A stretch of 64,000 nucleotides of DNA from Candidatus Babeliales bacterium. Its GTDB lineage: Bacteria; Babelota; Babeliae; Babelales; RVW-14. The DNA lies in assembly GCA_019746485.1 (NCBI GenBank), contig JAIERW010000001.1, positions 6,917-70,916 on the forward strand. Reading direction: 5' to 3'. The notes under the pieces were generated by a model. The model was not told where the DNA came from. It saw only the letters and a list, made by a program, of their open reading frames with translations, and ran no database searches. A program made the translations under genes and the position numbers. Of the stretch, positions 1 through 64,000 are shown piece after piece. Every line of letters starts with the position of its first letter. Positions within the stretch are counted from its first letter, which is position 1.

Positions 1-681
1 CCAAACACCACCAACACAATATCTATTACGAGCGTGACTGCCAACAGATGACGAGCTAGACGCACTGGAAGCAGAAGGCTCATCAGAATCAAGGCCTTTG
101 CTAAAACTCAGCAAAAAATCAGCGTCATATGCAAGCTTTCTCCAATTACTTTGCCTATCTTTTTCCACACACATGCGCAACCGACCAGCTTCTTCTTGAG
201 TTATAGTTGCTCCATTTCTCAAAAGAAATTCTACCAAGCACAATCGAGAACAACGAATTGCTTGGTACAATACCGTTTCTTTACTACCAGAATTCACCGC
301 ATTTACATTTGCACCAAGCTCAACTAATCGCTCCATTTCAGTAAAAAAAGGTCTCCTGTCGACACAGTCTTCAGCAAACCATGTTATAGAAATGTACTTA
401 TTAACCACTACAAACAAACAGTGTGTAAGTTCATTTTTGCGCCTTATAAGCGCTTGCTGTTCACGCTTTTTCCGCTCTTCTTGTTGCTGCTGCTTGCGAC
501 GTTTTTCTGCTATTTCTTCAGCTCGAGCCGCCTCGGCTTGACGCTGAGCACGCTTTGCTTGTCGCTCTTGGTTTTTTTCCGCCCTAGATTTAACTCGAAT
601 CCAACCACCACCACTGGCAGCACCATAAACACTGTTACCAACGAACAAAACTAACGACATTAAAGCTATTTTTTTTAGCAT
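1..681 (-). CDS. Secreted ankyrin-repeat protein, C-terminal end cut by window edge (paralog of 707..1420)
   Basis: Absent from the ORF track because it has no stop in the window. Manual translation from ATG at 681 gives MLKKIALMSLVLFVGNSVYGAASGG (signal peptide). A K/R/E/Q-rich stretch follows (RAEKNQERQAKRAQRQ..EKRRKQQQQEERKKREQQ). Then comes ANK-like LVELGANVNAVNSGSKETVLYQAIRCSRLCLVEFLLRNGA. The frame stays open to nt 1. Confidence 0.75.
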   Translation of the reverse strand, partial: MLKKIALMSLVLFVGNSVYGAASGGGWIRVKSRAEKNQERQAKRAQRQAEAARAEEIAEKRRKQQQQEERKKREQQALIRRKNELTHCLFVVVNKYISITWFAEDCVDRRPFFTEMERLVELGANVNAVNSGSKETVLYQAIRCSRLCLVEFLLRNGATITQEEAGRLRMCVEKDRQSNWRKLAYDADFLLSFSKGLDSDEPSASSASSSSSVGSHARNRYCVGGVW

Positions 682-706
682 AAACTCTCCTCAAACCAAT
701 ACTTAA

Positions 707-1420
707 CTATTCGGAATCTGAAACACTAACACCAAAACGAAAATCACGAATATCAGGATTTAAGAGCAAATACTGTCGATGCAAGCACTCGATTTCATCA
801 AGATCTGGACCAACCACTCTTCTTCTGTCAGCCTCATCCTGAGCAAAGCCAGAACAAACAGTCGCCATAAAAGCCATACTATATCGAACTGGCCGTTGAT
901 GATCATTGCGCACGCGCTCTCGCAACAGCACCACATCTTCTTGAGTTGCAGCTGCTCCATTTCGCAAAAAAAATTCTGCCAAGCACAAGCGTGAATCGTC
1001 AATAGCCTGGCGCAGCATTGTTTTTCCCGTAGCAGGATTTATTGTGCTTATACTCACGCCACGCTTAATCAAAGCACACATGCGATCCAAAATATCATTC
1101 ACCTGCTCCAAGTCTTCCCCCTGTTCTGTTACAACAAAGTATGCATCAAACTCTTTAAAAAAATCACGCGCGAACCGATTTTTGCGCCGCACTTGTTTCC
1201 GCTTTTTGCCCTTCAATCGCTTCTTTTTTTGCCGCTGCTCACAACGCTCTTTTTCTGCTGCTTCAGCCAGAGCCTCGCGCTGAGTATGGCGCATTTGTTT
1301 TTCGCGGCGTTTCTTCGCCCCGGTTTTTACATCAATCCAAACATCACCACTCGCAGCAGCGCTATGCACACTACTACTAACCAACAATACTAACGACACT
1401 AAAAGTATTTTTCTGAACAC
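707..1420 (-). CDS. Secreted ankyrin-repeat protein with highly basic NLS-like tract
   Basis: 237-aa ORF with a GTG start preceded by AGGAA. Signal peptide is MFRKILLVSLVLLVSSSVHSAAA. Basic tract is KKRREK..RQKKKRLKGKKRKQVRRK. ANK-like segment is LIKRGVSISTINPATGKTMLRQAIDDSRLCLAEFFLRNGA. Confidence 0.8.
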   Translation of the reverse strand: MFRKILLVSLVLLVSSSVHSAAASGDVWIDVKTGAKKRREKQMRHTQREALAEAAEKERCEQRQKKKRLKGKKRKQVRRKNRFARDFFKEFDAYFVVTEQGEDLEQVNDILDRMCALIKRGVSISTINPATGKTMLRQAIDDSRLCLAEFFLRNGAAATQEDVVLLRERVRNDHQRPVRYSMAFMATVCSGFAQDEADRRRVVGPDLDEIECLHRQYLLLNPDIRDFRFGVSVSDSE

Positions 1421-1454
1421 GATTTATTCCTGCTTTACTTGTTGTTTTTGTCAT

Positions 1455-2030
1455 TCAAAAAGATTCTAACCGAAGCAAACCTTGCAATGCCAAATGCTCA
1501 CAAATTTCTTGGTCTTCAAACCAAAAAGTTGGATCTTCGCTCATTAAGCCCAAAACCGTAGTACCCATAAAGCCCACAAGCGTTGCATCAGCACCACGAA
1601 ACAACAACAACCATACATTATCTTTTCTCTTGCTATTTACTGCCATCAGCAGCGGGGTTTGAGGGTTTGTGTGCAGATTCACGTCAACGCCCTCGTTCAA
1701 AATATGTTCAATGACTTTTGGAGAAAAATATGCCGCGCCAATGGTTAACAACGGCCAAGGCGTCTGACGGCGCTTGTCTACCGCATGAACGCTGGCACCA
1801 CGCTTAAAGAGTTCAAGAATTTTCTCGTCGGGTGCGTGTGCATACATTGCATCAAACAGCTCATCGTTAAGCTGCTCTTGCAAACGCTCAATGCTCACCA
1901 CCGACTTTTTTGCTCCTTCAAGAGCTAGCCACTGCTTCTCACCAACAGACAACGAGCGCGAACACGCTGCCTGACTGGTGCTTGTACCAGCAGACAAAAC
2001 TAACGACATAAGAATTATTTTTTTTATCAT
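1455..2030 (-). CDS. Secreted ankyrin-repeat protein
   Basis: Signal peptide MIKKIILMSLVLSAGTSTSQA. ANK motifs LFKRGASVHAVDKRRQTP and NPQTPLLMAVNSKRKDNVWLLLFRGADA. Confidence 0.85.
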   Translation of the reverse strand: MIKKIILMSLVLSAGTSTSQAACSRSLSVGEKQWLALEGAKKSVVSIERLQEQLNDELFDAMYAHAPDEKILELFKRGASVHAVDKRRQTPWPLLTIGAAYFSPKVIEHILNEGVDVNLHTNPQTPLLMAVNSKRKDNVWLLLFRGADATLVGFMGTTVLGLMSEDPTFWFEDQEICEHLALQGLLRLESF

Positions 2031-2061
2031 GATTTACTCCCTCACGGTGAATTATTTTTTC

Positions 2062-2772
2062 TTACTCTTCAATCAAATAAAGCCCACCAGCAACATGATT
2101 GGCATGGTCAGCTTGGCGTGCTACCTTTGGATACTCACCATCTTTAAGCTTGCGGCCAAGCAAAAGCTCCATCACTGCCGTACGCTTTGCACGCAAAGCA
2201 TCAGCTTGCAAAAACTCTTCATGCAACAAGGCTAAATCAATTGGCTTTTGGCCTAGATGGTTAGCCACATTGTTCACCTTTTGATCAACAAGAAATTTAA
2301 CACAATCTACCGCCAAAACAGCAGCAGCCTTGTGCAACAGCGTATTGCCAAGCTTGTCTTTAATTTCTAGAAAATTTTTATTGAAAACCAAATTCATCAG
2401 ATCTACATCTTTTTGTGCAGCATAATGCAACGGAATGCAGCCACGTTCATCACGCGCTTGCATATCAGCACCACGCTCAATAAGATATGTTACAATGTCG
2501 CGTCGGGCATGAATCACCGCCATGTGCAAACAGGTTCGACCATGCTGACCAAGAGCATGAATACATGCACCGCGCTCAACAAGCTCATGAAATTTTTGAA
2601 GCCGACCAAAAAATCTTATTTCTCTGAACAATTGTTTACTTAGCTCATCGTGCTCAAGCTCTACTGCTGCGTTAAAAACTGGTGCATGGCCTTGCTGGCC
2701 ACTGTAAGCTACACTTTTGTTCAGACTACCAACACAAAAAACCAACGAAATTAGCACTATTTTTTTCAACAT
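2062..2772 (-). CDS. Secreted ankyrin-repeat protein
   Basis: Signal peptide MLKKIVLISLVFCVGSLNKSVA. ANK consensus GRTCLHMAVIHARRDIVTYLIERGADMQARDERGCIPLHYAAQ. Confidence 0.9.
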   Translation of the reverse strand: MLKKIVLISLVFCVGSLNKSVAYSGQQGHAPVFNAAVELEHDELSKQLFREIRFFGRLQKFHELVERGACIHALGQHGRTCLHMAVIHARRDIVTYLIERGADMQARDERGCIPLHYAAQKDVDLMNLVFNKNFLEIKDKLGNTLLHKAAAVLAVDCVKFLVDQKVNNVANHLGQKPIDLALLHEEFLQADALRAKRTAVMELLLGRKLKDGEYPKVARQADHANHVAGGLYLIEE

Positions 2773-2794
2773 TACTACTCCCTTTCATTATCTT

Positions 2795-3268
2795 TTAAAC
2801 ATCTAACTCATCTCTACTGGCACCACGCCTAACCAACAAACGTATAATTTCTTCGCGCCCTTCATCAGGGAATAAACGCTGAGCCCAGGCCATTGGCGTT
2901 CGACTTCGTGCATCACAAAGTTTAACGTCAGCACCTTTTTCTAAAAGAAGCGCAACCAAAGCGACCCAGCCCTTCTGTACCGCAAGATGCAGCGCCGTCT
3001 CTTTTGTTCTAACCTTAACAGCATTAACATTCGCACCCGCCGCAAGCAGACGCTCAACACCCAGCACAATATCAAGCCAACCGTATTCAATGGTATTAAA
3101 CATTTGCTCATTTAAAAGTTCACGTGAATCAGGATTTATTCCGCCACGTACTCTTCGCAATCCACTAGGTTCTAGAGGACAACCACCATGATTTGGCCGG
3201 CCAGAAGCTCCATAAACGTCGTTACTCCCACACCAAACCAGCACCAACAATAGTATTTTTTTGATCAT
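2795..3268 (-). CDS. Secreted ankyrin-repeat protein
   Basis: Signal peptide MIKKILLLVLVWCGSNDVYGA. ANK motif LLAAGANVNAVKVRTKETALHLAVQKGWVALVALLLEKGADV. Confidence 0.9.
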   Translation of the reverse strand: MIKKILLLVLVWCGSNDVYGASGRPNHGGCPLEPSGLRRVRGGINPDSRELLNEQMFNTIEYGWLDIVLGVERLLAAGANVNAVKVRTKETALHLAVQKGWVALVALLLEKGADVKLCDARSRTPMAWAQRLFPDEGREEIIRLLVRRGASRDELDV

Positions 3269-3311
3269 GTTTTACCTTCGATGTTTTTAAGATTTTTTCA
3301 TTTCAAAAAGT

Positions 3312-4046
3312 TTATTCTTTTTGATCATCTTGTAAACTTTGACAACCACCATCTGCCGCTGTTAACAGCGCTATAATTCTTTCACGCCTTGCCAGATTTC
3401 CTTCATAATCAACACGAACCACGCCTACACAATCAATCGGCCGGCGACCTTTTTTGTCAACTGTCGCAGCATTAACACCCTTGCTCAAGAAAAACTCAAC
3501 CATTGCTAAGTCTAAATGATAAGCAGCAACATGAAGCACTGTTTGGAGCTCATGAGCGCGAGCATTTACATCAGCCCCTGCGCCGATCAACAAATGGACC
3601 AAAGGGAAAGAGCCACGCTGAACGGCTCTAAATAACGGCGTATAACCTTCATAAATCGTTTTGGCATCAACGAGCGCACCACACTCAAGCAACTCCCTAG
3701 CCATTTCAGTTCTTCCCAAATAAACCGCTCGATGCAGCGGCGTACCATGAGTAAAATTTGTCATGTTTACGTTAGCACCTTTTCTGACAAGATCTCTGAC
3801 TCTTGCACGCTCTTTAATTCTCTCAAGCTCTCTGGCTCTCTCAAGCTCTTGAACTGTCTCAGGCTCTTGAAAGCTCTCTTCTGTTCGGCCTTCTCTTTCA
3901 ACTGCCCTCCACAACTCAACGTTCAGCTTGTACTTCCAATCACTTATTTCCTGCTCAGACCAGCCCTCAAAACTCTGCGCAGCACCCTGCGCATTGCCAG
4001 CAATTATCAAAGTTATCGCTAAGCTCAAAACTATTTTTTTTGCCAT
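3312..4046 (-). CDS. Secreted ankyrin-repeat protein
   Basis: Signal peptide MAKKIVLSLAITLIIAGNAQGA. ANK motifs HGTPLHRAVYLGRTEMARELLECGALVDA, GYTPLFRAVQRGSFPLVHLLIGAGADVNA and LQTVLHVAA. Confidence 0.9.
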   Translation of the reverse strand: MAKKIVLSLAITLIIAGNAQGAAQSFEGWSEQEISDWKYKLNVELWRAVEREGRTEESFQEPETVQELERARELERIKERARVRDLVRKGANVNMTNFTHGTPLHRAVYLGRTEMARELLECGALVDAKTIYEGYTPLFRAVQRGSFPLVHLLIGAGADVNARAHELQTVLHVAAYHLDLAMVEFFLSKGVNAATVDKKGRRPIDCVGVVRVDYEGNLARRERIIALLTAADGGCQSLQDDQKE

Positions 4047-4092
4047 AATACCCTCAGATGTTTAAAAAATTAACTAATAATGACGATATATT

Positions 4093-4866
4093 TTATTTCG
4101 TATTTCTTTTTTTTGGGACTCTTGATGAAGACCAAACCCATTCCTCACCCAAAACGTCCCTCACCTTGCTTTGGTACAGTTTGTCGGTAGGGCGATAGCC
4201 AAGAAACAACGTTATGACCTCTTTTATTTCTTGTTTAAGATCGCAAAATTTAGGATTTTTAAAGGCAAATTTGTTGGTCAAAATATAAAGACCTAATGGC
4301 GTAAAATTATAAGCATTACAGATATCTTTATTTGCTTGGTGATCCAAAAGCCATTTGATAAGCTCTCCACGATGAAAAAGAGCTGCATAATGTAAGATAG
4401 TATTACCATAGGCATCTTGCTGATTAATATTTGCACCATTGCCAGCCATAAGTAAATTCAACAAGTTAATGCGATCACGCACTGGCACATCCAATAAAAC
4501 AGCAAGATGCAACGGCGTCTGCCTCTCAAAATCTTCTGCCACATTAACACAAGCACCATACGCTAAAAGAAAATGAACTTGCTCAGGAGATTTATTCTGA
4601 ACGGCACGATGCAACCGCGTAAAACCAGCATCATCAAGCGCATTTACATCAATTACATATTCACCACCACATGGAGTTGTCAATACGCTATCCAGTTTTT
4701 CTACGTCAACAAACTCGTTCTGGTCTTGGGGCGAGGTACGCTCTAGCCTTAAAATTATATGTGGCTTGTCGTTTTTAACTATTGCTTGAGCTAACCAGAT
4801 AACTGGTTTCGCATAACCACCACAAAAAATAACAAAAAAAATTAACAACGCTCTTTTTTTTGTCAT
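4093..4866 (-). CDS. Secreted ankyrin-repeat protein
   Basis: Signal peptide MTKKRALLIFFVIFCGGYA. ANK motifs GFTRLHRAVQNKSPEQVHFLLAYGACVN, RQTPLHLAVL and GNTILHYAALFHRGELIKWLLDHQANKD. Confidence 0.9.
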   Translation of the reverse strand: MTKKRALLIFFVIFCGGYAKPVIWLAQAIVKNDKPHIILRLERTSPQDQNEFVDVEKLDSVLTTPCGGEYVIDVNALDDAGFTRLHRAVQNKSPEQVHFLLAYGACVNVAEDFERQTPLHLAVLLDVPVRDRINLLNLLMAGNGANINQQDAYGNTILHYAALFHRGELIKWLLDHQANKDICNAYNFTPLGLYILTNKFAFKNPKFCDLKQEIKEVITLFLGYRPTDKLYQSKVRDVLGEEWVWSSSRVPKKRNTK

Positions 4867-4899
4867 GAACTAAGCTCCCAATTTTTTTAGGTTTGGCAA

Positions 4900-5526
4900 C
4901 TATATGTTTTGTGCCTGCGCAGCATGCAACATGTTGAAAATCCCTAAACTTTGCCATAAATTAAACACCGTTTTTCCCGCTTCATCCCACACTTTCAAAC
5001 TCGCACCCCACTCAAGCAACAGTTTAACCATCTCTTCATCGTCATTTTTTACCGCTACCAAAAGCGGCGACAGCCACTTTGACCGAGTGTTAACCTCAGC
5101 CCCTTTTTCTAACAAAAACTGTGCCGCCGCCACATTACGATGTTTAACCGCAACAAAAAGAGGCGTTTGGCCCGCACTGCAGCGCTTTTCTATTTCGGCA
5201 CCATATTCAAGCAAAAGCTTGGTTAACGCAACACCGTCGTAATAAAAATGAACAGCTGCGTGCAACGGATAATCAAAAGCACCGGCAGCCCCATAAAAAT
5301 ATTGTTTGTTGGCGTCAGCGCCATCTTTCAATGCTTGCTCAACCTGAACAGAACAACTTGCAAACATGTTGGTTTTGTAAAGCACGTCATACAATCTTTC
5401 ATCAGGCGTTTTTTGTTCAACCTCAGATTTTTTTTGCAGCTCAGGTTTTTGTGGCTGAGGGGCAGCGTTAAGAGAAACGCTGAAAGCAAGCAAGACTAGG
5501 AAAGAAAAAAATGTTTTTTTGACCAT
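4900..5526 (-). CDS. Secreted ankyrin-repeat protein
   Basis: Signal peptide MVKKTFFSFLVLLAFSVSLNA. ANK motifs DYPLHAAVHF..LTKLLLEYGAEIE and GQTPLFVAVKHRNVAAAQFLLEKGAEVN. Confidence 0.9.
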   Translation of the reverse strand: MVKKTFFSFLVLLAFSVSLNAAPQPQKPELQKKSEVEQKTPDERLYDVLYKTNMFASCSVQVEQALKDGADANKQYFYGAAGAFDYPLHAAVHFYYDGVALTKLLLEYGAEIEKRCSAGQTPLFVAVKHRNVAAAQFLLEKGAEVNTRSKWLSPLLVAVKNDDEEMVKLLLEWGASLKVWDEAGKTVFNLWQSLGIFNMLHAAQAQNI

Positions 5527-5559
5527 GTAAATTTCCTTTTTTTGTTAGTACTATTAAAC

Positions 5560-5988
5560 CTAATCTTCTAGAACAAGCCCATGCTTGAGCAACTTAGTAC
5601 CAAATGTACGCAGTAAATTTTTTCGTAACTCTTCAATTTGCCACTCGCGAAATCTAACTTCGTTCAGCAATTCTTTTATTTCTGCGGTAGTAGAAAGACG
5701 AGCAATATTCCATCTTTTCGGTATGCGCGCACCGTACCTCAACAATAACGCAACCATCTCTTTATTTTTATGAGACACTGAATACGAAAGAAGTGTATAG
5801 TAATGACAGCCAAGGTAAAAGGATGCATTAACATCAACACCTTGCCTCAACAAAATCTCAAAAACATCAGCATCTCCCTGCTTTAAAGCGTCTAACAACT
5901 TTATGCCGCTCTCAATCTTTCCCGCGCCATAAAGTTGTACATTACTTGCCAACAATGCCAACATCATTAAAACCGTTCGTAAAATCAC
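5560..5988 (-). CDS. Secreted ankyrin-repeat-like protein
   Basis: GTG start with GGGGAG six nt upstream. Signal peptide MILRTVLMMLALLASNVQLYGA. Degenerate ANK segments LLRQGVDVNAS and YTLLSYSVSHKNKEMVALLLRYGARI. Confidence 0.75.
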   Translation of the reverse strand: MILRTVLMMLALLASNVQLYGAGKIESGIKLLDALKQGDADVFEILLRQGVDVNASFYLGCHYYTLLSYSVSHKNKEMVALLLRYGARIPKRWNIARLSTTAEIKELLNEVRFREWQIEELRKNLLRTFGTKLLKHGLVLED

Positions 5989-6009
5989 TATAAGCTCCCC
6001 TCAAAATAA

Positions 6010-6702
6010 TTAATCAAACACCGCGCTCATCAATTTTTCTTTAAACTCTTCAGCTTCTTTTTCTTTTTGTTTCTCTTTTTCATAATACTCTTCAAGCAAT
6101 TCTCTAATGTCATTATCAACACAATAACTAAAAACAGTACGCCCATCCCTTCCCTGAACCATGACTGAAGCGCCGTGCTCAAGAAGTAATTGAACCATTT
6201 TTATATCGCTGTTATTTACCGCCCACGCAAGCGGGGTAAAAAAGGTACGGCTTTGTGCATTAACGTCGGCACCCTTTTGCAATAAAAATTGAGCATAATT
6301 ATAATTCCTAAACTTTGCTGCCAGATGAAGCGGTCCCAAACCACCCTTAGCTTTCGCTTCTAAAGCTGCACCATGCTGACACAACAACTCTGCAAGGCAA
6401 ACTGCTTGCACATAATCATTGGCAAGAATATGCAAAGGACGACCAATAATGCCGCCACTGCACACCATATTTGGATCAGCACCATTTTTAAGAGCGGCGT
6501 AAACTGCTACCATACGCAAAAGGCCTGGCGAACATTCCAAAGCAGCTCTCAAACACTGGTCAGGATGAATAATTGACCGTACACACTCCCCGCTACCTTG
6601 ACCACAAACACTATCGCTGGACGTCGATCCTTGTGCAGCACCATGTACATTACTTCTACAAACCAACAAAACGAAGGCCATAATCACAATTCTTTTAACC
6701 AT
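6010..6702 (-). CDS. Secreted ankyrin-repeat protein (first gene of the 10-gene array)
   Basis: Signal peptide MVKRIVIMAFVLLVCRSNVHGA. ANK motifs GRPLHILAND, GLGPLHLAAKFRNYNYAQFLLQKGADVNA and FTPLAWAVNNSDIKMVQLLLEHGASV. Confidence 0.9.
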   Translation of the reverse strand: MVKRIVIMAFVLLVCRSNVHGAAQGSTSSDSVCGQGSGECVRSIIHPDQCLRAALECSPGLLRMVAVYAALKNGADPNMVCSGGIIGRPLHILANDYVQAVCLAELLCQHGAALEAKAKGGLGPLHLAAKFRNYNYAQFLLQKGADVNAQSRTFFTPLAWAVNNSDIKMVQLLLEHGASVMVQGRDGRTVFSYCVDNDIRELLEEYYEKEKQKEKEAEEFKEKLMSAVFD

Positions 6703-6816
6703 ATTTCAGTCCTTATTTTTAAAGAGATTGGTGCGTAATGTACCGCATTTAAACTCCTTTGTCTCCATTAAACAACAAATTTTATAGGTCTCCTGTCACA
6801 CCAACTCTCCCCTCAC

Positions 6817-6845
6817 TTGGCAGCAAAGCAAAAAACCTATAGAAT
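6817..6845 (+). promoter_or_regulatory. Candidate sigma70-type promoter of ychF
   Basis: TTGGCA (6817..6822), a 17-nt spacer, then TAGAAT (6840..6845). It lies about 44 nt upstream of the ychF ATG. Confidence 0.4.
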
Positions 6846-6888
6846 ATAGAATAGATCACGGTATTTTTTCACCAAACGAAAGGTTTTA

Positions 6889-8013
6889 ATGGGAATTCAA
6901 GCTGGCCTTGTTGGGCTGCCCAACGTTGGCAAATCCACACTCTTTAACGCTCTGACCAAATCAAGTATTCCGGCGGCAAATTACCCGTTTTGCACCGTTG
7001 ATCCTCACGTTGCCATAACGTACGTTCCAGACCCACGTTTGGACGACCTGGCAAAAGTATTTAAGTCTGAAAAAAAAATTCCGACCATGGTCAAGTTTGT
7101 AGACATTGCCGGCCTGGTAAAAGGTGCGGCTGAAGGCGAAGGCTTGGGCAACCAGTTTTTGGGCACCATCATGGAAGTTGACTTAGTGCTGCACGTACTG
7201 CGCTGCTTTGAAGATGGCGAGATTACGCACGTTCAAGGTACGGTTGACCCCGTTAACGACTTTGAAATCATTTGTGCTGAACTCATGCTCAAAGATCTTG
7301 ATTCGTTAAATAAGCGTGAAGAACGCTTAAACTCAATGATCAAAAAGAAACAAGCGGCCAGCCCTCAACAAGCAAAAGAATGGGAAACTGAAAAAGAATA
7401 TATCCCGTTGCTCAGAGATGCTTTGAACAAGTTTGACTTGGCACAAGTGCAAGCACTGTTCCGCAAAGCAAAAGCAGAGAAACTGCCACTACAGCCTTTG
7501 CTTTCTGGCAAAAATTACCTACTCATTGCCAACGTTTCTGAAGACGATTATGCGGGCACCAACTACGAAAATAACCGCCACTACCAAGCACTTGTTGCAA
7601 AGTTTGGCAAAGATAACGTTATTCCGGTTTCGGCAAAAATTGAATCTGAACTTGCTCAAATGGACGATGCCGACGCCAAAGAAATGATGAATGATCTTGG
7701 CATTACGCACAAAGGTCTTGATGACATTATTGCGCGCGCGTACAAAGAACTTGGGTTGATTACCTTCTTTACCTGCGGCCCCAAAGAAGCTCATGCGTGG
7801 AGTTTGCGTAAAGATACAAAAGTTCCGCAAGCAGCTGGTGAAATTCACTCAGATCTTGAGCGTGGTTTTATTTGTGCTGAAGTTTACAACCACCGCGATC
7901 TTATGCAAGCTGGTAGTGAGCAAAAGCTTAAAGAAACAGGCAAGATGCGCACCGAAGGTAAAGAGTATATCGTGCAAGATGGCGATTTGCTGAATATTCG
8001 TTTTAACGTTTAG
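6889..8013 (+). CDS. ychF: Ribosome-binding ATPase YchF (OLA1 family GTPase-like)
   Basis: N-terminus MGIQAGLVGLPNVGKSTLFNALT (G1 P-loop), NYPFCTVDP, and a C-terminal TGS-like EGKEYIVQDGDLLNIRFNV. Length is 374 aa. Confidence 0.95.
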   Translation: MGIQAGLVGLPNVGKSTLFNALTKSSIPAANYPFCTVDPHVAITYVPDPRLDDLAKVFKSEKKIPTMVKFVDIAGLVKGAAEGEGLGNQFLGTIMEVDLVLHVLRCFEDGEITHVQGTVDPVNDFEIICAELMLKDLDSLNKREERLNSMIKKKQAASPQQAKEWETEKEYIPLLRDALNKFDLAQVQALFRKAKAEKLPLQPLLSGKNYLLIANVSEDDYAGTNYENNRHYQALVAKFGKDNVIPVSAKIESELAQMDDADAKEMMNDLGITHKGLDDIIARAYKELGLITFFTCGPKEAHAWSLRKDTKVPQAAGEIHSDLERGFICAEVYNHRDLMQAGSEQKLKETGKMRTEGKEYIVQDGDLLNIRFNV

Positions 8014-8028
8014 ATTTTTTACAAAAAA

Positions 8029-8067
8029 AGAGGCCACAGTAAGTTATTTACTCTGGCCTCTTTTTTT
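8029..8067. terminator. Bidirectional rho-independent terminator between convergent ychF and the ANK gene
   Basis: Perfect 8-bp stem: agaggcca (8029..8036) pairs with tggcctct (8054..8061). It is flanked by an A-run upstream and a T-run (8061..8067) downstream. Confidence 0.6.
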
Positions 8068-8080
8068 AATTTTAAATTGG

Positions 8081-9322
8081 CTACTCAGTACCACCAAGAG
8101 CTTCAAGTAGAGATTTTAACTCTGAAGACGACGTCAAATCATAAGCAGTTTTACCTTGATGATCGCGCACGTTAATATCATTCCAATTGCCCTGCTCCAA
8201 AATCAGCCCAACAACTTCAATCACGTTATTTTTTGCTGCCAGATGCAACGGCGTTTGTCCTTCTTTATTTACAGCATTGCACGGTGCATTATACTCAAGA
8301 AGTAACTGAACAAGAGCTTTGTCTCCGCGCGAAGCTGCCAAATGAAGCGGCGTTGTACCATCGCCATCTTGCACATCAACATTAAAACCATTTGCAAGCA
8401 TCCGCCACAAAGCTTCCCTGTTACCACGTGCCAATGCTGCTTTAAATGCACCAAAGCCGGTTGCTTGCGGCGCAAGCGAAAGGTCTGCAAGGCTGGTAGC
8501 AAGAGAAGCAATATCGTCGAATCTTTCAACTCTTTTAATAGCTCCAACATCATAAAGAGCTTGGCTACGTCCAGCAAGTTGCCCAGTAAGCGCATCAAGA
8601 ACATCTTGATTGCCCTTGGCGTACGCCAACTCAAAAGCACTTTTGCAGCCAATAACTTTTTCATGAGGATCTGCACCACAACAACGCAATGCCTTAATCA
8701 TAACCGGCTTGTAGGAATCAACCGCATAATGCAGCAAGGTAAAACCTTCTTCGTCAAATACATTTACAAGACGAGAGTTTTGCTGCAACAACTTTTGCAA
8801 ATCAGCTAACTTATCATTTTCAATACAAATACACGCTTGTTCAAAAACAGAACTTGGCATTTCTGGAGACGATAACCTGGTTGGTGATCTTTGTATCCCC
8901 AACTTACCATCAGAACTACTGTCAAAATAGCTTGGAAACTGGTCAAATACCGCATGCTGCCTTTCTGAAGCACTCTGCATTGCTTCCAAAAGAACGGGAA
9001 CAAGAGCTTCTCGAACCATTTCATCATCACATTCCAACGCAAGGTCAAGAGCCGTTTGACCACGACTGTCAGGCTCAGACAAGCCATGACGCGCTTCAAT
9101 TAACTGCCACGCACGCTCATGGTTACCCTGTAAAATAGCATAATGCAAAGGAGTTCCAAAATATAACGACGAATCGCTTGACGATGAAGAACTAGAAGAA
9201 CTCGAGCTCGAGGAACTAGAACTAGAACTAGAAGATGATGAAAAATTCGATGATGATGATGCACTAAAAGCAACTTGCGTTAAACTTATCGCACACACAA
9301 GAATAAAAACTATTTTTTTCAT
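8081..9322 (-). CDS. Secreted ankyrin-repeat protein with N-terminal poly-serine tract
   Basis: Start moved to ATG 9322 (MKKIVFILVCAISLTQVAFSA), preceded by GAGGTTTTTT. A 22-residue Ser run follows the signal peptide. ANK motifs are GTPLHYAILQGNHERAWQLIE, GFTLLHYAVDSYKPVMIKALRCCGADP, GTTPLHLAASRGDKALVQLLLEYNAPCNAVNKEGQTPLHLAAKNN. Confidence 0.85.
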   Translation of the reverse strand: MKKIVFILVCAISLTQVAFSASSSSNFSSSSSSSSSSSSSSSSSSSSSSDSSLYFGTPLHYAILQGNHERAWQLIEARHGLSEPDSRGQTALDLALECDDEMVREALVPVLLEAMQSASERQHAVFDQFPSYFDSSSDGKLGIQRSPTRLSSPEMPSSVFEQACICIENDKLADLQKLLQQNSRLVNVFDEEGFTLLHYAVDSYKPVMIKALRCCGADPHEKVIGCKSAFELAYAKGNQDVLDALTGQLAGRSQALYDVGAIKRVERFDDIASLATSLADLSLAPQATGFGAFKAALARGNREALWRMLANGFNVDVQDGDGTTPLHLAASRGDKALVQLLLEYNAPCNAVNKEGQTPLHLAAKNNVIEVVGLILEQGNWNDINVRDHQGKTAYDLTSSSELKSLLEALGGTE

Positions 9323-9364
9323 AAAAAACCTCTGTAGTAAATCATGTTGGCATACGAGCAATAG

Positions 9365-9805
9365 TTAAAGAGACCGAGACCGTGGACGGTCAAAAATTAT
9401 TTCGTCACGATCTTCATCACGATCAATACTATCAAGAAACTCTTCACAAGAAAGAATTATGCTCATTGCTTGACGATTATTACATTCAAAAGCCCATTGA
9501 TACAACGTATACTGCTTCTGAAAAATCCCGTAGCACATCCTCATGCGCACAAGACTAGGATGGTTGCTTAACAACCGATCCAATTGTTCATTAAAAAAAG
9601 TATTGATCAGCCCAAATGCTAAAAACAAATTAATTTCGGCTGTTTCTTGCTTCCTGAGGTCTGCAAGCTTGATTCTCGGACTTGAACCAATAGGAGTCCG
9701 TCGATGCAATGTAGCATCTGAATCTGAAATTGAATGAGAAGATGATGCAGCAAAAACGTTACCAAAAGACAATAAAAATAAAGTAACTATAGCTACACAT
9801 TTCAT
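9365..9805 (-). CDS. Small secreted ANK-like protein (mini-ANK family, YTLY..AF[ED]C subtype)
   Basis: Start taken at MKCVAIVTLFLLSFGNVFAAS (ATG 9805, overlapping the upstream stop as TAATG). The motif YTLYQWAFECNNRQAMSIIL parallels YTLYEFAFDCGNTEAMLLIF in 14000..14356. Confidence 0.6.
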   Translation of the reverse strand: MKCVAIVTLFLLSFGNVFAASSSHSISDSDATLHRRTPIGSSPRIKLADLRKQETAEINLFLAFGLINTFFNEQLDRLLSNHPSLVRMRMCYGIFQKQYTLYQWAFECNNRQAMSIILSCEEFLDSIDRDEDRDEIIFDRPRSRSL

Positions 9806-10182
9806 TAAAATGACCCCCTGCGACCGCACTCTGCAAAAACACCCTTTTCTGCTTCTGCTTGAACAGAGGCTATAATGCTTAATGCTTCTTGATCGTTGAC
9901 ACCTTGAGCAAGTTGCTGCAATGTTTTACCATCAAAACTCTTCATGTTTAAAATATTTGGAAACTGCCACAAAATACTTTCTAAGGAATCATACCGCTTC
10001 GTCGCGAAGTAATTAAGAGCCCAGGCAAAAGAAATATCCAACTGAGTAGCTCCCGGCCGAATAGCACAGCTTTTTTTTAATTGACGGATCTTACAACTAC
10101 CAGCAGCAGGAAAAGTAGAGCCAACACACACTACCAATACACACATAAGTGCAAAAATAATTCTTTTCACAAAAAACCTCAT
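9805..10182 (-). CDS. Small secreted ANK-like protein ending in AECGRRGSF
   Basis: Signal peptide; the likely true start is GTG 10170 (VKRIIFALMCVLVVCVGS), preceded by GAGGTTTTTT. Single degenerate ANK-like unit YDSLESILWQFPNILNMKSFDGKTLQQLAQGVNDQEALSIIASV. Confidence 0.6.
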   Translation of the reverse strand: MRFFVKRIIFALMCVLVVCVGSTFPAAGSCKIRQLKKSCAIRPGATQLDISFAWALNYFATKRYDSLESILWQFPNILNMKSFDGKTLQQLAQGVNDQEALSIIASVQAEAEKGVFAECGRRGSF

Positions 10183-10229
10183 AGTAAAAAATAAGAGCGA
10201 ACTTTTCAGATTAGAACAAACCAGAGAAC

Positions 10230-10637
10230 TTAATTCTCAAATTGCGAAAGGCTTTCACAAGCTAAATCTCTCTCCAGATCATGCCGACCACGCACCTCAC
10301 GAATAAGAGTAATAGCAGTCTGATCGTTACATTCTTCAACAAGTTCTTCTAATGTTTTTCCATCTGCCAAAGCTTGTTCGTTAACAAGTTGAGGATACTG
10401 CAAAAGAATTTCCTCAAACTTTACATAATTTTTTAAACCTAAATAAGTGGTTGCACAAGCAAAAGCAACCGGAAGTCGGGTAGAATCTGAAAATGTGCTA
10501 CGAGAGCGTTGTGACTTTGGAGACATCGACTTGGAACGTCGTCCACCCTTGCCTCCCTTTGTATACTTACCAGCCGCAGCAAACACAGAACCAACACTCA
10601 ACAACAGTACACAAAAAACAAAAAAATTACGTTTCAT
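10230..10637 (-). CDS. Small secreted ANK-like protein
   Basis: Signal peptide MKRNFFVFCVLLLSVGSVFAAAG. A basic Ser-rich linker is followed by YVKFEEILLQYPQLVNEQALADGKTLEELVEECNDQTAITLIREV. Confidence 0.6.
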   Translation of the reverse strand: MKRNFFVFCVLLLSVGSVFAAAGKYTKGGKGGRRSKSMSPKSQRSRSTFSDSTRLPVAFACATTYLGLKNYVKFEEILLQYPQLVNEQALADGKTLEELVEECNDQTAITLIREVRGRHDLERDLACESLSQFEN

Positions 10638-10664
10638 ACAATTATCCTTAATTAAAATTAAACT

Positions 10665-11249
10665 CTAAAAAGACGCTCTGCGACCGCATTCTGCCGCGAC
10701 TCCACACGCCTGCTCATTTTCTACATTGTCAATAATATCAAGCGCTCTGACATCTTGAGCTTCTTCAGCCAACTGTTGCAGAGTTTTACCCCCTGCAGTC
10801 TCGATTACCAAAAGTGCTGGAAATTTCCATAAAATAGCTTCAAGTCGGGTATATTGACGGTCGTTAAAATAACTTAAAGCGTTGTCAAAAGCCTGCTCAG
10901 AAAGAGACTCTCCTCTGATCGCAGGGCTTTTTCTTAACAAATTCTTTTGACGAGAAATTGCTGCGCAAATAATAGCAACCGCTTGCTCATCACCACGTTC
11001 TTGGGCAAGCTCTAAAAGTGTCTTCCCATCAAAACTTAGGACCGAAAGAACTCGTTGATTGGTAGCAATAATACTCGTCAAGTTGGGGTAATTACCCACA
11101 GCCAAAGCCTGCATTGCAAAGGTCAGAGCAAGTTGCTCTTGAGATTTTTGAAATTCTTCGCTTCGCCGCTCTTGAAAAGATCTCGCTGCAGCAGACAGAG
11201 AGCCAACACTCAAAACCAATACGTACACAAAAACAAAAACTCGTTTCAT
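10665..11249 (-). CDS. Secreted protein with two mini-ANK-like units, ending in AECGRRASF
   Basis: Start at ATG 11249 (MKRVFVFVYVLVLSVGSLSAAA) with AGGAG five nt upstream. Two copies of the unit: ..YPNLTSIIATNQRVLSVLSFDGKTLLELAQERGDEQAVAIICAAI and ..YTRLEAILWKFPALLVIETAGGKTLQQLAEEAQDVRALDIIDNV. Confidence 0.65.
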   Translation of the reverse strand: MKRVFVFVYVLVLSVGSLSAAARSFQERRSEEFQKSQEQLALTFAMQALAVGNYPNLTSIIATNQRVLSVLSFDGKTLLELAQERGDEQAVAIICAAISRQKNLLRKSPAIRGESLSEQAFDNALSYFNDRQYTRLEAILWKFPALLVIETAGGKTLQQLAEEAQDVRALDIIDNVENEQACGVAAECGRRASF

Positions 11250-11289
11250 GATTACTCCTAAAAAAATAAAACTGTTCCTACCGGGACGC

Positions 11290-11318
11290 AATATAACCTA
11301 GATGCACGAACGAAACAA
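11290..11318 (-). promoter_or_regulatory. Candidate promoter of the mini-ANK operon (conserved in three paralog copies)
   Basis: The minus strand reads AATTCTATTTGTTT, 17 nt, then TATATT. The same architecture occurs at 13950..13978 and 14408..14436. Confidence 0.4.
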
Positions 11319-11345
11319 ATAGAATTAACTACAAATGCGCAGCGT

Positions 11346-13511
11346 TCATTCTCCTTCTTGTGCTTCAAAAAGGGATCGGTGCTCTGGAGCAACAAGATCT
11401 ATTGCTTTCTTTCCATTGACATCACAAGCATGAACATCGATTACAATGCGGTTTTTAAGAAGAAAACTAATTGCATCAGCATCATTGTTCAGTGCCGCAA
11501 TATGCAAAGGTGTTCTTTTCTGATTATCAATCACATCCCAGGGGGTTACATACTCGCTCAATATCTTAATAACATCAAGCGTTTGAGGAATATTTGGCGC
11601 GAGAGGTCTTGCCAACACAAAGTGCATCAGTGAAGAACCATGCTCATCACAAATCACCCGCACGTCGGGACCGCGATATTTCACGATCTGCAAATCCAAA
11701 TCCGTAACCCACATACCATCGTCAGACATCAATACCTTTTTAAAATCTTCAAAAGTAGGCCCTTCCAGCTCATCTTCATCATAAGAATCACTATGAGAAC
11801 TTGAGTCGTCGGACCCCTCAAAGCGAACACCGCTCATCAACCATGAGCTTCTATCTTCAAACATCAGGCTCATTGCTTGCTGAATGGAAGGATCAGCTAC
11901 CTCTTGAATCAGTTGCCAAGCTGTTTTACCATTGCTATCTGCTTCCCCAATTTTGCTGTCAGGCAGCTCTTCCAGACACATCTGCACATGGGAACAATTT
12001 TGTTCACGAATTGCTTGATGTAGCGCTGTACCACGATAGGAAGATCCACTACTTGAACATGAGGAGGGAAGAGCTTGGCTCAAGGAATTGTTATGCCACA
12101 GCTGCTCTACATCATCAGGCAAAAACGTGCCCCTAACGTTTTCTTGGGGAGCTGGCCCACTGCTTGATGAACACGACGAGAAACGGCCACTGCATGAAGA
12201 ACCACTGTTGCTATCACCTTGCAGTGAAAGGTCTTGCAAGCATTCAGCCAAAATATCGACCTGATCTCTTTGCGCATCGCTTGAAGAATGCAACTCAAAA
12301 CCAACAGAGCAAAAACCACCAAACGTACTCAATAGTTCTCTTACTTCGTCATTTGCCGCATAATCAAAAGGCGTCTTGCCGTTACGGTCTGGAAGGTTAA
12401 TAATTGCTGAAAAACTCTCAAAATCTCGCTCAACCAGAGCCTGTAAAACTGCTGCATTACCTTTTGCTGCCAACATGTGCACGACCGTTTTTCCCTCAGG
12501 ACAAACATCACTCATGCGTGCACCTCGATCCACAAGTATCCCTGCAACTCCCTTGATCTTGCCGTGAATAGCTGTTACGTGAAGCGGCGTCAGGCCATTT
12601 TCATCTCTCGCATTTGGATCAAACACATTGCTCAACAGAAGAGGCATAAGAGCGCTACCGTCATCCATATCAAGAGCGTTCCTAAAGGCAAGAATAGGAT
12701 TTTCGCCTTCGCGCAAAATACTACCTTTAACCTCAGCCTTACTTGCTAAACCGGCCAAGTCAAACGAAGGGCGACTTGATGTCAATGCATTCCTTTCCGA
12801 ATGCTGAGCTCTTAATCGGCTTGGAGATTTTTTCTGCCTGGCTGCACGTTGCCAAGCTTCAACTAATTTTTCATGAGGTATATCAAGCGCACACACCAAT
12901 TCTTCGTTAATAAAACCCTTTTTGCCGGCAAGGTCACGCGCACTACCAATCTCCTGCCGCATAATCGCGTCTACCGGCGCACCTGATAAGCGCAATATCT
13001 TGATCATTTCAACGTTTTCAGCTTCAACGGCGTGGTGCAACAGCGTATACCCCTCTTTTTCATCACCAATATCAACAAGAGCTGGCGTCTCTTTTAACAC
13101 ATGCTGAAGCATTTTTACGTTGCCCGCATAAATGTAAGTACAAGCACTATCAAAAAGATTTTTATAGCAAGCAACGTCACTACCAGGATCTAAGGTTTGA
13201 TCATCTACATCTGCAAGGGACCACGCTTCATCATGTTGATTTTCACTGGGGGCAGATACCAAAAATGGCACGAATTCTGGCATTACTGCGCTCGCTAATT
13301 CAAGCGGCGTACGGCTATTGCTGTCACGTTCACTGAGCCATCTGGCAAACAAACCATCATACAAACATGCCTGCACAAGATCTGCATCTCGATTTAGAAT
13401 TGCCTCATGCAACGGAGTACCAGCATAAGGAACACTAGGACCTGAAGAGGACGCTGCGCCAAGCAATAGCGGGGAAAAAATTAAGGCTAAAAAAAGAACA
13501 TATCTCTTCAT
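11346..13511 (-). CDS. Large secreted ankyrin-repeat protein (721 aa) with Ser/Cys-rich linkers
   Basis: Signal peptide MKRYVLFLALIFSPLLLGAAS, with ATG preceded by GAGGTTTTTT. Many ANK units are present, including GTPLHEAILNRDADLVQACL, GYTLLHHAVEAENVEMIKILRLSGAPVDA, GLTPLHVTAIHGKIKGVAGILVDRGA and RTPLHIAALNNDADAISFLLKN. Low-complexity segment SGSSCSGRFSSCSSSSG. Confidence 0.9.
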   Translation of the reverse strand: MKRYVLFLALIFSPLLLGAASSSGPSVPYAGTPLHEAILNRDADLVQACLYDGLFARWLSERDSNSRTPLELASAVMPEFVPFLVSAPSENQHDEAWSLADVDDQTLDPGSDVACYKNLFDSACTYIYAGNVKMLQHVLKETPALVDIGDEKEGYTLLHHAVEAENVEMIKILRLSGAPVDAIMRQEIGSARDLAGKKGFINEELVCALDIPHEKLVEAWQRAARQKKSPSRLRAQHSERNALTSSRPSFDLAGLASKAEVKGSILREGENPILAFRNALDMDDGSALMPLLLSNVFDPNARDENGLTPLHVTAIHGKIKGVAGILVDRGARMSDVCPEGKTVVHMLAAKGNAAVLQALVERDFESFSAIINLPDRNGKTPFDYAANDEVRELLSTFGGFCSVGFELHSSSDAQRDQVDILAECLQDLSLQGDSNSGSSCSGRFSSCSSSSGPAPQENVRGTFLPDDVEQLWHNNSLSQALPSSCSSSGSSYRGTALHQAIREQNCSHVQMCLEELPDSKIGEADSNGKTAWQLIQEVADPSIQQAMSLMFEDRSSWLMSGVRFEGSDDSSSHSDSYDEDELEGPTFEDFKKVLMSDDGMWVTDLDLQIVKYRGPDVRVICDEHGSSLMHFVLARPLAPNIPQTLDVIKILSEYVTPWDVIDNQKRTPLHIAALNNDADAISFLLKNRIVIDVHACDVNGKKAIDLVAPEHRSLFEAQEGE

Positions 13512-13565
13512 AAAAAACCTCGTTGTAAAAATAATAGTGTATTTTTCAAATTAGAGCGAAATAGC

Positions 13566-13913
13566 CTAGACCTCAAGAACCTCACCTGCTTTAACATCAG
13601 AACCTTGCGACTCATTAAGACCGCTAAGGTTCAGAATGCATTCTGCAACTTGCCAGTTACCTGCCTTATTTGCATGATCAAAAAGAAACCAGCCGTTCTC
13701 GTCCGCCATTGTTGCCAATTCGCGATTTTCACACAAAATTTTATTTGCTGCATCAATGCTTTTGGTATCCATTGCTTCGTCATTAATAAGCTCAATTACT
13801 TGCTTAAACAAAGCTAATTTAGCAGATTTTTCTGATTGCCGTGCAGCCGCAGCAGCAGAAACAGAACCAATACTCAAGGCCAATGCACACGCAAAAACAA
13901 AAACTCGTTTCAT
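13566..13913 (-). CDS. Small secreted ANK-like protein
   Basis: Signal peptide MKRVFVFACALALSIGSVSAAAAA. The leader (ttttttaggagtaatcATGAAACGA) is identical to that of 10665..11249. Degenerate ANK unit ENGWFLFDHANKAGNWQVAECILNL. Confidence 0.6.
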   Translation of the reverse strand: MKRVFVFACALALSIGSVSAAAAARQSEKSAKLALFKQVIELINDEAMDTKSIDAANKILCENRELATMADENGWFLFDHANKAGNWQVAECILNLSGLNESQGSDVKAGEVLEV

Positions 13914-13949
13914 GATTACTCCTAAAAAAAATAAACTATCGGGGGTGAA

Positions 13950-13978
13950 ATTATAGCCTAGATGGACGTACTATACAA
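13950..13978 (-). promoter_or_regulatory. Candidate promoter (TTGTAT-17-TATAAT) of 13566..13913 and the downstream ANK gene
   Basis: The minus strand reads aattctgTTTGTATagtacgtccatctaggcTATAAT. The -10 lies about 37 nt upstream of the ATG. Confidence 0.45.
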
Positions 13979-13999
13979 ACAGAATTGGTAAGAAAAATT

Positions 14000-14356
14000 T
14001 TAAGAACTATATGAACCCAGATCATTAATAAGTTCTTTGCCCACATCAGAACAACCCAATGCTCTTTGATAAGCAAATATCAACAGCATTGCTTCAGTAT
14101 TGCCGCAATCAAAGGCAAACTCGTACAAGGTATAAAAACGAGAGAAACTTTTGAATATCTTAGCATGCGTCTTTGTATAGATACCTACAAGACGAGGACT
14201 TGCCGCTAACATTACAGCAAGAGGCACATTGTCATGGCACTGAATATAGTGCACAGCTCTATGCCAGTTACAAAAGTCGTTGCGACACATTTTTGCGGCA
14301 GCAAAAACGTGTCCAAAACTTAGTAGTAAAAAAGCAAGAATAAGTACGCGTTTCAT
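14000..14356 (-). CDS. Small secreted ANK-like protein (YTLY..AF[ED]C subtype)
   Basis: Start moved to ATG 14356 (MKRVLILAFLLLSFGHVFAAA), which removes the overlap with the PQ-loop gene. Motif YTLYEFAFDCGNTEAMLLIFAYQ. Confidence 0.6.
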   Translation of the reverse strand: MKRVLILAFLLLSFGHVFAAAKMCRNDFCNWHRAVHYIQCHDNVPLAVMLAASPRLVGIYTKTHAKIFKSFSRFYTLYEFAFDCGNTEAMLLIFAYQRALGCSDVGKELINDLGSYSS

Positions 14357-14407
14357 AAAAATACCCTTATTAAAAATTAAAGAATTATAATTCTTGTTGG
14401 GGGTATA

Positions 14408-14436
14408 ATTATAGCCTAAGCACGCGTGCGATACAA
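14408..14436 (-). promoter_or_regulatory. Candidate promoter (TTGTAT-17-TATAAT) embedded in the 3' end of the PQ-loop gene
   Basis: The minus strand reads aattctaTTTGTATcgcacgcgtgcttaggcTATAAT. This is the third copy of the conserved promoter architecture. Confidence 0.45.
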
Positions 14437-15033
14437 ATAGAATTGCAGACAAAACAAGATATAAAAAGCAAGACCCCGAATAGCCATAAATTGTGTAGGC
14501 ACTGGCAGGGGTTTGGCAAATGAAACAACCAATTCTAAAATGGTTCCCAAGCCAATAATAGACACAAAAAGAAAGCTAAAGCCATGCACGCTTTTTTGGC
14601 GAAATATTTTGAGCACTTGTGGAATTTGATACGTTAAGAAAAAGATGGATGAAATCCATCCACACGTCATGCCAAATTCAAGTGGCCACCACATACCAAG
14701 AGGAAAGCTAGCAAGACCAGCAAGCGAAAGCGCGCCAACAATAGAAAAAAATCTTTTGTGCTGCGTAAAGCCTTCATATACAAACCGTTGTCCGATTATA
14801 ATAAAAAGACCAAGCAGTTCGAGCGGCACAAAAACTTTATAAGCAGTTAACAAATCGCAATGAAATACATAATAAATGCAGGTAATGTAGGCGGTAAGAT
14901 ACGAAAGCAAATAGACATTGCTCAGCCCAATGGTAGTTTTAAGTCGATAATTTTTTACAATTTGCGGCAGAAAACTTACGGCAAAAGACAACAGCGATAT
15001 CCATGCTAAAAAACTGATAATAAACGGATCCAT
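14416..15033 (-). CDS. PQ-loop repeat membrane protein (two PQ motifs, about 7 predicted TM)
   Basis: Two PQ-loop signatures, SFLPQIVKNYRLKTTIGLS and TYQIPQVLKIFRQKSVHGFS. About seven hydrophobic segments in 205 aa. Confidence 0.8.
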   Translation of the reverse strand: MDPFIISFLAWISLLSFAVSFLPQIVKNYRLKTTIGLSNVYLLSYLTAYITCIYYVFHCDLLTAYKVFVPLELLGLFIIIGQRFVYEGFTQHKRFFSIVGALSLAGLASFPLGMWWPLEFGMTCGWISSIFFLTYQIPQVLKIFRQKSVHGFSFLFVSIIGLGTILELVVSFAKPLPVPTQFMAIRGLAFYILFCLQFYLYRTRA

Positions 15034-15051
15034 AATACATTCTTTTCATGA

Positions 15052-16938
15052 TTACTTAGCTGGTTGGAGTTGCTCCCACTCGCTATAAGCAATCTTTAAA
15101 TCTTTCTTAATTTGGTCAACCAAGTCGGCGTTTTTGTCAAACTCCTTGGTGCCATACTCAAGAATGGCAAACTTTTCACCACATTCTGTGAGTTGTTTTT
15201 CAAGCTTTTCAATATGACGCTCAAGCTTAGCTAGCTTTTTAGCCGCATCATACTGCTGCTTATCTTTTTGCTCAGCGCGAGCCACATCGTCTTCAGGCTC
15301 GTCAGCAATTGGGCTGTTTTGAGCAACAAGCGCTTCACGCGCTTCTTTTTGGTACAAGTACGAGCTATAATCACCACTGTAGCTAATAATACCGGTTGAG
15401 GTCAGTTCAAAAATACGGTTTGGCAGTGCGTCCAAAAAGGTTCTATCATGCGATACAAACAAGATAGTACCGGGATACTCTTGCAGCGCTTTGAGCAAGA
15501 TTTCTTTAGATTCAATGTCCAAATGGTTAGTCGGTTCGTCCAAGATTAAAAAGTTGGATGATTGCAAAAGAACTTTTACCATTGCCACCCGGTTCTTTTC
15601 ACCACCGCTTAACACACCAATTTTTTTGTACACATCATTGCCAGGGAACAAGAAGGCGCCCAACAGAGCACGCATGCGCGCGCGTTGCTCACTTGTTTTG
15701 CAAGCATCTTCAACGTCCTGCAAAATTTCTTTGTTTTTGTTGAGTAGCTTGTCTTGATCTTGCTCAAACATAGACCACAAAACGTTATACCCAAATTCAA
15801 CCGTACCACCATCTGGCTTACAAAGCCCAGAAATCGCGCTAAGCAAGGTTGTTTTACCTTTCCCGTTTGCCGCTACAATAGCCGCTTTGTCACCGCGATT
15901 AAGCTCGAACGAAACGTTATTAAAAATTGGGCGTCCGTCATAACTCTTGGACAAATTTTCAACCTTGAGCACCACGTTACCAGCACGCACTACATCAGGA
16001 AAGTTAAACCGTACCGTCCTGCTCTTTCTTGTTGGCTCAAGTACTTCCATTTTTTCAAGCGACTTCATCATACTTTGTGCCATTTTTGCTTTAGAAACTT
16101 TGGCACGGAAGCGTTCAATGGTCTCTTTCTTTTCTTTTATTTCTTTTTGCTGGCGAACATAAGCCGCTTCATGAGCCGCTTCTTCATCTTCTTTTTGTCT
16201 GAGATAATGAGAATAGTTACCATAAAATAGGCGTCCCTTACCACGATCAAGTTCAAAAATATGATCTACGGCATGGTCAAGAAAGTAACGATCGTGAGAC
16301 ACCAGCAAAAAGCCAGCCGAACAATTTTTTAAAAAGCCCAAGAACCAATCTTTTGCAACAACGTCCAAATGGTTAGTAGGTTCGTCGAACAAGAAGAAGT
16401 CTGGCTCTTGCAACAAAAGCTTGGCCAAAACCAAGCGCATACGCCAGCCAACACTCAACTGATCAACGGTTTTGTTCATATGCTCTTCACTAAAACCAAG
16501 GCCTTCTAAAACATTACGCGCTTTCATCACTTGTTGATCAAAATTTACTTCAGCAAAGGCAGCTTGTACGTGGGCATAGCGCTCAATTTTATCTTCAGCA
16601 AAGTCAGTAATTCCGGAATGAAAGTAAGCATCCAACTCTTCAAGTTCTTTTTTCAACGACGTCAGATCGGCAAAAACCGTTAACGCTTCTTCAAGAACCG
16701 GCAAGTTGGAAGACAAAACAACTTCTTGAGGCAGGTAGCCAACTTTCTTTTTCTTTTCGTACGAAATGGTTCCACGATCTAAGCCAATGTGGCCAGACAA
16801 AACTTTAAGTAACGTAGATTTACCGGCACCGTTTGAACCAACAACGCCAATCTTTTGGTCATCTTGAAAACAAAAAGAGATGTCATCAAAAATAAGCTTA
16901 GGACCCAATTCTAAGAAAATATCATCTGCTATAAACAT
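15052..16938 (-). CDS. ABC-F family ATPase (Uup/YheS-like translation-associated ABC protein)
   Basis: Two ATP-binding cassettes and no TM domain. Walker A motifs GSNGAGKST and AANGKGKTT, signatures LSVGW and LSGGE, Walker B motifs LLFDEPTNHLD and LILDEPTNHLD. It also has a charged linker and a C-terminal coiled coil. Confidence 0.9.
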   Translation of the reverse strand: MFIADDIFLELGPKLIFDDISFCFQDDQKIGVVGSNGAGKSTLLKVLSGHIGLDRGTISYEKKKKVGYLPQEVVLSSNLPVLEEALTVFADLTSLKKELEELDAYFHSGITDFAEDKIERYAHVQAAFAEVNFDQQVMKARNVLEGLGFSEEHMNKTVDQLSVGWRMRLVLAKLLLQEPDFFLFDEPTNHLDVVAKDWFLGFLKNCSAGFLLVSHDRYFLDHAVDHIFELDRGKGRLFYGNYSHYLRQKEDEEAAHEAAYVRQQKEIKEKKETIERFRAKVSKAKMAQSMMKSLEKMEVLEPTRKSRTVRFNFPDVVRAGNVVLKVENLSKSYDGRPIFNNVSFELNRGDKAAIVAANGKGKTTLLSAISGLCKPDGGTVEFGYNVLWSMFEQDQDKLLNKNKEILQDVEDACKTSEQRARMRALLGAFLFPGNDVYKKIGVLSGGEKNRVAMVKVLLQSSNFLILDEPTNHLDIESKEILLKALQEYPGTILFVSHDRTFLDALPNRIFELTSTGIISYSGDYSSYLYQKEAREALVAQNSPIADEPEDDVARAEQKDKQQYDAAKKLAKLERHIEKLEKQLTECGEKFAILEYGTKEFDKNADLVDQIKKDLKIAYSEWEQLQPAK

Positions 16939-17124
16939 GCTTTAGCGCCTCAACTGCTTTAATCAAAAATAAAAACCCTCACGGGAATAACCTTGTTTAC
17001 AAGAAAAAACCGAATGGCTCTCAAGAAAAATTGTAGTATAAACCTCACAATTACGACATTCTATCGAATTTCACGGCCTACCCAAAGAGTAGCAAAAAAA
17101 CGTATTTTTCACAAGAAAGACCCG

Positions 17125-18282
17125 TTATATCCCAATTCCACGCTTTTTTATACTCTTTTGAGAGGCAAAGACCTGCTTATTACGCTCTATGCCCACCTTA
17201 CGGATGAGGCTAAAAAAGAACTCCCGATCGGCACCTTTAACCACTGCCTGCTCATGAGCCTCGGCCAAAGCAACAGGATACCCCTGACCTTTCACCGCCT
17301 GGTCGATTAACACTTGGCAAACAAAATCGATCATTTTGGGGTCTTTAACCATCCAGCCAGGAACCTCAACCCGTACTATCTCTTTTTCAACATTTAAGTA
17401 AAAAAAGCAGGGCTTTAAAAAGCGGGGGTAGTGCTCGGTAATGCTGGAACGGCTACAAAAAATGGTAGTGCGGTGAAACGGCGGTAAGAAGTTTTGCAAC
17501 AACTGCGTGTCTACCAACAACTCAAATTGTTTGCACGGACACTTGGCAACCTTGCCCTGGCAAAAAACAAACGTCTCTTTTTTATGCTCACACGCCCGCA
17601 GACGAATCATATTTACCAGTTCTTTGCTTTTGGGCATGCTAATATAACCGGCTATTGGTAACTGCTGTTGGTAAAAACGGTCCAAGTATTTTAAGTACTC
17701 GCGTAAAAACATATCCCGAATTTCTTCAGGCTTACTTTCTAGATGCCAAAAAATTAAACTGCCATCAAACAGCGTGAGCAATCCTTCGCTAGTGGTCCGA
17801 GCAAGAGCTGCCCGCTGACTGGCAATCTCAAACTCCAACTCTTCACGTTTTAGATCTACCAAGTCAACCGAGAATGAAAGTTCACTGGTTGTTGGTATAA
17901 TGTGCTCCGGAAGAAACAATCGTGGCTCAGAAAAGAAATTTGCCATACTAGAATCTGCATACGAAAGCAAGATGCCCCCGCAGTTGATCAAGAAACAATT
18001 CACGCCGGCAATGTGCCGGTCCGGGTAAATCTGTGAACCATCAACGGCCAAGACGCTGTAATGCTTGAGATCATTGATCACCGCAACGCGTTCGCTCAGC
18101 TCGTTCATCCAAAAAGGCAAGCCAGACGCACCTCGTGCTTCTTTTAAACGTTCAACAAACGCTTCATCTTTTAACAAACTTTTCCACGCTTGCTGGCCTA
18201 AAGCACTTTGCGGTGTGTTGAGCAAAAAGAGTTTATCGGCGAGGCCCGAAACTTCTTGGGCTAATTTGTCGTGCTTGAGCAT
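17125..18282 (-). CDS. NurA-like nuclease domain protein (putative)
   Basis: Motifs resembling NurA catalytic blocks: LAVDGSQIYPDRH, LFDGSLIFWHL and the C-terminal GYPVALAEAHEQAVV. Assigned from remembered family motifs only. Confidence 0.5.
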   Translation of the reverse strand: MLKHDKLAQEVSGLADKLFLLNTPQSALGQQAWKSLLKDEAFVERLKEARGASGLPFWMNELSERVAVINDLKHYSVLAVDGSQIYPDRHIAGVNCFLINCGGILLSYADSSMANFFSEPRLFLPEHIIPTTSELSFSVDLVDLKREELEFEIASQRAALARTTSEGLLTLFDGSLIFWHLESKPEEIRDMFLREYLKYLDRFYQQQLPIAGYISMPKSKELVNMIRLRACEHKKETFVFCQGKVAKCPCKQFELLVDTQLLQNFLPPFHRTTIFCSRSSITEHYPRFLKPCFFYLNVEKEIVRVEVPGWMVKDPKMIDFVCQVLIDQAVKGQGYPVALAEAHEQAVVKGADREFFFSLIRKVGIERNKQVFASQKSIKKRGIGI

Positions 18283-18316
18283 GGCTGTTTACTATCACAA
18301 AATTGTTAATAATTTT

Positions 18317-18775
18317 TTACTCATCGCCAGAATTGTCTGCGTAGCTGCAATCAGAAGATTCGCCACTTTCTTCTGAAGAATATTCTACATCATCACCAAA
18401 CTCAGACTCAGATTCAGAACCGACCGCTTCATCATCTGACCACGCACCCCCGTCACGCACCATTGCCTGCCACGCGCGTATCAAACGCTCTTGGTCAGCA
18501 ATACGCGCAACAAGCCCCAACCACATCTGCTGATAAGCAGCTAACGCCATAGACCCCGCAAGATATGGGCCGTGCGCCAGATTTTGGACATCGCACATCT
18601 TTTGAAATGCCGGCAGATTGGCAAGCAAAACAGGAAGCGCCCTGGGATACGGCCAAAGAGCACGAATATAATCTGCAGGGGGTATCTGTTCCTCAATAGG
18701 CGCCGCACCTGATGGCGAGGCGGCAGATGAATAACTCAACAACAATAACGTTACCATTACGCGTAGAAATACCAT
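18317..18775 (-). CDS. Secreted hypothetical protein with acidic Ser/Asp/Glu tail
   Basis: Signal peptide MVFLRVMVTLLLLSYSSAAS. C-terminal SDDEAVGSESESEFGDDVEYSSEESGESSDCSYADNSGDE. Confidence 0.5.
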   Translation of the reverse strand: MVFLRVMVTLLLLSYSSAASPSGAAPIEEQIPPADYIRALWPYPRALPVLLANLPAFQKMCDVQNLAHGPYLAGSMALAAYQQMWLGLVARIADQERLIRAWQAMVRDGGAWSDDEAVGSESESEFGDDVEYSSEESGESSDCSYADNSGDE

Positions 18776-18806
18776 ACTGCCTCCTCGTAAAAACTAAATT
18801 AAAAGC

Positions 18807-21347
18807 TTAACGACCGCAACAAGCCTTGTACTTCTTGCCTGACCCACAAGAACAAGCATCGTTTCTGCCTACTTTTGGACTTTCACGACGTACCGTTGCC
18901 GCATCGGCCTTGCCCGTTTCATCACCGGTCATTTGCAACTCAGAAAGTTCTTTTTCTTTCTTGCGTTCAATTTCATGAATTTGAGCAACGCTAAACTCGT
19001 CTGGCTTCATTTTGAAAATGCGATACACAATGTCCCAGGTAATTTGGCCCATCATCTTTTCAAATTCAGTAAACGCTTCTTTTTTGTACTCAGTCAACGG
19101 GTTCTTTTGCCCGTAACCGCGCAAGCCAATACCTTCTTTCAAATGATCAATATTTTGCAAGTGAATCTTCCACGCTTGATCAACCGTTTCAAGCAATACC
19201 CATTTTTCAGCTTCATCAATAATTTCTTGTGAAATTGAACTACGATATTGCTCGTACTGATAGCACAAAAACTCAGTAATGCTGTGCTGCATTGAAGCTT
19301 CACTAGTTTTAGCGGTATACGCTTGCGTAAAGTGGCGCCCTTCAATGCCGGTCAAACGCTCAAGTGAATGCAAAATTTCTTGCAAACCTTGCTCGTCACA
19401 CGCACCTTGTGGGCAATGGATAGCAAACAAATGGTGCACCACGTCGGCAATCATGTCGCGTACCAAACTCTTTATTTGGTCGGCACCTTCAAGTATTTCG
19501 CGACGGTACTGATAAATTACTGAACGCTGATTGTTGAGTACGTCATCGTATTCAAGCAAATGCTTACGAATATCAAAGTTGTGCTTTTCAACCTTCTCTT
19601 GCGCTTTTTCTATGCTACGCGTTACCATGCGATGCTCAATGCTTTCACCAGCTTTCATACCAATGCGCTCCATGTTGCGCTTCAGCTTATCGCCTGCAAA
19701 AATTCTCATCAAATCATCGTCCAACGACAGGTAAAATTTGGAAGAACCTGGATCGCCTTGACGCCCAGCTCGGCCTCGCAACTGATTGTCGATACGTCTA
19801 CTTTCGTGACGCTCGGTACCAATAATGCGCAGCCCGCCAACTTCACGAACACCATCGCCAAGCTTAATGTCGGTACCACGACCGGCCATGTTGGTTGCAA
19901 TAGTCACACGACCTTTTTCACCAGCTTCAGCAACAATTTCTGCTTCGCGTTCATGTTGTTTCGCGTTCAAAACATTGTGCTTAATACCAGCTCGGTTGAG
20001 CAAAGCGCTTAAATATTCCGATGTCTCAATAGAAATGGTACCCACCAGCGCAGGCTGACCTTTCTTATTACATTCTTCGATATCTTTAATAACCGCATCA
20101 AACTTGTCTTTAGCGTTCAAAAAGACCACGTCCATTTGGTCGTTGCGAACCATTGGCTTGTTGGTTGGAATAGCAACAACAGCCAATTTATAAATCTTAT
20201 GAAATTCTGCCGCTTCAGTTACCGCCGTACCGGTCATACCAGCAAGCTTTTTGTACATTCTAAAATAGTTTTGCAGGGTGATGGAAGCCAGTGTTTGGTT
20301 TTCACGCTCAATGCGCACACCCTCTTTTGCTTCAAGCGCTTGGTGCAAGCCATCACTGTAACGACGACCCGGCAAAATACGACCGGTAAATTCGTCCACA
20401 ATTAACACTTCGCCTTCGCGCTCAACGTAGTCAACATCTTTTTTGAACAACGCATGAGCACGCAACGCTTGAATCACATGATGCAAAATTAAAATGTTTT
20501 CTGGCGCGTACAAGTTATTCACGGTCAAGTAGCGCTCAATGTCGTCAGTCCCTGACTCAGTCAAATGTACCGTACGATCTTTTTCGTCAACTTCATACTG
20601 ATCTTTTTTAAGCTGCAAAACAGCGCGATTGGCAACTTCGTACAAGTTTGCACCCTTTTCGCCAGCACCAGAAATGATCAACGGCGTACGCGCTTCGTCA
20701 ATCAAAATAGAGTCTACTTCATCCACAATAGCAAAGTTTAGGTCACGCTGAACATAATCTTCCAGATCAAATTTCATGTTGTCGCGCAGATAGTCAAACC
20801 CATATTCATTATTGGTTCCGTAAGTAATGTCGGCACCGTAAGCTTTTTTACGCTCAGCATCACCCAGATCATTTTGAATAATACCAACCTCAAAACCAAG
20901 CTTATTGTACAATGGCATCATCCACATTGCATCGCGTCGCACCAGGTAATCGTTTACCGTTATCAAATGCGCACCCTTGCCCGAAAGACCGTTCAAATAC
21001 AGCGGCAAGGTTGAAACTAACGTTTTACCTTCACCGGTTTTCATTTCAGAGATTTTACCTTCGTGCAACACAATACCACCAACCATTTGCACGTCAAAAT
21101 GACGCATGTTCAGGGTACGCTTACCCACTTCACGCACCACAGCAAATGCTTCAGGCAAAATGGAATCTAGACTTGCTCCTTGAGCAATGCGCTCTCTAAA
21201 TTCATTAGTTTTTGCCGTAAGCTGGTCATCAGTTAACGGTGCTATAGAAGCTTCAAGTTGATTGATATGGCTCACTATGGGCGCAATGCGCTTAAGTTCC
21301 CGATCGTTTTTTGTTCCAAAAATTTTTGCAAGTATATGTGCAATCAT
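18807..21347 (-). CDS. secA: Preprotein translocase ATPase SecA
   Basis: ILAKIFGTKNDRELKRI, MKTGEGKTL, DEVDSILIDEARTPLIISG, TNMAGRGTDIKLG, and the C-terminal zinc motif CSCGSGKKYKACCG. Start placed at ATG 21347 (MIAHIL); the track ORF begins at an upstream GTG. Confidence 0.95.
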   Translation of the reverse strand: MIAHILAKIFGTKNDRELKRIAPIVSHINQLEASIAPLTDDQLTAKTNEFRERIAQGASLDSILPEAFAVVREVGKRTLNMRHFDVQMVGGIVLHEGKISEMKTGEGKTLVSTLPLYLNGLSGKGAHLITVNDYLVRRDAMWMMPLYNKLGFEVGIIQNDLGDAERKKAYGADITYGTNNEYGFDYLRDNMKFDLEDYVQRDLNFAIVDEVDSILIDEARTPLIISGAGEKGANLYEVANRAVLQLKKDQYEVDEKDRTVHLTESGTDDIERYLTVNNLYAPENILILHHVIQALRAHALFKKDVDYVEREGEVLIVDEFTGRILPGRRYSDGLHQALEAKEGVRIERENQTLASITLQNYFRMYKKLAGMTGTAVTEAAEFHKIYKLAVVAIPTNKPMVRNDQMDVVFLNAKDKFDAVIKDIEECNKKGQPALVGTISIETSEYLSALLNRAGIKHNVLNAKQHEREAEIVAEAGEKGRVTIATNMAGRGTDIKLGDGVREVGGLRIIGTERHESRRIDNQLRGRAGRQGDPGSSKFYLSLDDDLMRIFAGDKLKRNMERIGMKAGESIEHRMVTRSIEKAQEKVEKHNFDIRKHLLEYDDVLNNQRSVIYQYRREILEGADQIKSLVRDMIADVVHHLFAIHCPQGACDEQGLQEILHSLERLTGIEGRHFTQAYTAKTSEASMQHSITEFLCYQYEQYRSSISQEIIDEAEKWVLLETVDQAWKIHLQNIDHLKEGIGLRGYGQKNPLTEYKKEAFTEFEKMMGQITWDIVYRIFKMKPDEFSVAQIHEIERKKEKELSELQMTGDETGKADAATVRRESPKVGRNDACSCGSGKKYKACCGR

Positions 21348-21420
21348 AAGACTATTCCTAGATTTAAAATTCACCTGTTTGCTTGAACTATGTAACTCAA
21401 AAGTACTACTACAAACAAGC

Positions 21421-21732
21421 TCATTCTCTCAAGACAGCCCCATGCTGAGCACGAACTGCGGCAAAGTTTATAGCGCGCTGATAGCTTTGCAAAAACCAGA
21501 GCACCACAACAACACATGAACACACATAGCGAGAAAAAAACTGCGACACTTGATAGCGTGCAACATCTTGTAATCGCTTAACAAAGGTAAGCAATGATGT
21601 TTTGCCATCAACATGAACACGCGCAACGCCCCGAACCTGCTTGCTCATGCAAACAGCCACAGGCAGAGCTCCCGCAATCAATAACATGATGCAGGTTACG
21701 TTAAAGAGAATGAAATTTTGTCTTTTTATCAT
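21421..21732 (-). CDS. Hypothetical small membrane protein (uncertain)
   Basis: ORF upstream of secA on the same strand, taken from ATG 21732 (MIKRQNFILFNVTCIMLLIAGALPVAV..), with two hydrophobic segments. It has no recognisable motif and may be spurious. Confidence 0.25.
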   Translation of the reverse strand: MIKRQNFILFNVTCIMLLIAGALPVAVCMSKQVRGVARVHVDGKTSLLTFVKRLQDVARYQVSQFFSRYVCSCVVVVLWFLQSYQRAINFAAVRAQHGAVLRE

Positions 21733-21891
21733 CACACTATGCCAAACTTTTATAAGCGTTTTTATCAATTCGCCAGGCCAGTATAGCAAATAACTGTCCG
21801 CGAGACAAAAGCTTAGAGGGCTTGCAGTTTTCTAGTAACTTATTGTATCAATATCTTTACAAACGCAACATATTGCAATAGCTTAAAATAA

Positions 21892-23397
<1,506 letters not shown>

Positions 23398-23405
23398 GAA
23401 AATTT

Positions 23406-23651
23406 ATGGCAGTTCTCGAACTAGAAATTATTGGCCCAACTTCAGCAAAAAAGCTCACGATCAAGTGGGTAGAAATTGAAAGCCCAACAGGCAGCTTTTT
23501 GGTTGGCCCTGGTCACATCCCCCTTGTTTCTATTATCAAAAAAAAGAGCATTTTACTCTACCAGCCGCACGATGCCGAACCAACAACGCTTGAAGTTGAT
23601 GGGGGTATTTTTAGCGTTGCTGACAACAAGGCAATTGCCATTCTTGATTAA
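23406..23651 (+). CDS. atpC: F1 ATP synthase epsilon subunit, short form (beta-sandwich domain only)
   Basis: ATG 23406 lies 6 nt after the atpD stop. The 81-aa product has the epsilon N-domain pattern: LELEIIGP..., ESPTGSFLVGPGHIPLVSII, GGIFSVADNKAIAILD. No C-terminal helical hairpin is encoded before the stop. Confidence 0.8.
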   Translation: MAVLELEIIGPTSAKKLTIKWVEIESPTGSFLVGPGHIPLVSIIKKKSILLYQPHDAEPTTLEVDGGIFSVADNKAIAILD

Positions 23652-23692
23652 TTTCTTAAAATTTTCTTATTGTATTTAAAAAAAAATAGCGC

Positions 23693-23720
23693 TTGACTAT
23701 AAATTTCAATCTGCTAAGAT
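23693..23720 (+). promoter_or_regulatory. Candidate promoter upstream of the first nucleotide transporter gene
   Basis: TTGACT (23693..23698), a 16-nt spacer, then TAAGAT (23715..23720). This would give a 5' leader of about 165 nt. Confidence 0.35.
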
Positions 23721-23893
23721 GATTCTTTGGCTCATAAAGTCATTTTTCTAAATTAATAACCGAACTAAAAAATAATAGGTTCTTTCGTTATTCAATACAA
23801 CACATTACTGTACGTTTTAATTTACTTTTTAATGAAAAACAAGTACAACTAATGCTTTGAACGAATTGACCACAAAGAGGACGTAATAAAGCC

Positions 23894-25228
23894 ATGTTTC
23901 ACAAGCTAATTAGAACATTTTGGGGAGACCTAAAAGGACAAGAACTTACTAAGTTCCTTCTTCTCGCGCTGGGCTTTTTCTTTTTAATCGGATCATATTG
24001 GCCATTAAAAACCCTTAAAGACAGCATTTTTGTTAACATCGTTGGTCCTGAATACATTCCCATGGCAAAAATTTTGTCACTCACCATATTCTTCCCACTG
24101 GTTATGATTTATTCAAAGCTGGTAGACATTTTTGTTAAAGAAAAAATGGTGTACCTGTTGGTGAGCGTTTACGGCTTTATCGGCCTTATTTTTGTTTACT
24201 TTTTTTTCCATCCAACAATCGGCTTGCAAAACAGCATTCCAAGTGCTTCTCGCTTGCTTGGCTGGCTGTTCTTTTTGTACGTTGAAAGTTATGTTTCGTT
24301 AATGATTTCACTCTTCTGGTCATTCACGCACGACATTACCACGCCAGAATCGGCAAAAAAAGGTTATGGACTTATTATTTTTGGCACACAGCTTGGCGGC
24401 TTCTTGCTCACGTTGTTGGGCAATAGATTGTCGGCAGACCCAGAGCTTTATGCTTCTCGAGCACCAATCATTGCACTGATTTCGATCTGCTTATTTTTCT
24501 TTATCGCACTGGTAACCTTTATTTTGCATAAAATTGTTGCCAAAGAAATTTTGGAAGGATACGAAGATAAAGTTGCACCTGCAACTCTGGAAGAACCAAC
24601 CTCCGTTGGCTTTTTGGACGGCTTAAAACTCTTGCTCACGCATCCGTACGTTGCCGGCATCTTCTTCCTCATCTTTTTTCATGAATTTGTTTCAACCGTT
24701 ATGAACTTTCAAATGATTATGCAAGCAAAAACAACCTACGTTTCTGCTGGCTTAGTTAACAAATTTCTCTTCGACTACGCGCTGGCAGTACAAGGGACTG
24801 CATGCTTGTTTGGCTTGCTCGGTACGTCATTCTTTCAACGTCGCTTTGGCATACGCTTTTGCTTAATTGCCTACCCGCTGCTGTTGGGAATCTCAATTGT
24901 TTACTACCTTGCCAACCCAACCTTGCAAAGCATTTTTTATGTAATGATCATTGCAAAAGCAATCAATTACGCCTTCAACCAGCCAGCCAAAGAAGTTCTT
25001 TACATCCCAACAACCAAGAATATAAAATACAAATCTAAGGCCTGGATCGACATGTTTGGCATGCGCTTTTCAAAAGCTGCAGGCTCTACCGCAAATACTA
25101 TTATTGTTACCATGTCGTACCTGACCGGCCCTATTGTTTTATCGCTTATTGCTATCTGGGCCATCCTGGCAAGCATGATTGGCAAAACGTTTAATACTGC
25201 CATTTCGGAAAAAAAGATCATCGATTAG
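23894..25228 (+). CDS. Nucleotide (ATP/ADP) translocase family transporter, paralog 1 (TLC/NTT family)
   Basis: N-terminal KFLLLALGFFFLIGSYWPLKTLKDSIFV plus LFWSFTHDITTPESAKKGYGLIIFGTQLGG. Both match the remembered TLC/NTT pattern (..FFFILFNY..LR.LKD..VV; FW.FAN.IT...EAKRFY.LFG). The protein is polytopic. Confidence 0.85.
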   Translation: MFHKLIRTFWGDLKGQELTKFLLLALGFFFLIGSYWPLKTLKDSIFVNIVGPEYIPMAKILSLTIFFPLVMIYSKLVDIFVKEKMVYLLVSVYGFIGLIFVYFFFHPTIGLQNSIPSASRLLGWLFFLYVESYVSLMISLFWSFTHDITTPESAKKGYGLIIFGTQLGGFLLTLLGNRLSADPELYASRAPIIALISICLFFFIALVTFILHKIVAKEILEGYEDKVAPATLEEPTSVGFLDGLKLLLTHPYVAGIFFLIFFHEFVSTVMNFQMIMQAKTTYVSAGLVNKFLFDYALAVQGTACLFGLLGTSFFQRRFGIRFCLIAYPLLLGISIVYYLANPTLQSIFYVMIIAKAINYAFNQPAKEVLYIPTTKNIKYKSKAWIDMFGMRFSKAAGSTANTIIVTMSYLTGPIVLSLIAIWAILASMIGKTFNTAISEKKIID

Positions 25229-25404
25229 CACCAATAAATGGTGCCTGAATCAACTATTTGCAAGAATGGTTGATATGAAATATACTGATTGCCTATTGAA
25301 AACGAAAGGATACAGTGTCTATGAACAAAAGTGGGTAGGTACTTATTCGTAATAAAAATAGTAAGAGAACAACATTTTAGTAACCTTTTTTAGGAGCTTT
25401 TTTT

Positions 25405-26703
25405 ATGCTGAGTAGAATTAAACACGCCCTCTGGGGAGATTTGACCAAAGACGAAGTTAAAAAATTTGGTATGCTCTCATTCACGTTCTTGTTCATTATT
25501 GGTACCTACTGGCTCATGCGTCCACTCAAAGACGGTCTTTTCATGGACTTGGTTGGACCTGCATCATTGCCTTACGCCAAAATGCTTTCATTCGCGTTCA
25601 TTGTTCCTTTAATTCTTTTCTATTCCAAGCTTGTTGACTTGGTAGAAAAACAAAAGCTGTTCTATGTTTTGTGTACTATTTATGGCATTTTATTTGCCGG
25701 CGTTGCATTTTTACTTGCACAACCAGCCTTTGCACTTAACGGCCCAAGCACCCCTGCAAAGCGTATGCTTGGCTGGTGCGTATATTTGGCTATTGAAAGC
25801 TTTGGTTCATTGTTGGTTACCCTTTTCTGGTCGTTCGTTGCAAGCTCAACCGACACGACTTCAGCAAAAAGAGGCTACGCGCTCATTATTTCAGGCGCGC
25901 AAATTGGTTCCATCACCGGACCTTATTTGGCAACAAACGCAGAACACCTTGGTCTTTCATTGTTGACCGGCATTGTTGCTGGCGGCATTTTGCTGGTACC
26001 TTTGTTGATCAAAATGTTCATCACCATATACCCAAGCTCAGCTGAAAAGAGTGTTTCAACCAAGCCAAAAACCGGCGCGTTTGAAGGTTTTAAACTCTTG
26101 CTGACCAAGCCATACCTTCTTGGCATACTTGGCGTTGCAACATTGTACGAAGTAATTGGTACCGTTATCGACTACCAACTCAAATATTTGGCAAAAGAAA
26201 CCTATGGCAGCGCAGAAAAAGTTACTCAATTCTTGGGCTACTTTGGTTTGACCACCAACGCACTTGCTTTGGTATTCTCGTTGATTGGAACAACATTCTT
26301 CATCAACCGTTACGGCCTTACCTTCTGCTTGGTTATGTATCCAGTGAGCGTTGCCATTGTTTTGGTAAACATCTGGGCATTGCCTGGTCTTTGGGTAGTA
26401 TTTGCGGGCATGGTTGCTATTAAAGGCTTCAGCTACGCATTGAACAATCCATGTAAAGAAATTATGTACATCCCAACCAGCAAAGACGTTAAGTTTAAAG
26501 CTAAAGGTTGGATCGACATGTTCGGTTCTCGTTCTTCTAAAGCAACAGGTGCTGGTATTGGTTCCATGTTCTCAAGCATGACCAGCCTTGCACTCTACGG
26601 ACCACTTGTCTGTATGGGTATTGTAGGCATCTGGATTATGGTTGCCTTGTACGTTGGCAGAACCAACAAGAAGCTTGTTGATAGCAAAACAATCATTGAG
26701 TAA
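25405..26703 (+). CDS. Nucleotide (ATP/ADP) translocase family transporter, paralog 2
   Basis: Same architecture: FTFLFIIGTYWLMRPLKDGLFM and LFWSFVASSTDTTSAKRGYALIISGAQIGS. AGGAG lies 9 nt upstream of the ATG. Confidence 0.85.
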   Translation: MLSRIKHALWGDLTKDEVKKFGMLSFTFLFIIGTYWLMRPLKDGLFMDLVGPASLPYAKMLSFAFIVPLILFYSKLVDLVEKQKLFYVLCTIYGILFAGVAFLLAQPAFALNGPSTPAKRMLGWCVYLAIESFGSLLVTLFWSFVASSTDTTSAKRGYALIISGAQIGSITGPYLATNAEHLGLSLLTGIVAGGILLVPLLIKMFITIYPSSAEKSVSTKPKTGAFEGFKLLLTKPYLLGILGVATLYEVIGTVIDYQLKYLAKETYGSAEKVTQFLGYFGLTTNALALVFSLIGTTFFINRYGLTFCLVMYPVSVAIVLVNIWALPGLWVVFAGMVAIKGFSYALNNPCKEIMYIPTSKDVKFKAKGWIDMFGSRSSKATGAGIGSMFSSMTSLALYGPLVCMGIVGIWIMVALYVGRTNKKLVDSKTIIE

Positions 26704-26730
26704 TCTGATTGTTTTTAAAAAGCAGAAAAA

Positions 26731-26759
26731 AGCCGGAGCAGAAAGCTCCGGCTTTTTTC
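26731..26759 (+). terminator. Rho-independent terminator after NTT paralog 2
   Basis: Perfect 9-bp GC-rich stem: agccggagc (26731..26739) pairs with gctccggct (26745..26753), followed by TTTTTT. Confidence 0.7.
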
Positions 26760-26838
26760 TTGTTATCTTTAGTTTAATGTGCGTAATGCGCTAAACTAAA
26801 GATAGTACGTGAAGATTATTCAAAAAAAAGGAGACTTA

Positions 26839-28134
26839 ATGCTTAGTTCTATCAAGCAGGCCCTGTGGGGCAAATTAACAGGCGAAGAGTTTAAACGGTT
26901 CGGTATTTTATCGCTCACCCTGCTGCTCATTTTAGGCACTTACTGGCTCATGAAGCCACTCAAAGACGCGCTCTTTGCAAAAATGGTGGGGCCCGATTTT
27001 TATCCGTACGTAAAAATTCTTTCCTTCTGGTTTACCATCCCGCTGATTCTGCTCTATTCCAAAGCGGTCGACCTGTTTGAAAAGCAAAATTTGTTTTATA
27101 TCTTTTCGGCATTTTACGGCTCGCTCTTTTTCATTATCGCGCTGTTGCTTGCCCACCCAACCATTGGCCTTGCCAACACCACGCCAAGCAAGTACCGCAT
27201 TTTGGGCTGGGCGCTCTACGTAACCATTGAAACTTTTGGCTCACTCATGGTTGCCCTTTTTTGGGCCTTTGTTGCAAGTTCCACCAACACCGACTCTGCA
27301 AAGCGAGGCTATGCCCTAATTATCGCTGGCGCCCAAATTGGGACCATTGCCGGACCCTACATTGCCCTGAGCGCCCCAACCCTGGGTATCCCGCTCCTCA
27401 TGTTTTGTATTTGTGGTGGCGTAGCCCTGGTTCCGGTCTTGATTAAAATTTTCACACATTTCAACCCACGCGCTGCCGAGCATCATGCACCATCGCTTAA
27501 AACGGGGCCCATTGAAGGGCTTAAGCTTTTGCTCACCAGACCTTACCTGCTGGGCGTGATGGGCGTTTCGGTTTTGTACGATATTGTTGCCACTATTCTT
27601 GAATTCCAAATGGTCTCACTAGCCAACTCACAGTTTCATTCAACCGAACACTTGGCACGTTTCTTGAGTTACTTTGGTTTAATGACCAACGGCTCAGCGT
27701 TACTCATCTCGCTAATCGGTACCAGCTTTTTGGTGCGCCGCTTTGGGCTGACTTTCTGCTTGGTTATCTACCCCGTTATTACTGCGATTGCCCTGCTCCA
27801 CATTTTATGGATACCCGCTTTGTACGTTGTAGTTGGCGCGCTGGTGGTAATAAAAAGTTTGAATTATGCACTCAATAACCCGTGCAAAGAAATGCTCTAC
27901 ATTCCAACGAGCCGCGATATTAAATTTAAAGCGAAGAGTTGGATTGATATGTTTGGTAACCGTTCGGCCAAAGCTGGCGGTGGTTTCTTGAGCACCTTTT
28001 TTACACAAGCGCATGAGCTGATTTTTTACGGCCCACTGCTTTCGCTTGGTGTAGTCGGCGTTTGGATTATTATTGCACTGTACACGGGCACAACGCATCG
28101 TGCGCTTGAAAAGAGTAATCGAACGATTGAATAA
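26839..28134 (+). CDS. Nucleotide (ATP/ADP) translocase family transporter, paralog 3
   Basis: Start at ATG 26839 (MLSSIKQALWG) with AAGGAG six nt upstream. It is close to paralog 2: LFWAFVASSTNTDSAKRGYALIIAGAQIGT and NNPCKEMLYIPTSRDIKFKAKSWIDMFG. Confidence 0.85.
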   Translation: MLSSIKQALWGKLTGEEFKRFGILSLTLLLILGTYWLMKPLKDALFAKMVGPDFYPYVKILSFWFTIPLILLYSKAVDLFEKQNLFYIFSAFYGSLFFIIALLLAHPTIGLANTTPSKYRILGWALYVTIETFGSLMVALFWAFVASSTNTDSAKRGYALIIAGAQIGTIAGPYIALSAPTLGIPLLMFCICGGVALVPVLIKIFTHFNPRAAEHHAPSLKTGPIEGLKLLLTRPYLLGVMGVSVLYDIVATILEFQMVSLANSQFHSTEHLARFLSYFGLMTNGSALLISLIGTSFLVRRFGLTFCLVIYPVITAIALLHILWIPALYVVVGALVVIKSLNYALNNPCKEMLYIPTSRDIKFKAKSWIDMFGNRSAKAGGGFLSTFFTQAHELIFYGPLLSLGVVGVWIIIALYTGTTHRALEKSNRTIE

Positions 28135-28206
28135 TTGTTGCTTTGGCAGCAATTTTATGAAATTATGAAATAAGTAATTCATCAATTTACAAAAGTACGG
28201 AATATC

Positions 28207-28527
28207 ATGAGAAACCAAAAGATTATCGATGAGGCGCGCGACCGCTTAATCAAAGCATACGACCCACTAGCAATTTATTTATTTGGTTCGTATGCCTGGG
28301 GCACGCCAACTGAAGATAGTGATCTGGACTTGCTGATTGTTGTCGAGAAGTCTGATGAAAAATCGTTCAAACGCCCCATTATTGGCCAACGAGCACTCTT
28401 TGGGCTGGGAGTTTCCAAGGACCTTATTGTCCAAACCAAAGAAGAATTTGAAAAATACTCACAAGATATAACGACACTTTGCTATAAAATAAAAAAAGAT
28501 GGCGAGTTAATTTATGCAAAGTCATGA
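28207..28527 (+). CDS. Nucleotidyltransferase-domain protein (MNT-type antitoxin)
   Basis: Minimal NTase signature LFGSYAWGTPTEDSDLDLLIVV. The 106-aa product overlaps the downstream HEPN gene by 14 nt. Confidence 0.85.
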   Translation: MRNQKIIDEARDRLIKAYDPLAIYLFGSYAWGTPTEDSDLDLLIVVEKSDEKSFKRPIIGQRALFGLGVSKDLIVQTKEEFEKYSQDITTLCYKIKKDGELIYAKS

Positions 28528-28891
28528 ATTATGGCTAAAAATAGCCACAGAAGATCTAAAGGCTGCCTACGGGTTACTTGATCTTGAGCTTTACTCTGCA
28601 GTAACTTATCATTGCCAACAGTCGGCTGAAAAAGCACTAAAAGCTTATCTCGCATTCAAAAAAAACCCTATCATCAAATCACATGACCTTCCGCAACTAA
28701 TTGAATATTGCATGAAATTCGATAAAACATTTGAAACAATTCTTGATGCAGCCGATATCTTGAATCCATTATCCACAAGATTTCGATACCCTTCAGAATT
28801 TGAAGTTCCAGATTTTGAAGACGCATACGAAGTAATCAAACTTGCTGAAAGTGTTTTAACATTTGCTTCCAAAAAAATAACTGTGAAATAA
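28514..28891 (+). CDS. HEPN-domain protein (toxin partner of MNT)
   Basis: HEPN pattern AEKALKAYL..KSHDLPQLIEYC and a distal RFRYP. Length 125 aa. Confidence 0.85.
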   Translation: MQSHELWLKIATEDLKAAYGLLDLELYSAVTYHCQQSAEKALKAYLAFKKNPIIKSHDLPQLIEYCMKFDKTFETILDAADILNPLSTRFRYPSEFEVPDFEDAYEVIKLAESVLTFASKKITVK

Positions 28892-28966
28892 CAAAAAACT
28901 TTTGGTTTTGATTACCCATTTTTTTTGCTATCCTGACCCGCATCAATCACCCTTTTTTTCAGGATA

Positions 28967-31423
28967 ATGTTGGTCACAATGGATTACAAAAAACAGTTTA
29001 ATCATTTCATAAGCAAAGAGCTCAATAAACCACAGCAAGAAGCGGCAACGCAAAAGTCTGGTGCACTGCTGGTTATTGCCGGCGCAGGCTCAGGCAAAAC
29101 GCGCGTTATTACCGCTCGCATTGCCAATTTAATTATTAACGAGAATGTAAGCCCAAAGGCCATTACCGCGCTCACATTTACCAACAAAGCTGCCGAAGAA
29201 ATGAAAGAGCGCTTACACAAATTTTTAGACGGCAACCACCAACTTCCCTTTGTTGGCACGTTCCACTCGTACTGCCTGCTGCTCTTGCGCACCAACCTGC
29301 ATTATCTTCCAGCACCGTACTTTTCAATTCTTGATGGTGACGACCAACTCAGCATCGTAAAACAAATTATAAAAAAAGGTGCTCTTGAAAAGCAGATTAC
29401 GCCCTCGCAAATTATGTACCAGCTGTCGCAATATAAAAATAAGTATTTCATGAATCCACAAGAGGCTGAAAACACAGTCAGTCCGCTCATAAAAGAAATT
29501 TATCATGCGTACGAAGCTGAAAAAACAGCCGCTCACAGCTTTGATTTTGACGATTTGATTTTGCAAGTCTTAAAACTATTTAGAACCAACAAAACTTTTA
29601 AGCGCGATTTTCAGGCAAAAATTAAGCACGTACTGGTTGACGAATATCAAGACACCAGCCATACGCAGCACGAGCTGCTGCGGCAAATGGGGCTTGATGA
29701 TGACAAAAAATTTATTCTAGATTCACTGTGCGCCGTGGGCGATGAAGACCAATCAATTTATTCCTGGCGCGGAGCAACGGTGACCAACATGCTTAAAATT
29801 AAGCAGGAGTTTGCGCCAGTAACCACCGTTAAAATTGAACAGAACTACCGCTCCGTCACACCTATTTTAGAAACTGCTAATCATGTGATTCAGCACAACA
29901 CGCAGCGCAACCCTAAAAAATTGTGGTCTGAAAAGCAGGGCAAAAATAGAATTTTATTACTAACCTGCCGCTCGGGCGAGCAAGAGGCAGACGCCGTTGC
30001 GATTTTATTAAAAAATTTACCAGAAAACAAAAAACTGAGTAACGTGGCACTATTGTACCGCACGCACTATCAATCGCGCTCGTTGGAAGAATCGTTAATT
30101 TACCACGCTATCCCCTACCGCATTATTGGCGGTATCCGTTTTTATGAGCGCAAAGAAATTAAAGACGTTTTGGCATACCTGCGCTTGATGGTCAACCCGT
30201 TCGACCGCATCAGCCTGCTGCGCATTGTTAACTATCCGCTACGCGGGCTGGGGCAAAAGTTTGAAGAACAGCTGATGGAAGCCTGGCAGCAAAACCCACT
30301 ACTCGACTTTCAGCAACTGATTACTCATTTAATTTCAAGCGAAGGCGTTAGCTCAGCAAAACAGCTGGCACTCAAACAATTTTTGGCAATTTATACAACC
30401 GCACCTAAAAACGGCTCGCCTTCAGATTTGATAGATCATGTGCTGACCAAAATTGATTATCTTAATTATTTGCGCACCACGCTGGACGCACAAGAGGCTG
30501 ATACTAAAATTGAAAACGTACGCGAATTGGTGCAATCAATTGCTACGTTTGAAAAGAATTTTAGCGGCTCACACGAATCACTTAACCCCAACGACCCGTT
30601 TGCCAGCAACTCAAACGCACCAACGCTAGAAAACTTTTTGTACGAAGTTACGCTGATGCAAGAAAAAAGTGACAACGAAAATCGCGATGACCAAGTCTGT
30701 TTAATGACGCTGCACGGATCTAAAGGCCTTGAGTTTGATATGGTTATTATTACCGGCCTTGAAGAAGAAATGCTGCCGAGCGGCAAAGCGCTCAACACCA
30801 ACGAAGAGCTTGAAGAAGAGCGACGCCTGTTTTATGTGGGCATTACGCGGGCAGAAGAACGCTTGGTACTCACACACGCTGATTACCGCAACCGCTTTGG
30901 CACCATTGTACACCAAATTCCATCACGCTTTTTGTCTGAGCTTAAGCGCCCGCTGGTTCAAGAGTTTAACGCGAGCAATGCTCATGCAACGCAACTTAAA
31001 ACGCAGTTTAGACGCTGGCTTGGGCTTTCTACCCAGTTTGACCAAAATATTCTAACATTTACCAACTTTATCCCACCCGACCGGCTGAGCACAAAAAATC
31101 AAACAGCGACTACTACGGCTCACGAAAATCGTAGGACCTCTATGCGTAAAACGGCAGCCGTGCACAAAGCACCAGCTTCGTACAAATCCGCATACAACTC
31201 CGTTCGCCCTGAGGAGCCGCGCGCAAGCGGGCGTCTCGAAGGGTCAGCACACAAAGCAGCTCCAACCAGCGAGTGGTACAAAAACCAGCTGGTTGAGCAC
31301 AGTAAGTTTGGCAAAGGGATTGTAACGCATGTTGAAAAGGCCGATGGCGACGCCTATCACATTACCGCCATTTTTCAATCTGGACCTAAAAAGATTCTTT
31401 CCAGCTTCTTGAAGAAGGGCTAA
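28967..31423 (+). CDS. uvrD: UvrD/PcrA-family ATP-dependent DNA helicase
   Basis: Motif I AGAGSGKT, motif II VDEYQDTS, QNYRS, VGITRAEERL, and a C-terminal FGKGIV Tudor-like tail. The start could be ATG 28967 or 28979. Confidence 0.9.
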   Translation: MLVTMDYKKQFNHFISKELNKPQQEAATQKSGALLVIAGAGSGKTRVITARIANLIINENVSPKAITALTFTNKAAEEMKERLHKFLDGNHQLPFVGTFHSYCLLLLRTNLHYLPAPYFSILDGDDQLSIVKQIIKKGALEKQITPSQIMYQLSQYKNKYFMNPQEAENTVSPLIKEIYHAYEAEKTAAHSFDFDDLILQVLKLFRTNKTFKRDFQAKIKHVLVDEYQDTSHTQHELLRQMGLDDDKKFILDSLCAVGDEDQSIYSWRGATVTNMLKIKQEFAPVTTVKIEQNYRSVTPILETANHVIQHNTQRNPKKLWSEKQGKNRILLLTCRSGEQEADAVAILLKNLPENKKLSNVALLYRTHYQSRSLEESLIYHAIPYRIIGGIRFYERKEIKDVLAYLRLMVNPFDRISLLRIVNYPLRGLGQKFEEQLMEAWQQNPLLDFQQLITHLISSEGVSSAKQLALKQFLAIYTTAPKNGSPSDLIDHVLTKIDYLNYLRTTLDAQEADTKIENVRELVQSIATFEKNFSGSHESLNPNDPFASNSNAPTLENFLYEVTLMQEKSDNENRDDQVCLMTLHGSKGLEFDMVIITGLEEEMLPSGKALNTNEELEEERRLFYVGITRAEERLVLTHADYRNRFGTIVHQIPSRFLSELKRPLVQEFNASNAHATQLKTQFRRWLGLSTQFDQNILTFTNFIPPDRLSTKNQTATTTAHENRRTSMRKTAAVHKAPASYKSAYNSVRPEEPRASGRLEGSAHKAAPTSEWYKNQLVEHSKFGKGIVTHVEKADGDAYHITAIFQSGPKKILSSFLKKG

Positions 31424-31530
31424 AAAAATCCCATTTGAAACGAATAAAAGCCTTTGCAAACCAGCCAAAAGTACCTTACCATTAACTTATTGGGAAAACT
31501 TTTAGGGAACCACTTTTTGGGGGAATTTTT

Positions 31531-32259
31531 ATGAACCGTACGTTTATTATGTCGCTTGCGGCAATGACATTGTTTAGCTTTTCTCTGGCAGCACACGAAA
31601 GCAGAAAAACCATACGCTCCTTCGATGCAAGCTGGAAGCTTATATTCGAAGAAGCCCTTAAAAAGCATGCTTCCTCCTGGAAACTTGTAAAAGCAATACG
31701 AGCACATGATAATAAACAACTATCCCAGCTTCTTAAAAATCCAACCATCAACGTAAATCCAATCGTCATGAAGGGAAGTGAAGGTTTCGAAACACAATTG
31801 CACCCACTCAATGAAGCAATTTCCTGCAACAATATTGAAGCAGTTAAACTCTTGCTTGCCCACACCGTCACGCTTGGTACAACAAAAAAAGACGCTGATG
31901 GCAATTTGATGAGCCATTATTTCGATGTCAAAGACATCGATGTTAATGCCCCTGGCTATAACGGCCTTACGCCACTGCACACTGCAGTTGGGTATGAAGC
32001 AGTTGACTGCATAAAGCTTTTGCTTGCACACAAAGACATTAAACTGATTGATCAAGACCTTATCGACTTGGTACAACAAGAACTTGATCTGAGAAATAAA
32101 GAAGCTAAACGAGCTCTTGAAATTTGGATGCTCTTGTCTGAACATGGGCAAATTTTAGATGGCCCTGGCGGCATGGGTCCCAACTACGATTGGCAAGGAA
32201 TTTTAATTGGCCCCGACACACTACCGCATTGTCCTTGCTGCACCACAACCATTGCGTAA
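31531..32259 (+). CDS. Secreted ankyrin-repeat protein with Cys-rich C-terminus
   Basis: Signal peptide MNRTFIMSLAAMTLFSFSLAA. ANK motifs FETQLHPLNEAISCNNIEAVKLLLAH and GLTPLHTAVGYEAVDCIKLLLAHKDI. It ends in HCPCCTTTIA. Confidence 0.85.
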   Translation: MNRTFIMSLAAMTLFSFSLAAHESRKTIRSFDASWKLIFEEALKKHASSWKLVKAIRAHDNKQLSQLLKNPTINVNPIVMKGSEGFETQLHPLNEAISCNNIEAVKLLLAHTVTLGTTKKDADGNLMSHYFDVKDIDVNAPGYNGLTPLHTAVGYEAVDCIKLLLAHKDIKLIDQDLIDLVQQELDLRNKEAKRALEIWMLLSEHGQILDGPGGMGPNYDWQGILIGPDTLPHCPCCTTTIA

Positions 32260-32281
32260 ATAACTTGGCTACAAAAAGTTT

Positions 32282-32314
32282 GAGGGGCACGAAAAATCGT
32301 GCCTCTCTTTTTTT
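32282..32314. terminator. Bidirectional terminator between convergent ANK genes
   Basis: Stem gaggggcacga / tcgtgcctctc (7 perfect bp, extendable with G-U pairs), loop aaaa, then a T-run at 32308..32314. Confidence 0.6.
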
Positions 32315-32320
32315 AACTAA

Positions 32321-35080
32321 TTACAACCCCGCCAACTCACTTGCCAACGTTACCAATTTTGCTTTGAGTGCTTCAAGCGCTTGCGATAAGTTTTGCAACG
32401 AGATAAAGCCCGCAAGCTGCTCAGGTGTTCCTTGAAAATCAATAGTACCACTAGGATTTTGTAGTTTTGCTACCGCGTTTTTATCTGCACCTTTTGTAAT
32501 CAGCAATTGAGCAAACCCAGATTTAGCTATCATTGCCAAATGAAGCGGTGTCAGATCTCCTTGCGCTTTTGCATTTACATCGGCACCTTTACTCAACAAT
32601 AAATTGACAATAGCTACATGCTCAGAATTCTTTGGATCAAAATCATAGATAGCATAATGAAGAGGAGTTGCTTGCTGGTCCGCATCTTGTACAGCCAAGG
32701 CAACCGCAGCATTTTTTGACGCATCAAGCAAAACCTGCCACACAGCAAGGCTCAGATTTGGATTTTTTACAGCTTTATGAAAAGCATTTTTATTACTTGG
32801 CGGATATCCAGAAGAAGAAATGGTATCAATCTGGTCCACATCAGCACCAGCATCAATAAAAGCTTTAATTTCTTGCTCAGTTGGCGTTAAATAAGCAAGC
32901 GCATGGTGCAACTGTTGTGATGGCGATAAACCAAAACCTGGTGAAAACGATAAAAGCGGAGCACCATGAAATAGAGCTGCTTGTGATTTCAGTAAATCAA
33001 CAATATCCTGTTTTCCATTAATAAAAGCTAAATCTTCAGGAGTTTGACAAGCGAGATTAACCGCTTTAACATCAGATCCTGCCTTCAACAACGCTTCAAC
33101 TTTTTCTTTCGTTCCAAAACCTGCTGCAACATGAAGCGGGGTAAGCATATCTTTATCAACGGCACCAATACTCGCACCACGATCCAGCAAGAGCTGCACA
33201 ATTTCAAGATCAACATTACCCGCACACGCATAATGAAGCGGCGTGCGGTTAAACACATCTGCAAAATTACTATCAGCACCATCATCAAGAAGTTTTTCTA
33301 TTGCTGCTTTTGTTGGAGAGGCTCCAGAATTGGCCAACACACGCAATAATTCTTTTGATGCAGGCATTGTAAGTACAGAAATAACATCGAGACGATTCAT
33401 ATTTTTAGCTATTACCAGAGGAGTTTCTCCTGCACCATTTTGTAAGCCAGCATCCGCACCCGCCTCTAACAAGCGACCAACTATGTCTCCATGCCCCCAC
33501 CACGCAGCAGAATGCAGTGGCGCATTTCCCGTTGTATCTTTAAAATTTACATTCGCACCAAAAGCAATAAGTCGCTCAATAAAAATTTTGTGTGGCGGGT
33601 CCTGTTTAACAAACTCACACAACTTTGCTCCCAATGCATCACAATCATTTTTATTTAAGCTTGCATCAAAAACCTCAACCTCTTCAAATAAAGCGTTAAT
33701 TTTTTGATGTTCTTCAGACTTTGCTTGAAGTTGATTGGCATCAAGCAAAGTCGACATATTTTTTCCCCAATCTGCAGCCGCTGCCTCAGCAAATTGTTTG
33801 GGGGTGCCGCTTACCAGAACGGCAGAAGTACTGGCACCCGAGATCATATCTTGTTCATACAAGGTGCCCACCAACGAGATATCCGCACCGTACAAAAGCA
33901 AAGAAGATATCAATTGCCCATTTAGACGTACAGCTGCTTTATGAAGTAGCGTAAGTCCGTCACCATCTTGCAAATTAATGTTAGCTCCAAATTTAAGCAA
34001 CGCGTTAACAAATTCAAAAGCACCTCGCTCTAACACCAAAAAAAGAGGTGTCTCGTCTTCATTATTTTTCATTTCAAGCAGATCTTTGTCTTTAGTAAGC
34101 AACCTATTAACCTTTTCGATGGAGCCATATGATACTGCCAGATGCAATGGCGTCATACCAAATTGATCCTTTACCTTAAGATTTGCTCCAGGAGCATCAA
34201 GCAACAGTTGCAGCATTGCAGGAGTAACATTATTTCTTACTGCTGCGTAATGAAAAACCGTAACGCCAGTATTGGTAAAATGCACATTCACATCAGCACC
34301 AGCAGCAAGAAAACCTTTTATTTGATCATACGTTGGCGGATTATTATCTGCATCTTCGAGCGCAAACAACAATCCTTCTGAAGCATTTTTTGGCACTCGC
34401 GCAAGTGCCGGTGCACCTGAGCCCGGCATTGGCCCAGATGGAGCTCCAGGCGCCAATCCAGCACCCGCGGCGGATCCTGAACCTGAGCCCGAACCAGACA
34501 AAACTCCCGCTCCTGATTTTGCCAAAGACTGCGCCAAAAGCCCTTTTATTTTTTCATATCTTGGATAAAGCTTTGGAATAGCTTTCTTCATCGCATCTTC
34601 GCCACCATAACCTGCAGCTCTATCTTCCACAATTTCCAGCGGGGTTTTCAAAACAACGGTACCACCAGAAGCCACCTGAGCTTGTGCGGCAACGTCAGCT
34701 CCTTTTTTCAACAACCAATCTACAAAAACTGGATTAAGACCTTCGGCTGCTTCATGAAGCGGTGTCTTACCGTATTTGTCCGGTACGTTAACATTGGCTT
34801 CTGCGTTCAAAAGCAAGCGAACTATCTCTTGATTATAAAAATCAGTATCCATACGCGGAACGGCACAAAGAAGCGCCGTGCGACCGAGACTAGAATCTTG
34901 CCAATTTAAGTTAATGCCGTGAGTTTCAACCAGGGCTTTTATTTTATCAACCGGTTCTTCGCCAGTCACTGCATTTACCAACTCTTTTCCCAACTCATCA
35001 GGCGTTTTTGCCGCCCCAAAAGCGGTACCCTGCGCACCCAGCGCCAACACAATCACCAACCACAATTTTACTATCTTCAT
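32321..35080 (-). CDS. Giant secreted ankyrin-repeat protein (919 aa), cassette-family member A
   Basis: ATG 35080 with GGGAG six nt upstream; the track starts at GTG 35083. Signal peptide MKIVKLWLVIVLALGAQGTAFGAAKTPDELGKEL. It has more than 15 ANK units and a Gly/Ser/Ala/Pro linker. The C-terminus LSQALEALKAKLVTLASELAGL is related to the tails of the two genes on its higher-coordinate side. Confidence 0.9.
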   Translation of the reverse strand: MKIVKLWLVIVLALGAQGTAFGAAKTPDELGKELVNAVTGEEPVDKIKALVETHGINLNWQDSSLGRTALLCAVPRMDTDFYNQEIVRLLLNAEANVNVPDKYGKTPLHEAAEGLNPVFVDWLLKKGADVAAQAQVASGGTVVLKTPLEIVEDRAAGYGGEDAMKKAIPKLYPRYEKIKGLLAQSLAKSGAGVLSGSGSGSGSAAGAGLAPGAPSGPMPGSGAPALARVPKNASEGLLFALEDADNNPPTYDQIKGFLAAGADVNVHFTNTGVTVFHYAAVRNNVTPAMLQLLLDAPGANLKVKDQFGMTPLHLAVSYGSIEKVNRLLTKDKDLLEMKNNEDETPLFLVLERGAFEFVNALLKFGANINLQDGDGLTLLHKAAVRLNGQLISSLLLYGADISLVGTLYEQDMISGASTSAVLVSGTPKQFAEAAAADWGKNMSTLLDANQLQAKSEEHQKINALFEEVEVFDASLNKNDCDALGAKLCEFVKQDPPHKIFIERLIAFGANVNFKDTTGNAPLHSAAWWGHGDIVGRLLEAGADAGLQNGAGETPLVIAKNMNRLDVISVLTMPASKELLRVLANSGASPTKAAIEKLLDDGADSNFADVFNRTPLHYACAGNVDLEIVQLLLDRGASIGAVDKDMLTPLHVAAGFGTKEKVEALLKAGSDVKAVNLACQTPEDLAFINGKQDIVDLLKSQAALFHGAPLLSFSPGFGLSPSQQLHHALAYLTPTEQEIKAFIDAGADVDQIDTISSSGYPPSNKNAFHKAVKNPNLSLAVWQVLLDASKNAAVALAVQDADQQATPLHYAIYDFDPKNSEHVAIVNLLLSKGADVNAKAQGDLTPLHLAMIAKSGFAQLLITKGADKNAVAKLQNPSGTIDFQGTPEQLAGFISLQNLSQALEALKAKLVTLASELAGL

Positions 35081-35161
35081 CACGCACTCCCTCTTTTTGA
35101 TTTTTCAACGTCAACATAAACCAACATATCTACCAGAGTGGCACAATCAGGAACCAAAAGG

Positions 35162-35191
35162 GAAGAAGAAGAAGAAGAAGAAGAAGAAGAA
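35162..35191. repeat. (GAA)10 / (TTC)10 microsatellite upstream of gene 32321..35080
   Basis: Ten perfect GAA units counted directly. The tract starts 81 nt upstream of the ATG. Confidence 0.95.
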
Positions 35192-35235
35192 GCCTCTCGG
35201 TACGCCCAAGGGGCACTCGAGATGAGCGGGAAAAA

Positions 35236-35285
35236 GGGCTTTCAAGCATTAACAACTCGAAAGCCCTTCTAAAATTTAGTTAAGC
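35236..35285 (-). terminator. Terminator block copy 1 (50-nt repeat, identical to 35960..36009)
   Basis: gggctttc (35236..35243) pairs with gaaagccc (35259..35266) around a 15-nt loop. On the minus strand the hairpin is followed by TTTTT. The block sits immediately 3' of gene 35291..35869. Confidence 0.7.
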
Positions 35286-35290
35286 GTTTT

Positions 35291-35869
35291 TTATGGCACT
35301 AGTACTTGCAGCACACCCGCCAACATTGCCAACTTTGCTTTAAGTGCATTCAAAGTTTTTTTTAATTTTTTAAGCGATGTACGGATAACTATTGGCATTG
35401 AAGGACCACCCACAGAAGCGTGTTTGTTTAATAAATCGCGAACACTTTTGAATTGAGAGGTTGCTTTCTCACTTTCCCATTTTGCATCTGCATCAAGACC
35501 ATCAAACTCTTGGTATGAAAGATCGGGAATACCTCCTTTTCCAGCTTCTAATAATGCCTTCTGCACATCTTCCCCAAAACTTAGCGCCATGGAAAAAGCA
35601 AGCGGCGTACAATTTTTATACTCAACAAATCCAAAGCGGCATGTATATTTTTTGAACAAACTTTCTGCTGGTACTGTTGCAAGAAAAGCAAGAAACACAG
35701 GCATTCCTTTATCACCAGTCATAGTTACATAATCAGGATTGCTCCTGAGCTCAGCAAGTTTTTTACACAACTCTTTCCCCAACTCATCAGGCGTTTTTGC
35801 CGCACCAAAAACCATGCCCTGCGCACCCAGCATCAGCACAACAGCCAACCACAATTTTGCAATCTTCAT
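35291..35869 (-). CDS. Secreted protein, cassette-family member B (N-module of A, C-module of C)
   Basis: MKIAKLWLAVVLMLGAQGMVFGAAKTPDELGKEL shares the signal peptide and first motif with the 919-aa gene. One degenerate ANK-like unit (CTPLAFSMALSFGEDVQKALLEAG). C-terminus LKKLKKTLNALKAKLAMLAGVLQVLVP. Confidence 0.8.
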   Translation of the reverse strand: MKIAKLWLAVVLMLGAQGMVFGAAKTPDELGKELCKKLAELRSNPDYVTMTGDKGMPVFLAFLATVPAESLFKKYTCRFGFVEYKNCTPLAFSMALSFGEDVQKALLEAGKGGIPDLSYQEFDGLDADAKWESEKATSQFKSVRDLLNKHASVGGPSMPIVIRTSLKKLKKTLNALKAKLAMLAGVLQVLVP

Positions 35870-35944
35870 CACACACTCCCTCTTTTTTATTTTTCAACAC
35901 AAGCACACATGCCAGCAAGGCTAGCAAACTGAAAACCAAAAAGA

Positions 35945-35959
35945 GAAGAAGAAGAAGAA
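35945..35959. repeat. (GAA)5 / (TTC)5 microsatellite upstream of gene 35291..35869
   Basis: Five perfect GAA units. The tract starts 75 nt upstream of the ATG and abuts terminator copy 2. Confidence 0.9.
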
Positions 35960-36009
35960 GGGCTTTCAAGCATTAACAACTCGAAAGCCCTTCTAAAATT
36001 TAGTTAAGC
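35960..36009 (-). terminator. Terminator block copy 2 (identical 50-nt repeat)
   Basis: Same sequence as copy 1: gggctttcaagcattaacaactcgaaagcccttctaaaatttagttaagc. On the minus strand it is followed by the T-rich (TTC)5 tract. Confidence 0.65.
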
Positions 36010-36014
36010 AATTT

Positions 36015-36587
36015 TTACGGCACTAGTGCTTGCAGCGCACCAGCCAATGTTGCCAATTTTGCTTTAAGTGCATTCAAAGATTTTTTTAACTGCTTGAGTG
36101 ATTTTTTTGATTCAGCAATTTTGTCTTTTATTAACTGTACAAACGCATTTGCCCAATCGAGTTCATCTTTCCATTTTTTAATATCTTCCGGATCAGGATT
36201 AATACGAAATGGAATACTATCTACGGTTTCTTGTTCTTTAATGCGGTAAATTTCAGCCAACTCAAACAGCGTAAGCACAACAGTCTTATCTCCAGACTCT
36301 ATTCTAACATTAGGATCTGCACCATTCTTCAGCTGAGTTTCCATTGCTTTCCAATCTATAGAATATTTCATAGTATATGAGATAGTTAAGTTCTCTGCAG
36401 AAGTTTTTGAAAAGCTCTTATTTTTTAGACCAACCAGAATCTGAACAGCTTTACCAAAATTAAACTCATGAATTTTCTCACAAATCTTTTTCAATTCTGC
36501 TGTCGCCGCAGGATTATAAGGTTTGGCAACGGTGACAAATAAACAAGAAATAATGAAACTGCCAAAAAATATTTTCTTAATCTTCAT
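36015..36587 (-). CDS. Secreted protein, cassette-family member C
   Basis: Signal peptide MKIKKIFFGSFIISCLFVTVA. C-terminus LKQLKKSLNALKAKLATLAGALQALVP is nearly identical to that of member B. It has an ANK-like NGADPNVRIESGDKTVVLTLFELAEIY segment. Confidence 0.8.
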   Translation of the reverse strand: MKIKKIFFGSFIISCLFVTVAKPYNPAATAELKKICEKIHEFNFGKAVQILVGLKNKSFSKTSAENLTISYTMKYSIDWKAMETQLKNGADPNVRIESGDKTVVLTLFELAEIYRIKEQETVDSIPFRINPDPEDIKKWKDELDWANAFVQLIKDKIAESKKSLKQLKKSLNALKAKLATLAGALQALVP

Positions 36588-36656
36588 ACTTCCTCACTTC
36601 ACAAAAAAATTGGTTTAACTCCTCTTGCCAATAAGATTAACAATCTAGAACACCAA

Positions 36657-36689
36657 GAAGAAGAAGAAGAAGAAGAAGAAGAAGAAGAA
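36657..36689. repeat. (GAA)11 / (TTC)11 microsatellite upstream of gene 36015..36587
   Basis: Eleven perfect GAA units. The tract starts 69 nt upstream of the ATG, in the divergent intergenic region. Confidence 0.95.
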
Positions 36690-36761
36690 AGGCCTTTAAC
36701 CACGTTTTTTACGCCACTACACCCAGCTTTTACCAACTCCTAACCCACTTTTCTAAATTAT

Positions 36762-36790
36762 TTACAAGCTGAACAGACGCGAGCTATACT
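36762..36790 (+). promoter_or_regulatory. Candidate promoter of the ANK-RING gene
   Basis: TTACAA (36762..36767), a 17-nt spacer, then TATACT (36785..36790). It lies about 43 nt upstream of the ATG. Confidence 0.45.
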
Positions 36791-36832
36791 CATAACAAGA
36801 TAGATAATTATTGAATCGCGAAAGGTTTCTCA

Positions 36833-38374
36833 ATGAAAAAGAGCACTTTTTTTGCATTTTTATTCATTTTTGTTTTAAGCAAGAGCCTGAACAGCGCTCC
36901 AGCAGACCAGCCAACCCTGACTGTTCCTGCCAGCATGTGGTACGCTGCCATGGGCTCAACCAACTCATTGGCTCAGCTACCGCCGGCAGCGTTGGTAGAA
37001 CCAGACGACAGCGGCCAAACACCGCTGCACATTGCTGCCCAGAACGGGCACCCCAACACTATTCTGTTTTTATTGCAACAAGGAACGCCGGTAAACGTGG
37101 CAGACAAACAAGGCATAACACCGTTGCACCTTGCCGCTCAGTATGGCCAAAAGCCGTGCGTACAAACGCTGCTCAACCAAAAAGCAGCTATCAACAGTGC
37201 TGGTACCACGGGCATAACGCCGCTGCATTTGGCAGCCTTTTACGGCCAACCTGATATAGTAAAATTGCTTCTTGAGTACAAAGAATGTAACATTGAAGCG
37301 GGTACCAAAGGCAAATCTACCCCACTCCATTTTGCTGCTCAAAGCGGGCAGACTGCCTGCCTAGAAGCGTTGCTAGCAAAAAATGCCAAAGTTGACGTAC
37401 GAAATGCGCTCGGAGAAACGCCGCTCTTGCAAGCAATCAAAAATAACCAGCTGGCCAGCTCACAGCTGTTGCTTAACAAAAATGCCAACCCCAACGTTAA
37501 AGAAAATAGTTCTGGCGCAACAGCACTGCACTTTGCTGCTTTAAATAATTTTAACGAAGGAATCACCGCGCTCTTAAAAGAAGGCGCTACGGTAAACATT
37601 AAAGACAAAAACGGCATGAGCCCGCTACACTATACCGCCGGCAACAATAATCTGAACGGCACCAAACAACTTTTAGAAAGAGGCGCCAGTGTTAACACTG
37701 CAAACAATAATAAAACCACGCCTTTGCACGCAGTGGCAACAAACAACGCACTGGACTGTCTCCCGCTCTTGTTGGCAAAAAATGCCGATGTTAACGCAGT
37801 AGATACTAACAAATCAACCCCGCTGCATTTGGCTGCCACCAACGGCCACGATCTAAGCGTACGCTTGCTGCTCAGTAGCAAAGGAACTAAAGCACTTGGC
37901 ATTGACGCTGTTGATACTGCTGGCGCAACGCCACTGCACCGCGCAGCTCAAAACGGCCATGTGACTGTTTGTTTTATGTTAATCATGAGTGGCGCAAACT
38001 TATTAATGCCAACAACCAATGCTGCCTCTGCCGATGCTAACAAAACGACTCAGGCGCTGGCTGCGCAAAACGGGCACTATGCGCTGGCAAATGCACTGCA
38101 GTACGCGCAAACCAACGGCCAGCTGCCAAGCGTTGCTGCCGCAGGAAGCGCGTGCACTCTTTGTGCTCAACAATTTAATGTTGCAGAAGTTGGCATACAG
38201 CTTCCGTGCGGGCACATTATGCACCCAAACTGCTTGCAAACATTTATTGCTCAACCTGCCCAACTTGCCTACCAATGCCCAACCTGCCAGGCAGCGGCAC
38301 AGGCACAAGGACAAGCGATAGCGGTTTTAATGGTTGCAGCAAACCCAACGAATGAAGCGGTAGGAAAAAAATAA
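36833..38374 (+). CDS. Secreted ankyrin-repeat protein with C-terminal RING-H2 zinc finger (putative E3 ubiquitin ligase effector)
   Basis: Signal peptide MKKSTFFAFLFIFVLSKSLNSA. About 10 consecutive canonical ANK units (G.TPLH.AA..G......LL..). Residues 441..485 read CTLC-x14-CGH-x2-H-x2-C-x14-CPTC, which is C-x2-C-x14-C-x-H-x2-H-x2-C-x14-C-x2-C. Confidence 0.85.
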   Translation: MKKSTFFAFLFIFVLSKSLNSAPADQPTLTVPASMWYAAMGSTNSLAQLPPAALVEPDDSGQTPLHIAAQNGHPNTILFLLQQGTPVNVADKQGITPLHLAAQYGQKPCVQTLLNQKAAINSAGTTGITPLHLAAFYGQPDIVKLLLEYKECNIEAGTKGKSTPLHFAAQSGQTACLEALLAKNAKVDVRNALGETPLLQAIKNNQLASSQLLLNKNANPNVKENSSGATALHFAALNNFNEGITALLKEGATVNIKDKNGMSPLHYTAGNNNLNGTKQLLERGASVNTANNNKTTPLHAVATNNALDCLPLLLAKNADVNAVDTNKSTPLHLAATNGHDLSVRLLLSSKGTKALGIDAVDTAGATPLHRAAQNGHVTVCFMLIMSGANLLMPTTNAASADANKTTQALAAQNGHYALANALQYAQTNGQLPSVAAAGSACTLCAQQFNVAEVGIQLPCGHIMHPNCLQTFIAQPAQLAYQCPTCQAAAQAQGQAIAVLMVAANPTNEAVGKK

Positions 38375-38386
38375 GAAGCAAAAAAC

Positions 38387-39577
38387 TCACGAACCATAAA
38401 TCTCGCTCAACAACGCTTCAACCGAGTTCCAACAAAACCCGCGCCCCTCTTTGCGCTGAAGATTTTCGTTACCGCCGTAAACAACATAAAGCGGCAATGT
38501 TTCTTGCTCAGTAATTTCTCGCCACGCAAAAAGCTCTCTAAAAAAGTTGTCTGAAAAAGTCATGCCCGCTTTAATTTCAACCGGCACAACGTGGTTGTAC
38601 GATTTTTCAATTACCACATCAATCTCATGGCCTTGAACGTCGCGCCAGAAATAAATCTGCGGCGTTTTATTGTGATTGTAATTGTGCTTAAACATTTCAC
38701 TAATCACAAACGATTCAAACAACGCACCCTTGAGCGGATGCGTATGCAACTCTTCTGCTGTTCTAATCCCCAACAACGAACAAACCAACGCTGTATCGTT
38801 AAAATATATTTTTGGGCTTTTAATCACGCGCTTGTTAAAATTTTTGTAGTACGGCGGCAACAACTTGATAATGTAGCTAGCTTGTAAAATAGCAATCCAC
38901 GACTTGGCAGTGTTCAAACTTATGCCCGCATCGCGCGCAATGTCGGCATAGTTAAGTAAGTTGCCAATGCGCGCAGCACACAACTTTAAAAAGCCCTGAA
39001 ACGCAATAACGTCAGAAATGTTCAGCACTTGGCGCACATCTTTTTCAACATACGTACTGATATAGTTTGAGCACCATGTTTGCACAGAAATTGGCTGAGA
39101 ATAAAGCCGTGGATAACAACCTTTAATAAACAGCGAAGCAAAATCTTCAGGCAGCATATTGGCACCGCGCAGTTCTTGAACCGAAAGTGGCAACAGCGTA
39201 AGCAAGGCAATACGGCCTGCCAACGTCTGGGTTATTTTTTCATACATTAAAAAATGCTGCGAACCGGTAATAATAAAATAACCGGGCCGATACGCTTGGT
39301 CTACAATCCCTTGCATGTACGAAAGCAACTCCGGCACTTCTTGAATTTCATCAATAATCAAGCCACTGTGCTGGGCATAGGTAGCAAAAAAGCCCCGCGG
39401 GTCTTGCTGTGCGGCACTCCGCTTGTCTAGATCTTCTAACGTAACGTAGGCATAGCCGGCAAAGGTCTCTTTGACCAGGGTTGTCTTGCCAGACTGCCGA
39501 GGACCCATAACTGCCACCACGGGAAACTGTGTGGCTAATTCTTGTAAATGAGCGGTAATAGTACGCTTAATAATCAT
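38387..39577 (-). CDS. AAA_14 / DUF4143-type ATPase
   Basis: The N-terminal pattern ..VVAVMGPRQSGKTTLVKE.. (Walker A), LIIDEIQ (Walker B) and a length of about 400 aa are typical of the AAA_14 plus DUF4143 family as I remember it. Confidence 0.65.
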   Translation of the reverse strand: MIIKRTITAHLQELATQFPVVAVMGPRQSGKTTLVKETFAGYAYVTLEDLDKRSAAQQDPRGFFATYAQHSGLIIDEIQEVPELLSYMQGIVDQAYRPGYFIITGSQHFLMYEKITQTLAGRIALLTLLPLSVQELRGANMLPEDFASLFIKGCYPRLYSQPISVQTWCSNYISTYVEKDVRQVLNISDVIAFQGFLKLCAARIGNLLNYADIARDAGISLNTAKSWIAILQASYIIKLLPPYYKNFNKRVIKSPKIYFNDTALVCSLLGIRTAEELHTHPLKGALFESFVISEMFKHNYNHNKTPQIYFWRDVQGHEIDVVIEKSYNHVVPVEIKAGMTFSDNFFRELFAWREITEQETLPLYVVYGGNENLQRKEGRGFCWNSVEALLSEIYGS

Positions 39578-39734
39578 CTTTTTGCCCCTTTTTTAGACTT
39601 TTTATAAAACTCGTACAATCTGCAATCCTATTGCATATTTTACACAATTTGCCTAAAACATCAAACAGATCGTTATTTTCGAGCAGGCCAAGTTTTTAAA
39701 ACCAGGGCCTTTCAGGCCCTTAACCGAGCCTATT

Positions 39735-39763
39735 TTGACAAAATAACGCCCCACCAGTATGCT
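39735..39763 (+). promoter_or_regulatory. Candidate promoter of the HExxH protein gene
   Basis: Consensus TTGACA (39735..39740), a 17-nt spacer, then TATGCT (39758..39763). Confidence 0.45.
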
Positions 39764-39823
39764 GGTTGCACTGAAAAACATTACAGAAATAGGCATAGTT
39801 AAAACTATTGGGTTGTGAGCACT

Positions 39824-40873
39824 ATGAAATTTAACACCGCATTGCGTTCTCTTTCTCTAGCACTTGTGTGCGCACTAAGCACTTCTTTTTATGCACACGC
39901 CGCCGCTCCGGCAACTGACTCAGCTCCGGTGGTTTCTGACGATGAAAAAATGGTGCCAGTTGGGCCGATACTCAAAGGCCTTGTTGCGCTCACCTTCCTG
40001 CAAATTTACTACCTTACCGCCCCAAAGCACACACAAAAGCGGCTAGAAGAACAGTTTATGCCCAAAAGCCTGGCACTCAACTTTGCCGGCGAATATTCTT
40101 CATATTTCTTGATGACATTAATTCACGAATTTGGCCATGCAGCAGTTGCCAACTATATCAACAATGACCCAATCAACATTCATATCGGCAACAATAGTGC
40201 CGAGAAATCTGACGAACCACTTTTTGCAACCGATCATTTTACACTCGATGGCTTAAGCCCACTTGAAGGGCTGACCGTTTATCGCCTTTCAACCCAAATG
40301 AGCGATAAGCTTTTATTTGTTGAATACTTGCAAGATTGCTTAAAAAATAACGAGTCACTCGAAACTATTTCTGCTGAAAAATTTAGCACGTTCAAAGAAG
40401 CTTTTGTTAACTCGCCGGCATACCAAGAATTGTTGCAAAAACTTGAAAATAACAAATCAAAAGAGAATCTCATTTTAGCTGCTGGCGGCATTGCAGCACT
40501 TTCTGCCAACACACTCTTTAAACTCATGCGCTCAATGGCAAAAAGTTATCAAGAAAATGCTGAAGCGCTTGATGCCATTAAAGCATCGCTTGGCGCTGCT
40601 TTTTCTATCGACAAAATTGTGCTGAACCAAGTTTTGAGTGCATTCTTGCCCAGCAGCAAAAACAGCGATGGCGCTAAACTATGGCGCAACATTACCGGCA
40701 TACCAGAAGACGCGCTTGAAGTTTGCTACACAGCGGCACCGTACGTTGACATGCTTGGCGAGTGCTACCTTGCGTACAAAGACCCACGGGCAGAAGGCTC
40801 AAAAACCCCTGACAAACTTATGATTGGTTTGATTAACTATTTACTGCGCGGTTATTTACGCTTTCACGCTTAA
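39824..40873 (+). CDS. Exported or membrane-associated putative zinc metalloprotease (HExxH)
   Basis: Signal peptide MKFNTALRSLSLALVCALSTSFYAHAAA. A hydrophobic segment carries LIHEFGHAAV (HExxH). The rest is helical with no further motifs recognised. Confidence 0.45.
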   Translation: MKFNTALRSLSLALVCALSTSFYAHAAAPATDSAPVVSDDEKMVPVGPILKGLVALTFLQIYYLTAPKHTQKRLEEQFMPKSLALNFAGEYSSYFLMTLIHEFGHAAVANYINNDPINIHIGNNSAEKSDEPLFATDHFTLDGLSPLEGLTVYRLSTQMSDKLLFVEYLQDCLKNNESLETISAEKFSTFKEAFVNSPAYQELLQKLENNKSKENLILAAGGIAALSANTLFKLMRSMAKSYQENAEALDAIKASLGAAFSIDKIVLNQVLSAFLPSSKNSDGAKLWRNITGIPEDALEVCYTAAPYVDMLGECYLAYKDPRAEGSKTPDKLMIGLINYLLRGYLRFHA

Positions 40874-42099
40874 CGCTTACGTTTCGTTGCCGCCAAATAC
40901 AGCAGCCAGCTTGAAAAGATCATAAACCCCGCAACGCCCACCGGCAACGCAGGGTTGAGCATGGCCAAAAAGCCACCAAAAAAAGTTCCCAAAACAGTAA
41001 CTAGCGCCTGCATTGCCCAGATCATGGCAATCCCTTTGCCCTGCTTGTCATCATCAACTGAGTTGGAAATTATAGCCATCATGTTGGGCAAAATTGACGC
41101 AATACAGCCAATGTAAAAAACAATAAAAATATATAAACCAATCGTTGTGGGCGGCATAAAAACTGCCAAGCTTAAAAAAGCAAGCAGTGGCAGTGCAGAC
41201 AAAACGATAGTGCGTGGCGCTGCAACGCGCGAAAGTGGACGAACTAGAAAAAGCTGCAATAACAAATACATAACGCCAGCGTACACAAACATACTACCAA
41301 TTTTGTCAGCACCATAATTGAAAACTTTGAGCAAATACGTTGAAAAAAATTGGGTACTAAACGTCCAACCAAAAATAAACAAACTAGCTGCGGCAAAAAT
41401 GCTGCGCAATTTTGGATAATGAAACATCTGCCCAAGATGGCCAAACGTTATAAAAAACTTCTTTCTTTTAACCGGTTTTTTTGGACGATCACGAAATAAC
41501 TGGTAAGCAACAAAAAGCAAATTAAGCACCGTTAAGCCGCCCAAAATTAAGAACGGTATTGCTAAATTATGAGCAACACCAAGCAAAGCATTGGTATATT
41601 GACCGCCCAACAAACCACCACCAATAAAGCCGCAGGCAACTGCAATTTCTACTATACTCATGTTACTCACTTTGTCGGCATTGGTATCATCACTCACGTC
41701 GGCCATAAATGATTGCGCAATAGCAACGTTTGCAGCAAAAAGACCAGCGCAAAAACGGCTGGCAAAAAGCAACCAAACGTTAGCATAATGAATAGCCAAT
41801 GCGGTTAGAAACAAGCTTACTGCTGCACCAGAAAGCGTTATGATCATGGTAAAGCGCCGACCGTACGAATCTGAAATTTGCCCCCAAAGCGGCGACATAA
41901 AAAACTGCCCGGCATAGTAGGCCGTGAGCACAAAACCCACAAAGAGCGTACCGTAAGCGTGCGTGGTTTGTTCTGACAAAAGTTTATACTGAGAGTCTGC
42001 TAATAAAACAGGAAAAACCACCAGTGATACCACAATATTAAGATAATCGAGAAATGCGGCCGACAAAAATGGCGCATACTGCATTATTTTACGATTCAT
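40870..42099 (-). CDS. MFS transporter
   Basis: MFS motif A GQISDSYGRR and about 12 hydrophobic segments. Start set at ATG 42099; the track ORF uses an upstream TTG. Confidence 0.8.
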   Translation of the reverse strand: MNRKIMQYAPFLSAAFLDYLNIVVSLVVFPVLLADSQYKLLSEQTTHAYGTLFVGFVLTAYYAGQFFMSPLWGQISDSYGRRFTMIITLSGAAVSLFLTALAIHYANVWLLFASRFCAGLFAANVAIAQSFMADVSDDTNADKVSNMSIVEIAVACGFIGGGLLGGQYTNALLGVAHNLAIPFLILGGLTVLNLLFVAYQLFRDRPKKPVKRKKFFITFGHLGQMFHYPKLRSIFAAASLFIFGWTFSTQFFSTYLLKVFNYGADKIGSMFVYAGVMYLLLQLFLVRPLSRVAAPRTIVLSALPLLAFLSLAVFMPPTTIGLYIFIVFYIGCIASILPNMMAIISNSVDDDKQGKGIAMIWAMQALVTVLGTFFGGFLAMLNPALPVGVAGFMIFSSWLLYLAATKRKR

Positions 42100-42194
42100 G
42101 AAAGCCCCCCTGAAAACCCCTAAAAATATTCCCTTCCTTTCACGCCATAACGGCACAAAAGGAAGGGCCTGTTCGAACAAATTATGAACGTTTG

Positions 42195-42914
42195 TTATAA
42201 GCGCTCAATATTATTTTTGGTGAAATATTTTGTTTCGTTTTTGGCAAACGGCATTGCATCGTTAAATTCTTTAAGATATTTGTTGGTGCGCTTGAGCGTT
42301 TGCTCATCAATTTTAACCGGAGAATCCCAATCTCCAACTTTAAAGGTCAATGGGATAGCAAGCTTAATGCCTCGATAATTTAAATGACCATTAACCGCAA
42401 GCATTTTTTTCATTGATGTTTTTGGCGTAATAGTAAAATCTTTACCAACCACCAAGCCATTAGGCAACTTAACACCATGACCAGGAACAACAAAGTAACC
42501 TTCCTGGGTTTTAATTACCTCAAAGAAACGACCGCTAATACTTGGATTGCGGCTTGCATAAGGCCCGCGCCATTTTTTTGGATACGCCAGATTAAGTCCA
42601 CCAATAATTGAACCTTCAAAACTTTTGGTCGTCAAAAAGTCAACAATCGCATGATCACCGTGAATACTCACAATATTGCAACGTTGGTCGATATCGTGCA
42701 ATATCGATTCAATGTTTTTAAGATTGCCGGTAATCACTGAAGAAACGAAATACGGCTGGTTATAGTACAATTTGCCTAAAAAAGTAAGTAACAAAATTGC
42801 CAAAATTGCCGTACTAAAATAAATGAAATAAGACCTAAAGAATCTAAAAAATGGTCCCATTTTTCGATCAACTCGACGATCGATTGTATCCATAAAATCA
42901 TCAAGCTTTTTCAT
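42195..42914 (-). CDS. Hypothetical membrane-anchored protein
   Basis: ATG 42914 with AAGGAG six nt upstream. One N-terminal TM (FIYFSTAILAILLLTFLG) precedes a soluble domain with no recognised motif. Confidence 0.5.
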   Translation of the reverse strand: MKKLDDFMDTIDRRVDRKMGPFFRFFRSYFIYFSTAILAILLLTFLGKLYYNQPYFVSSVITGNLKNIESILHDIDQRCNIVSIHGDHAIVDFLTTKSFEGSIIGGLNLAYPKKWRGPYASRNPSISGRFFEVIKTQEGYFVVPGHGVKLPNGLVVGKDFTITPKTSMKKMLAVNGHLNYRGIKLAIPLTFKVGDWDSPVKIDEQTLKRTNKYLKEFNDAMPFAKNETKYFTKNNIERL

Positions 42915-43007
42915 AACACACTCCTTTTTGAGCATTTTTTTGCACTCCCTTAACCTTCCCCAGTGGTTTATTGTATAAAAAAATGCTGGCAAAAATAAAT
43001 ATATTGC

Positions 43008-44888
43008 TTAAATGACCTGTGTTGTTTCGGGTTGCAGATGATCGGCCTTAAGAATTGTATATCCTCCTTTTTGGGTATCCCACACCACAAAAACTGTATT
43101 TTTTGTTAGCCACTTTTTGTCAAAGACAAAGGAAATATCAGTAATAAAACGACCGTCAATGCGCTGATTAATCATAAAAGAGCCCATTGAACATTGGTAC
43201 CACTCACCCTCCAGATATGGCTCACTCCGCCACTCATAACCAAAATCACGCGCATTCCACTGCAACGGATGGTTAGAAAACTGCATCCACCAGGCACAAT
43301 GTTGCGGATCGTCAGAAATTAAACGAAAGCCGCCAGGTATTGGCAACGCGCGGTACGAAACACCAACAATCTTATAATCACGATCACAACCAAAAACACC
43401 CTTTTCAGCCAAACTAGAAAAGAGCTCAAAGGCAACGTTAACACTCAGATCGTTTAAAAAATAGTGCACAATGCTTTGAATGTCTGAAACAAACGGCGAA
43501 CTAAAAAAAATATACTGAGCTTTGGGATCTAGCTTGTTATGTATAAAAAAGGGTTCGTAGCGCTTTTTAAGTTGATAGGTCTGCTGCCCGGCAACACGCA
43601 AATCGTGCATGTTCAGCAATGTGCCCCGCCCAATTGAAAACAACATAAAAAAACTTACCAACAATACGCCGTACTGCCCATACATAAACTTACGCGCATT
43701 AAGCAGCGGTATGCCAACTACCACCAGTGTTACCACCAGCGGGTAGGCCGTTTCTAAATAGCGAGCACAGGGGTAGGCCATAATACCCTGCCAGGCAAAA
43801 CACCAAAACCCAACGATAAAAAATAATAAGAGCTTTTTATGATTTTTATAAGCAAGCGCACAAAAGAGTATAACCAAGAGCCACAGCGTAATAATGAGCA
43901 AGTGCTTGGTATCATCAAGCATAAAAAGGCAGCTGCTCCATGAAAAAAATTTGGTAAAAAAATAATCTAATTTTTTTAAAAATGGTGCATACCATAAAGG
44001 TGCTATAACTGGCGGCGCTGGTGCTGCTCCAACAGTTACTGCTGCTGGTGTTGCCACAATCGGCGCCAAAACAGCAACTTTTTTTTGCACCAACGCGGCC
44101 AGAAAAGGGATCCTCAGTAAAAGATTGTTAAACGTTCGCTCAAGCGTGGCAATACCAAAGGCCCACAAGCGCCATGCAACGTAAACACCGTGCACTACAA
44201 AAAAAATCCACGTCTTACGCACAGCATAAAGAGCCGACTGCCACCAGTCGTGCTGCTCAAGAGCATACAAAAACATACCAAAAAATAACCAGAACGGAAA
44301 AAAGATGCCATTTTCACGCGCCAGTAAAGAAAGTAAAAAACTGATTCCTGAAAAAAAGTAGTACCACCAACTGCCTCGCTGTTGCCAAAAGAAACAAAAT
44401 AATAGTGATGATAATAAAAGAAAAAATGTCGCAAGCGAATTATGAAAAGTTGCAAGCCACGCAAGCCACGAAATGTCGGGGTACAGCCCAAACATAAGCC
44501 CACCCAACAGCGAAAGCCACACTGAAAGCCATTGCGAAAAGAGATAAAATAACAAAACGGCATTAAGCGCATGAAAGATAACGTGTAAAAGATAATACGC
44601 TTTTGCTTCAAGCCCAAAAAGTGCGTAGACTGCGGTAAAAAAAAAATGCTTTAACGGCCGCAAAAAACCGGAAATAAAATTGGGCTTGGAGCGGCGATAA
44701 TTCATGGGCACTATAAACTCACGCTCATCAGCTTTTATAACGCGCAAGGCATCTTCTTTACAAAACACAAGCCCATTAATGATTTGGCCTAAATCATCTT
44801 CACGGTACCAAATTTTGTCAACAGGCAAGGCTCCAACAGAAAAAACGATAATAAAAATTGCCAACGCATACCAATGTTTTGTGTTCAT
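43008..44888 (-). CDS. GT-C fold membrane glycosyltransferase, TMTC/PMT_2-like (no TPR domain)
   Basis: Polytopic, 626 aa. The first-loop acidic motif YREDDLG and the FLRPL..F...VYALFGLEAKAYYLLHVIFHALNAVLLFYLF pattern resemble TMTC/DUF1736-type O-mannosyltransferases. Confidence 0.55.
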   Translation of the reverse strand: MNTKHWYALAIFIIVFSVGALPVDKIWYREDDLGQIINGLVFCKEDALRVIKADEREFIVPMNYRRSKPNFISGFLRPLKHFFFTAVYALFGLEAKAYYLLHVIFHALNAVLLFYLFSQWLSVWLSLLGGLMFGLYPDISWLAWLATFHNSLATFFLLLSSLLFCFFWQQRGSWWYYFFSGISFLLSLLARENGIFFPFWLFFGMFLYALEQHDWWQSALYAVRKTWIFFVVHGVYVAWRLWAFGIATLERTFNNLLLRIPFLAALVQKKVAVLAPIVATPAAVTVGAAPAPPVIAPLWYAPFLKKLDYFFTKFFSWSSCLFMLDDTKHLLIITLWLLVILFCALAYKNHKKLLLFFIVGFWCFAWQGIMAYPCARYLETAYPLVVTLVVVGIPLLNARKFMYGQYGVLLVSFFMLFSIGRGTLLNMHDLRVAGQQTYQLKKRYEPFFIHNKLDPKAQYIFFSSPFVSDIQSIVHYFLNDLSVNVAFELFSSLAEKGVFGCDRDYKIVGVSYRALPIPGGFRLISDDPQHCAWWMQFSNHPLQWNARDFGYEWRSEPYLEGEWYQCSMGSFMINQRIDGRFITDISFVFDKKWLTKNTVFVVWDTQKGGYTILKADHLQPETTQVI

Positions 44889-45904
44889 AGTGTCAGCTCA
44901 TTTATTTTTACGGAGACCTGCTTGACCAGCTCTGCTTTATCTTTTTTAACAATTAACAAAGCATCGTCAGTTTCAATAATACATAAATCGTCAACACCGA
45001 TGCAGGCAACAAATTTCTTTTTTGAATAGGCCATATTGCCAGTCGCGTCAACATTAATAACGGCAACGTTATCGTGCGCATACGTTTCTTTGAGTTGCAA
45101 AAATGTGTACACATTGCCAACGTCGTACCATTCTAAATCGGCCGCAAAAACGACCGTGTTGCAGCTCTTTTCCATAACCGCATAATCAACTGAAATATTT
45201 TCAAGATCGGCATACGCACAGGTACCGCTTAAATAAGCCTGCATCGCCAAGCTCAGCATGGGCGCACAGGTTTTAAACTCTTGTAAAAAAGTTGAAGCTT
45301 TAGCAACAAAAATACCCATATTCCACAACATATCATCACGCTGCGCATATGCTTGCGCTAAAGCAAGCGTTGGTTTTTCGTGAAATTGAGCAACAGAAAA
45401 ACAACCGTCGTTTTGACTTGTTGGGTTAGTTTGAATGTAACCGTAACCGATTGCTGCACTGCGCGGCTTGAGACCGAATAAAGCAATTTTGTTGTGCACG
45501 GCAACGTAAGCAACCGCTTGGTTAACGATTGCGGTAAAAGCCTGCACGTCGGGGATAAAATGGTCGGCAGGCAAAAAGATAATAACAGCCTCCGGATCTT
45601 TTTGAAACACGCGGTAACAGCCCAGTAAAAGGGCTGGCGCGGTATTGCGGCCTTCTGGCTCACTCACCACAAAGCCAATGCTGTTGCCAACGGCATTGTT
45701 GATAAGAGCTTCTTGTTCGTTGCTGGTAACGACAAAAATTGTTTCTGGGGCCGTGGCAACGGACATAACACGCTCAATTGCTTGATCAAGCAATGACGAA
45801 TTATTTAAAAAGGGAATGAGCTGCTTGGGCCTGCTTTTATTACTCAGTGGCCACAGGCGCGTGCCAACGCCGCCCGCCATAATGCCGGCATACACTGTTG
45901 TCAT
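44885..45904 (-). CDS. manC: Mannose-1-phosphate guanylyltransferase (NTP-transferase domain only)
   Basis: GIMAGGVGTRLWPLSNKSRPKQ signature. At 339 aa it has no C-terminal cupin/isomerase domain. It overlaps both neighbouring genes by 4 nt (ATGA). Confidence 0.8.
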   Translation of the reverse strand: MTTVYAGIMAGGVGTRLWPLSNKSRPKQLIPFLNNSSLLDQAIERVMSVATAPETIFVVTSNEQEALINNAVGNSIGFVVSEPEGRNTAPALLLGCYRVFQKDPEAVIIFLPADHFIPDVQAFTAIVNQAVAYVAVHNKIALFGLKPRSAAIGYGYIQTNPTSQNDGCFSVAQFHEKPTLALAQAYAQRDDMLWNMGIFVAKASTFLQEFKTCAPMLSLAMQAYLSGTCAYADLENISVDYAVMEKSCNTVVFAADLEWYDVGNVYTFLQLKETYAHDNVAVINVDATGNMAYSKKKFVACIGVDDLCIIETDDALLIVKKDKAELVKQVSVKINELTL

Positions 45905-47238
45905 GTGCGTCTCCGCGCCGGCTTTTGCACCGGTTTGCGCGTTGCATACATCCACACAATCATAAGACCTGCTGCAGCAAGCATGATCAAGATAAATTCA
46001 AACATCATGCGAAAGCGCGCGCAGCCATCGTGCCCGGTAATGAGAGAAAAATAAGCGAGATAAGAACTGAAAAAATAAAAAAGCACATAACGTTTTTGAC
46101 CAAAAATAAACATAAGCGCAATTAAGCACAAGAGATAGCGCAGCGGCTGCCACACCGCTTCAAAAAAGGCTATAGCCCGCAACCACCAGCTGTTGGCACC
46201 GACAACAATATAACTTTTTATTTTGTGCCACCACGAGCCCTTCATTTTGAAAAACGAGATATCACCACCACGCACTTTTTCGTTGAGTAACACTTTTAAG
46301 TTGGTGGTATAAAGACCACAAAAAGTCTTGGCTACATTGGCAAGCCAAACATATACAAAGAGCTTAAAGTTATCTTTTGCGTCTTCAAAGAATTGATTTT
46401 TGATTTCTTGCATGCCACCTTCTTTTTGCGCATGCTTTTGCAACATCACTCGTTCGTAGTCTGCCGTGGTACCATTTTGCTGCGCGCGCACGTTGGGATA
46501 AAACCAAAAATAAAGATTAATTTCGTTCAGCTCAGTCAAGCGAAAATTACCAAAAGCATATTTGTTATGAATCATGTGCAGCATAATTGGCGCACAAAAA
46601 CAGAGTACAAAGATACTCATCATGTTGATAGTAACCTGCATACTGGCACGCTTTTTAAATAATACAAAAGCAATAAATGAAAGCGGAATCACAAAATACA
46701 GCGCCGCTGCTGGCTTGATTAGCATTGAAAGCCCAAGCGCAAGACCACTGTGAATCAGCGGCCGCTGCTGCGTAGTTTGCAAAAAAAGCGTAAAGCGCTC
46801 AAAAAAGAGCAGCAAAAAAAATGATAAACAAATTTCGGTCAAAATGAATTGCGAAAACGTTAGATAGCCAATATTGCAGGCAAAAAAGCCGGCTGAAATT
46901 ATGGCAATGGTTGGGTTAAAAAAGCGTCCGGCAAGGATAAAAAGCAATAAACCAGACAGTAATGAAAGTAAAATTTGTAATACAATCAGAGGTAAGGTTG
47001 ACTGCCCAAAGATTTTATAAATAAAACCCATAATGAGTGAATAGCCTAACGTGTAGTATGGCGTATGATTATTTTTGACTAAAATATTTTCTTGAGCAAA
47101 AAGCTGTGCATGATGCACATAAGCCTTAGAATCAATATCCTGATGCGCTTGCGGGCCTGCCGGCACGTGCTGGTACAATAAATATGAACAACCAACAAAA
47201 AAACTGGCAAAAAAAGCTAACAGTAAGCGCATTTTCAT
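45901..47238 (-). CDS. GT-C fold membrane glycosyltransferase (ArnT/PMT, GT39/GT83-like)
   Basis: Polytopic. The pattern DSKAYVHHAQLF..YYTLGYSLIMGFIYKIFG is shared with the two paralogs at 52838..55814. Start at ATG 47238 overlaps the asnB stop. Confidence 0.6.
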   Translation of the reverse strand: MKMRLLLAFFASFFVGCSYLLYQHVPAGPQAHQDIDSKAYVHHAQLFAQENILVKNNHTPYYTLGYSLIMGFIYKIFGQSTLPLIVLQILLSLLSGLLLFILAGRFFNPTIAIISAGFFACNIGYLTFSQFILTEICLSFFLLLFFERFTLFLQTTQQRPLIHSGLALGLSMLIKPAAALYFVIPLSFIAFVLFKKRASMQVTINMMSIFVLCFCAPIMLHMIHNKYAFGNFRLTELNEINLYFWFYPNVRAQQNGTTADYERVMLQKHAQKEGGMQEIKNQFFEDAKDNFKLFVYVWLANVAKTFCGLYTTNLKVLLNEKVRGGDISFFKMKGSWWHKIKSYIVVGANSWWLRAIAFFEAVWQPLRYLLCLIALMFIFGQKRYVLFYFFSSYLAYFSLITGHDGCARFRMMFEFILIMLAAAGLMIVWMYATRKPVQKPARRRT

Positions 47239-49196
47239 TGGCTCTCCCCTTTTGTTAACGCTAACACATTTTGCACCACCCACAGCTGCACGGCGCGCAC
47301 GGCAGAAGCGTTATTAAATAATGAATCTATATTTTTTACGTCGTCTGAAAAAAATGAACGTGTTTGCGCATTCAGGGCAGCAAAATAGTTGGGGAAATAC
47401 TGCCCTGCCCCAAACCAACGAACGGTTGGTGCGGCAAAGCCAACTTTTTTACGAAACACAATTGATGGTGGTAAATACTCTTGAGCAATTTTTTTGAGCA
47501 AATATTTGGTAATGCCATCTTTAAATTTAAGTGCTGCAGGAACGTGCATCATAAACTCAACAAGCTTATAATCAAGGTACGGCTCACGCGCTTCAACGCT
47601 CGTTGCCATAGCCATTTTATCGGCACGCATGAGCAACAGCTCGGGCAGGCGCTGCTTAAGCTCGAGATAGAGCATTTGTGCAGCAAAGTCGGCCCCGCGG
47701 ACATTCTTAATTTTGTTGCTGTGAAAATTAACAATCGCATAGCTATCAAACTCTTGGCGCGCGCCTTTTAAAATTTGGCGCACTACCCAATCTTCGTGCA
47801 GCGCGGCTTCTTTGAACATATTTTTTTGCAACATAGCATGCTTTTGGTGCTCGTTAAATGCAAGCGCGCCACCCCAAAAAAGATCGCGGTTGCCTGCCCA
47901 GTTGGTCATGAGCTCGGCATAATGAGAGTTCTTGTCAAAAACAGCATGGGAAAAGGTTTTTATACTTTTTTTCAAAAACGCTGGGAGCACTTTTTGCGAT
48001 GGCCGCCACAAGCGGTCATGTAATTTTTTGTACTGCGCGTACGTGCTGTAGCCAAAAAAAAGCTCGTCGGCGCCTTCGCCCACCTGCACCACTTTAACAC
48101 CGTGGTCGTGCGCTAACTTGGCAACGTAATAAAAAGGTATGCACACACAGTCGCCCAACGGTTCGTCGAGGTGATAGACCATCTTTTCATAAAAATCGAA
48201 CGCTTCCTTTTCGGTAATTACTACTTCGTGGTGCTGCGTACCAAACTGGTTGGCCACTTGGCGCGCCCAGGCAAGCTCATTAGATTCGGGGCCATCGGCA
48301 AACGCAACGGTAAAGGTTTTTACGTTGGGAACAAACTGCGACATTAAAGCAACATTCAAACTTGAATCAAGCCCGCCCGACAAAAAAGCACCAAACGCCG
48401 CATCAGACATCAACCGTTTTTTTGTTGAATTAATGAGTAACGTTTTAATAGCTTCTAAACAAAATTGTTCGTTATTAAACTCTTTGCGCTCTGCTTTGGT
48501 TATGGTGGTAATTGGCGAATACCACTCATGAAACGTGACGGCACGTTGTGCGTCAACTTTGAGATAATAGGCTGCTGGCAGCTTGTAAATGTCGTGATAA
48601 AACGTGTAGGGCGCGGGTGTAACCATGAATGTTAACGAATGATAAAGCGCCTGGTTAGAAATAGTTTTTTTGTTCCACGGCAGCTGCCACAGCGCTTTAA
48701 TTTCTGATGCAAAACTAACAAAACCGCCCTGCAACGAAAAATAGAGCGGCTTAATACCAATGCGGTCACGCACCAAATAAAGCTCGTTTTTTACACGGTC
48801 AAATAAAGCAAAAGCAAACATGCCATCGATGCGTTGCAAAAAACTGATACCCCACGCTTGATAAGCATAGAGCAGTGTTTCGGTATCTGAATGTGAGCGA
48901 TAGCGATAACCCAGCGCTTCTAGTTCTTTGCGCAGCTCTTGATGATTATAAATTTCGCCGTTAAACGAGATAACGACCGTTTCTTGCGGATCGAGCATGG
49001 GCTGGTTGCCAGCACTTGAAAGATCGACAATAGCAAGCCGACGGTGAGCAAGCCCCATGCCGCGGTCCTGATCTATCCAAACACCAGCACCGTCAGGCCC
49101 GCGATGCGCAATTGCCTCATGCATTGCCACGAGCAGTGATTGCTCAATTGCCTGGCTTTGTTCGCCAAGCTTTCCATAACCGGCAATACCGCACAT
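47235..49196 (-). CDS. asnB: Asparagine synthase (glutamine-hydrolysing) family amidotransferase
   Basis: N-terminal MCGIAG (Cys2 nucleophile; start set at ATG 49196) and the PP-loop SGGLDSS. The polysaccharide-locus context suggests a sugar amidotransferase role. Confidence 0.85.
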   Translation of the reverse strand: MCGIAGYGKLGEQSQAIEQSLLVAMHEAIAHRGPDGAGVWIDQDRGMGLAHRRLAIVDLSSAGNQPMLDPQETVVISFNGEIYNHQELRKELEALGYRYRSHSDTETLLYAYQAWGISFLQRIDGMFAFALFDRVKNELYLVRDRIGIKPLYFSLQGGFVSFASEIKALWQLPWNKKTISNQALYHSLTFMVTPAPYTFYHDIYKLPAAYYLKVDAQRAVTFHEWYSPITTITKAERKEFNNEQFCLEAIKTLLINSTKKRLMSDAAFGAFLSGGLDSSLNVALMSQFVPNVKTFTVAFADGPESNELAWARQVANQFGTQHHEVVITEKEAFDFYEKMVYHLDEPLGDCVCIPFYYVAKLAHDHGVKVVQVGEGADELFFGYSTYAQYKKLHDRLWRPSQKVLPAFLKKSIKTFSHAVFDKNSHYAELMTNWAGNRDLFWGGALAFNEHQKHAMLQKNMFKEAALHEDWVVRQILKGARQEFDSYAIVNFHSNKIKNVRGADFAAQMLYLELKQRLPELLLMRADKMAMATSVEAREPYLDYKLVEFMMHVPAALKFKDGITKYLLKKIAQEYLPPSIVFRKKVGFAAPTVRWFGAGQYFPNYFAALNAQTRSFFSDDVKNIDSLFNNASAVRAVQLWVVQNVLALTKGESQ

Positions 49197-49214
49197 ACGC
49201 ACCTCTTAGCATTT

Positions 49215-50657
49215 TTACAGCGCGCTTGATCTGATTGTTGCATCAACAGGCCGCACAACAGTTTTTTCTTTTTCAAGTACTTTATCAACAGCAGAAATGG
49301 CCGAGAGCATTGCAATGTCCATATTGTTATAACGATGCAGACCATTGCGCCCCATGAGCTCGAGATTAGAAAAAGTTCCTAAATAATTAAGAACAGTGGA
49401 CAAATGTTCTTTATAATGCTCATCGTACAGGGGATATGCCTCGGCCGTCTTCATTACCATTCCGTCCAACACTTCATCTGCTTTTAGCAAGCCAATTTTT
49501 TCAAGTTCAAGTTTGGCGATTTCAACCAACTCCTGCTCAGTTTTTAACCAAAATGCCTCACCAACAAAAGCAAAGTATTCCAAACTCAAGGCGGTGTGGC
49601 CGGGATGATCTACCATGCCCATTGAAAAATTGTTCATATTGCCAATGCGGCCCATTTTTACTTTTTTCTCGTGAACGTAGAGCCAGTGGTCTGGGCAAAT
49701 AGCCGTTTTATTTACAATCAAATTTACCGTAATCAGACCACGATATTGCAACGAATTTGCTGCGTTAATAATAATGTCTGGCGGTAATGGATCGAGCGAT
49801 TTTATGAGCGTTCTGAGTGGCATGGTTGAGAAAAAATAATCGGCATCGTAACGCGCTAATGTTTGCACGCCACTCGTTGAACGCTTGTCTTGTGCGTGCA
49901 CGGCAACAATCTTTTTGCCGTCATGCTCAAGCGAAACCACATCTTGGTTGAGATGCACGCTACCGCCTTCAAAACTTTGGAGCCAATTAGCAGCTTTTTC
50001 CCACAACGTACCAGCACCTTTTGATGGATAATAAAAATCATCGCGGATAGTTCGTGGTTTATTTTTTTTGTAAAAACGGCCAAAGAAGGCAAAAAATATC
50101 GCTTTAGAAAGTGAAAAGCCGCTGATGCGCTGCGCTGCCCAGTCTGAAGAAATTTGGGAACATTCAATGCCCCACACCTTTTCGGTATACGTTTTAAAAA
50201 AAATACTAAAAAGGTGATACCCAAATTTGTTGGTTACCCAGTCTTGAAATGACCTAACTTTTTTTATGGGAAAAAGACGGTAGCGAATGTAACTAACCAT
50301 GCAACGCAAACATTCCCACAAGCTTAAGCCTTCCAAAACGTTGATTGGCTCGAGTGGATAGTTGAAAAAGTGGTTATTATAATAAATGCGGGTAAAGCGC
50401 TTGTGTTCAAGAAAATCGCCCTGCATCAGATCTTTCCACCATGTTTCAATTTTTTCTGAGCTGGTTATAAAATGATGCGGCCCAATGTCATAGCGACAGC
50501 CCCGATATTCGGTGGTGCGCGCAAGCCCGCCAATAACATTGTCGCGCTCTAACACGGTTGCTTCAAAATTACCGGTTTTAAGAAGTTCAATACCGGCAGT
50601 TAGGCCTGCTGGCCCAGCACCAATGATCAGTGCTTTATTTTTTTTACTACTCACCAT
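49215..50657 (-). CDS. FAD/NAD(P)-binding oxidoreductase (amine oxidase / UDP-galactopyranose mutase-like fold)
   Basis: N-terminal dinucleotide-binding motif KALIIGAGPAGLTAGIEL. Length 480 aa. Confidence 0.7.
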   Translation of the reverse strand: MVSSKKNKALIIGAGPAGLTAGIELLKTGNFEATVLERDNVIGGLARTTEYRGCRYDIGPHHFITSSEKIETWWKDLMQGDFLEHKRFTRIYYNNHFFNYPLEPINVLEGLSLWECLRCMVSYIRYRLFPIKKVRSFQDWVTNKFGYHLFSIFFKTYTEKVWGIECSQISSDWAAQRISGFSLSKAIFFAFFGRFYKKNKPRTIRDDFYYPSKGAGTLWEKAANWLQSFEGGSVHLNQDVVSLEHDGKKIVAVHAQDKRSTSGVQTLARYDADYFFSTMPLRTLIKSLDPLPPDIIINAANSLQYRGLITVNLIVNKTAICPDHWLYVHEKKVKMGRIGNMNNFSMGMVDHPGHTALSLEYFAFVGEAFWLKTEQELVEIAKLELEKIGLLKADEVLDGMVMKTAEAYPLYDEHYKEHLSTVLNYLGTFSNLELMGRNGLHRYNNMDIAMLSAISAVDKVLEKEKTVVRPVDATIRSSAL

Positions 50658-50715
50658 ACGTCCTTTTGTTTAGCAAATAAATGCAAACTCTCAAGATACG
50701 ATAGTTTAAAAAGTT

Positions 50716-51699
50716 CTATTTTGCAACGTGCAATTTCATCCGCTCAACGTCATAGACAAACTTTGGAATGTAGTGCATATGCGGGGAATTGTTGTTAAAT
50801 TTATACAGATCATCAATATCAATTTTAAAGCCAATGTTGAATTCGTCCAAAAGCTCAGTTGTTGAAAAAAATTGCATATTACGCATCTCTTTATTTTCTT
50901 GTACCAAATTGAGAGGAATGTTAACCATTTTTGAATGCTCGTAACAAAGTCCCTTGAAAGCAGGATTAACATGACGAGACCAAGCCGCGTCAAGATAGTT
51001 TGGTGTTAGATAATCAAGTGTTAAAAGCTCAGTAATGACATCGCTCTTTCTAAAAATAGTCATATCCATAGAATTAGGATAATTCCAATCGTACTGACCT
51101 TGACCAAAAGCCCATGAAAAAATACCCTTTTCTACTTCTTGTAACGGCGGATTAGGAAAATCTTGGTGAATTGAGAGGGTATAACACTGTGTAATGTTTT
51201 TACCAAGGCGCAAGTAAAAGCTGTACGCATCATGCTCTTCCATCGCTCGCACGCAATCTTGTAAATCAACTTCTTCCGTAACAACAATGTCATCAACGCC
51301 AAACATAAGATACGAATCTTGAGATTCTTCTAATATTTTTTGCAAATGGGGTTTGATACTTGGCATAGCCTCGCGTTGCTCAATGAATTGCACATCTGGA
51401 TAGACACGCTCAAGTTCATAGTATGCGCTGGCAAATGCCGAGCTACTCGCGCGATAAATAACATGTGTTTGATTAAGACCCTTAACCCGCTTGGCAACTG
51501 ACTCTAAAAAAGCATGCAATTGCAATGGACGATCATAAGAAAATGTGATCAGAATAACATCACTATTTTTTTGTACAGAGGCAACGCGCATGAGTTGGCG
51601 AATTTTTTCAAACTGGGCGCCATTTTCGGCAGAACAAACAGAAACGCCAGCAAAAATAAAAAATGCTAAAAGCTTCAAACGATACGCAATCATCTGCAT
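50716..51699 (-). CDS. Putative signal-anchored GT-A-like glycosyltransferase
   Basis: Signal anchor IAYRLKLLAFFIFAGVSVCSA. VILITFSYDRPLQL resembles the GT-A N-terminal strand, and MFGVDD is a DxD-like motif. The start is ambiguous (ATG 51699 or 51693; the track uses GTG 51738). Confidence 0.35.
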   Translation of the reverse strand: MQMIAYRLKLLAFFIFAGVSVCSAENGAQFEKIRQLMRVASVQKNSDVILITFSYDRPLQLHAFLESVAKRVKGLNQTHVIYRASSSAFASAYYELERVYPDVQFIEQREAMPSIKPHLQKILEESQDSYLMFGVDDIVVTEEVDLQDCVRAMEEHDAYSFYLRLGKNITQCYTLSIHQDFPNPPLQEVEKGIFSWAFGQGQYDWNYPNSMDMTIFRKSDVITELLTLDYLTPNYLDAAWSRHVNPAFKGLCYEHSKMVNIPLNLVQENKEMRNMQFFSTTELLDEFNIGFKIDIDDLYKFNNNSPHMHYIPKFVYDVERMKLHVAK

Positions 51700-51790
51700 T
51701 CCCTTCTCTTTTAATTTTTTTTGATTTTTTAATAACACGTGACTATCATTATCTTGTCAAGAAACAACGAGAAATCAAGGAGAGAAAATT

Positions 51791-52906
51791 ATGAAGAAAA
51801 TACTCACGCTTATTATCGCCGTTATTCTAAATAGCTCATGTCATGCGCTTTCGCTACCCGACAACGTTACCCTTTCGCTTGAAGTAATACCTCAAGAAAC
51901 TCTGCAAAAATTTATTACGTACACCAACCGCTATTTTGACCGCGAACGCGCTATGGAATTTCCCGACGATATTGTTAGAGAATTAGCACAGGAAGAAATT
52001 GCAGAAAACGATTTAGAGCTGTGGCAGCTCTATGCCCTTGCTCATCATTTGGACTATGGCGTTACCGCACATATTTGCGCACGACAACACCTGAATAAAA
52101 CTCAAAACCTACCACTTGAGCAACGCTTACAAGCACCCTTTAACTTACCTTCAGACGTTTTACGCAAGCATTATTTTTTAATGACCAAAGATGCTTCGGT
52201 CATGAGATACACAAACGAAGATGGCAACCTTGTCACGCTCAGCATGAATCTTTTTGAATACATTTATGGCCGCCGACTTGAAATTAATAATTCAGTTCTG
52301 GAAGTTAACGGCTTTTTTTTAGACGATATTTCTGGCATTGAAGTTTGTTTAGACGACCCGGCAGCTTTTGCTTTTGATTTTAGCGACAACCTTTTGACAA
52401 AAATACCTGAAGGCATCTCATGCGCTCAGCAAGTAACCAGCATTAATTTTTCTGGCAATAAACTCACCTCACTGCCTGAAGGTCTGTGCCAATTAAAAAA
52501 ACTTGAAAAACTTGATATCAGAAACAATCAGATCACTCAGCTACCAAAAAATATGGGCAACTTAACAAACTTGTGGCGCCTTGATGCCGACAACAATGAC
52601 ATAACAAGCCTGCCAGAAAGTATCAGCGATTTAGAAAACTTGCACTGGCTTTCGCTCAGAAATAATAAACTTACTGAACTACCAAACGACTTGTACAAAC
52701 TAGACAGCCTTGAACGGTTGTATGTTAACAACAACAACATTAGCCACTTGCCAGACAATATCAGCTGGACACAAAACTTGCGCGTATTCGACGCACATAA
52801 CAATCCGCTGACGCAATTACCTAAAGATTATAAACGCTTAACCAGAGTACCGGTGCTTAATCTTGAACCAACACCAGCACCAGAAGTAACTAGCACTAAT
52901 AATTAA
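51791..52906 (+). CDS. Secreted leucine-rich-repeat protein (23-residue eukaryote-type LRRs)
   Basis: Signal peptide MKKILTLIIAVILNSSCHA. At least six tandem 23-aa units of the form L..LP..i..L..L..L....N. An example is KLTSLPEGLCQLKKLEKLDIRNN / QITQLPKNMGNLTNLWRLDADNN. Confidence 0.85.
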   Translation: MKKILTLIIAVILNSSCHALSLPDNVTLSLEVIPQETLQKFITYTNRYFDRERAMEFPDDIVRELAQEEIAENDLELWQLYALAHHLDYGVTAHICARQHLNKTQNLPLEQRLQAPFNLPSDVLRKHYFLMTKDASVMRYTNEDGNLVTLSMNLFEYIYGRRLEINNSVLEVNGFFLDDISGIEVCLDDPAAFAFDFSDNLLTKIPEGISCAQQVTSINFSGNKLTSLPEGLCQLKKLEKLDIRNNQITQLPKNMGNLTNLWRLDADNNDITSLPESISDLENLHWLSLRNNKLTELPNDLYKLDSLERLYVNNNNISHLPDNISWTQNLRVFDAHNNPLTQLPKDYKRLTRVPVLNLEPTPAPEVTSTNN

Positions 52907-54241
52907 CAACGGCTCTGCTGGTAGCCGCAAGCGCGCATAACCACAAGCAAGCGACAGCCCCACAAAAAGACCACCAAACCACATAGTTATAAAAAGTGGT
53001 TCACGTGGTGCTTGACCAAACAAGCACAATAGAGCGTAGCCAACAAAGCCAAGTAGCATGATCGCGAATAAAAATATTTCGCTATAAATAACGCCATATA
53101 TTTTTTTGTTGTTAAGCTGCGGTTTGAGAAAACGCATGAGCAAATCTGTTACGCTTCTTTTATGCGAATAAGCAGGTAAAGCACCACCAGAATCTATCAC
53201 CAGCAGTTCTGAAGAATACAGCGCAAAGGTTGTTTTGAGCATATTGCGCAGCGCATGCGCACCAGTGCGCAGGGGATTTTTGAGCATATAATTTTTGGCA
53301 ATAATTTGGGCTACGTCAGACTCTTCGATATCTAACAATGGCCTGCCCACCCGCATACGCTTTTCCTGCAAAGCAGCTGAATACTCTTTTTGAATAATTT
53401 CTTGCGCTTGCTGATACGTGCTGTCGCACTGTTCCATGCACAGGCGCGCGGCAACATGATTTAAAAAATGCACGCCCGAAAGTGTGTGAAAAAAAAGATA
53501 ACCAGTCAGTGCGTAGTTACGCCACAGCCAAGGCAGCACAACCGCAAACCAACTCAGAAATAAAACACCAGCGCTTCGGACTTTTTGTGCCAGCGGCACT
53601 TGTGCTATCAAAAAAAATAAAACAATCGAAGCGATCAGCGTAAAATGGCCAACTGGTCTAATGAGTGATGCGATGCCTAAAAAAAATCCGCTCATCCCGA
53701 CCTGTCCTCCGAAGCCACCTGGGCGCAGGGGGAGTGTTTTTCCGCAGGAAAAATGTATCGAGGGGGGGATAAAAAATAATAAAAACAGCGTAAAAAAAAA
53801 AGCGAAAAGCGTTTCGGTCATAACTAAACCAGAAAAAATAAGATAGCCGGGGTGTACAGCCCCAACAAGTGCGGCAACACGCGCAACCACAATATTTCCG
53901 GGAAAAAGCGTGAGTGATAAAAAAAAGAACAGAATGGGAAGCAGGCTTGCAAAAACAACCTGCACAAGCAAAGCAACGTGCGGACTAGCCCCAAACAATT
54001 TATAGCACGCAGCTAAAAAGAACGAATAACCGGGCAGTCGGTAAAACTGCGATGCACCATCAGCATGCACAATACCCTGCCCGTTGCTCAACAAAAGCGC
54101 CAGCTCATGATAATGCCCCGAATCAAAAGCAAGCTGGCAAGGATTCTCGTGCAAAAATGCATAAAAAAAAATAAGACGAATAGTTAACGAAAGAATAAAA
54201 ATAGTCGTTAAAAAAAAACTATGCTGTTTAATGCTGTTCAT
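52838..54241 (-). CDS. GT-C fold membrane glycosyltransferase (ArnT/PMT-like), paralog
   Basis: Polytopic. AFDSGHYHELALLL..FYRLPGYSFFLAACYKLFG. The 3' end overlaps the convergent LRR gene by 69 nt. Confidence 0.6.
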   Translation of the reverse strand: MNSIKQHSFFLTTIFILSLTIRLIFFYAFLHENPCQLAFDSGHYHELALLLSNGQGIVHADGASQFYRLPGYSFFLAACYKLFGASPHVALLVQVVFASLLPILFFFLSLTLFPGNIVVARVAALVGAVHPGYLIFSGLVMTETLFAFFFTLFLLFFIPPSIHFSCGKTLPLRPGGFGGQVGMSGFFLGIASLIRPVGHFTLIASIVLFFLIAQVPLAQKVRSAGVLFLSWFAVVLPWLWRNYALTGYLFFHTLSGVHFLNHVAARLCMEQCDSTYQQAQEIIQKEYSAALQEKRMRVGRPLLDIEESDVAQIIAKNYMLKNPLRTGAHALRNMLKTTFALYSSELLVIDSGGALPAYSHKRSVTDLLMRFLKPQLNNKKIYGVIYSEIFLFAIMLLGFVGYALLCLFGQAPREPLFITMWFGGLFVGLSLACGYARLRLPAEPLLIISASYFWCWCWFKIKHRYSG

Positions 54242-55814
54242 GAGAAATGTGCGACTTTATAATACCAAAAAAATACAGCCAAAAATGCCACGCAAAAAGT
54301 ATAATAAATGGCTCAATAGGCAAGCGCATGCGCGCATAGCCACCCGCCAAAGAAATCACTATAAAAAATGCCATGAACGGCAAGACTCTACTCGTGATAC
54401 AAATCATTGAAACGCGACGCCTAAAAAATCCCGAGAGAACAAACAATACAAAGCCCAGCAGCATAAACAGCATGCTCATAATTTCTACAAAAATCACTGC
54501 ACGCAGCCACAATTTGTTGGTAGCAGGAAAGAGATAGCGCTTGATCATAGAAAACCACGAGCGGCCTGGCGCAAAGTAATCAAACTCTGGCCGGCCCGAT
54601 TCAAGATACAAAAGCTCTGCTGAATATAATGAAAATTTAGTGCGAAACATATCAGTAAGCCATAGCTTGAGCGAAGTCAGTGGATAGTGCTTAAAGTAGC
54701 CTATCGCCAACTTTTCTTGCATCGCACAATGCTCATATTCGTTTGGTACACGATGATATTCTTTTTTAAACGCATGCTCGCGCTTACGTACTTTTTTGTG
54801 CACAACTTCGCGGGCCCGCTCATACGAAATATGTTGCTCATGCGCCACCACCCGCGCTGCAGAAAAATATAAAAAGTGGCCTCCCGGCAGCGAGTGTAAA
54901 AAAATCTGGCCCACCAACATATAATTACGCAACAGCCAAAATGAAACCGGCACAATCCAGGCCATAATAAACAAAAGACTCTTGGCACATTTTTCACGCC
55001 AATAATCATGCGATAAAAAAATCATGAGCATGGATAATGGTAGCAAATAATGCCCCACAGGCCGCACCATTGAAGCAACACCTAAAAAAAAGCCTGCCCA
55101 CGCAAGCCGCTGAAAAACATGCTGACGACACTCAAAAAGTTTTTTGTCGGCACGCGTCATGGTGTACATATTTTCAACATCATCGCCGTACATCTTTTCA
55201 TAAAGTTCTAAAAATGAAGCTCCGGTGCAGGCAGGACGGGGCAAAAACAATGAACCCGCAATACGGTTCATCCAATTTTTTTCAGGCGGCAGCGAACCAT
55301 TTTCAGGGCTTGAGCAAAAAAAGAGATGATTGACCGGCAAAAAAAATAGCATAAAAAGTAAAAAGAAAAAGAGAAATAATGTTTCGGTCATAAAAAAACC
55401 AGCATACAAAACAAGACCAAGGTGCACGGCGCTGTAAAGCGAGGCAACACGCGCCAGTACAAGCATTTTAGGAAAAAGTGCTAGACTGAGAAAAAAGATA
55501 AGTATGGGCAACAAGCTTGCTATTAAAACTTGAAACCAAAGTGCGATTGTTTTTTCTTGCCCAAAAAGAGCATAGTGTACTGCCAAAAAAACTGGGTAGC
55601 CAGGAACTCGATAAAAAGCAGGATCACCATTGGCATTTGCAACACCTTTACCCGCGGCAATGCTGGTTGCCAACTGGTGGTAGGTAGCAGAATCAGCCTG
55701 CCAAAAGCGATTTTCTTTACTCAAATAACAAAAAAAAACAAGGGCTCGAATTACGAATGAGAACAAAAACAAAAGAGTTAGAAAGTTTTTTTCTTTTTTG
55801 AAGATTGCTATCAT
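54228..55814 (-). CDS. GT-C fold membrane glycosyltransferase (ArnT/PMT-like), paralog
   Basis: Polytopic. QADSATYHQLATSI..FYRVPGYPVFLAVHYALFG. It aligns collinearly with 52838..54241 through to the C-terminus. Confidence 0.6.
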   Translation of the reverse strand: MIAIFKKEKNFLTLLFLFSFVIRALVFFCYLSKENRFWQADSATYHQLATSIAAGKGVANANGDPAFYRVPGYPVFLAVHYALFGQEKTIALWFQVLIASLLPILIFFLSLALFPKMLVLARVASLYSAVHLGLVLYAGFFMTETLFLFFFLLFMLFFLPVNHLFFCSSPENGSLPPEKNWMNRIAGSLFLPRPACTGASFLELYEKMYGDDVENMYTMTRADKKLFECRQHVFQRLAWAGFFLGVASMVRPVGHYLLPLSMLMIFLSHDYWREKCAKSLLFIMAWIVPVSFWLLRNYMLVGQIFLHSLPGGHFLYFSAARVVAHEQHISYERAREVVHKKVRKREHAFKKEYHRVPNEYEHCAMQEKLAIGYFKHYPLTSLKLWLTDMFRTKFSLYSAELLYLESGRPEFDYFAPGRSWFSMIKRYLFPATNKLWLRAVIFVEIMSMLFMLLGFVLFVLSGFFRRRVSMICITSRVLPFMAFFIVISLAGGYARMRLPIEPFIILFAWHFWLYFFGIIKSHISHEQH

Positions 55815-55834
55815 CGATCCTCCGATTTTTATCG

Positions 55835-56857
55835 TTATACTACCCCGCGCTGCTCATGAGTGGGCTGCGTTAATGGCGCACAACGCGTACGCATAGCTTC
55901 CCACGCAAGCGCTGATGACAAAATAGTTGATAAATCTGAATACTGTGGCTGCCAACCCAAAACATTTTTTATTTTTGTTGGATCGGCAAGTAAAATTTCC
56001 GCATCGCCTGCCCGACGAGCCAGCGCTTGAATATTCGCTTTTTTGTTACACAAACGTTGCGCAGCATCAATCACCTGCTTTACGGTGTAGCCAAGCCCCG
56101 TGCCAAGATTAAACACTTCTGATTGTGCCCCACTGTTTAAATATTTTAGAGCCAATGCATGGGCCTGTGCAATGTCAGCAACGTGAATGTAGTCACGCAG
56201 GCAGGTACCGTCTAACGTGTTGTAATCGTTACCAAAAATAGTAACCGGTTCATCGTTTGCAATTGCTCGAAGCAAGCGCGGGATCAGATGTGTTTCTGGT
56301 TCGTGATGTTCACCAAGACCTAACTCGCTCAAAGCACCAGCAGCATTGAAATAGCGTAATGAAACAAAGCGCAGATCATAAGCTGCCGCATAATCTTGCA
56401 GCGCCCACTCAACCATGAGTTTATTGCGGCCGTAAGGACTTACCGGTACCGTTGGATGCAATTCGTCCATGGGCATGCGCACGGGATTGCCATAAACCGC
56501 ACAGCTTGAAGAAAAGACAATTTTTTTAATATCATGCTCGAGCATGAGCCTGAGCATGGTAAAAACTTTGCCAACATTATTTTCATAAAAATCAGCTGGC
56601 CGGGTTACCGACTCGCCAACTTCAATAAAAGCAGCAAAATGCATTACCGCTTCAATTGCATACGTTTTAAAAATATTGACAAGAGTTTTTTGATCACTAA
56701 AATCAGCGCTCACAACCGTTGCCCAAGAAGGATCAAAGGTTTGCTGCTGTACATACGAATCTATAATAACAACATGATAACCTTGCTGAGCCAGAAAATG
56801 CGCCGTGTGAGAACCAATATACCCCGCCCCACCAGTCAACAAAATTGACTTTTTCAT
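55835..56857 (-). CDS. galE: UDP-glucose 4-epimerase
   Basis: ILLTGGAGYIGSH Rossmann motif and the catalytic YGRNK (YxxxK). Length 340 aa. Confidence 0.9.
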   Translation of the reverse strand: MKKSILLTGGAGYIGSHTAHFLAQQGYHVVIIDSYVQQQTFDPSWATVVSADFSDQKTLVNIFKTYAIEAVMHFAAFIEVGESVTRPADFYENNVGKVFTMLRLMLEHDIKKIVFSSSCAVYGNPVRMPMDELHPTVPVSPYGRNKLMVEWALQDYAAAYDLRFVSLRYFNAAGALSELGLGEHHEPETHLIPRLLRAIANDEPVTIFGNDYNTLDGTCLRDYIHVADIAQAHALALKYLNSGAQSEVFNLGTGLGYTVKQVIDAAQRLCNKKANIQALARRAGDAEILLADPTKIKNVLGWQPQYSDLSTILSSALAWEAMRTRCAPLTQPTHEQRGVV

Positions 56858-56984
56858 AACGCACTCCTTAAACTTGTCCCAGAATCAGTAATAAAAAGAG
56901 CGTACTAGATTTTTTTATAAAGGCATAGGATCGATCATCGAAAAAAAATTTTTCAGCCTCACCCTCATACTCTTTCTCACTTTT

Positions 56985-57668
56985 ATGCCTGGAATTATGT
57001 TACCCGCATCAAGCTCTGTAACAGAATCTAGTTTTGTAGACAATCATGAGCTTGCTATCGAATTTATCGAAAAATTACTTGAAGAGCATACAAACTGCTC
57101 TCCAACCTATCCTAGAAATCTTAATCAATGCTATGAAGAAACTTTTTATCTACTACCACTGCATTATGCGATTATTCAAGGTAGACAAGATCTTATAACA
57201 CAACTTCTTGAGCACGGCGCAAAGACCAACCTGCCTGATTCGTACGGGCGAACTCCGTTGATGTGGGCAGCAATGTACGCCGAGCACCATATCATAAACC
57301 TTCTTATTGTAGATTACAAAGTAGATATTTCTGCAGTTGATAAAGCAGGCCTTAGTGCCTTGCATCATGCCGCACACACCTTGTCCTTTATAAAGACTCG
57401 TCAACGGTGCGAAACAATAGGTTTATTGATATCATACGGAATTTTGAAACAAATTTCCCATTCAACACCCCTCTTTCCCTTTTTAGAAAGAAGTAGAGTT
57501 TCACAAGAAATAATAGATTTTATAAAAAACCCTGAGCTCCTCATCCCCAAAAAGCCCAGCAAATCAAGCAGCTTTAAGAATCTCAAAAATCTCCTACCCA
57601 AACAACCATTTGGTGGGCATAAGCGATCAAAGAGTGGCGCTTTTACCGATGTTGAACCGAGCAGCTAA
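56985..57668 (+). CDS. Ankyrin-repeat protein without obvious signal peptide
   Basis: LLPLHYAIIQGRQDLITQLLEHGAKTNLPDSYGRTPLMWAAMYAEHHIINLLI..AGLSALHHAAH, with a basic Ser/Lys-rich tail. Confidence 0.8.
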   Translation: MPGIMLPASSSVTESSFVDNHELAIEFIEKLLEEHTNCSPTYPRNLNQCYEETFYLLPLHYAIIQGRQDLITQLLEHGAKTNLPDSYGRTPLMWAAMYAEHHIINLLIVDYKVDISAVDKAGLSALHHAAHTLSFIKTRQRCETIGLLISYGILKQISHSTPLFPFLERSRVSQEIIDFIKNPELLIPKKPSKSSSFKNLKNLLPKQPFGGHKRSKSGAFTDVEPSS

Positions 57669-57751
57669 AACTCACTCTTTGAATTTTTTAACGATTTGTA
57701 GTACTTTTTATACAAAGTAGGCCCATTAAATACGCTTGAACAAGGAATGCT

Positions 57752-58993
57752 ATGATTGCTCGTGTCCGTGGAACCGAAGATCTTTTAGATCTAACGCTGT
57801 ACAACTTTATTGTCGGCAAAACACAGGAACATTTTGGTCGTCACAATTTTAACCAAATTAGCACGCCCATTCTTGAAAATACGCAGCTCTTTGTGCATTC
57901 GTTGGGAACAGGAACCGACGTCGTTTCAAAAGAAATGTATATTATTGACGGCGATCAAGACAACAGCATTTGCTTGCGACCAGAGGTAACGGCAGCCACT
58001 ATTCGCGCCTGTTTTGAAAACCGCATTGACCGCTTTCCCTGGAAAGTGTTTAACATTGGGCCCATGTTCCGACGCGAGCGCCCACAAAAAGGTCGCCTGC
58101 GTCAATTCCATCAAATTAGCATTGAAGTTATTGGCACCAGCGCAATTGGCCAAGATGCGCAGTTTATAAAAATGCTCGATACCCTCTTTAGTAATGTTTT
58201 CAAATTAGAAAACTATGCGCTCAAGATTAACTTTCTTGGTTGCGCAAGTGACCGTGCAACGCACAAAGAAAAACTAATCGTTTTTTTGAACAGCCTGATC
58301 GACCAGATTTGCCCAACCTGTATTGAGCGCAAAGATAAAAATACGCTGAGAGTTTTTGATTGCAAAAACGAAACATGCAAAAACTTGTACACAAAAGCGC
58401 CACGCTTAACCGATTGCTTATGCAGCACCTGCGATCAAGAATGGCAAACGCTACAAACATTGCTCCAATTTACCAGCGTTAATTATATTATCGACACCAA
58501 TTTGGTACGCGGTTTAGATTATTATAACCGCACCGTCTTTGAATTCTTTTCTAAAGACCTGGGCGCGCAAGATACCTTTTGCGGTGGGGGGCGCTACAGC
58601 CTGGGCCGAGAAGTTGGCGCAAAAGAAGATTATGAATCAATTGGCGCTGCAATGGGCATTGAGCGCCTGCTCTTGCTTCTTGAGCCATTACAACACCAAC
58701 TCGCACTTACTCAACCACCGGTTCTGCATGTTATTTTGCCGTTGGCAAATGAGCAAGATGCACTCGCACTGTTGCTCGCAAATACGCTCCAACAAAATAA
58801 ATTGGCTACTGACATTATTTTTGAAAAAGCCTCAATGACCAACATGCTCAAAAAAGCAAATCGTACGGGCGCTAAATATGTATTGGTATTGGGAGAACAA
58901 GAACAACAAGATGGCACTGTCACCATAAAAAACATGATGACAGGCCAAACTGAAACCGTTAAACAAGCCGAAGCTGTCAATTTTTTAAAATAA
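57752..58993 (+). CDS. hisS: Histidine--tRNA ligase
   Basis: The class II HisRS pattern as I remember it: N-terminal VRGTEDLL, LRPEVTA, FRRERPQKGRLRQFHQ, and a GGGRY-type motif (CGGGRYS). Confidence 0.9.
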   Translation: MIARVRGTEDLLDLTLYNFIVGKTQEHFGRHNFNQISTPILENTQLFVHSLGTGTDVVSKEMYIIDGDQDNSICLRPEVTAATIRACFENRIDRFPWKVFNIGPMFRRERPQKGRLRQFHQISIEVIGTSAIGQDAQFIKMLDTLFSNVFKLENYALKINFLGCASDRATHKEKLIVFLNSLIDQICPTCIERKDKNTLRVFDCKNETCKNLYTKAPRLTDCLCSTCDQEWQTLQTLLQFTSVNYIIDTNLVRGLDYYNRTVFEFFSKDLGAQDTFCGGGRYSLGREVGAKEDYESIGAAMGIERLLLLLEPLQHQLALTQPPVLHVILPLANEQDALALLLANTLQQNKLATDIIFEKASMTNMLKKANRTGAKYVLVLGEQEQQDGTVTIKNMMTGQTETVKQAEAVNFLK

Positions 58994-58999
58994 AAAAAT

Positions 59000-59659
59000 T
59001 TATTTCTTACTTTGTTTGAGATAACTTTGAATGTAAAGAATCTTTTTGAGCTGGTTGTCAAAACCAAAGCAATAACGCGAGAAACTCACATTAAGATCAC
59101 GCGTAATGTCTTTGACGTATTTTTTAACAAATTTTATCTTTTTTTCAATCAGCTCTAAAACGTTATCTGAATCTGATTTTTCAACGATGACTTTTGAGTT
59201 GGCATCATCAGACAAGAAATACAAAAGTTGAGAAGCTTCGTGCTCAATCTCTTGAATCAACATATCAAGGCTTGCGGTATACTGCGCAATACTTTGCTCA
59301 GAACGTTCATACTCTTCTTGATCAACTTTAACCGTGCCAGCTTTAATGAGTTCGTTAACTTTAGTTTTGATCAATTCACTTTTTTCTAAAGCTAGATTCT
59401 TTTTTTCAATCACTTCTTCATGCAAACCATGCAGCGCCGTAAGCGCTTCAATAATTTTTACACGAAGTGGCTCTGCAAGAGCACTTTCCATAGTCAAAAG
59501 CTTCTTGCCTTCTTGTTCTAAACGAGCCAAAAAAGCTTCGCGTTCTGCTTTTTTTTCTTCATCTGTTTTGGGGTTCTTATCATGGTCAGCATTCTGGTCC
59601 AGAAGATTAGTACCCTGCTCAAGATTCTTTTTTTCAGTATCAATCATGATATCGTCCAA
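59000..59659 (-). CDS. Hypothetical coiled-coil protein (no signal peptide)
   Basis: 219-aa ORF rich in E/K/L heptad-like sequence. No motif recognised. Confidence 0.5.
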   Translation of the reverse strand: MDDIMIDTEKKNLEQGTNLLDQNADHDKNPKTDEEKKAEREAFLARLEQEGKKLLTMESALAEPLRVKIIEALTALHGLHEEVIEKKNLALEKSELIKTKVNELIKAGTVKVDQEEYERSEQSIAQYTASLDMLIQEIEHEASQLLYFLSDDANSKVIVEKSDSDNVLELIEKKIKFVKKYVKDITRDLNVSFSRYCFGFDNQLKKILYIQSYLKQSKK

Positions 59660-60234
59660 TTGTCCAAAAAATTAACAAAAAATATCTCCCAATTTGCAAC
59701 ACAAACTAGTCTAACTTTTCAATCAAAAAATAGCAAAGGCCATAACACATTAAATTAAGGCATTTTTAGCCAAAAAATCGATTCCTTGATTTTATCAAAA
59801 GATTTCAGTCATACTAACTGTAAATTCAAAAAACAGGAGCAAATATGGTTAGTTTACTTGACTAGATCAACAAAATTACTCAGAAAAAACCTTTACTTGA
59901 AACGTTTAACTAAAAAAAAAGATTTACTCCAAACTGTCACAAAAACAATTACATCAAAAGAGCCAAACAGCCTGTTAAACTAAGGTTTTTTAGACAATAA
60001 CGCAACACTTACCCACAAAGGTGTTAGTAAGTACCCTCCACGCATGCTCATATGTTCGTACTGAACCCATTAAGAACACATTGTTCCAATTTAGGACAAG
60101 GCCAAAAAGAGCGTCTCAATGATCATTTAGCGCAAGTTAACATAATATACAAAGTTGCGACGCAAATTTTTGCGATCTTTAATTGTGCGAAAAGAGTCAA
60201 AAAAGCAACTTTCTAAAAGAAAAAAATGTTTTTC

Positions 60235-60263
60235 TTGGCAAGAAGAATTTATCTTCTTGCCAA
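60235..60263. other. Perfect 12-bp inverted repeat (hairpin) abutting the candidate M16 promoter
   Basis: ttggcaagaaga (60235..60246) pairs with tcttcttgccaa (60252..60263) around a 5-nt loop. No T-run follows on the plus strand. Confidence 0.6.
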
Positions 60264-60264
60264 C

Positions 60265-60292
60265 CTTGACGCACAGCCGCACCTTGCTACAC
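60265..60292 (+). promoter_or_regulatory. Candidate promoter of the M16 peptidase gene
   Basis: TTGACG (60265..60270), a 16-nt spacer, then TACACT (60287..60292). It lies about 67 nt upstream of the ATG. Confidence 0.35.
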
Positions 60293-60358
60293 TTTTACTA
60301 GGGTCGTTCAGCATTTTCTTGCATTACAGAGCAATAAAAATTTGTTAGGGATAAAACC

Positions 60359-63148
60359 ATGAATCTACTCTCTTTAATAGTTTCATTCTCTTTATTAGCA
60401 CAAGTAGCGCTTTTTGCAGCTTTAACTACCGAACCGAAATCTCAACCTCAACAATCGGTCAATGCATGGCTGGAAAAAGCAAAAGCAAAGATTTCTAAAC
60501 AAGTTTTACCAAATGGCCTTACCACTATCCATTACCCGCTACCGGGCAGCAACAAAGTTTATGTCAGCGTTACCTACAACGCCGGCGCCAAAAATGAGCT
60601 ACCAACCGAGCACGGCTTGGCGCACATGGTTGAGCATATGATTTTTAAAGGCACTGAAAAAATGTCTGAACGAGATCTGGACGCCATTGCTGAAAAATTT
60701 TGCATTGGCGGGATTGGCGTCGGCTTTAACGCCGGAACTTATTATGATATTACCAACTACTACTTTAAAACCGACAAAAACAACTGGCCCGTTTTTGTTA
60801 ACATGCTTGCCGACTGCATGGAAAATGCCTGCTTTAAAGAGCATCATTTTGCTTCAGAGGTAAAAGCAGTAGCGCAAGAAATGAAAATGCGTAATGCCCG
60901 GCCCTCTACCTGTATTTTTGATACCTTGGGCCACGAGCTTTTACCGCCAAACCATCCCTATGCCCATCCACTTGGCGGCAACCTCAAAACATTGCTCAAT
61001 TCAAACGCCCAAGATTTAAAAGCTTTTTATCAACGTCACTACGCACCAGCCAATGCCTTGGTCACTATTGTGGGCGACTGTGATGCAGAGCAAGCTTTTG
61101 CACAAGTTCAAGAGGCTTTTGGCACACTAGAAAACCCTTATTTCAAACAAGACACACAAACGCCCAACCCAGTTCATGCCGATTTTTTCCAAAAAAATAC
61201 GACCGTGTACAAGCCAGTCCCTAACCCTGTGGTCCGTTATTGTTGGCTTACCCCGGGCGATTTGTATGAGCGTGAAATAGCGGCCCCCGCACTCAGTTAC
61301 GCTCTTTCTTTGCGCTTTGAAAAAAAAATAAAGGATAAAAAAGATCTTGTTTATTCAATTGGCGCCAGTCCCATAACGTTTAATGAAATTGGCTATTTTA
61401 TGATCAGCTTCGAGCCCAAAGAAAATACCAATGGCGTGCAAACCAAAAGTTGCAAAGAGGCAATTGAGCACGAGCTGCGCAAAATTATGACCAAAGGAAT
61501 TACTGAAGAAGAACTTGCTTGCTTTAAAAAAATTTCAATAACTTCAGTACTCAAAGCATTTGATAGCGCGCAAAGTGTGGCAAACCTTTTTGAGCAGCAG
61601 TTTTTCAAATTCCGTAATGAATTCGAAATTTTTAATGACATTGCCGCTGTTGAAAATTTAACACAAGACACCATTAAAAATTTCTGTAAAAACTATCTGC
61701 AACCCTACCTCATGCATACCTTTACCGTTATGCCACTGCTTGAAGAACAAAAAGAAACATGGCAAACTTTGCAAGCCGCCCTTGATACGTACGAGCAAAC
61801 AGCACTTGCGCAAAAAATACGTGAAAACGAAGTTGAGCAACCCCGCCTTTCAGACCAAATGCCAGAGCCAACGCTGCTCACACTCACCTACGAACATCCC
61901 GACAAAAAAATTACCCTTTCAAACGGCCTGGACGTTTATTTGAAATATCGCGACATCAGCCCATTTGTTTGCGCAAGTTTAAGCTTTAAAAATAGTGAAC
62001 AGCTCGATATTGCCTTGCGCAACAGCAACCTGGCGCACGCAGCACAATTTGCCGTCAACCTGCTGAGCGAAGGAAGCGAAGATTATTCAAAACAAGAGCA
62101 CCAGGCGTTCTTTGATTTGCTGGGCGCATCGTGGAACATGAGTTATGGTCGCGGTTCCTTTTCATGCCTACCTGAAGATTTAATGCTGGTAGCCGACCGC
62201 TTTGTGCATATTTTAACCAGACCAACCTATCCAGAAAATATCTTTACTCAAGAACAAGCAGACGCCATTGACCGCATTAAGCAAGCACAAGACAATAGCT
62301 TTTATCTAGCACAAAGCACCGTACAACAGTATCTATTTCAAGGTTATCCGTGGATTAAAACTGACGAACAAACGATACAAGAACTTGCTGCAATTCAGCG
62401 TGATGATCTGTTTGCTTTGCACAAGCGCTTTGTGAACCCGAGGCTGATGTTTTTGACAATCGTTGGCAACTTTGATCAAGCAACCATTATTGAACAACTC
62501 GAACAAACGTTTGGCTTGTGGCAACAAAACCAAAGTTTTGATGTGAATGCTGAAATGCCAGCAGTACCTGATATCAGCAACCCGCAAGCAACATCACTTC
62601 ATAAATTTTTGCCAAAAGAACAAGTTGCTCTGGTTGCCGGACGCGTTACCACTACCTTTGATACCGACGACCGATTTTGCTTAAAATTACTCGAGCTTTA
62701 TTTAAATAAATGTCTTTACGAAATTCGCGAAAGAACCGGAATTTTTTATTCTTGCAGTGGATCGTTAAGTTCAACAAACTATCTGACCAAAGGTAACAGC
62801 TGTATTGGCACGCTTGTTTCAATCGATAATGTTGAATTGGCACAAGAGGCAATCAAAAATGTTTTACAAACTATCTGCACCAACGGCATCGATGAAAAAA
62901 ATCTTGCAGTTGCAAAACAAAATTATCAAGTTACTCTAGCTAAAGGCTTCTCTACTAACGTTTCATTAGCCGAAAGCTATGCATCCCTGGTACAAATAAA
63001 CATGCCATGGACGCATTATGACGACTGCATTGAACGCGTACACCGTCTTTCATGTGATGACGTTAACCGTGTTGCAAAGCAGTACTTAGATCCGACAACC
63101 TGGAGTTTTATTACCGTAGGAAGGACTTACAACAATGCTCGTGCCTGA
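60359..63148 (+). CDS. Secreted M16 (pitrilysin/insulinase) family zinc peptidase, double-length form
   Basis: Signal peptide MNLLSLIVSFSLLAQVALFA. Inverted zinc motif HGLAHMVEHMIFKGT (HxxEH). The 929-aa length is consistent with two fused M16 halves. Confidence 0.85.
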   Translation: MNLLSLIVSFSLLAQVALFAALTTEPKSQPQQSVNAWLEKAKAKISKQVLPNGLTTIHYPLPGSNKVYVSVTYNAGAKNELPTEHGLAHMVEHMIFKGTEKMSERDLDAIAEKFCIGGIGVGFNAGTYYDITNYYFKTDKNNWPVFVNMLADCMENACFKEHHFASEVKAVAQEMKMRNARPSTCIFDTLGHELLPPNHPYAHPLGGNLKTLLNSNAQDLKAFYQRHYAPANALVTIVGDCDAEQAFAQVQEAFGTLENPYFKQDTQTPNPVHADFFQKNTTVYKPVPNPVVRYCWLTPGDLYEREIAAPALSYALSLRFEKKIKDKKDLVYSIGASPITFNEIGYFMISFEPKENTNGVQTKSCKEAIEHELRKIMTKGITEEELACFKKISITSVLKAFDSAQSVANLFEQQFFKFRNEFEIFNDIAAVENLTQDTIKNFCKNYLQPYLMHTFTVMPLLEEQKETWQTLQAALDTYEQTALAQKIRENEVEQPRLSDQMPEPTLLTLTYEHPDKKITLSNGLDVYLKYRDISPFVCASLSFKNSEQLDIALRNSNLAHAAQFAVNLLSEGSEDYSKQEHQAFFDLLGASWNMSYGRGSFSCLPEDLMLVADRFVHILTRPTYPENIFTQEQADAIDRIKQAQDNSFYLAQSTVQQYLFQGYPWIKTDEQTIQELAAIQRDDLFALHKRFVNPRLMFLTIVGNFDQATIIEQLEQTFGLWQQNQSFDVNAEMPAVPDISNPQATSLHKFLPKEQVALVAGRVTTTFDTDDRFCLKLLELYLNKCLYEIRERTGIFYSCSGSLSSTNYLTKGNSCIGTLVSIDNVELAQEAIKNVLQTICTNGIDEKNLAVAKQNYQVTLAKGFSTNVSLAESYASLVQINMPWTHYDDCIERVHRLSCDDVNRVAKQYLDPTTWSFITVGRTYNNARA

Positions 63149-64000
63149 AAAATTTCCTGTAACGTGCCATAGCAACAAGGTAGGCCTTGGCTCAACCTTT
63201 GTTGCTATTAAAGGCAAAGTAACCGACGGTAATAACTTTATTGAGCAAGCGCTTGAACAAGGTGCCACCGCTCTGGTAGTTGAGCACCCTTTTAAACCCT
63301 GCGAATTTTTAAACAAGCACAACGAAAAAAACATTACCATTTCAATGGTTCCCAACGCACGCAAAACACTCGCAATTATGAGCAGCAATGCTGCGGGCAA
63401 CCCTGCTTCTCAACTAAAAATTATTGGCGTTACCGGCACCAAAGGCAAAACAACCACAACGTATTTGATTGAACATATGCTGCGCACGAGCGGTCACAAA
63501 ACAGCAATGCTGACCGGCGTTGTTAACCAAATTTTAGATCAAAAAGAGCCAAGCACCCTCACCACACCAGAAAGCGATTACCTGCACATGTTTTTTGCTG
63601 AATGCGTAAAACAAAATGTTGAGTATGTAGTCATGGAAGTTTCTTCTCATGCACTCAGCCTTTTCCGCACTCACGGTATCATTTTTGAGGCTGCTGCTTT
63701 TACTAATTTGGCACCTGAGCACATGGATTTTCACGAAACATTAGAAAATTACTTTGCCGCAAAAATGATGCTTTTTGATCAAGTAAAACCAAACGGCACC
63801 ATTGTTATTAATGCTGACAACGAGTGGGGAGCAAAGGCCCTTGAACAGTTGGCAAGCAAAAAACCAACCGCCAGTTCTTTGCAGCAGGTCAACATTACGC
63901 ACAACAATCTTCACGGTCTTGTTTTAACCATCGACAATCACGAATTTAAAACAACAAAACTTTTTGGCACGTTTAACGCACAAAATATTTGCCAAGCGTA
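63135..64000 (+). CDS. murE: UDP-N-acetylmuramoyl-L-alanyl-D-glutamate--2,6-diaminopimelate ligase, C-terminal end cut by window edge
   Basis: Manual translation from ATG 63135, which overlaps the M16 stop by 14 nt: MLVPEKFPV..STFVAIKG...GVTGTKGKTTT (P-loop)..MEVSSHAL..NLAPEHMDFH. The frame stays open to the window end. Confidence 0.85.
   Translation, partial: MLVPEKFPVTCHSNKVGLGSTFVAIKGKVTDGNNFIEQALEQGATALVVEHPFKPCEFLNKHNEKNITISMVPNARKTLAIMSSNAAGNPASQLKIIGVTGTKGKTTTTYLIEHMLRTSGHKTAMLTGVVNQILDQKEPSTLTTPESDYLHMFFAECVKQNVEYVVMEVSSHALSLFRTHGIIFEAAAFTNLAPEHMDFHETLENYFAAKMMLFDQVKPNGTIVINADNEWGAKALEQLASKKPTASSLQQVNITHNNLHGLVLTIDNHEFKTTKLFGTFNAQNICQA

Follow-up and report, generated by a model that had tools for sequence, protein, structure and literature searches.

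Exchanged end modules, a putative leucine-zipper tail and strain-variable GAA/TTC tracts in a tandem array of exported-protein genes from a Babeliales bacterium

Three neighbouring, co-oriented genes on the minus strand were analyzed within a 64-kb window (the whole stretch of DNA studied), in which tandem arrays of signal-peptide ankyrin genes are common. Gene A (32321..35080) is an ORF of 919 aa from its ATG and codes for a signal peptide, an ankyrin-repeat body (Pfam Ank_2, E 5e-73), and a type I leucine-zipper tail. Its product is present in the public protein collection as P0003. Gene B (35291..35869, 192 aa) codes for a signal peptide followed by a "B-middle" domain and, after a linker, a type II tail, and a Pfam search returned no domain match for it. 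Gene C (36015..36587, 190 aa) has a different signal peptide with a possible lipobox (IISC), an orphan body, and a type II tail, and a homologue search matched only C itself. The AlphaFold2 models of B and C were poor (mean pLDDT 45). Beyond the shared parts described below, BLASTP among the three proteins found no significant similarity. Downstream of the array, a bidirectional terminator hairpin at 32282..32307 is common to gene A and the convergent ankyrin gene 31531..32259, and it is orthologous to the terminator after P0004 in a sister Babeliales genome.

Genes A and B share a 5' module (34979..35109 and 35768..35898, respectively, minus strand), which aligned over 131 nt with 88% (87.8%) identity. 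In A, it comprises a leader with the ribosome-binding site GAGGGAG, the signal peptide, and AAKTPDELGKEL. The two copies are identical at 27/29 nt in the leader (positions -1..-29), at 53/66 nt in signal-peptide codons 1-22, and at 35/36 nt in mature codons 23-34 (AAKTPDELGKEL), synonymous sites included. Codons 35-60 match at 24/78 nt, which is the chance level, so the border of the module is sharp after codon 34. The initial annotation had claimed that A and B share the leader and the first 30-plus residues, and this is correct through codon 34. A 5' module common to all three genes was not borne out, as gene C has only 45-48% identity to it. Between the leader and the repeat tract of A lies a candidate promoter/operator zone (35110..35161, minus strand). 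It is partly conserved in alignments with its counterparts in B, C, and P0004, and a promoter scan of it found no clear sigma-70 promoter.

A 3' module of 160 nt with 87% identity is shared by B (35219..35378) and C (35943..36102, both minus strand), and contains the tail codons, the 3' UTR, and a hairpin. The reported similarity of roughly the last 25 residues was confirmed, since 74/87 nt (85%) are identical in the last 28 codons and stop. The 3' UTR up to the hairpin end is identical at 55/57 nt, and the 31 codons upstream of the tail (codons -29 to -59) at 19/93 nt. The identical downstream block with a terminator, previously given as 50 nt, is real but 52 nt long (35234-35285 = 35958-36009, minus strand, 100% identity). 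This block, which holds B's terminator, is non-coding and contains a 16-bp hairpin with its loop and the pre-hairpin UTR. The 64-kb window has exactly two occurrences of the hairpin core, versus 0.00 expected by chance, and the C copy folds at -26 kcal/mol (z -6.5). The terminator scan and folding placed C's hairpin at 35956..35994 (minus strand), with the 3' arm running into B's (CTT)n tract. The hairpins of the array have weak U-tails. Nucleotide alignment thus confirmed both modules, with a step-like identity of 86-97% inside versus 20-31% immediately outside, falling to chance level within one or two codons at both module borders.

The syntenic locus of the sister genome, whose flanks are 89-92% identical to those in the window, contains one gene (P0004) versus three here. 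In this two-genome comparison without an outgroup, the difference may reflect expansion here or loss in the sister. The 5' modules of A and B are closer to each other (87.8%) than to that of the sister ortholog (70-76%; 76% for B). Both A and P0004 carry ankyrin repeats after the signal peptide. The claim that the middles are unrelated and swapped needs correction. The B middle is 44% identical to P0004 residues 129-244 (119 aa, E 6e-29), where it is situated between ankyrin repeats. The start and middle of P0004 are B-like, but its tail is A-type (type I). The tail and terminator of B are of the C/P0006 type (type II), and those of P0004 are of the A type. Because the body of B resembles P0004 and its tail type differs, the modules appear to have recombined, and this B/P0004 mosaic is direct evidence of module exchange among these genes. 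Together with the step-like identity, it supports the recombinational shuffling suggested earlier. A and B seem to differ because segments of a single ancestral gene were lost or expanded differentially.

The C-terminal tail is a 26-residue heptad leucine zipper preceded by a flexible linker, and is predicted to be helical. On the minus strand, the tail of A (type I, 26 codons, SLQNLSQALEALKAKLVTLASELAGL) is located at 32324..32401, and the type II tails of B (SLKKLKKTLNALKAKLAMLAGVLQVLVP) and C (SLKQLKKSLNALKAKLATLAGALQALVP) are located at 35294..35377 and 36018..36101. As had been suspected, A ends in a homologous, diverged copy, with 79-82% nucleotide identity over 39 nt and BLASTP E-values of 0.008 versus B and 4e-4 versus C. 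A search outside the window found that in one sister Babeliales genome three further exported ankyrin proteins, encoded at two loci, close with the same tail. In 6/6 tail proteins, 8 leucines are invariant with a spacing of 3-4-3-4-3-4-3, and Gly/Pro/Ser-rich linkers precede them. The codon changes comprise 13 synonymous versus 5-6 non-synonymous between the C tail and those of P0006 and g2, and 10 versus 3 between P0006 and g2, clearly indicating purifying selection on the tail. Its recurrence in three sister-genome proteins and the mostly synonymous codon changes agree with the earlier proposal, and on these comparisons the tail is functional rather than a duplication remnant. The strict a/d leucine pattern favours a putative coiled-coil role. 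The tail region of C was modelled as a helix (block-mean pLDDT about 55-82) within its otherwise poor AlphaFold2 model. The only PDB sequences resembling the tail profile were the designed Leu/Ala/Lys coiled coils CC-Hex2, CC-Type2-LL, and CC-TypeN-LaLd (4pn9, 6g6d, 7qdk), at non-significant E-values of 1.3-8.5. Like the tail, they have Leu at a/d with flanking Ala and Lys, and the likeness is limited to composition and pattern.

A perfect GAA/TTC tract lies upstream of each gene, a feature absent from the initial annotation. The A tract, (GAA)10.3 at 35162..35192, reads (TTC)n on the gene strand and has its near end 81 nt upstream of A's ATG. The B tract, (GAA)5.7 at 35944..35960, lies 74 nt upstream of B's ATG and abuts C's hairpin, and the C tract, (GAA)11.7 at 36655..36689, lies 67 nt upstream of C's ATG. 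The 64 kb contain no other trinucleotide tract of this kind, and none was found beyond the array and ortholog tracts in about 106 kb examined. P0004 has a (CTT)6 tract at the corresponding position, and the tract-to-ATG distance of 67-81 nt is kept in the sister species at about 90% nucleotide identity. At the second sister-genome locus, two tail-bearing genes have no tract, so tract and tail are separable. Tract alleles were read from assemblies and contigs, with two alleles seen per tract. In the near-identical TARA strain, the A tract has lost one unit relative to the window and the C tract four, and the drinking-water run X18 has the same four-unit shortening of the C tract. These changes of -1 and -4 units are the sole differences between the window and the TARA assembly across 32476-37000. 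The same shorter alleles were read in the ENA assembly and in Logan contigs from three runs, two of TARA and one of drinking water, namely X1 (both tracts), X6 (A tract), and X18 (C tract). The short tracts are invariant in length (B, 5.7 units, equal in both strains; sister, 6 units), and length variation is confined to the two long tracts. Tract length may tune or switch the expression of each gene, as a candidate role. Where the tracts lie with respect to the promoter is assumed here, because the scan recognised no promoter.

Several other explanations of the modules and alleles were considered. The genes are adjacent and co-oriented in a window rich in tandem signal-peptide ankyrin arrays, as plain tandem duplication with uniform decay and chance leftovers at the ends would have it. 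However, identity drops to chance level within one or two codons at both borders, the non-coding 52-nt block is fully identical, and B joins a P0004-like body to a tail type absent from P0004. The step-like profile makes whole-gene duplication with even decay so improbable that we exclude it. It is also unlikely that ancient duplicates had their ends held similar by strong selection alone, without gene conversion or module exchange. Purifying selection on the tail is clear, and signal peptides and terminators are functional elements, but protein selection leaves the near-identity of AAKTPDELGKEL at synonymous sites unexplained. The identity of the hairpin loop and pre-hairpin UTR, the closeness of the A and B 5' modules relative to the sister ortholog, and the differing tail types of B and P0004 are likewise unexplained by it. 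As to the tract alleles, short-read assembly is error-prone at repeats, the long alleles were found only in the window's own assembly, and in drinking-water runs the tracts interrupt the Logan unitigs (k = 31). Nevertheless, assembly artefacts are a very improbable source of the differences, since the short alleles were reproduced by the ENA assembly and the contigs of X1, X6, and X18, every tract is shorter than one read, and unitig breaks exactly at tracts of at least 31 nt are what long alleles predict.

The functions proposed for tail and tracts were weighed in the same way. The tail might instead be a sorting, secretion, or membrane-anchoring signal, used for example in outer-membrane crossing or host-membrane binding. 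It always lies at the extreme C-terminus, after a linker, on Sec-exported proteins, the distal halves of the B and C tails are hydrophobic, and the second tail locus of the sister genome has type II secretion or pilus genes nearby. On the other hand, the charge is not conserved (A neutral, B and C basic) and only the a/d leucines are invariant among the six tails. The hydrophobic stretch spans no more than about 13 residues, with a moderate hydrophobic moment (0.29-0.31), Pfam showed no known C-terminal sorting domain, and the tail is missing from most of the window's signal-peptide ankyrin proteins. This reading is thus possible but doubtful. A similar doubt applies to the view that the (TTC)n tracts have no regulatory role and are slippage-prone near-neutral sequence, or duplication scars or substrates. 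The tracts lie at cassette junctions, with C's hairpin continuing straight into B's tract, no promoter was recognised by the scan, and the genes at the other sister locus are tract-free. Yet the tracts are perfect, precede all three paralogs at a position conserved in the sister species, and stand alone in about 106 kb. It also counts against this view that small bacterial genomes rarely contain neutral microsatellites of 10-12 units, and do not keep them for long. An effect on translation seems improbable, in which transcription, either reading through from the preceding gene or starting upstream of the tract, would yield (CUU)n RNA that pairs with the purine-rich ribosome-binding site and with AUGAAGAU at the start region. 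Minimum-energy folds showed this pairing in 4/4 leaders, the hairpins have weak U-tails, and a 180-nt metatranscriptome contig spans 35010-35189, from A's start through the tract, suggesting that the A tract may be transcribed. However, the fold z-scores were weak (-2.2, -2.5, -1.8, +0.3), any pyrimidine tract pairs with any Shine-Dalgarno sequence, and the contigs are strandless and the library possibly contains DNA.

The tracts resemble those of the vlhA (pMGA) family of Mycoplasma gallisepticum, whose tandem cassettes lack a sigma-70 promoter and have GAA tracts that precede the transcription start by about 40 nt (PMC6258824). Both systems consist of tandem paralogous cassettes coding for exported proteins, with a perfect GAA/TTC tract tens of nt upstream of each gene, conserved flanks, tract numbers differing between strains, and no canonical sigma-70 promoter. 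There is no sequence homology between them. The coding strand carries (TTC)n in the array and (GAA)n in vlhA, and the array has three genes versus dozens. The array encodes ankyrin-type effectors of an intracellular parasite that lives in protists and is of Gram-negative type, whereas vlhA codes for mycoplasma surface lipoproteins, and the dependence of expression on tract length was shown for vlhA and is inferred for the array. In Neisseria and Haemophilus, promoter-proximal phase variation depends on repeats upstream of the core promoter (e.g., nadA TAAA, hmw 7-bp repeats), and the number of repeats modulates how strongly a surface or secreted factor is transcribed. The array likewise has tracts upstream of exported-factor genes, although the organisms and the repeat units are different. 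In those systems, unlike the candidate switching considered here, the effect has been proven by experiment and regulator binding is known. Poxvirus and Orientia Ank effectors have a short modular C-terminal PRANC or F-box interaction domain. As in the array, a variable ankyrin body is followed by a small conserved C-terminal helical module across paralogs; however, the array tail is a single heptad helix versus a three-helix F-box, Pfam showed no F-box or PRANC domain in the array proteins, and these proteins carry Sec signal peptides. The poxvirus case is cited in PMC6561590 (reference 29).

Within the same bacterial order, ankyrin effector expansions occur in Dependentiae/Babeliales such as Chromulinavorax destructans and Babela massiliensis, and 78% of the ankyrin proteins of one cultured member of the Babeliales carry signal peptides (PMC6561590). 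Like these, the window has many tandem ankyrin genes, most with Sec signal peptides, as well as one ankyrin-RING protein, and its three tandem nucleotide transporters match their energy parasitism via such transporters. In the open-access literature on Dependentiae ankyrin genes, we found no description of a shared C-terminal leucine-zipper tail, module exchange between neighbours, or upstream repeat tracts. The zipper tail recurring in a sister genome, the module recombination, and the tracts upstream of each gene, two of which vary between strains, are new here.

Taken together, we propose, with a probability of roughly 0.6, that these genes form a fast-evolving tandem array in a Babeliales (Dependentiae) bacterium with an obligate intracellular life. 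Their Sec-exported products would target the host and carry an oligomerisation tail, and repeat-driven switching of their expression is a candidate mechanism. Each gene would combine a 5' unit (perfect (TTC)n tract, promoter/leader zone, signal peptide), a variable body (ankyrin repeats in A, in B a small domain found between ankyrin repeats in the sister, an orphan in C), and a 3' unit (flexible linker, 26-residue leucine-zipper helix, hairpin terminator). Genes would be duplicated, and their ends moved from one to another, by unequal crossing-over and gene conversion that act between the repeated end modules and possibly also at the tracts. The tail would drive homo- or hetero-oligomerisation of the exported proteins, or their docking onto a coiled-coil partner. 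Slipped-strand events that lengthen or shorten a tract directly upstream of the promoter may cause stochastic shifts in the expression of single genes, in a vlhA-like manner.

Three genes for putative exported proteins, A (32321..35080, 919 aa), B (35291..35869, 192 aa) and C (36015..36587, 190 aa), are arranged head to tail on the minus strand and share modules at their ends. The 5' module common to A and B (34979-35109 = 35768-35898, minus strand) spans 131 nt with 88% identity, and the 3' module common to B and C (35219-35378 = 35943-36102, minus strand) spans 160 nt with 87% identity, according to both a repeat finder and our own alignments. In the 5' module, the leader was identical at 27 of 29 positions, the signal-peptide codons 1-22 at 53 of 66 nt, and the mature codons 23-34 (AAKTPDELGKEL) at 35 of 36 nt. 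Past codon 34 all codons differ, and identity over codons 35-60 fell to chance level (24/78 nt). In the 3' module, the last 28 codons and the stop of B and C were identical at 74 of 87 nt and the 3' UTR with its hairpin at 55 of 57, compared with 19 of 93 nt in the codons immediately upstream. The longest identical run between B and C covers 52 nt (35234-35285 = 35958-36009, minus strand), and the hairpin core of this block occurs exactly twice in the window, with zero copies expected by chance. The C-terminus of A is a diverged copy of the B/C tail, the C-terminal segment of 26 residues (repeat family D6; BLASTP E-values of 0.008 and 4e-4), and BLASTP among the three proteins revealed no further significant similarity. 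Since both modules, the hairpin and the diverged tail of A were confirmed, the initial annotation was right in describing three genes with shared ends that are much more alike than their middles; the identical downstream block with the hairpin exists as well, with a length of 52 nt instead of the 50 nt given.

The bodies and export signals of the three proteins are of different kinds. A matched ankyrin profiles in Pfam (Ank_2, E 5e-73; Ank, E 1.3e-64), and B and C had no ankyrin match at E ≤ 0.1, showing only ankyrin-like fragments such as TPLAF...LLEAG and LKNGADPN. By inspection, the N-terminus of A (MKIVKLWLVIVLALGAQGTAFG/AA) is signal-peptide-like and the sequence of B matches it, while that of C (MKIKKIFFGSFIISC...) contains a possible lipobox. 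The body of C has no detectable relative. A homology between the middles of B and C was considered but is not supported, as the profile comparison was not significant (E 0.028, probability 1.8%). The AlphaFold2 models of B and C, calculated without an alignment, were unusable, with a mean pLDDT of 45.

Relatives were searched for in several databases. Word-seeded searches of 5.8 billion proteins retrieved only the queries themselves for B and C, and the queries only or nothing for the six-tail profile. A scan of GTDB genomes for the tail DNA pattern gave 17 matches, equal to the chance expectation and all in unrelated contexts, and JGI metagenomes searched with B and with the tail alignment gave nothing. 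An HMM profile built from the ends of A together with B and C was searched exhaustively against 1.84 billion representative proteins; besides A, B and C themselves it retrieved P0004 and P0006, both informative. Both are encoded in GCA_019749895.1 (Candidatus Babeliales bacterium in NCBI), the closest public relative found, whose flanking genes share 89-92% nucleotide identity with the window. The tail was thus present beyond the window, in P0004, P0006 and the downstream neighbour of P0006 in this sister genome, and it is lineage-specific. The syntenic locus carries the gene of P0004 (392 aa) as the single gene separating the ankyrin-RING gene from the convergent ankyrin gene, compared with three in the window. 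P0004 begins with an A/B-type signal peptide and ends with an A-type tail preceded by a linker. In between, ankyrin repeats flank a segment resembling the B middle on both sides, and the gene ends with an A-type terminator. The segment is 44% identical to the whole middle of B (E 6e-29). P0006 and its neighbour lie on a different contig, and both are signal-peptide ankyrin proteins ending in the same kind of tail as A, B and C; the tail is their best conserved part (82% over 85 nt), with weak ankyrin similarity elsewhere.

These comparisons suggest a mosaic history. The tails fall into type I (A and P0004) and type II (B, C, P0006 and its neighbour). B has a P0004-like body together with a type II tail, 3' UTR and hairpin nearly identical to those of C, and this combination makes B a recombinant. 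The 5' modules of A and B are 87.8% identical, compared with 70% and 76% between each of them and P0004, even though nucleotide identity between the two genomes is about 90% in the flanks, indicating that the module was duplicated or homogenised after the species split. In addition, near-complete identity extends to synonymous and non-coding positions, both in the stretch AAKTPDELGKEL (35/36 nt) and in the 52-nt block of UTR and hairpin, loop included, a pattern better explained by gene conversion or recent exchange than by selection alone. The middles had been called unrelated in the initial annotation; this does not hold for A and B, whose middles look like differentially retained and expanded parts of a P0004-like gene. 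The B junction ELGKELCKKL corresponds to LGSALCSEI after the signal peptide of P0004 and to GRELCEKL at its residue 129. In this two-genome comparison, the difference between three genes and one may reflect an expansion here or a collapse in the sister. The upstream flank of the tract of C was also considered as the 3'-end relic of a fourth cassette, and its score was matched by 15-20 of 300 shuffles, which is not significant.

The tail itself carries eight invariant leucines with the spacing 3-4-3-4-3-4-3 in all six aligned sequences. They occupy the a and d positions of 3.5 heptads (threshold, at least 3 heptads). Linkers rich in Gly, Pro or Ser precede the tails, and the last leucine is the chain end in four of the six proteins. 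Conservation is limited to the leucine pattern and the central ALKAKL motif, and the net charge varies. The tail of C differs from those of P0006 and its neighbour by 13 synonymous and 5-6 non-synonymous changes, and the latter two differ from each other by 10 and 3, respectively. Because the codon changes are mostly silent, the tail peptide is under purifying selection, in agreement with the earlier proposal that the tail is functional rather than a remnant. A tail helix was predicted in both AlphaFold2 models, poor as they otherwise were, with block-mean pLDDT values of about 55-82 in the tail region of C and only about 53 in that of B. A profile search of the PDB with the tail yielded designed Leu/Ala/Lys coiled coils only, at non-significant scores. 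The main rival is that the tail acts as a sorting or anchoring element. A, B and C matched no Pfam family of C-terminal sorting signals at E ≤ 0.1 (LPXTG, PEP-CTERM, GlyGly-CTERM, T9SS C-terminal domain) and no F-box or PRANC tail at the same threshold, and the basic residues of the tail precede, rather than follow, a short hydrophobic stretch (about 13 residues). Based on the heptad leucines, the predicted helix, the resemblance to coiled coils in the PDB and the lack of a known sorting, F-box or PRANC domain, we read the tail as a putative short leucine zipper for oligomerisation or docking.

Babeliales are members of the Dependentiae (TM6), a widespread and almost uncultured group that parasitises protists as obligate intracellular bacteria, and a large share of their genomes encodes exported ankyrin proteins of unknown action. 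Of the 98 ankyrin proteins of the cultured Chromulinavorax destructans, 78% have signal peptides (PMC6561590). The gene content of the window includes three tandem nucleotide (ATP/ADP-type) transporters, SecA, PcrA and many small tandem signal-peptide ankyrin genes. Two further signal-peptide ankyrin genes flank the array, one with a RING finger. The product of this RING gene (36833-38374, plus strand) combines a signal peptide and about ten ankyrin repeats with a RING finger at the C-terminus (zf-RING_2, E 1.6e-7). It is a candidate eukaryote-like E3 ligase, and a 512-aa counterpart is kept beside the array locus of the sister genome. The three transporters are NTP/NDP exchange (TLC) paralogs (23894-28134, plus strand) situated shortly upstream of the array, with a PcrA-type helicase gene between; the sister genome has kept this arrangement, which is typical of energy parasites. 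A second tandem array of exported ankyrin proteins (707-6702, minus strand) contains nine consecutive small genes (142-257 aa), eight of them with similar signal peptides (M.KKI.L.SLVL...) and the ninth (4093-4866) with a different start; most have ankyrin-like repeats, and none has the leucine-zipper tail. Two signal-peptide proteins (9805-10182 and 10665-11291, minus strand) end in the same motif AECGRR[GA]SF, a second case of neighbouring paralogs with a common C-terminus. Related genes lie at 9365-9829, 10230-10637 and 14000-14452, and the internal motif (F)DGKTL(Q/E)(Q/E)LA recurs in several members of this family. Another signal-peptide ankyrin protein (8081-9361, minus strand) has a run of about 30 serines right after its signal peptide.

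Each gene of the array has a perfect (GAA)n tract upstream, which reads as (TTC)n on the strand of the genes: 35162-35192 for A (10.3 units, near end 81 nt from the ATG), 35944-35960 for B (5.7 units, 74 nt) and 36655-36689 for C (11.7 units, 67 nt). The tracts are 100% pure and are the sole trinucleotide tracts within 64 kb, and the gene of P0004 has a (CTT)6 tract 76 nt upstream of its ATG. Over 13.4 kb, the window shares 99.3% identity with L001, a scaffold from TARA Oceans. Within 32476-37000 this scaffold differs only in that the tract of A is shorter by one unit and that of C by four units, with no substitutions. The short alleles recurred in Logan contigs: the TARA run X1 had both, another TARA run (X6) that of A, and X18, a drinking-water run belonging to a different study, that of C. 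Alleles were read from assemblies and contigs, and two are known per tract. In drinking-water runs with exact matches to the window, the k = 31 unitigs break at both long tracts, as expected where tracts are at least 31 nt long or heterogeneous. The short tracts were invariant, that of B at 5.7 units and that of the sister at 6 units in six separate assemblies. Logan joints running from tract to tract (e.g., 35193 to 36656) and an X6 contig fusing a C-type tail to the downstream flank of B were left out as most likely artefacts of low-depth repeat graphs.

Elsewhere, the window and the TARA scaffold differ by 78 substitutions, all but 3 of them within 42000-43500 (1.5 kb, about 5% divergence compared with about 0 elsewhere). 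This patch lies in two genes without Pfam matches (42195-42992 and 43008-44888), suggesting an imported or hypervariable segment. Sequence 100% identical to the array locus (32200-36900) occurred in the TARA marine runs X1 and X6 (tiny assemblies), in drinking water (X2-X5), in a lake metatranscriptome (X7) and in X25, X26 and X28, apparent RNA libraries (type guessed) under two coded organism names. This wide occurrence suggests either a widespread freshwater clone with a protist host or a water or reagent contaminant.

Length-dependent instability at tracts just upstream of paralogous genes for exported proteins is the signature of a contingency locus. The closest precedent is vlhA of M. gallisepticum, in which tandem cassettes carry GAA tracts that have conserved flanks and lie about 40 nt ahead of the transcription start, there is no sigma-70 promoter, and expression is tied to tract number (PMC6258824). 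The array shares the tandem cassettes and the upstream trinucleotide tracts, although its tract is on the opposite strand. The likeness is one of mechanism only and not of homology, VlhA haemagglutinin homology being absent from the Pfam results (A matched ankyrin families only, B had no match, and C gave weak coiled-coil noise). A sigma-70 scan between tract and ATG gave no promoter. By eye, the spacing was wrong for a sigma-54 reading of the upstream zone, and a Bacteroidetes-like TTTG-N19-TAnnTTTG promoter, a good fit to P0004 and a partial one to the others, is a guess. The zones between tract and leader are 35110-35161 (A), 35899-35943 (B), 36588-36654 (C) and, for P0004, 9925-10000 of sequence L019; a dyad-like box, TTG(C/T)-N11-(G)GCAA, recurs in those of B, C and P0004 and is a candidate promoter or operator. 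Given the opposite strand and the lack of a recognisable promoter, the tracts are candidate switches for the expression of A, B and C.

Alternatively, the tracts could be neutral slippage or recombination scars, or they could act at the RNA level, where a transcribed (CUU)n would pair with the ribosome-binding site and the AUGAAGAU start. Such pairing was predicted in all four leaders, but the z-scores of the folds were weak. Transcription into the tracts may also come from upstream genes. The B/C hairpin (16-bp stem, -26 kcal/mol, z -6.5) fits an intrinsic terminator, and that of C passes straight into the tract of B; the U content of the tails that follow it is only moderate (UCUUCUUCUU behind C, UUUUCCCGCU behind B), and read-through is thus possible. 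Rfam found nothing above noise in 31400-37000. RNA-labelled runs had only short contigs at the locus, including a 180-nt contig of the lake metatranscriptome that covers the start of A through its tract (35010-35189), carries no strand information and may be DNA-derived. We regard as unlikely the strong form of the switching reading, in which the tracts are true contingency switches that set single effectors on, off, higher or lower at random and the expressed members form mixed oligomers through their tails, giving a combinatorial bet-hedging repertoire in a protist parasite.

Taken together, the shared ends are genuine, and the locus has more structure than the initial annotation gave it: in a Babeliales bacterium, an array of genes for putative exported effectors is built from modules that recombine, with a length-variable (TTC)n tract upstream of each gene. 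Mosaic paralog families and repeat-driven switching are already known kinds of mechanism; in the open literature searched, they are apparently undescribed for host-directed effectors in Dependentiae. The locus shows a nucleotide-level route of effector diversification, with constant start and end modules as recombination handles around changeable bodies, and it defines a small conserved tail that is directly testable as a peptide. The weight of the finding would rise substantially if expression depends on the tracts. It would then be the first reported repeat-driven phase variation in the candidate phylum Dependentiae, acting on host-directed effectors and not on surface antigens that confront adaptive immunity. 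Stochastic switching would thereby extend to an unexpected phylum and lifestyle, that of parasites of unicellular hosts without adaptive immunity, and the selecting force would come into question, with variable host populations or host defences as examples.

Follow-up and report, generated by a model that had tools for sequence, protein, structure and literature searches.

The window analysed here, a 64-kb stretch of DNA from a protist-infecting Babeliales (Dependentiae) bacterium, carries three tandem genes on the same strand, A, B and C, which are predicted from their signal peptides to encode exported proteins (Table 1). Each is headed by an uninterrupted run of TTC triplets, read in the sense of the gene. 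An earlier note on this DNA had described these runs as perfect (GAA)10, (GAA)5 and (GAA)11 tracts on the non-coding side of the three start codons, at distances of 81 nt (gene A), 75 nt (gene B) and 69 nt (gene C). The sequence bears this out: all three are perfect and lie where the note had placed them, and the ATGs are found at 35080, 35869 and 36587 on the minus strand. The tracts are situated in non-coding DNA throughout, with in-frame stop codons separating each of them from its ATG. Tract 3 lies within a divergent intergenic region, on the other side of which an ankyrin-RING gene is found. A tract stands before every one of the three tandem genes, and the remaining genes of the 64 kb have none.

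Table 1. Genes, leaders, repeat tracts and hairpins of the locus, in order of position in the window.
Feature	Position	Strand	Description
Gene A	32321..35080	-	919 aa from ATG; signal peptide; many ankyrin repeats
Gene A leader	35081..35161	-	81 nt; from tract-proximal box to Shine-Dalgarno GAGGGAG
Tract 1	35162..35191	-	(TTC)10 in sense, (GAA)10 on the plus strand; heads gene A 5' module
Second G+C-rich hairpin	35192..35227	-	directly before tract 1
Gene B 3' hairpin	35234..35270	-	16-bp stem, then U5; intrinsic-terminator form
Gene B	35291..35869	-	192-aa orphan; signal peptide
Gene B leader	35870..35944	-	75 nt; homologous to gene A leader (z = 10)
Tract 2	35945..35959	-	(TTC)5 in sense; heads gene B 5' module
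Gene C 3' hairpin	35956..35992	-	16-bp stem; tract 2 is the pyrimidine tail
Gene C	36015..36587	-	190-aa orphan; signal peptide matching lipobox pattern (IISC)
Gene C leader	36588..36656	-	69 nt; weak homology to gene B leader (z = 3.2)
Tract 3	36657..36689	-	(TTC)11 in sense; heads gene C 5' module

Orphan proteins and shared modules

Searches with the products of genes B and C returned no homologue among 5.8 billion proteins. Neither protein belongs to a Pfam family: at E values up to 10, gene C gave coiled-coil noise and gene B gave nothing. A scan of JGI metagenomes with protein B produced no match, and the same was true of a genome-contig search with the B/C alignment, in a collection that does not hold the window's own genome. 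AlphaFold2 models of both proteins have a pLDDT of 45, with the C-terminal helix as the only confident part.

Gene B is a mosaic of its neighbors. Its N-terminus is held in common with gene A, whose first ~37 codons and Shine-Dalgarno region recur in gene B, while its C-terminal helix and 3' UTR are those of gene C, the protein of which ends in the same helix (...LNALKAKLATLAGALQALVP). The 5' module common to A and B spans 131 nt at 88% identity and the 3' module common to B and C 160 nt at 87% identity. From its distal end, the 5' module consists of the tract, a conserved box of ~33 nt, the leader, a Shine-Dalgarno site and ATGAAGAT with the signal peptide. In gene C, the box formed by the first ~33 nt past the tract reads TTGGTGTTCTAGATTGTTAATCTTATTGGCAAG and shares ~73% identity with the gene B block. 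Conservation is thus seen on the gene-proximal side of the tracts (z = 10 for A and B, 3.2 for B and C); the distal sides are unrelated, being the G+C-rich hairpin, the gene C hairpin and the divergent intergenic region, respectively. Judging by these alignments, the 5' modules appear clearly to have been duplicated among the three genes. This affects how the spacing of the tracts should be read. The earlier note had taken it as a fixed position, and the distances to the start codons are indeed nearly equal; however, they largely reflect common descent of the duplicated 5' module. Because the spacing is mostly inherited by descent, it is weaker evidence for positional constraint than the note had suggested.

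Rarity and length variation of the tracts

The tracts lie far beyond chance expectation: the window contains 17 overlapping matches to (GAA)4, compared with 0 in 100 dinucleotide-preserving shuffles of the same sequence. They are also the sole long microsatellites in the 64 kb, with no other trinucleotide repeat of more than 4 units in the window. The nearest Babeliales contigs, reached via the neighboring AAA_14 ATPase (at most 81% identity), lack both synteny and tracts of this kind; over ~58 kb of them, no trinucleotide repeat of at least 5 units was found. A broader pattern search, for (TTC)8-N50-80-GAGG-N3-10-ATGAA, gave only 7 isolated matches in 185,579 species genomes.

Public data sets from marine, lake and drinking-water sources also contain the locus, with 100% identity, and samples can be compared on this basis. 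This comparison was made on assembled contigs, the alleles of public runs being read from Logan contigs. An independent Tara Oceans scaffold, L001, aligns to the window over 9,391 nt with 1 mismatch and two indels, both of which fall exactly at tracts 1 and 3: where the window has 10, 5 and 11 units in tracts 1, 2 and 3, L001 has 9, 5 and 7. Other runs add to this picture. For tract 1, the 10 units of the window compare with 9 in L001, X1 and X6 and at least 10 in the drinking-water run X41; for tract 3, the 11 units of the window compare with 7 in L001, X1 and X12 and at least 9 in X2, X4 and X5. All data sets agree on 5 units for tract 2, which the contigs of X1-X4 span unchanged. The two long tracts are therefore hypermutable between samples in the manner of slippage, since a single SNP in 9.4 kb with all other differences at these two tracts is the signature of slipped-strand mutation, and the 5-unit tract 2 is stable. 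The earlier note had drawn the idea of slippage from the differing unit numbers of the paralogs, and it now extends to one and the same tract in near-identical genomes. The mutation rate is not extreme, because alleles are common to different samples: Tara data from 2014 and a run from 2023 carry the same 7-unit allele.

The locus as a whole is compact, with three tracts, three genes and known alleles of 7, 9, 10 and 11 units.

Transcription and possible roles of the tracts

How could a tract in this position affect the gene behind it? The stretches that separate the tracts from their ATGs showed no sigma-70-like promoter, and a tract acting as the spacer between -35 and -10 boxes was rejected, as 30-33 nt is too long and the hexamers do not fit. 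Changes of 3 bp keep the reading frame and the tract is not such a spacer, so there is no obvious on/off geometry. A poly-Phe upstream reading frame coding for a leader peptide, of the pheL-attenuator type, was likewise dismissed: the triplets of all three tracts would read as TTC (Phe) in the frame of the ATG, yet a stop follows within 4-7 codons, and no credible upstream start codon or ribosome-binding site is present. Transcription of tract 1 is indicated by a contig of metatranscriptome run X7 (35010-35189, depth 7.9), which covers the start of gene A, the leader and 28 nt of the tract; the contig is strandless and could represent read-through from gene B. DNA from the same sample, sequenced in two runs of 3.7 Gb, contains none of this organism over 18 kb. 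True RNA data cover neither tract 2 nor tract 3. For all three leaders, folding predicts pairing between (UUC)n and the Shine-Dalgarno/AUGAAGAU region. Compared with shuffles, the predicted RNA folds give z = -2.45 for B and -3.07 for C, and -0.33 for A, which is no better than shuffles. Predicted accessibility of the ribosome-binding site stays at ~0.3 across n = 0-16, and a simple occlusion model is therefore not length-sensitive in silico.

On the upstream side, a terminator scan of 34900-36900 returned the gene C 3' hairpin as the sole terminator-like site, and the first bases of tract 2 lengthen the stem of this hairpin. A hairpin followed by a U-rich tail is seen at tract 2, arguably at tract 1, and not at tract 3, which no hairpin precedes (z = -0.34).

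Taken together, we see an even chance that the hypermutable (TTC)n·(GAA)n tracts at the head of the duplicated 5' modules mark a contingency locus for host-interaction proteins. That they serve as expression switches like those of Mycoplasma gallisepticum is plausible. The number of units would then tune or switch expression of the downstream gene, for which three routes can be envisaged, in order of preference. The tract may be part of the transcribed leader and act via RNA structure or processing, as in Haemophilus influenzae hmw; it may precede a non-canonical promoter and set the spacing or binding of an upstream factor, the situation in M. gallisepticum vlhA; or it may serve as a pyrimidine tail for the terminator of the upstream gene and set the level of read-through into the next one.

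Several other explanations must be weighed against a contingency locus. Somewhat unlikely in our estimation, the tracts could be neutral microsatellites that were copied with the duplicated 5' and 3' modules and drift in length through slippage without consequence for the genes, the TTC run perhaps having been seeded by the terminator pyrimidine tail of the shared 3' module. Duplication of the modules is clear, the gene C hairpin has tract 2 itself for a tail, and the equivalent site behind gene B, TTTTTCCCGCTCATCT, is identical to a TTC run at 11 of 16 positions; neutrality would also fit with the absence of a predicted length-dependent effect in silico and with the recurrence of identical alleles in samples years apart. 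What it does not account for as readily is that long perfect repeats are otherwise absent from the window and from the 58 kb of relatives, that such tracts are very rare in this context among the species genomes searched, and that all three have stayed pure though their flanks have diverged to ~70%. Nor would it lead one to expect a near-equal distance to genes for putatively exported proteins, even for gene C with its barely alignable leader. That the length differences are artefacts of assembly or amplification is extremely improbable. It is true that 31-mer graphs fail at repeats of 30 nt or more, and that the Tara runs are of small size. However, the alleles of 7 and 9 units, at 23 and 28 nt, stay below k, and unique 31-mers span them; the Tara reads give the same result with two assemblers, and unrelated runs yield 7 units (X12) and at least 10 units (X41) again.

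The remaining two explanations give the tracts a role of a different kind. As tails of terminators or insulators, a hairpin and its (UUC)n would end the upstream gene, and tract length would modulate read-through in a C-B-A operon. The position of tract 2 directly after a 16-bp hairpin that is the only terminator-like match, the second G+C-rich hairpin before tract 1, and the RNA contig that spans leader A into tract 1, as expected of read-through, are all consistent with this. We nevertheless consider it quite improbable: tract 3 has neither a preceding hairpin nor an upstream gene on the same strand, and a canonical hairpin with U5 already follows gene B, ~40 nt ahead of tract 1. In intrinsic terminators, moreover, UUC runs make poorer tails than U runs. 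Very improbable, finally, are structural or recombination hot spots, at which H-DNA or triplex formation would stall polymerase or provide breakpoints for the exchange of cassettes between strains. By sequence, the tracts qualify by definition, being homopurine·homopyrimidine mirror repeats of 30-33 bp; the genes are mosaics, and contigs from five drinking-water runs match the window perfectly up to tract 3 and end there, with no match to 36690-37188. Against this, the supposed break in homology by tract 1 in drinking-water runs is gone in run X41. Contig ends inside the tracts, which might be taken for heterogeneity within a sample, are explained by next k-mers that are common to other GAA-bearing organisms and have much higher depth, and the 'joints' that seem to bypass the 1.46 kb between tracts 1 and 3 derive from foreign GAA-containing contigs.

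A contingency locus that tunes expression through unit number could take a more specific form: an independently evolved 'counted repeat' like that of vlhA, in which (TTC)n would do double duty, as terminator tail for the upstream cassette and as leader or promoter element for the next, with slippage picking which of the exported host-interaction proteins is made. We regard this as doubtful. If true, it would be without precedent among described contingency loci, both for the phylum Dependentiae and for bacteria with unicellular eukaryotes as hosts. Repeat-driven contingency loci are typical of pathogens under adaptive immunity, and Babeliales live as obligate parasites within the cells of amoebae and other protists; a contingency locus in this group, if confirmed, would imply that bet-hedging with effectors also pays against unicellular hosts. 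Phase variation in Dependentiae or Babeliales was not found among the top full-text matches of a literature search.

Comparison with known repeat systems

The closest precedent is provided by the (GAA)n tracts upstream of the vlhA/pMGA genes of M. gallisepticum (PMC6258824). The promoters of these genes contain a variable (GAA)n of 6-12 units, which precedes the -35 box at a distance of ~40 nt from the transcription start, and follow the rule of being ON only at 12 units (PMC6258824; PMC10932453). The two systems are alike in the GAA·TTC duplex and in the arrangement of one tract 5' of each tandem gene for an exported (here predicted) or surface protein. The range of units is similar as well (6-12 there, 5-11 here) and varies among both paralogs and strains; conserved sequence lies on the gene side of the tract, and no canonical sigma-70 promoter is present. 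They differ in that the sense strand reads TTC here, whereas in vlhA it reportedly reads GAA, and in the number of genes, three here and ~40 there. The proteins are also unrelated: rather than lipoprotein haemagglutinins of the VlhA family, gene A encodes an ankyrin-repeat protein and B and C are orphans outside any Pfam family. Furthermore, the distal flank of the tract is not conserved here, and while the vlhA tract is upstream of the -35 box, tract 1 is found in RNA, albeit on a strandless contig.

The leader-based route resembles H. influenzae hmw1A and hmw2A, which carry (ATCTTTC)n in the 5' UTR (PMC12721329). For hmw, a hairpin, its cleavage by RNase III and an inverse relation of expression to repeat length have been established experimentally (PMC12721329). 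Common to both systems is a pyrimidine-rich repeat upstream of a (here putative) exported host-interaction protein. Transcription of the repeat within the leader is shown for hmw and, for tract 1, suggested by the strandless RNA contig, and pairing with a purine-rich segment downstream is predicted; in both systems, the type of repeat would give graded rather than frame-shift control. However, the unit is 7 nt in hmw and 3 nt here, and the fold is a prediction only in our case, with a ribosome-binding-site accessibility that is constant with n.

A further parallel is Neisseria meningitidis nadA, where (TAAA)n lies upstream of the promoter and the NadR operators and an IHF site are defined (PMC2791445). 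There, as may be the case here, the repeat is outside the core promoter and its length alters the spacing of distal elements, but the unit is a tetranucleotide and the binding sites are defined, as opposed to the trinucleotide tracts described here. The tracts of the Babeliales locus are a new example of an already known type of repeat locus, whose closest representatives are the (GAA)n tracts of vlhA and the 5'-UTR repeats of hmw.

Three microsatellites, two of them length-unstable

The three GAA/TTC tracts reported in the earlier note were recovered with the same coordinates, purity and unit counts, and its distances from tract to ATG (81, 75 and 69 nt for genes A, B and C) are exact. These are real, non-random microsatellites: (GAA)4 or longer was absent from all dinucleotide-preserving shuffles of the window, and a full microsatellite census of the 64 kb returned no other trinucleotide repeat of more than 4 units. 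Genes A, B and C are encoded on the minus strand, and the sense-strand reading of the tracts is therefore (TTC)n.

Positions of the tracts, the genes that they precede and the shared C-terminal helix
Feature	Position	Strand	Description
Tract 1	35162-35191	plus	perfect (GAA)10, (TTC)10 sense; 5' of gene A
Tract 2	35945-35959	plus	perfect (GAA)5, (TTC)5 sense; 5' of gene B
Tract 3	36657-36689	plus	perfect (GAA)11, (TTC)11 sense; 5' of gene C
Gene A	32321-35080	minus	919 aa; signal peptide, many ankyrin repeats
Gene B	35291-35869	minus	192 aa; signal peptide at start
Gene C	36015-36587	minus	190 aa; signal peptide at start
Helix-coding, A	32324-32400	minus	end of gene A
Helix-coding, B	35294-35378	minus	end of gene B
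Helix-coding, C	36018-36102	minus	end of gene C

The length variability that the note had proposed was confirmed between near-identical genomes at tracts 1 and 3, with tract 2 constant. The Tara Oceans metagenome scaffold L001, which encodes protein B, matches the window over 9,391 nt save for 1 mismatch and 2 indels, and both indels fall exactly at tracts 1 and 3: L001 has 9 units against 10 at tract 1, 7 against 11 at tract 3, and 5 in both at tract 2. Among the assembled contigs of public sequencing runs that make up the length data, the Logan contigs of X1 carry 9 and 7 units at tracts 1 and 3, as in L001; a second Tara run (X6) has 9 units at tract 1, and tract 3 has 7 units on a contig (36615-36893) of X12, an unrelated run of 2023. 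In the drinking-water run X41, window-identical contigs enter tract 1 at both ends, by 29 nt on the left and by 28 nt on the right, so that it must have at least 10 units there; in X2, X4 and X5, also from drinking water, such contigs enter tract 3 by 28-29 nt, which implies at least 9 units. The 7- and 9-unit alleles are not graph artefacts, since they are shorter than the Logan 31-mer and spanned by unique words. At least 2 alleles are independently supported for each long tract and 1 for the short tract 2. The tracts are thus demonstrably length-unstable among near-identical genomes; set against only one SNP across 9.4 kb, their mutation rate exceeds that of ordinary sites by orders of magnitude. 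Contig ends inside the tracts were set aside, being explained by k-mers common to other GAA-bearing organisms at far higher depth.

The region 26000-44000 recurs at 100% identity in Tara marine metagenomes (2014), drinking-water metagenomes (2021) and a lake metatranscriptome (2023), and likewise in runs labelled as several different organisms; this is either a cosmopolitan clonal Babeliales lineage or a recurrent water-system or host inhabitant contaminating many data sets. The ~500 nt at 36690-37188, which begin precisely where tract 3 ends on its distal side and stop at codon ~119 of an ankyrin-RING gene, are found in Tara runs, X8 and X12. Five drinking-water runs (X2-X5, X25) have no contig at least 90% alike there, with both sides window-identical; the segment seems to have undergone a strain-specific replacement with tract 3 as its border. 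Beside the identical strain, drinking-water runs hold a second, 6-9% divergent one (37189-37332, 38582-39000). The cassette array seems specific to the window lineage, because this second strain has no contig at least 90% matching the A-5'/B/C region.

Duplicated 5' modules on mosaic genes

The leaders of A and B are clearly homologous (z = 10), those of B and C share a weak similarity (z = 3.2), chiefly in a ~33-nt box right after the tract, and those of A and C show no significant likeness. Each tract therefore heads a duplicated 5' module that has since diverged to ~70%, and the tracts are still perfectly pure despite this divergence. The genes themselves are mosaics, as follows from two common blocks: A and B share 131 nt at 88% identity (Shine-Dalgarno region and first ~37 codons), and B and C share 160 nt at 87% identity (last ~28 codons, ending …LNALKAKLAxLAGxLQxLVP, stop codon and a 16-bp hairpin). 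Genes B and C have no Pfam family and, bar each other, no homologue among 5.8 billion proteins. An amphipathic C-terminal helix, SLKxLKKxLNALKAKLAxLAGxLQxLVP, is common to all three products, more diverged in A, and in B and C runs on into the conserved 3' UTR and hairpin; AlphaFold2 confidence is confined to this helix, which may be a sorting or secretion module. Gene C starts with the signal peptide MKIKKIFFGSFIISC (36543-36587, minus), which matches the lipobox pattern [LVI][ASTVI][GAS]C, and at this pattern level the product may be a lipoprotein.

Upstream, the flanks differ. The gene C 3' hairpin, the sole terminator-like site in the scan, directly adjoins tract 2; tract 1 is preceded by the gene B hairpin with a U5 run and then a second, G+C-rich hairpin; tract 3 sits between divergent genes, and no significant structure precedes it. 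No sigma-70-like promoter was found between tract and ATG at any of the three genes. Past the gene B hairpin, AGATGAGCGGGAAAAA (35220-35235) aligns with the (GAA)5 that follows the same gene C hairpin (11/17 identical), and may be a decayed tract copy or a T-rich terminator tail from which tracts grew.

Tract 1 in RNA and predicted leader folds

In the lake-water metatranscriptome X7, at least 8 contigs of the organism, 100% identical, are spread across 18 kb. DNA from the same sample, sequenced in two 3.7-Gb runs, yields no contig of the organism, so the signal is RNA. One contig (35010-35189, depth 7.9) leads from the interior of gene A through the entire 81-nt leader into 28 nt of tract 1, an indication, from strandless contigs, that tract 1 is transcribed, as gene A 5' UTR or by read-through from B. 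For runs labelled 'RNA?' from 'organism A', an RNA nature could not be shown.

In the predicted RNA fold, base pairing joins (UUC)n to the purine-rich Shine-Dalgarno site and to AUGAAGAU. Compared with shuffles, the fold is better for B (z = -2.45) and for C (z = -3.07), and no better for A (z = -0.33). At the observed n, 12-19 tract-to-RBS pairs are expected; mean RBS accessibility in silico stays at ~0.3 throughout n = 0 to 16, so that no length dependence is predicted for simple occlusion.

Function and known systems

The pattern (TTC)8-N50-80-GAGG-N3-10-ATGAA has only 7 stretches across 185,579 species genomes, all single tracts and none labelled Dependentiae. In ~58 kb of related Babeliales contigs there was no trinucleotide repeat of 5 units or more. 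Rarity and repeat-free relatives thus make the trio, on this small sample, a local and unusual feature rather than a compositional trait general to the group. The AAA_14 ATPase encoded nearby has homologues whose sources label them Babeliales, Babeliaceae, TM6 or Dependentiae. An isolated instance of such a layout occurs in an unrelated phylum: in L003, from an uncultured Planctomycetales MAG, (TTC)16 stands ~60 nt before a GGAGG Shine-Dalgarno site that is followed by a protein with a signal peptide (MKRLIVFSATGFLIVATIVLL...; 3034-3149).

What do the tracts do? Among the top hits of a full-text literature search, no relevant paper on phase variation in Dependentiae or Babeliales was listed. 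By analogy with the systems below, the tracts would plausibly switch or tune the expression of exported host-interaction proteins, a reading to which we give an even chance. A serious rival, in our view rather unlikely, is that they are neutral, hitch-hiking repeats.

The nearest precedent is the Mycoplasma gallisepticum vlhA/pMGA family, whose genes stand in tandem arrays, each with its own (GAA)n tract 5' of the -35 box, some 40 nt ahead of the transcription start; the unit number, usually 6-12, differs from strain to strain, and a gene is transcribed only when it is 12 (PMC6258824, PMC10932453). The locus described here has the same repeat duplex, one tract per gene and unit numbers in the same range, and shares the absence of a canonical promoter. 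The vlhA tract has GAA on the sense strand. The window tracts are oriented differently, with TTC on the sense strand; the proteins are unrelated and the distal flank is not conserved. Unlike in vlhA/pMGA, tract 1 appears in RNA, which is reminiscent of the 5' UTR of Haemophilus influenzae hmw, where the transcript carries a pyrimidine-rich repeat that base-pairs with a G-rich arm and is cleaved by RNase III (PMC12721329).
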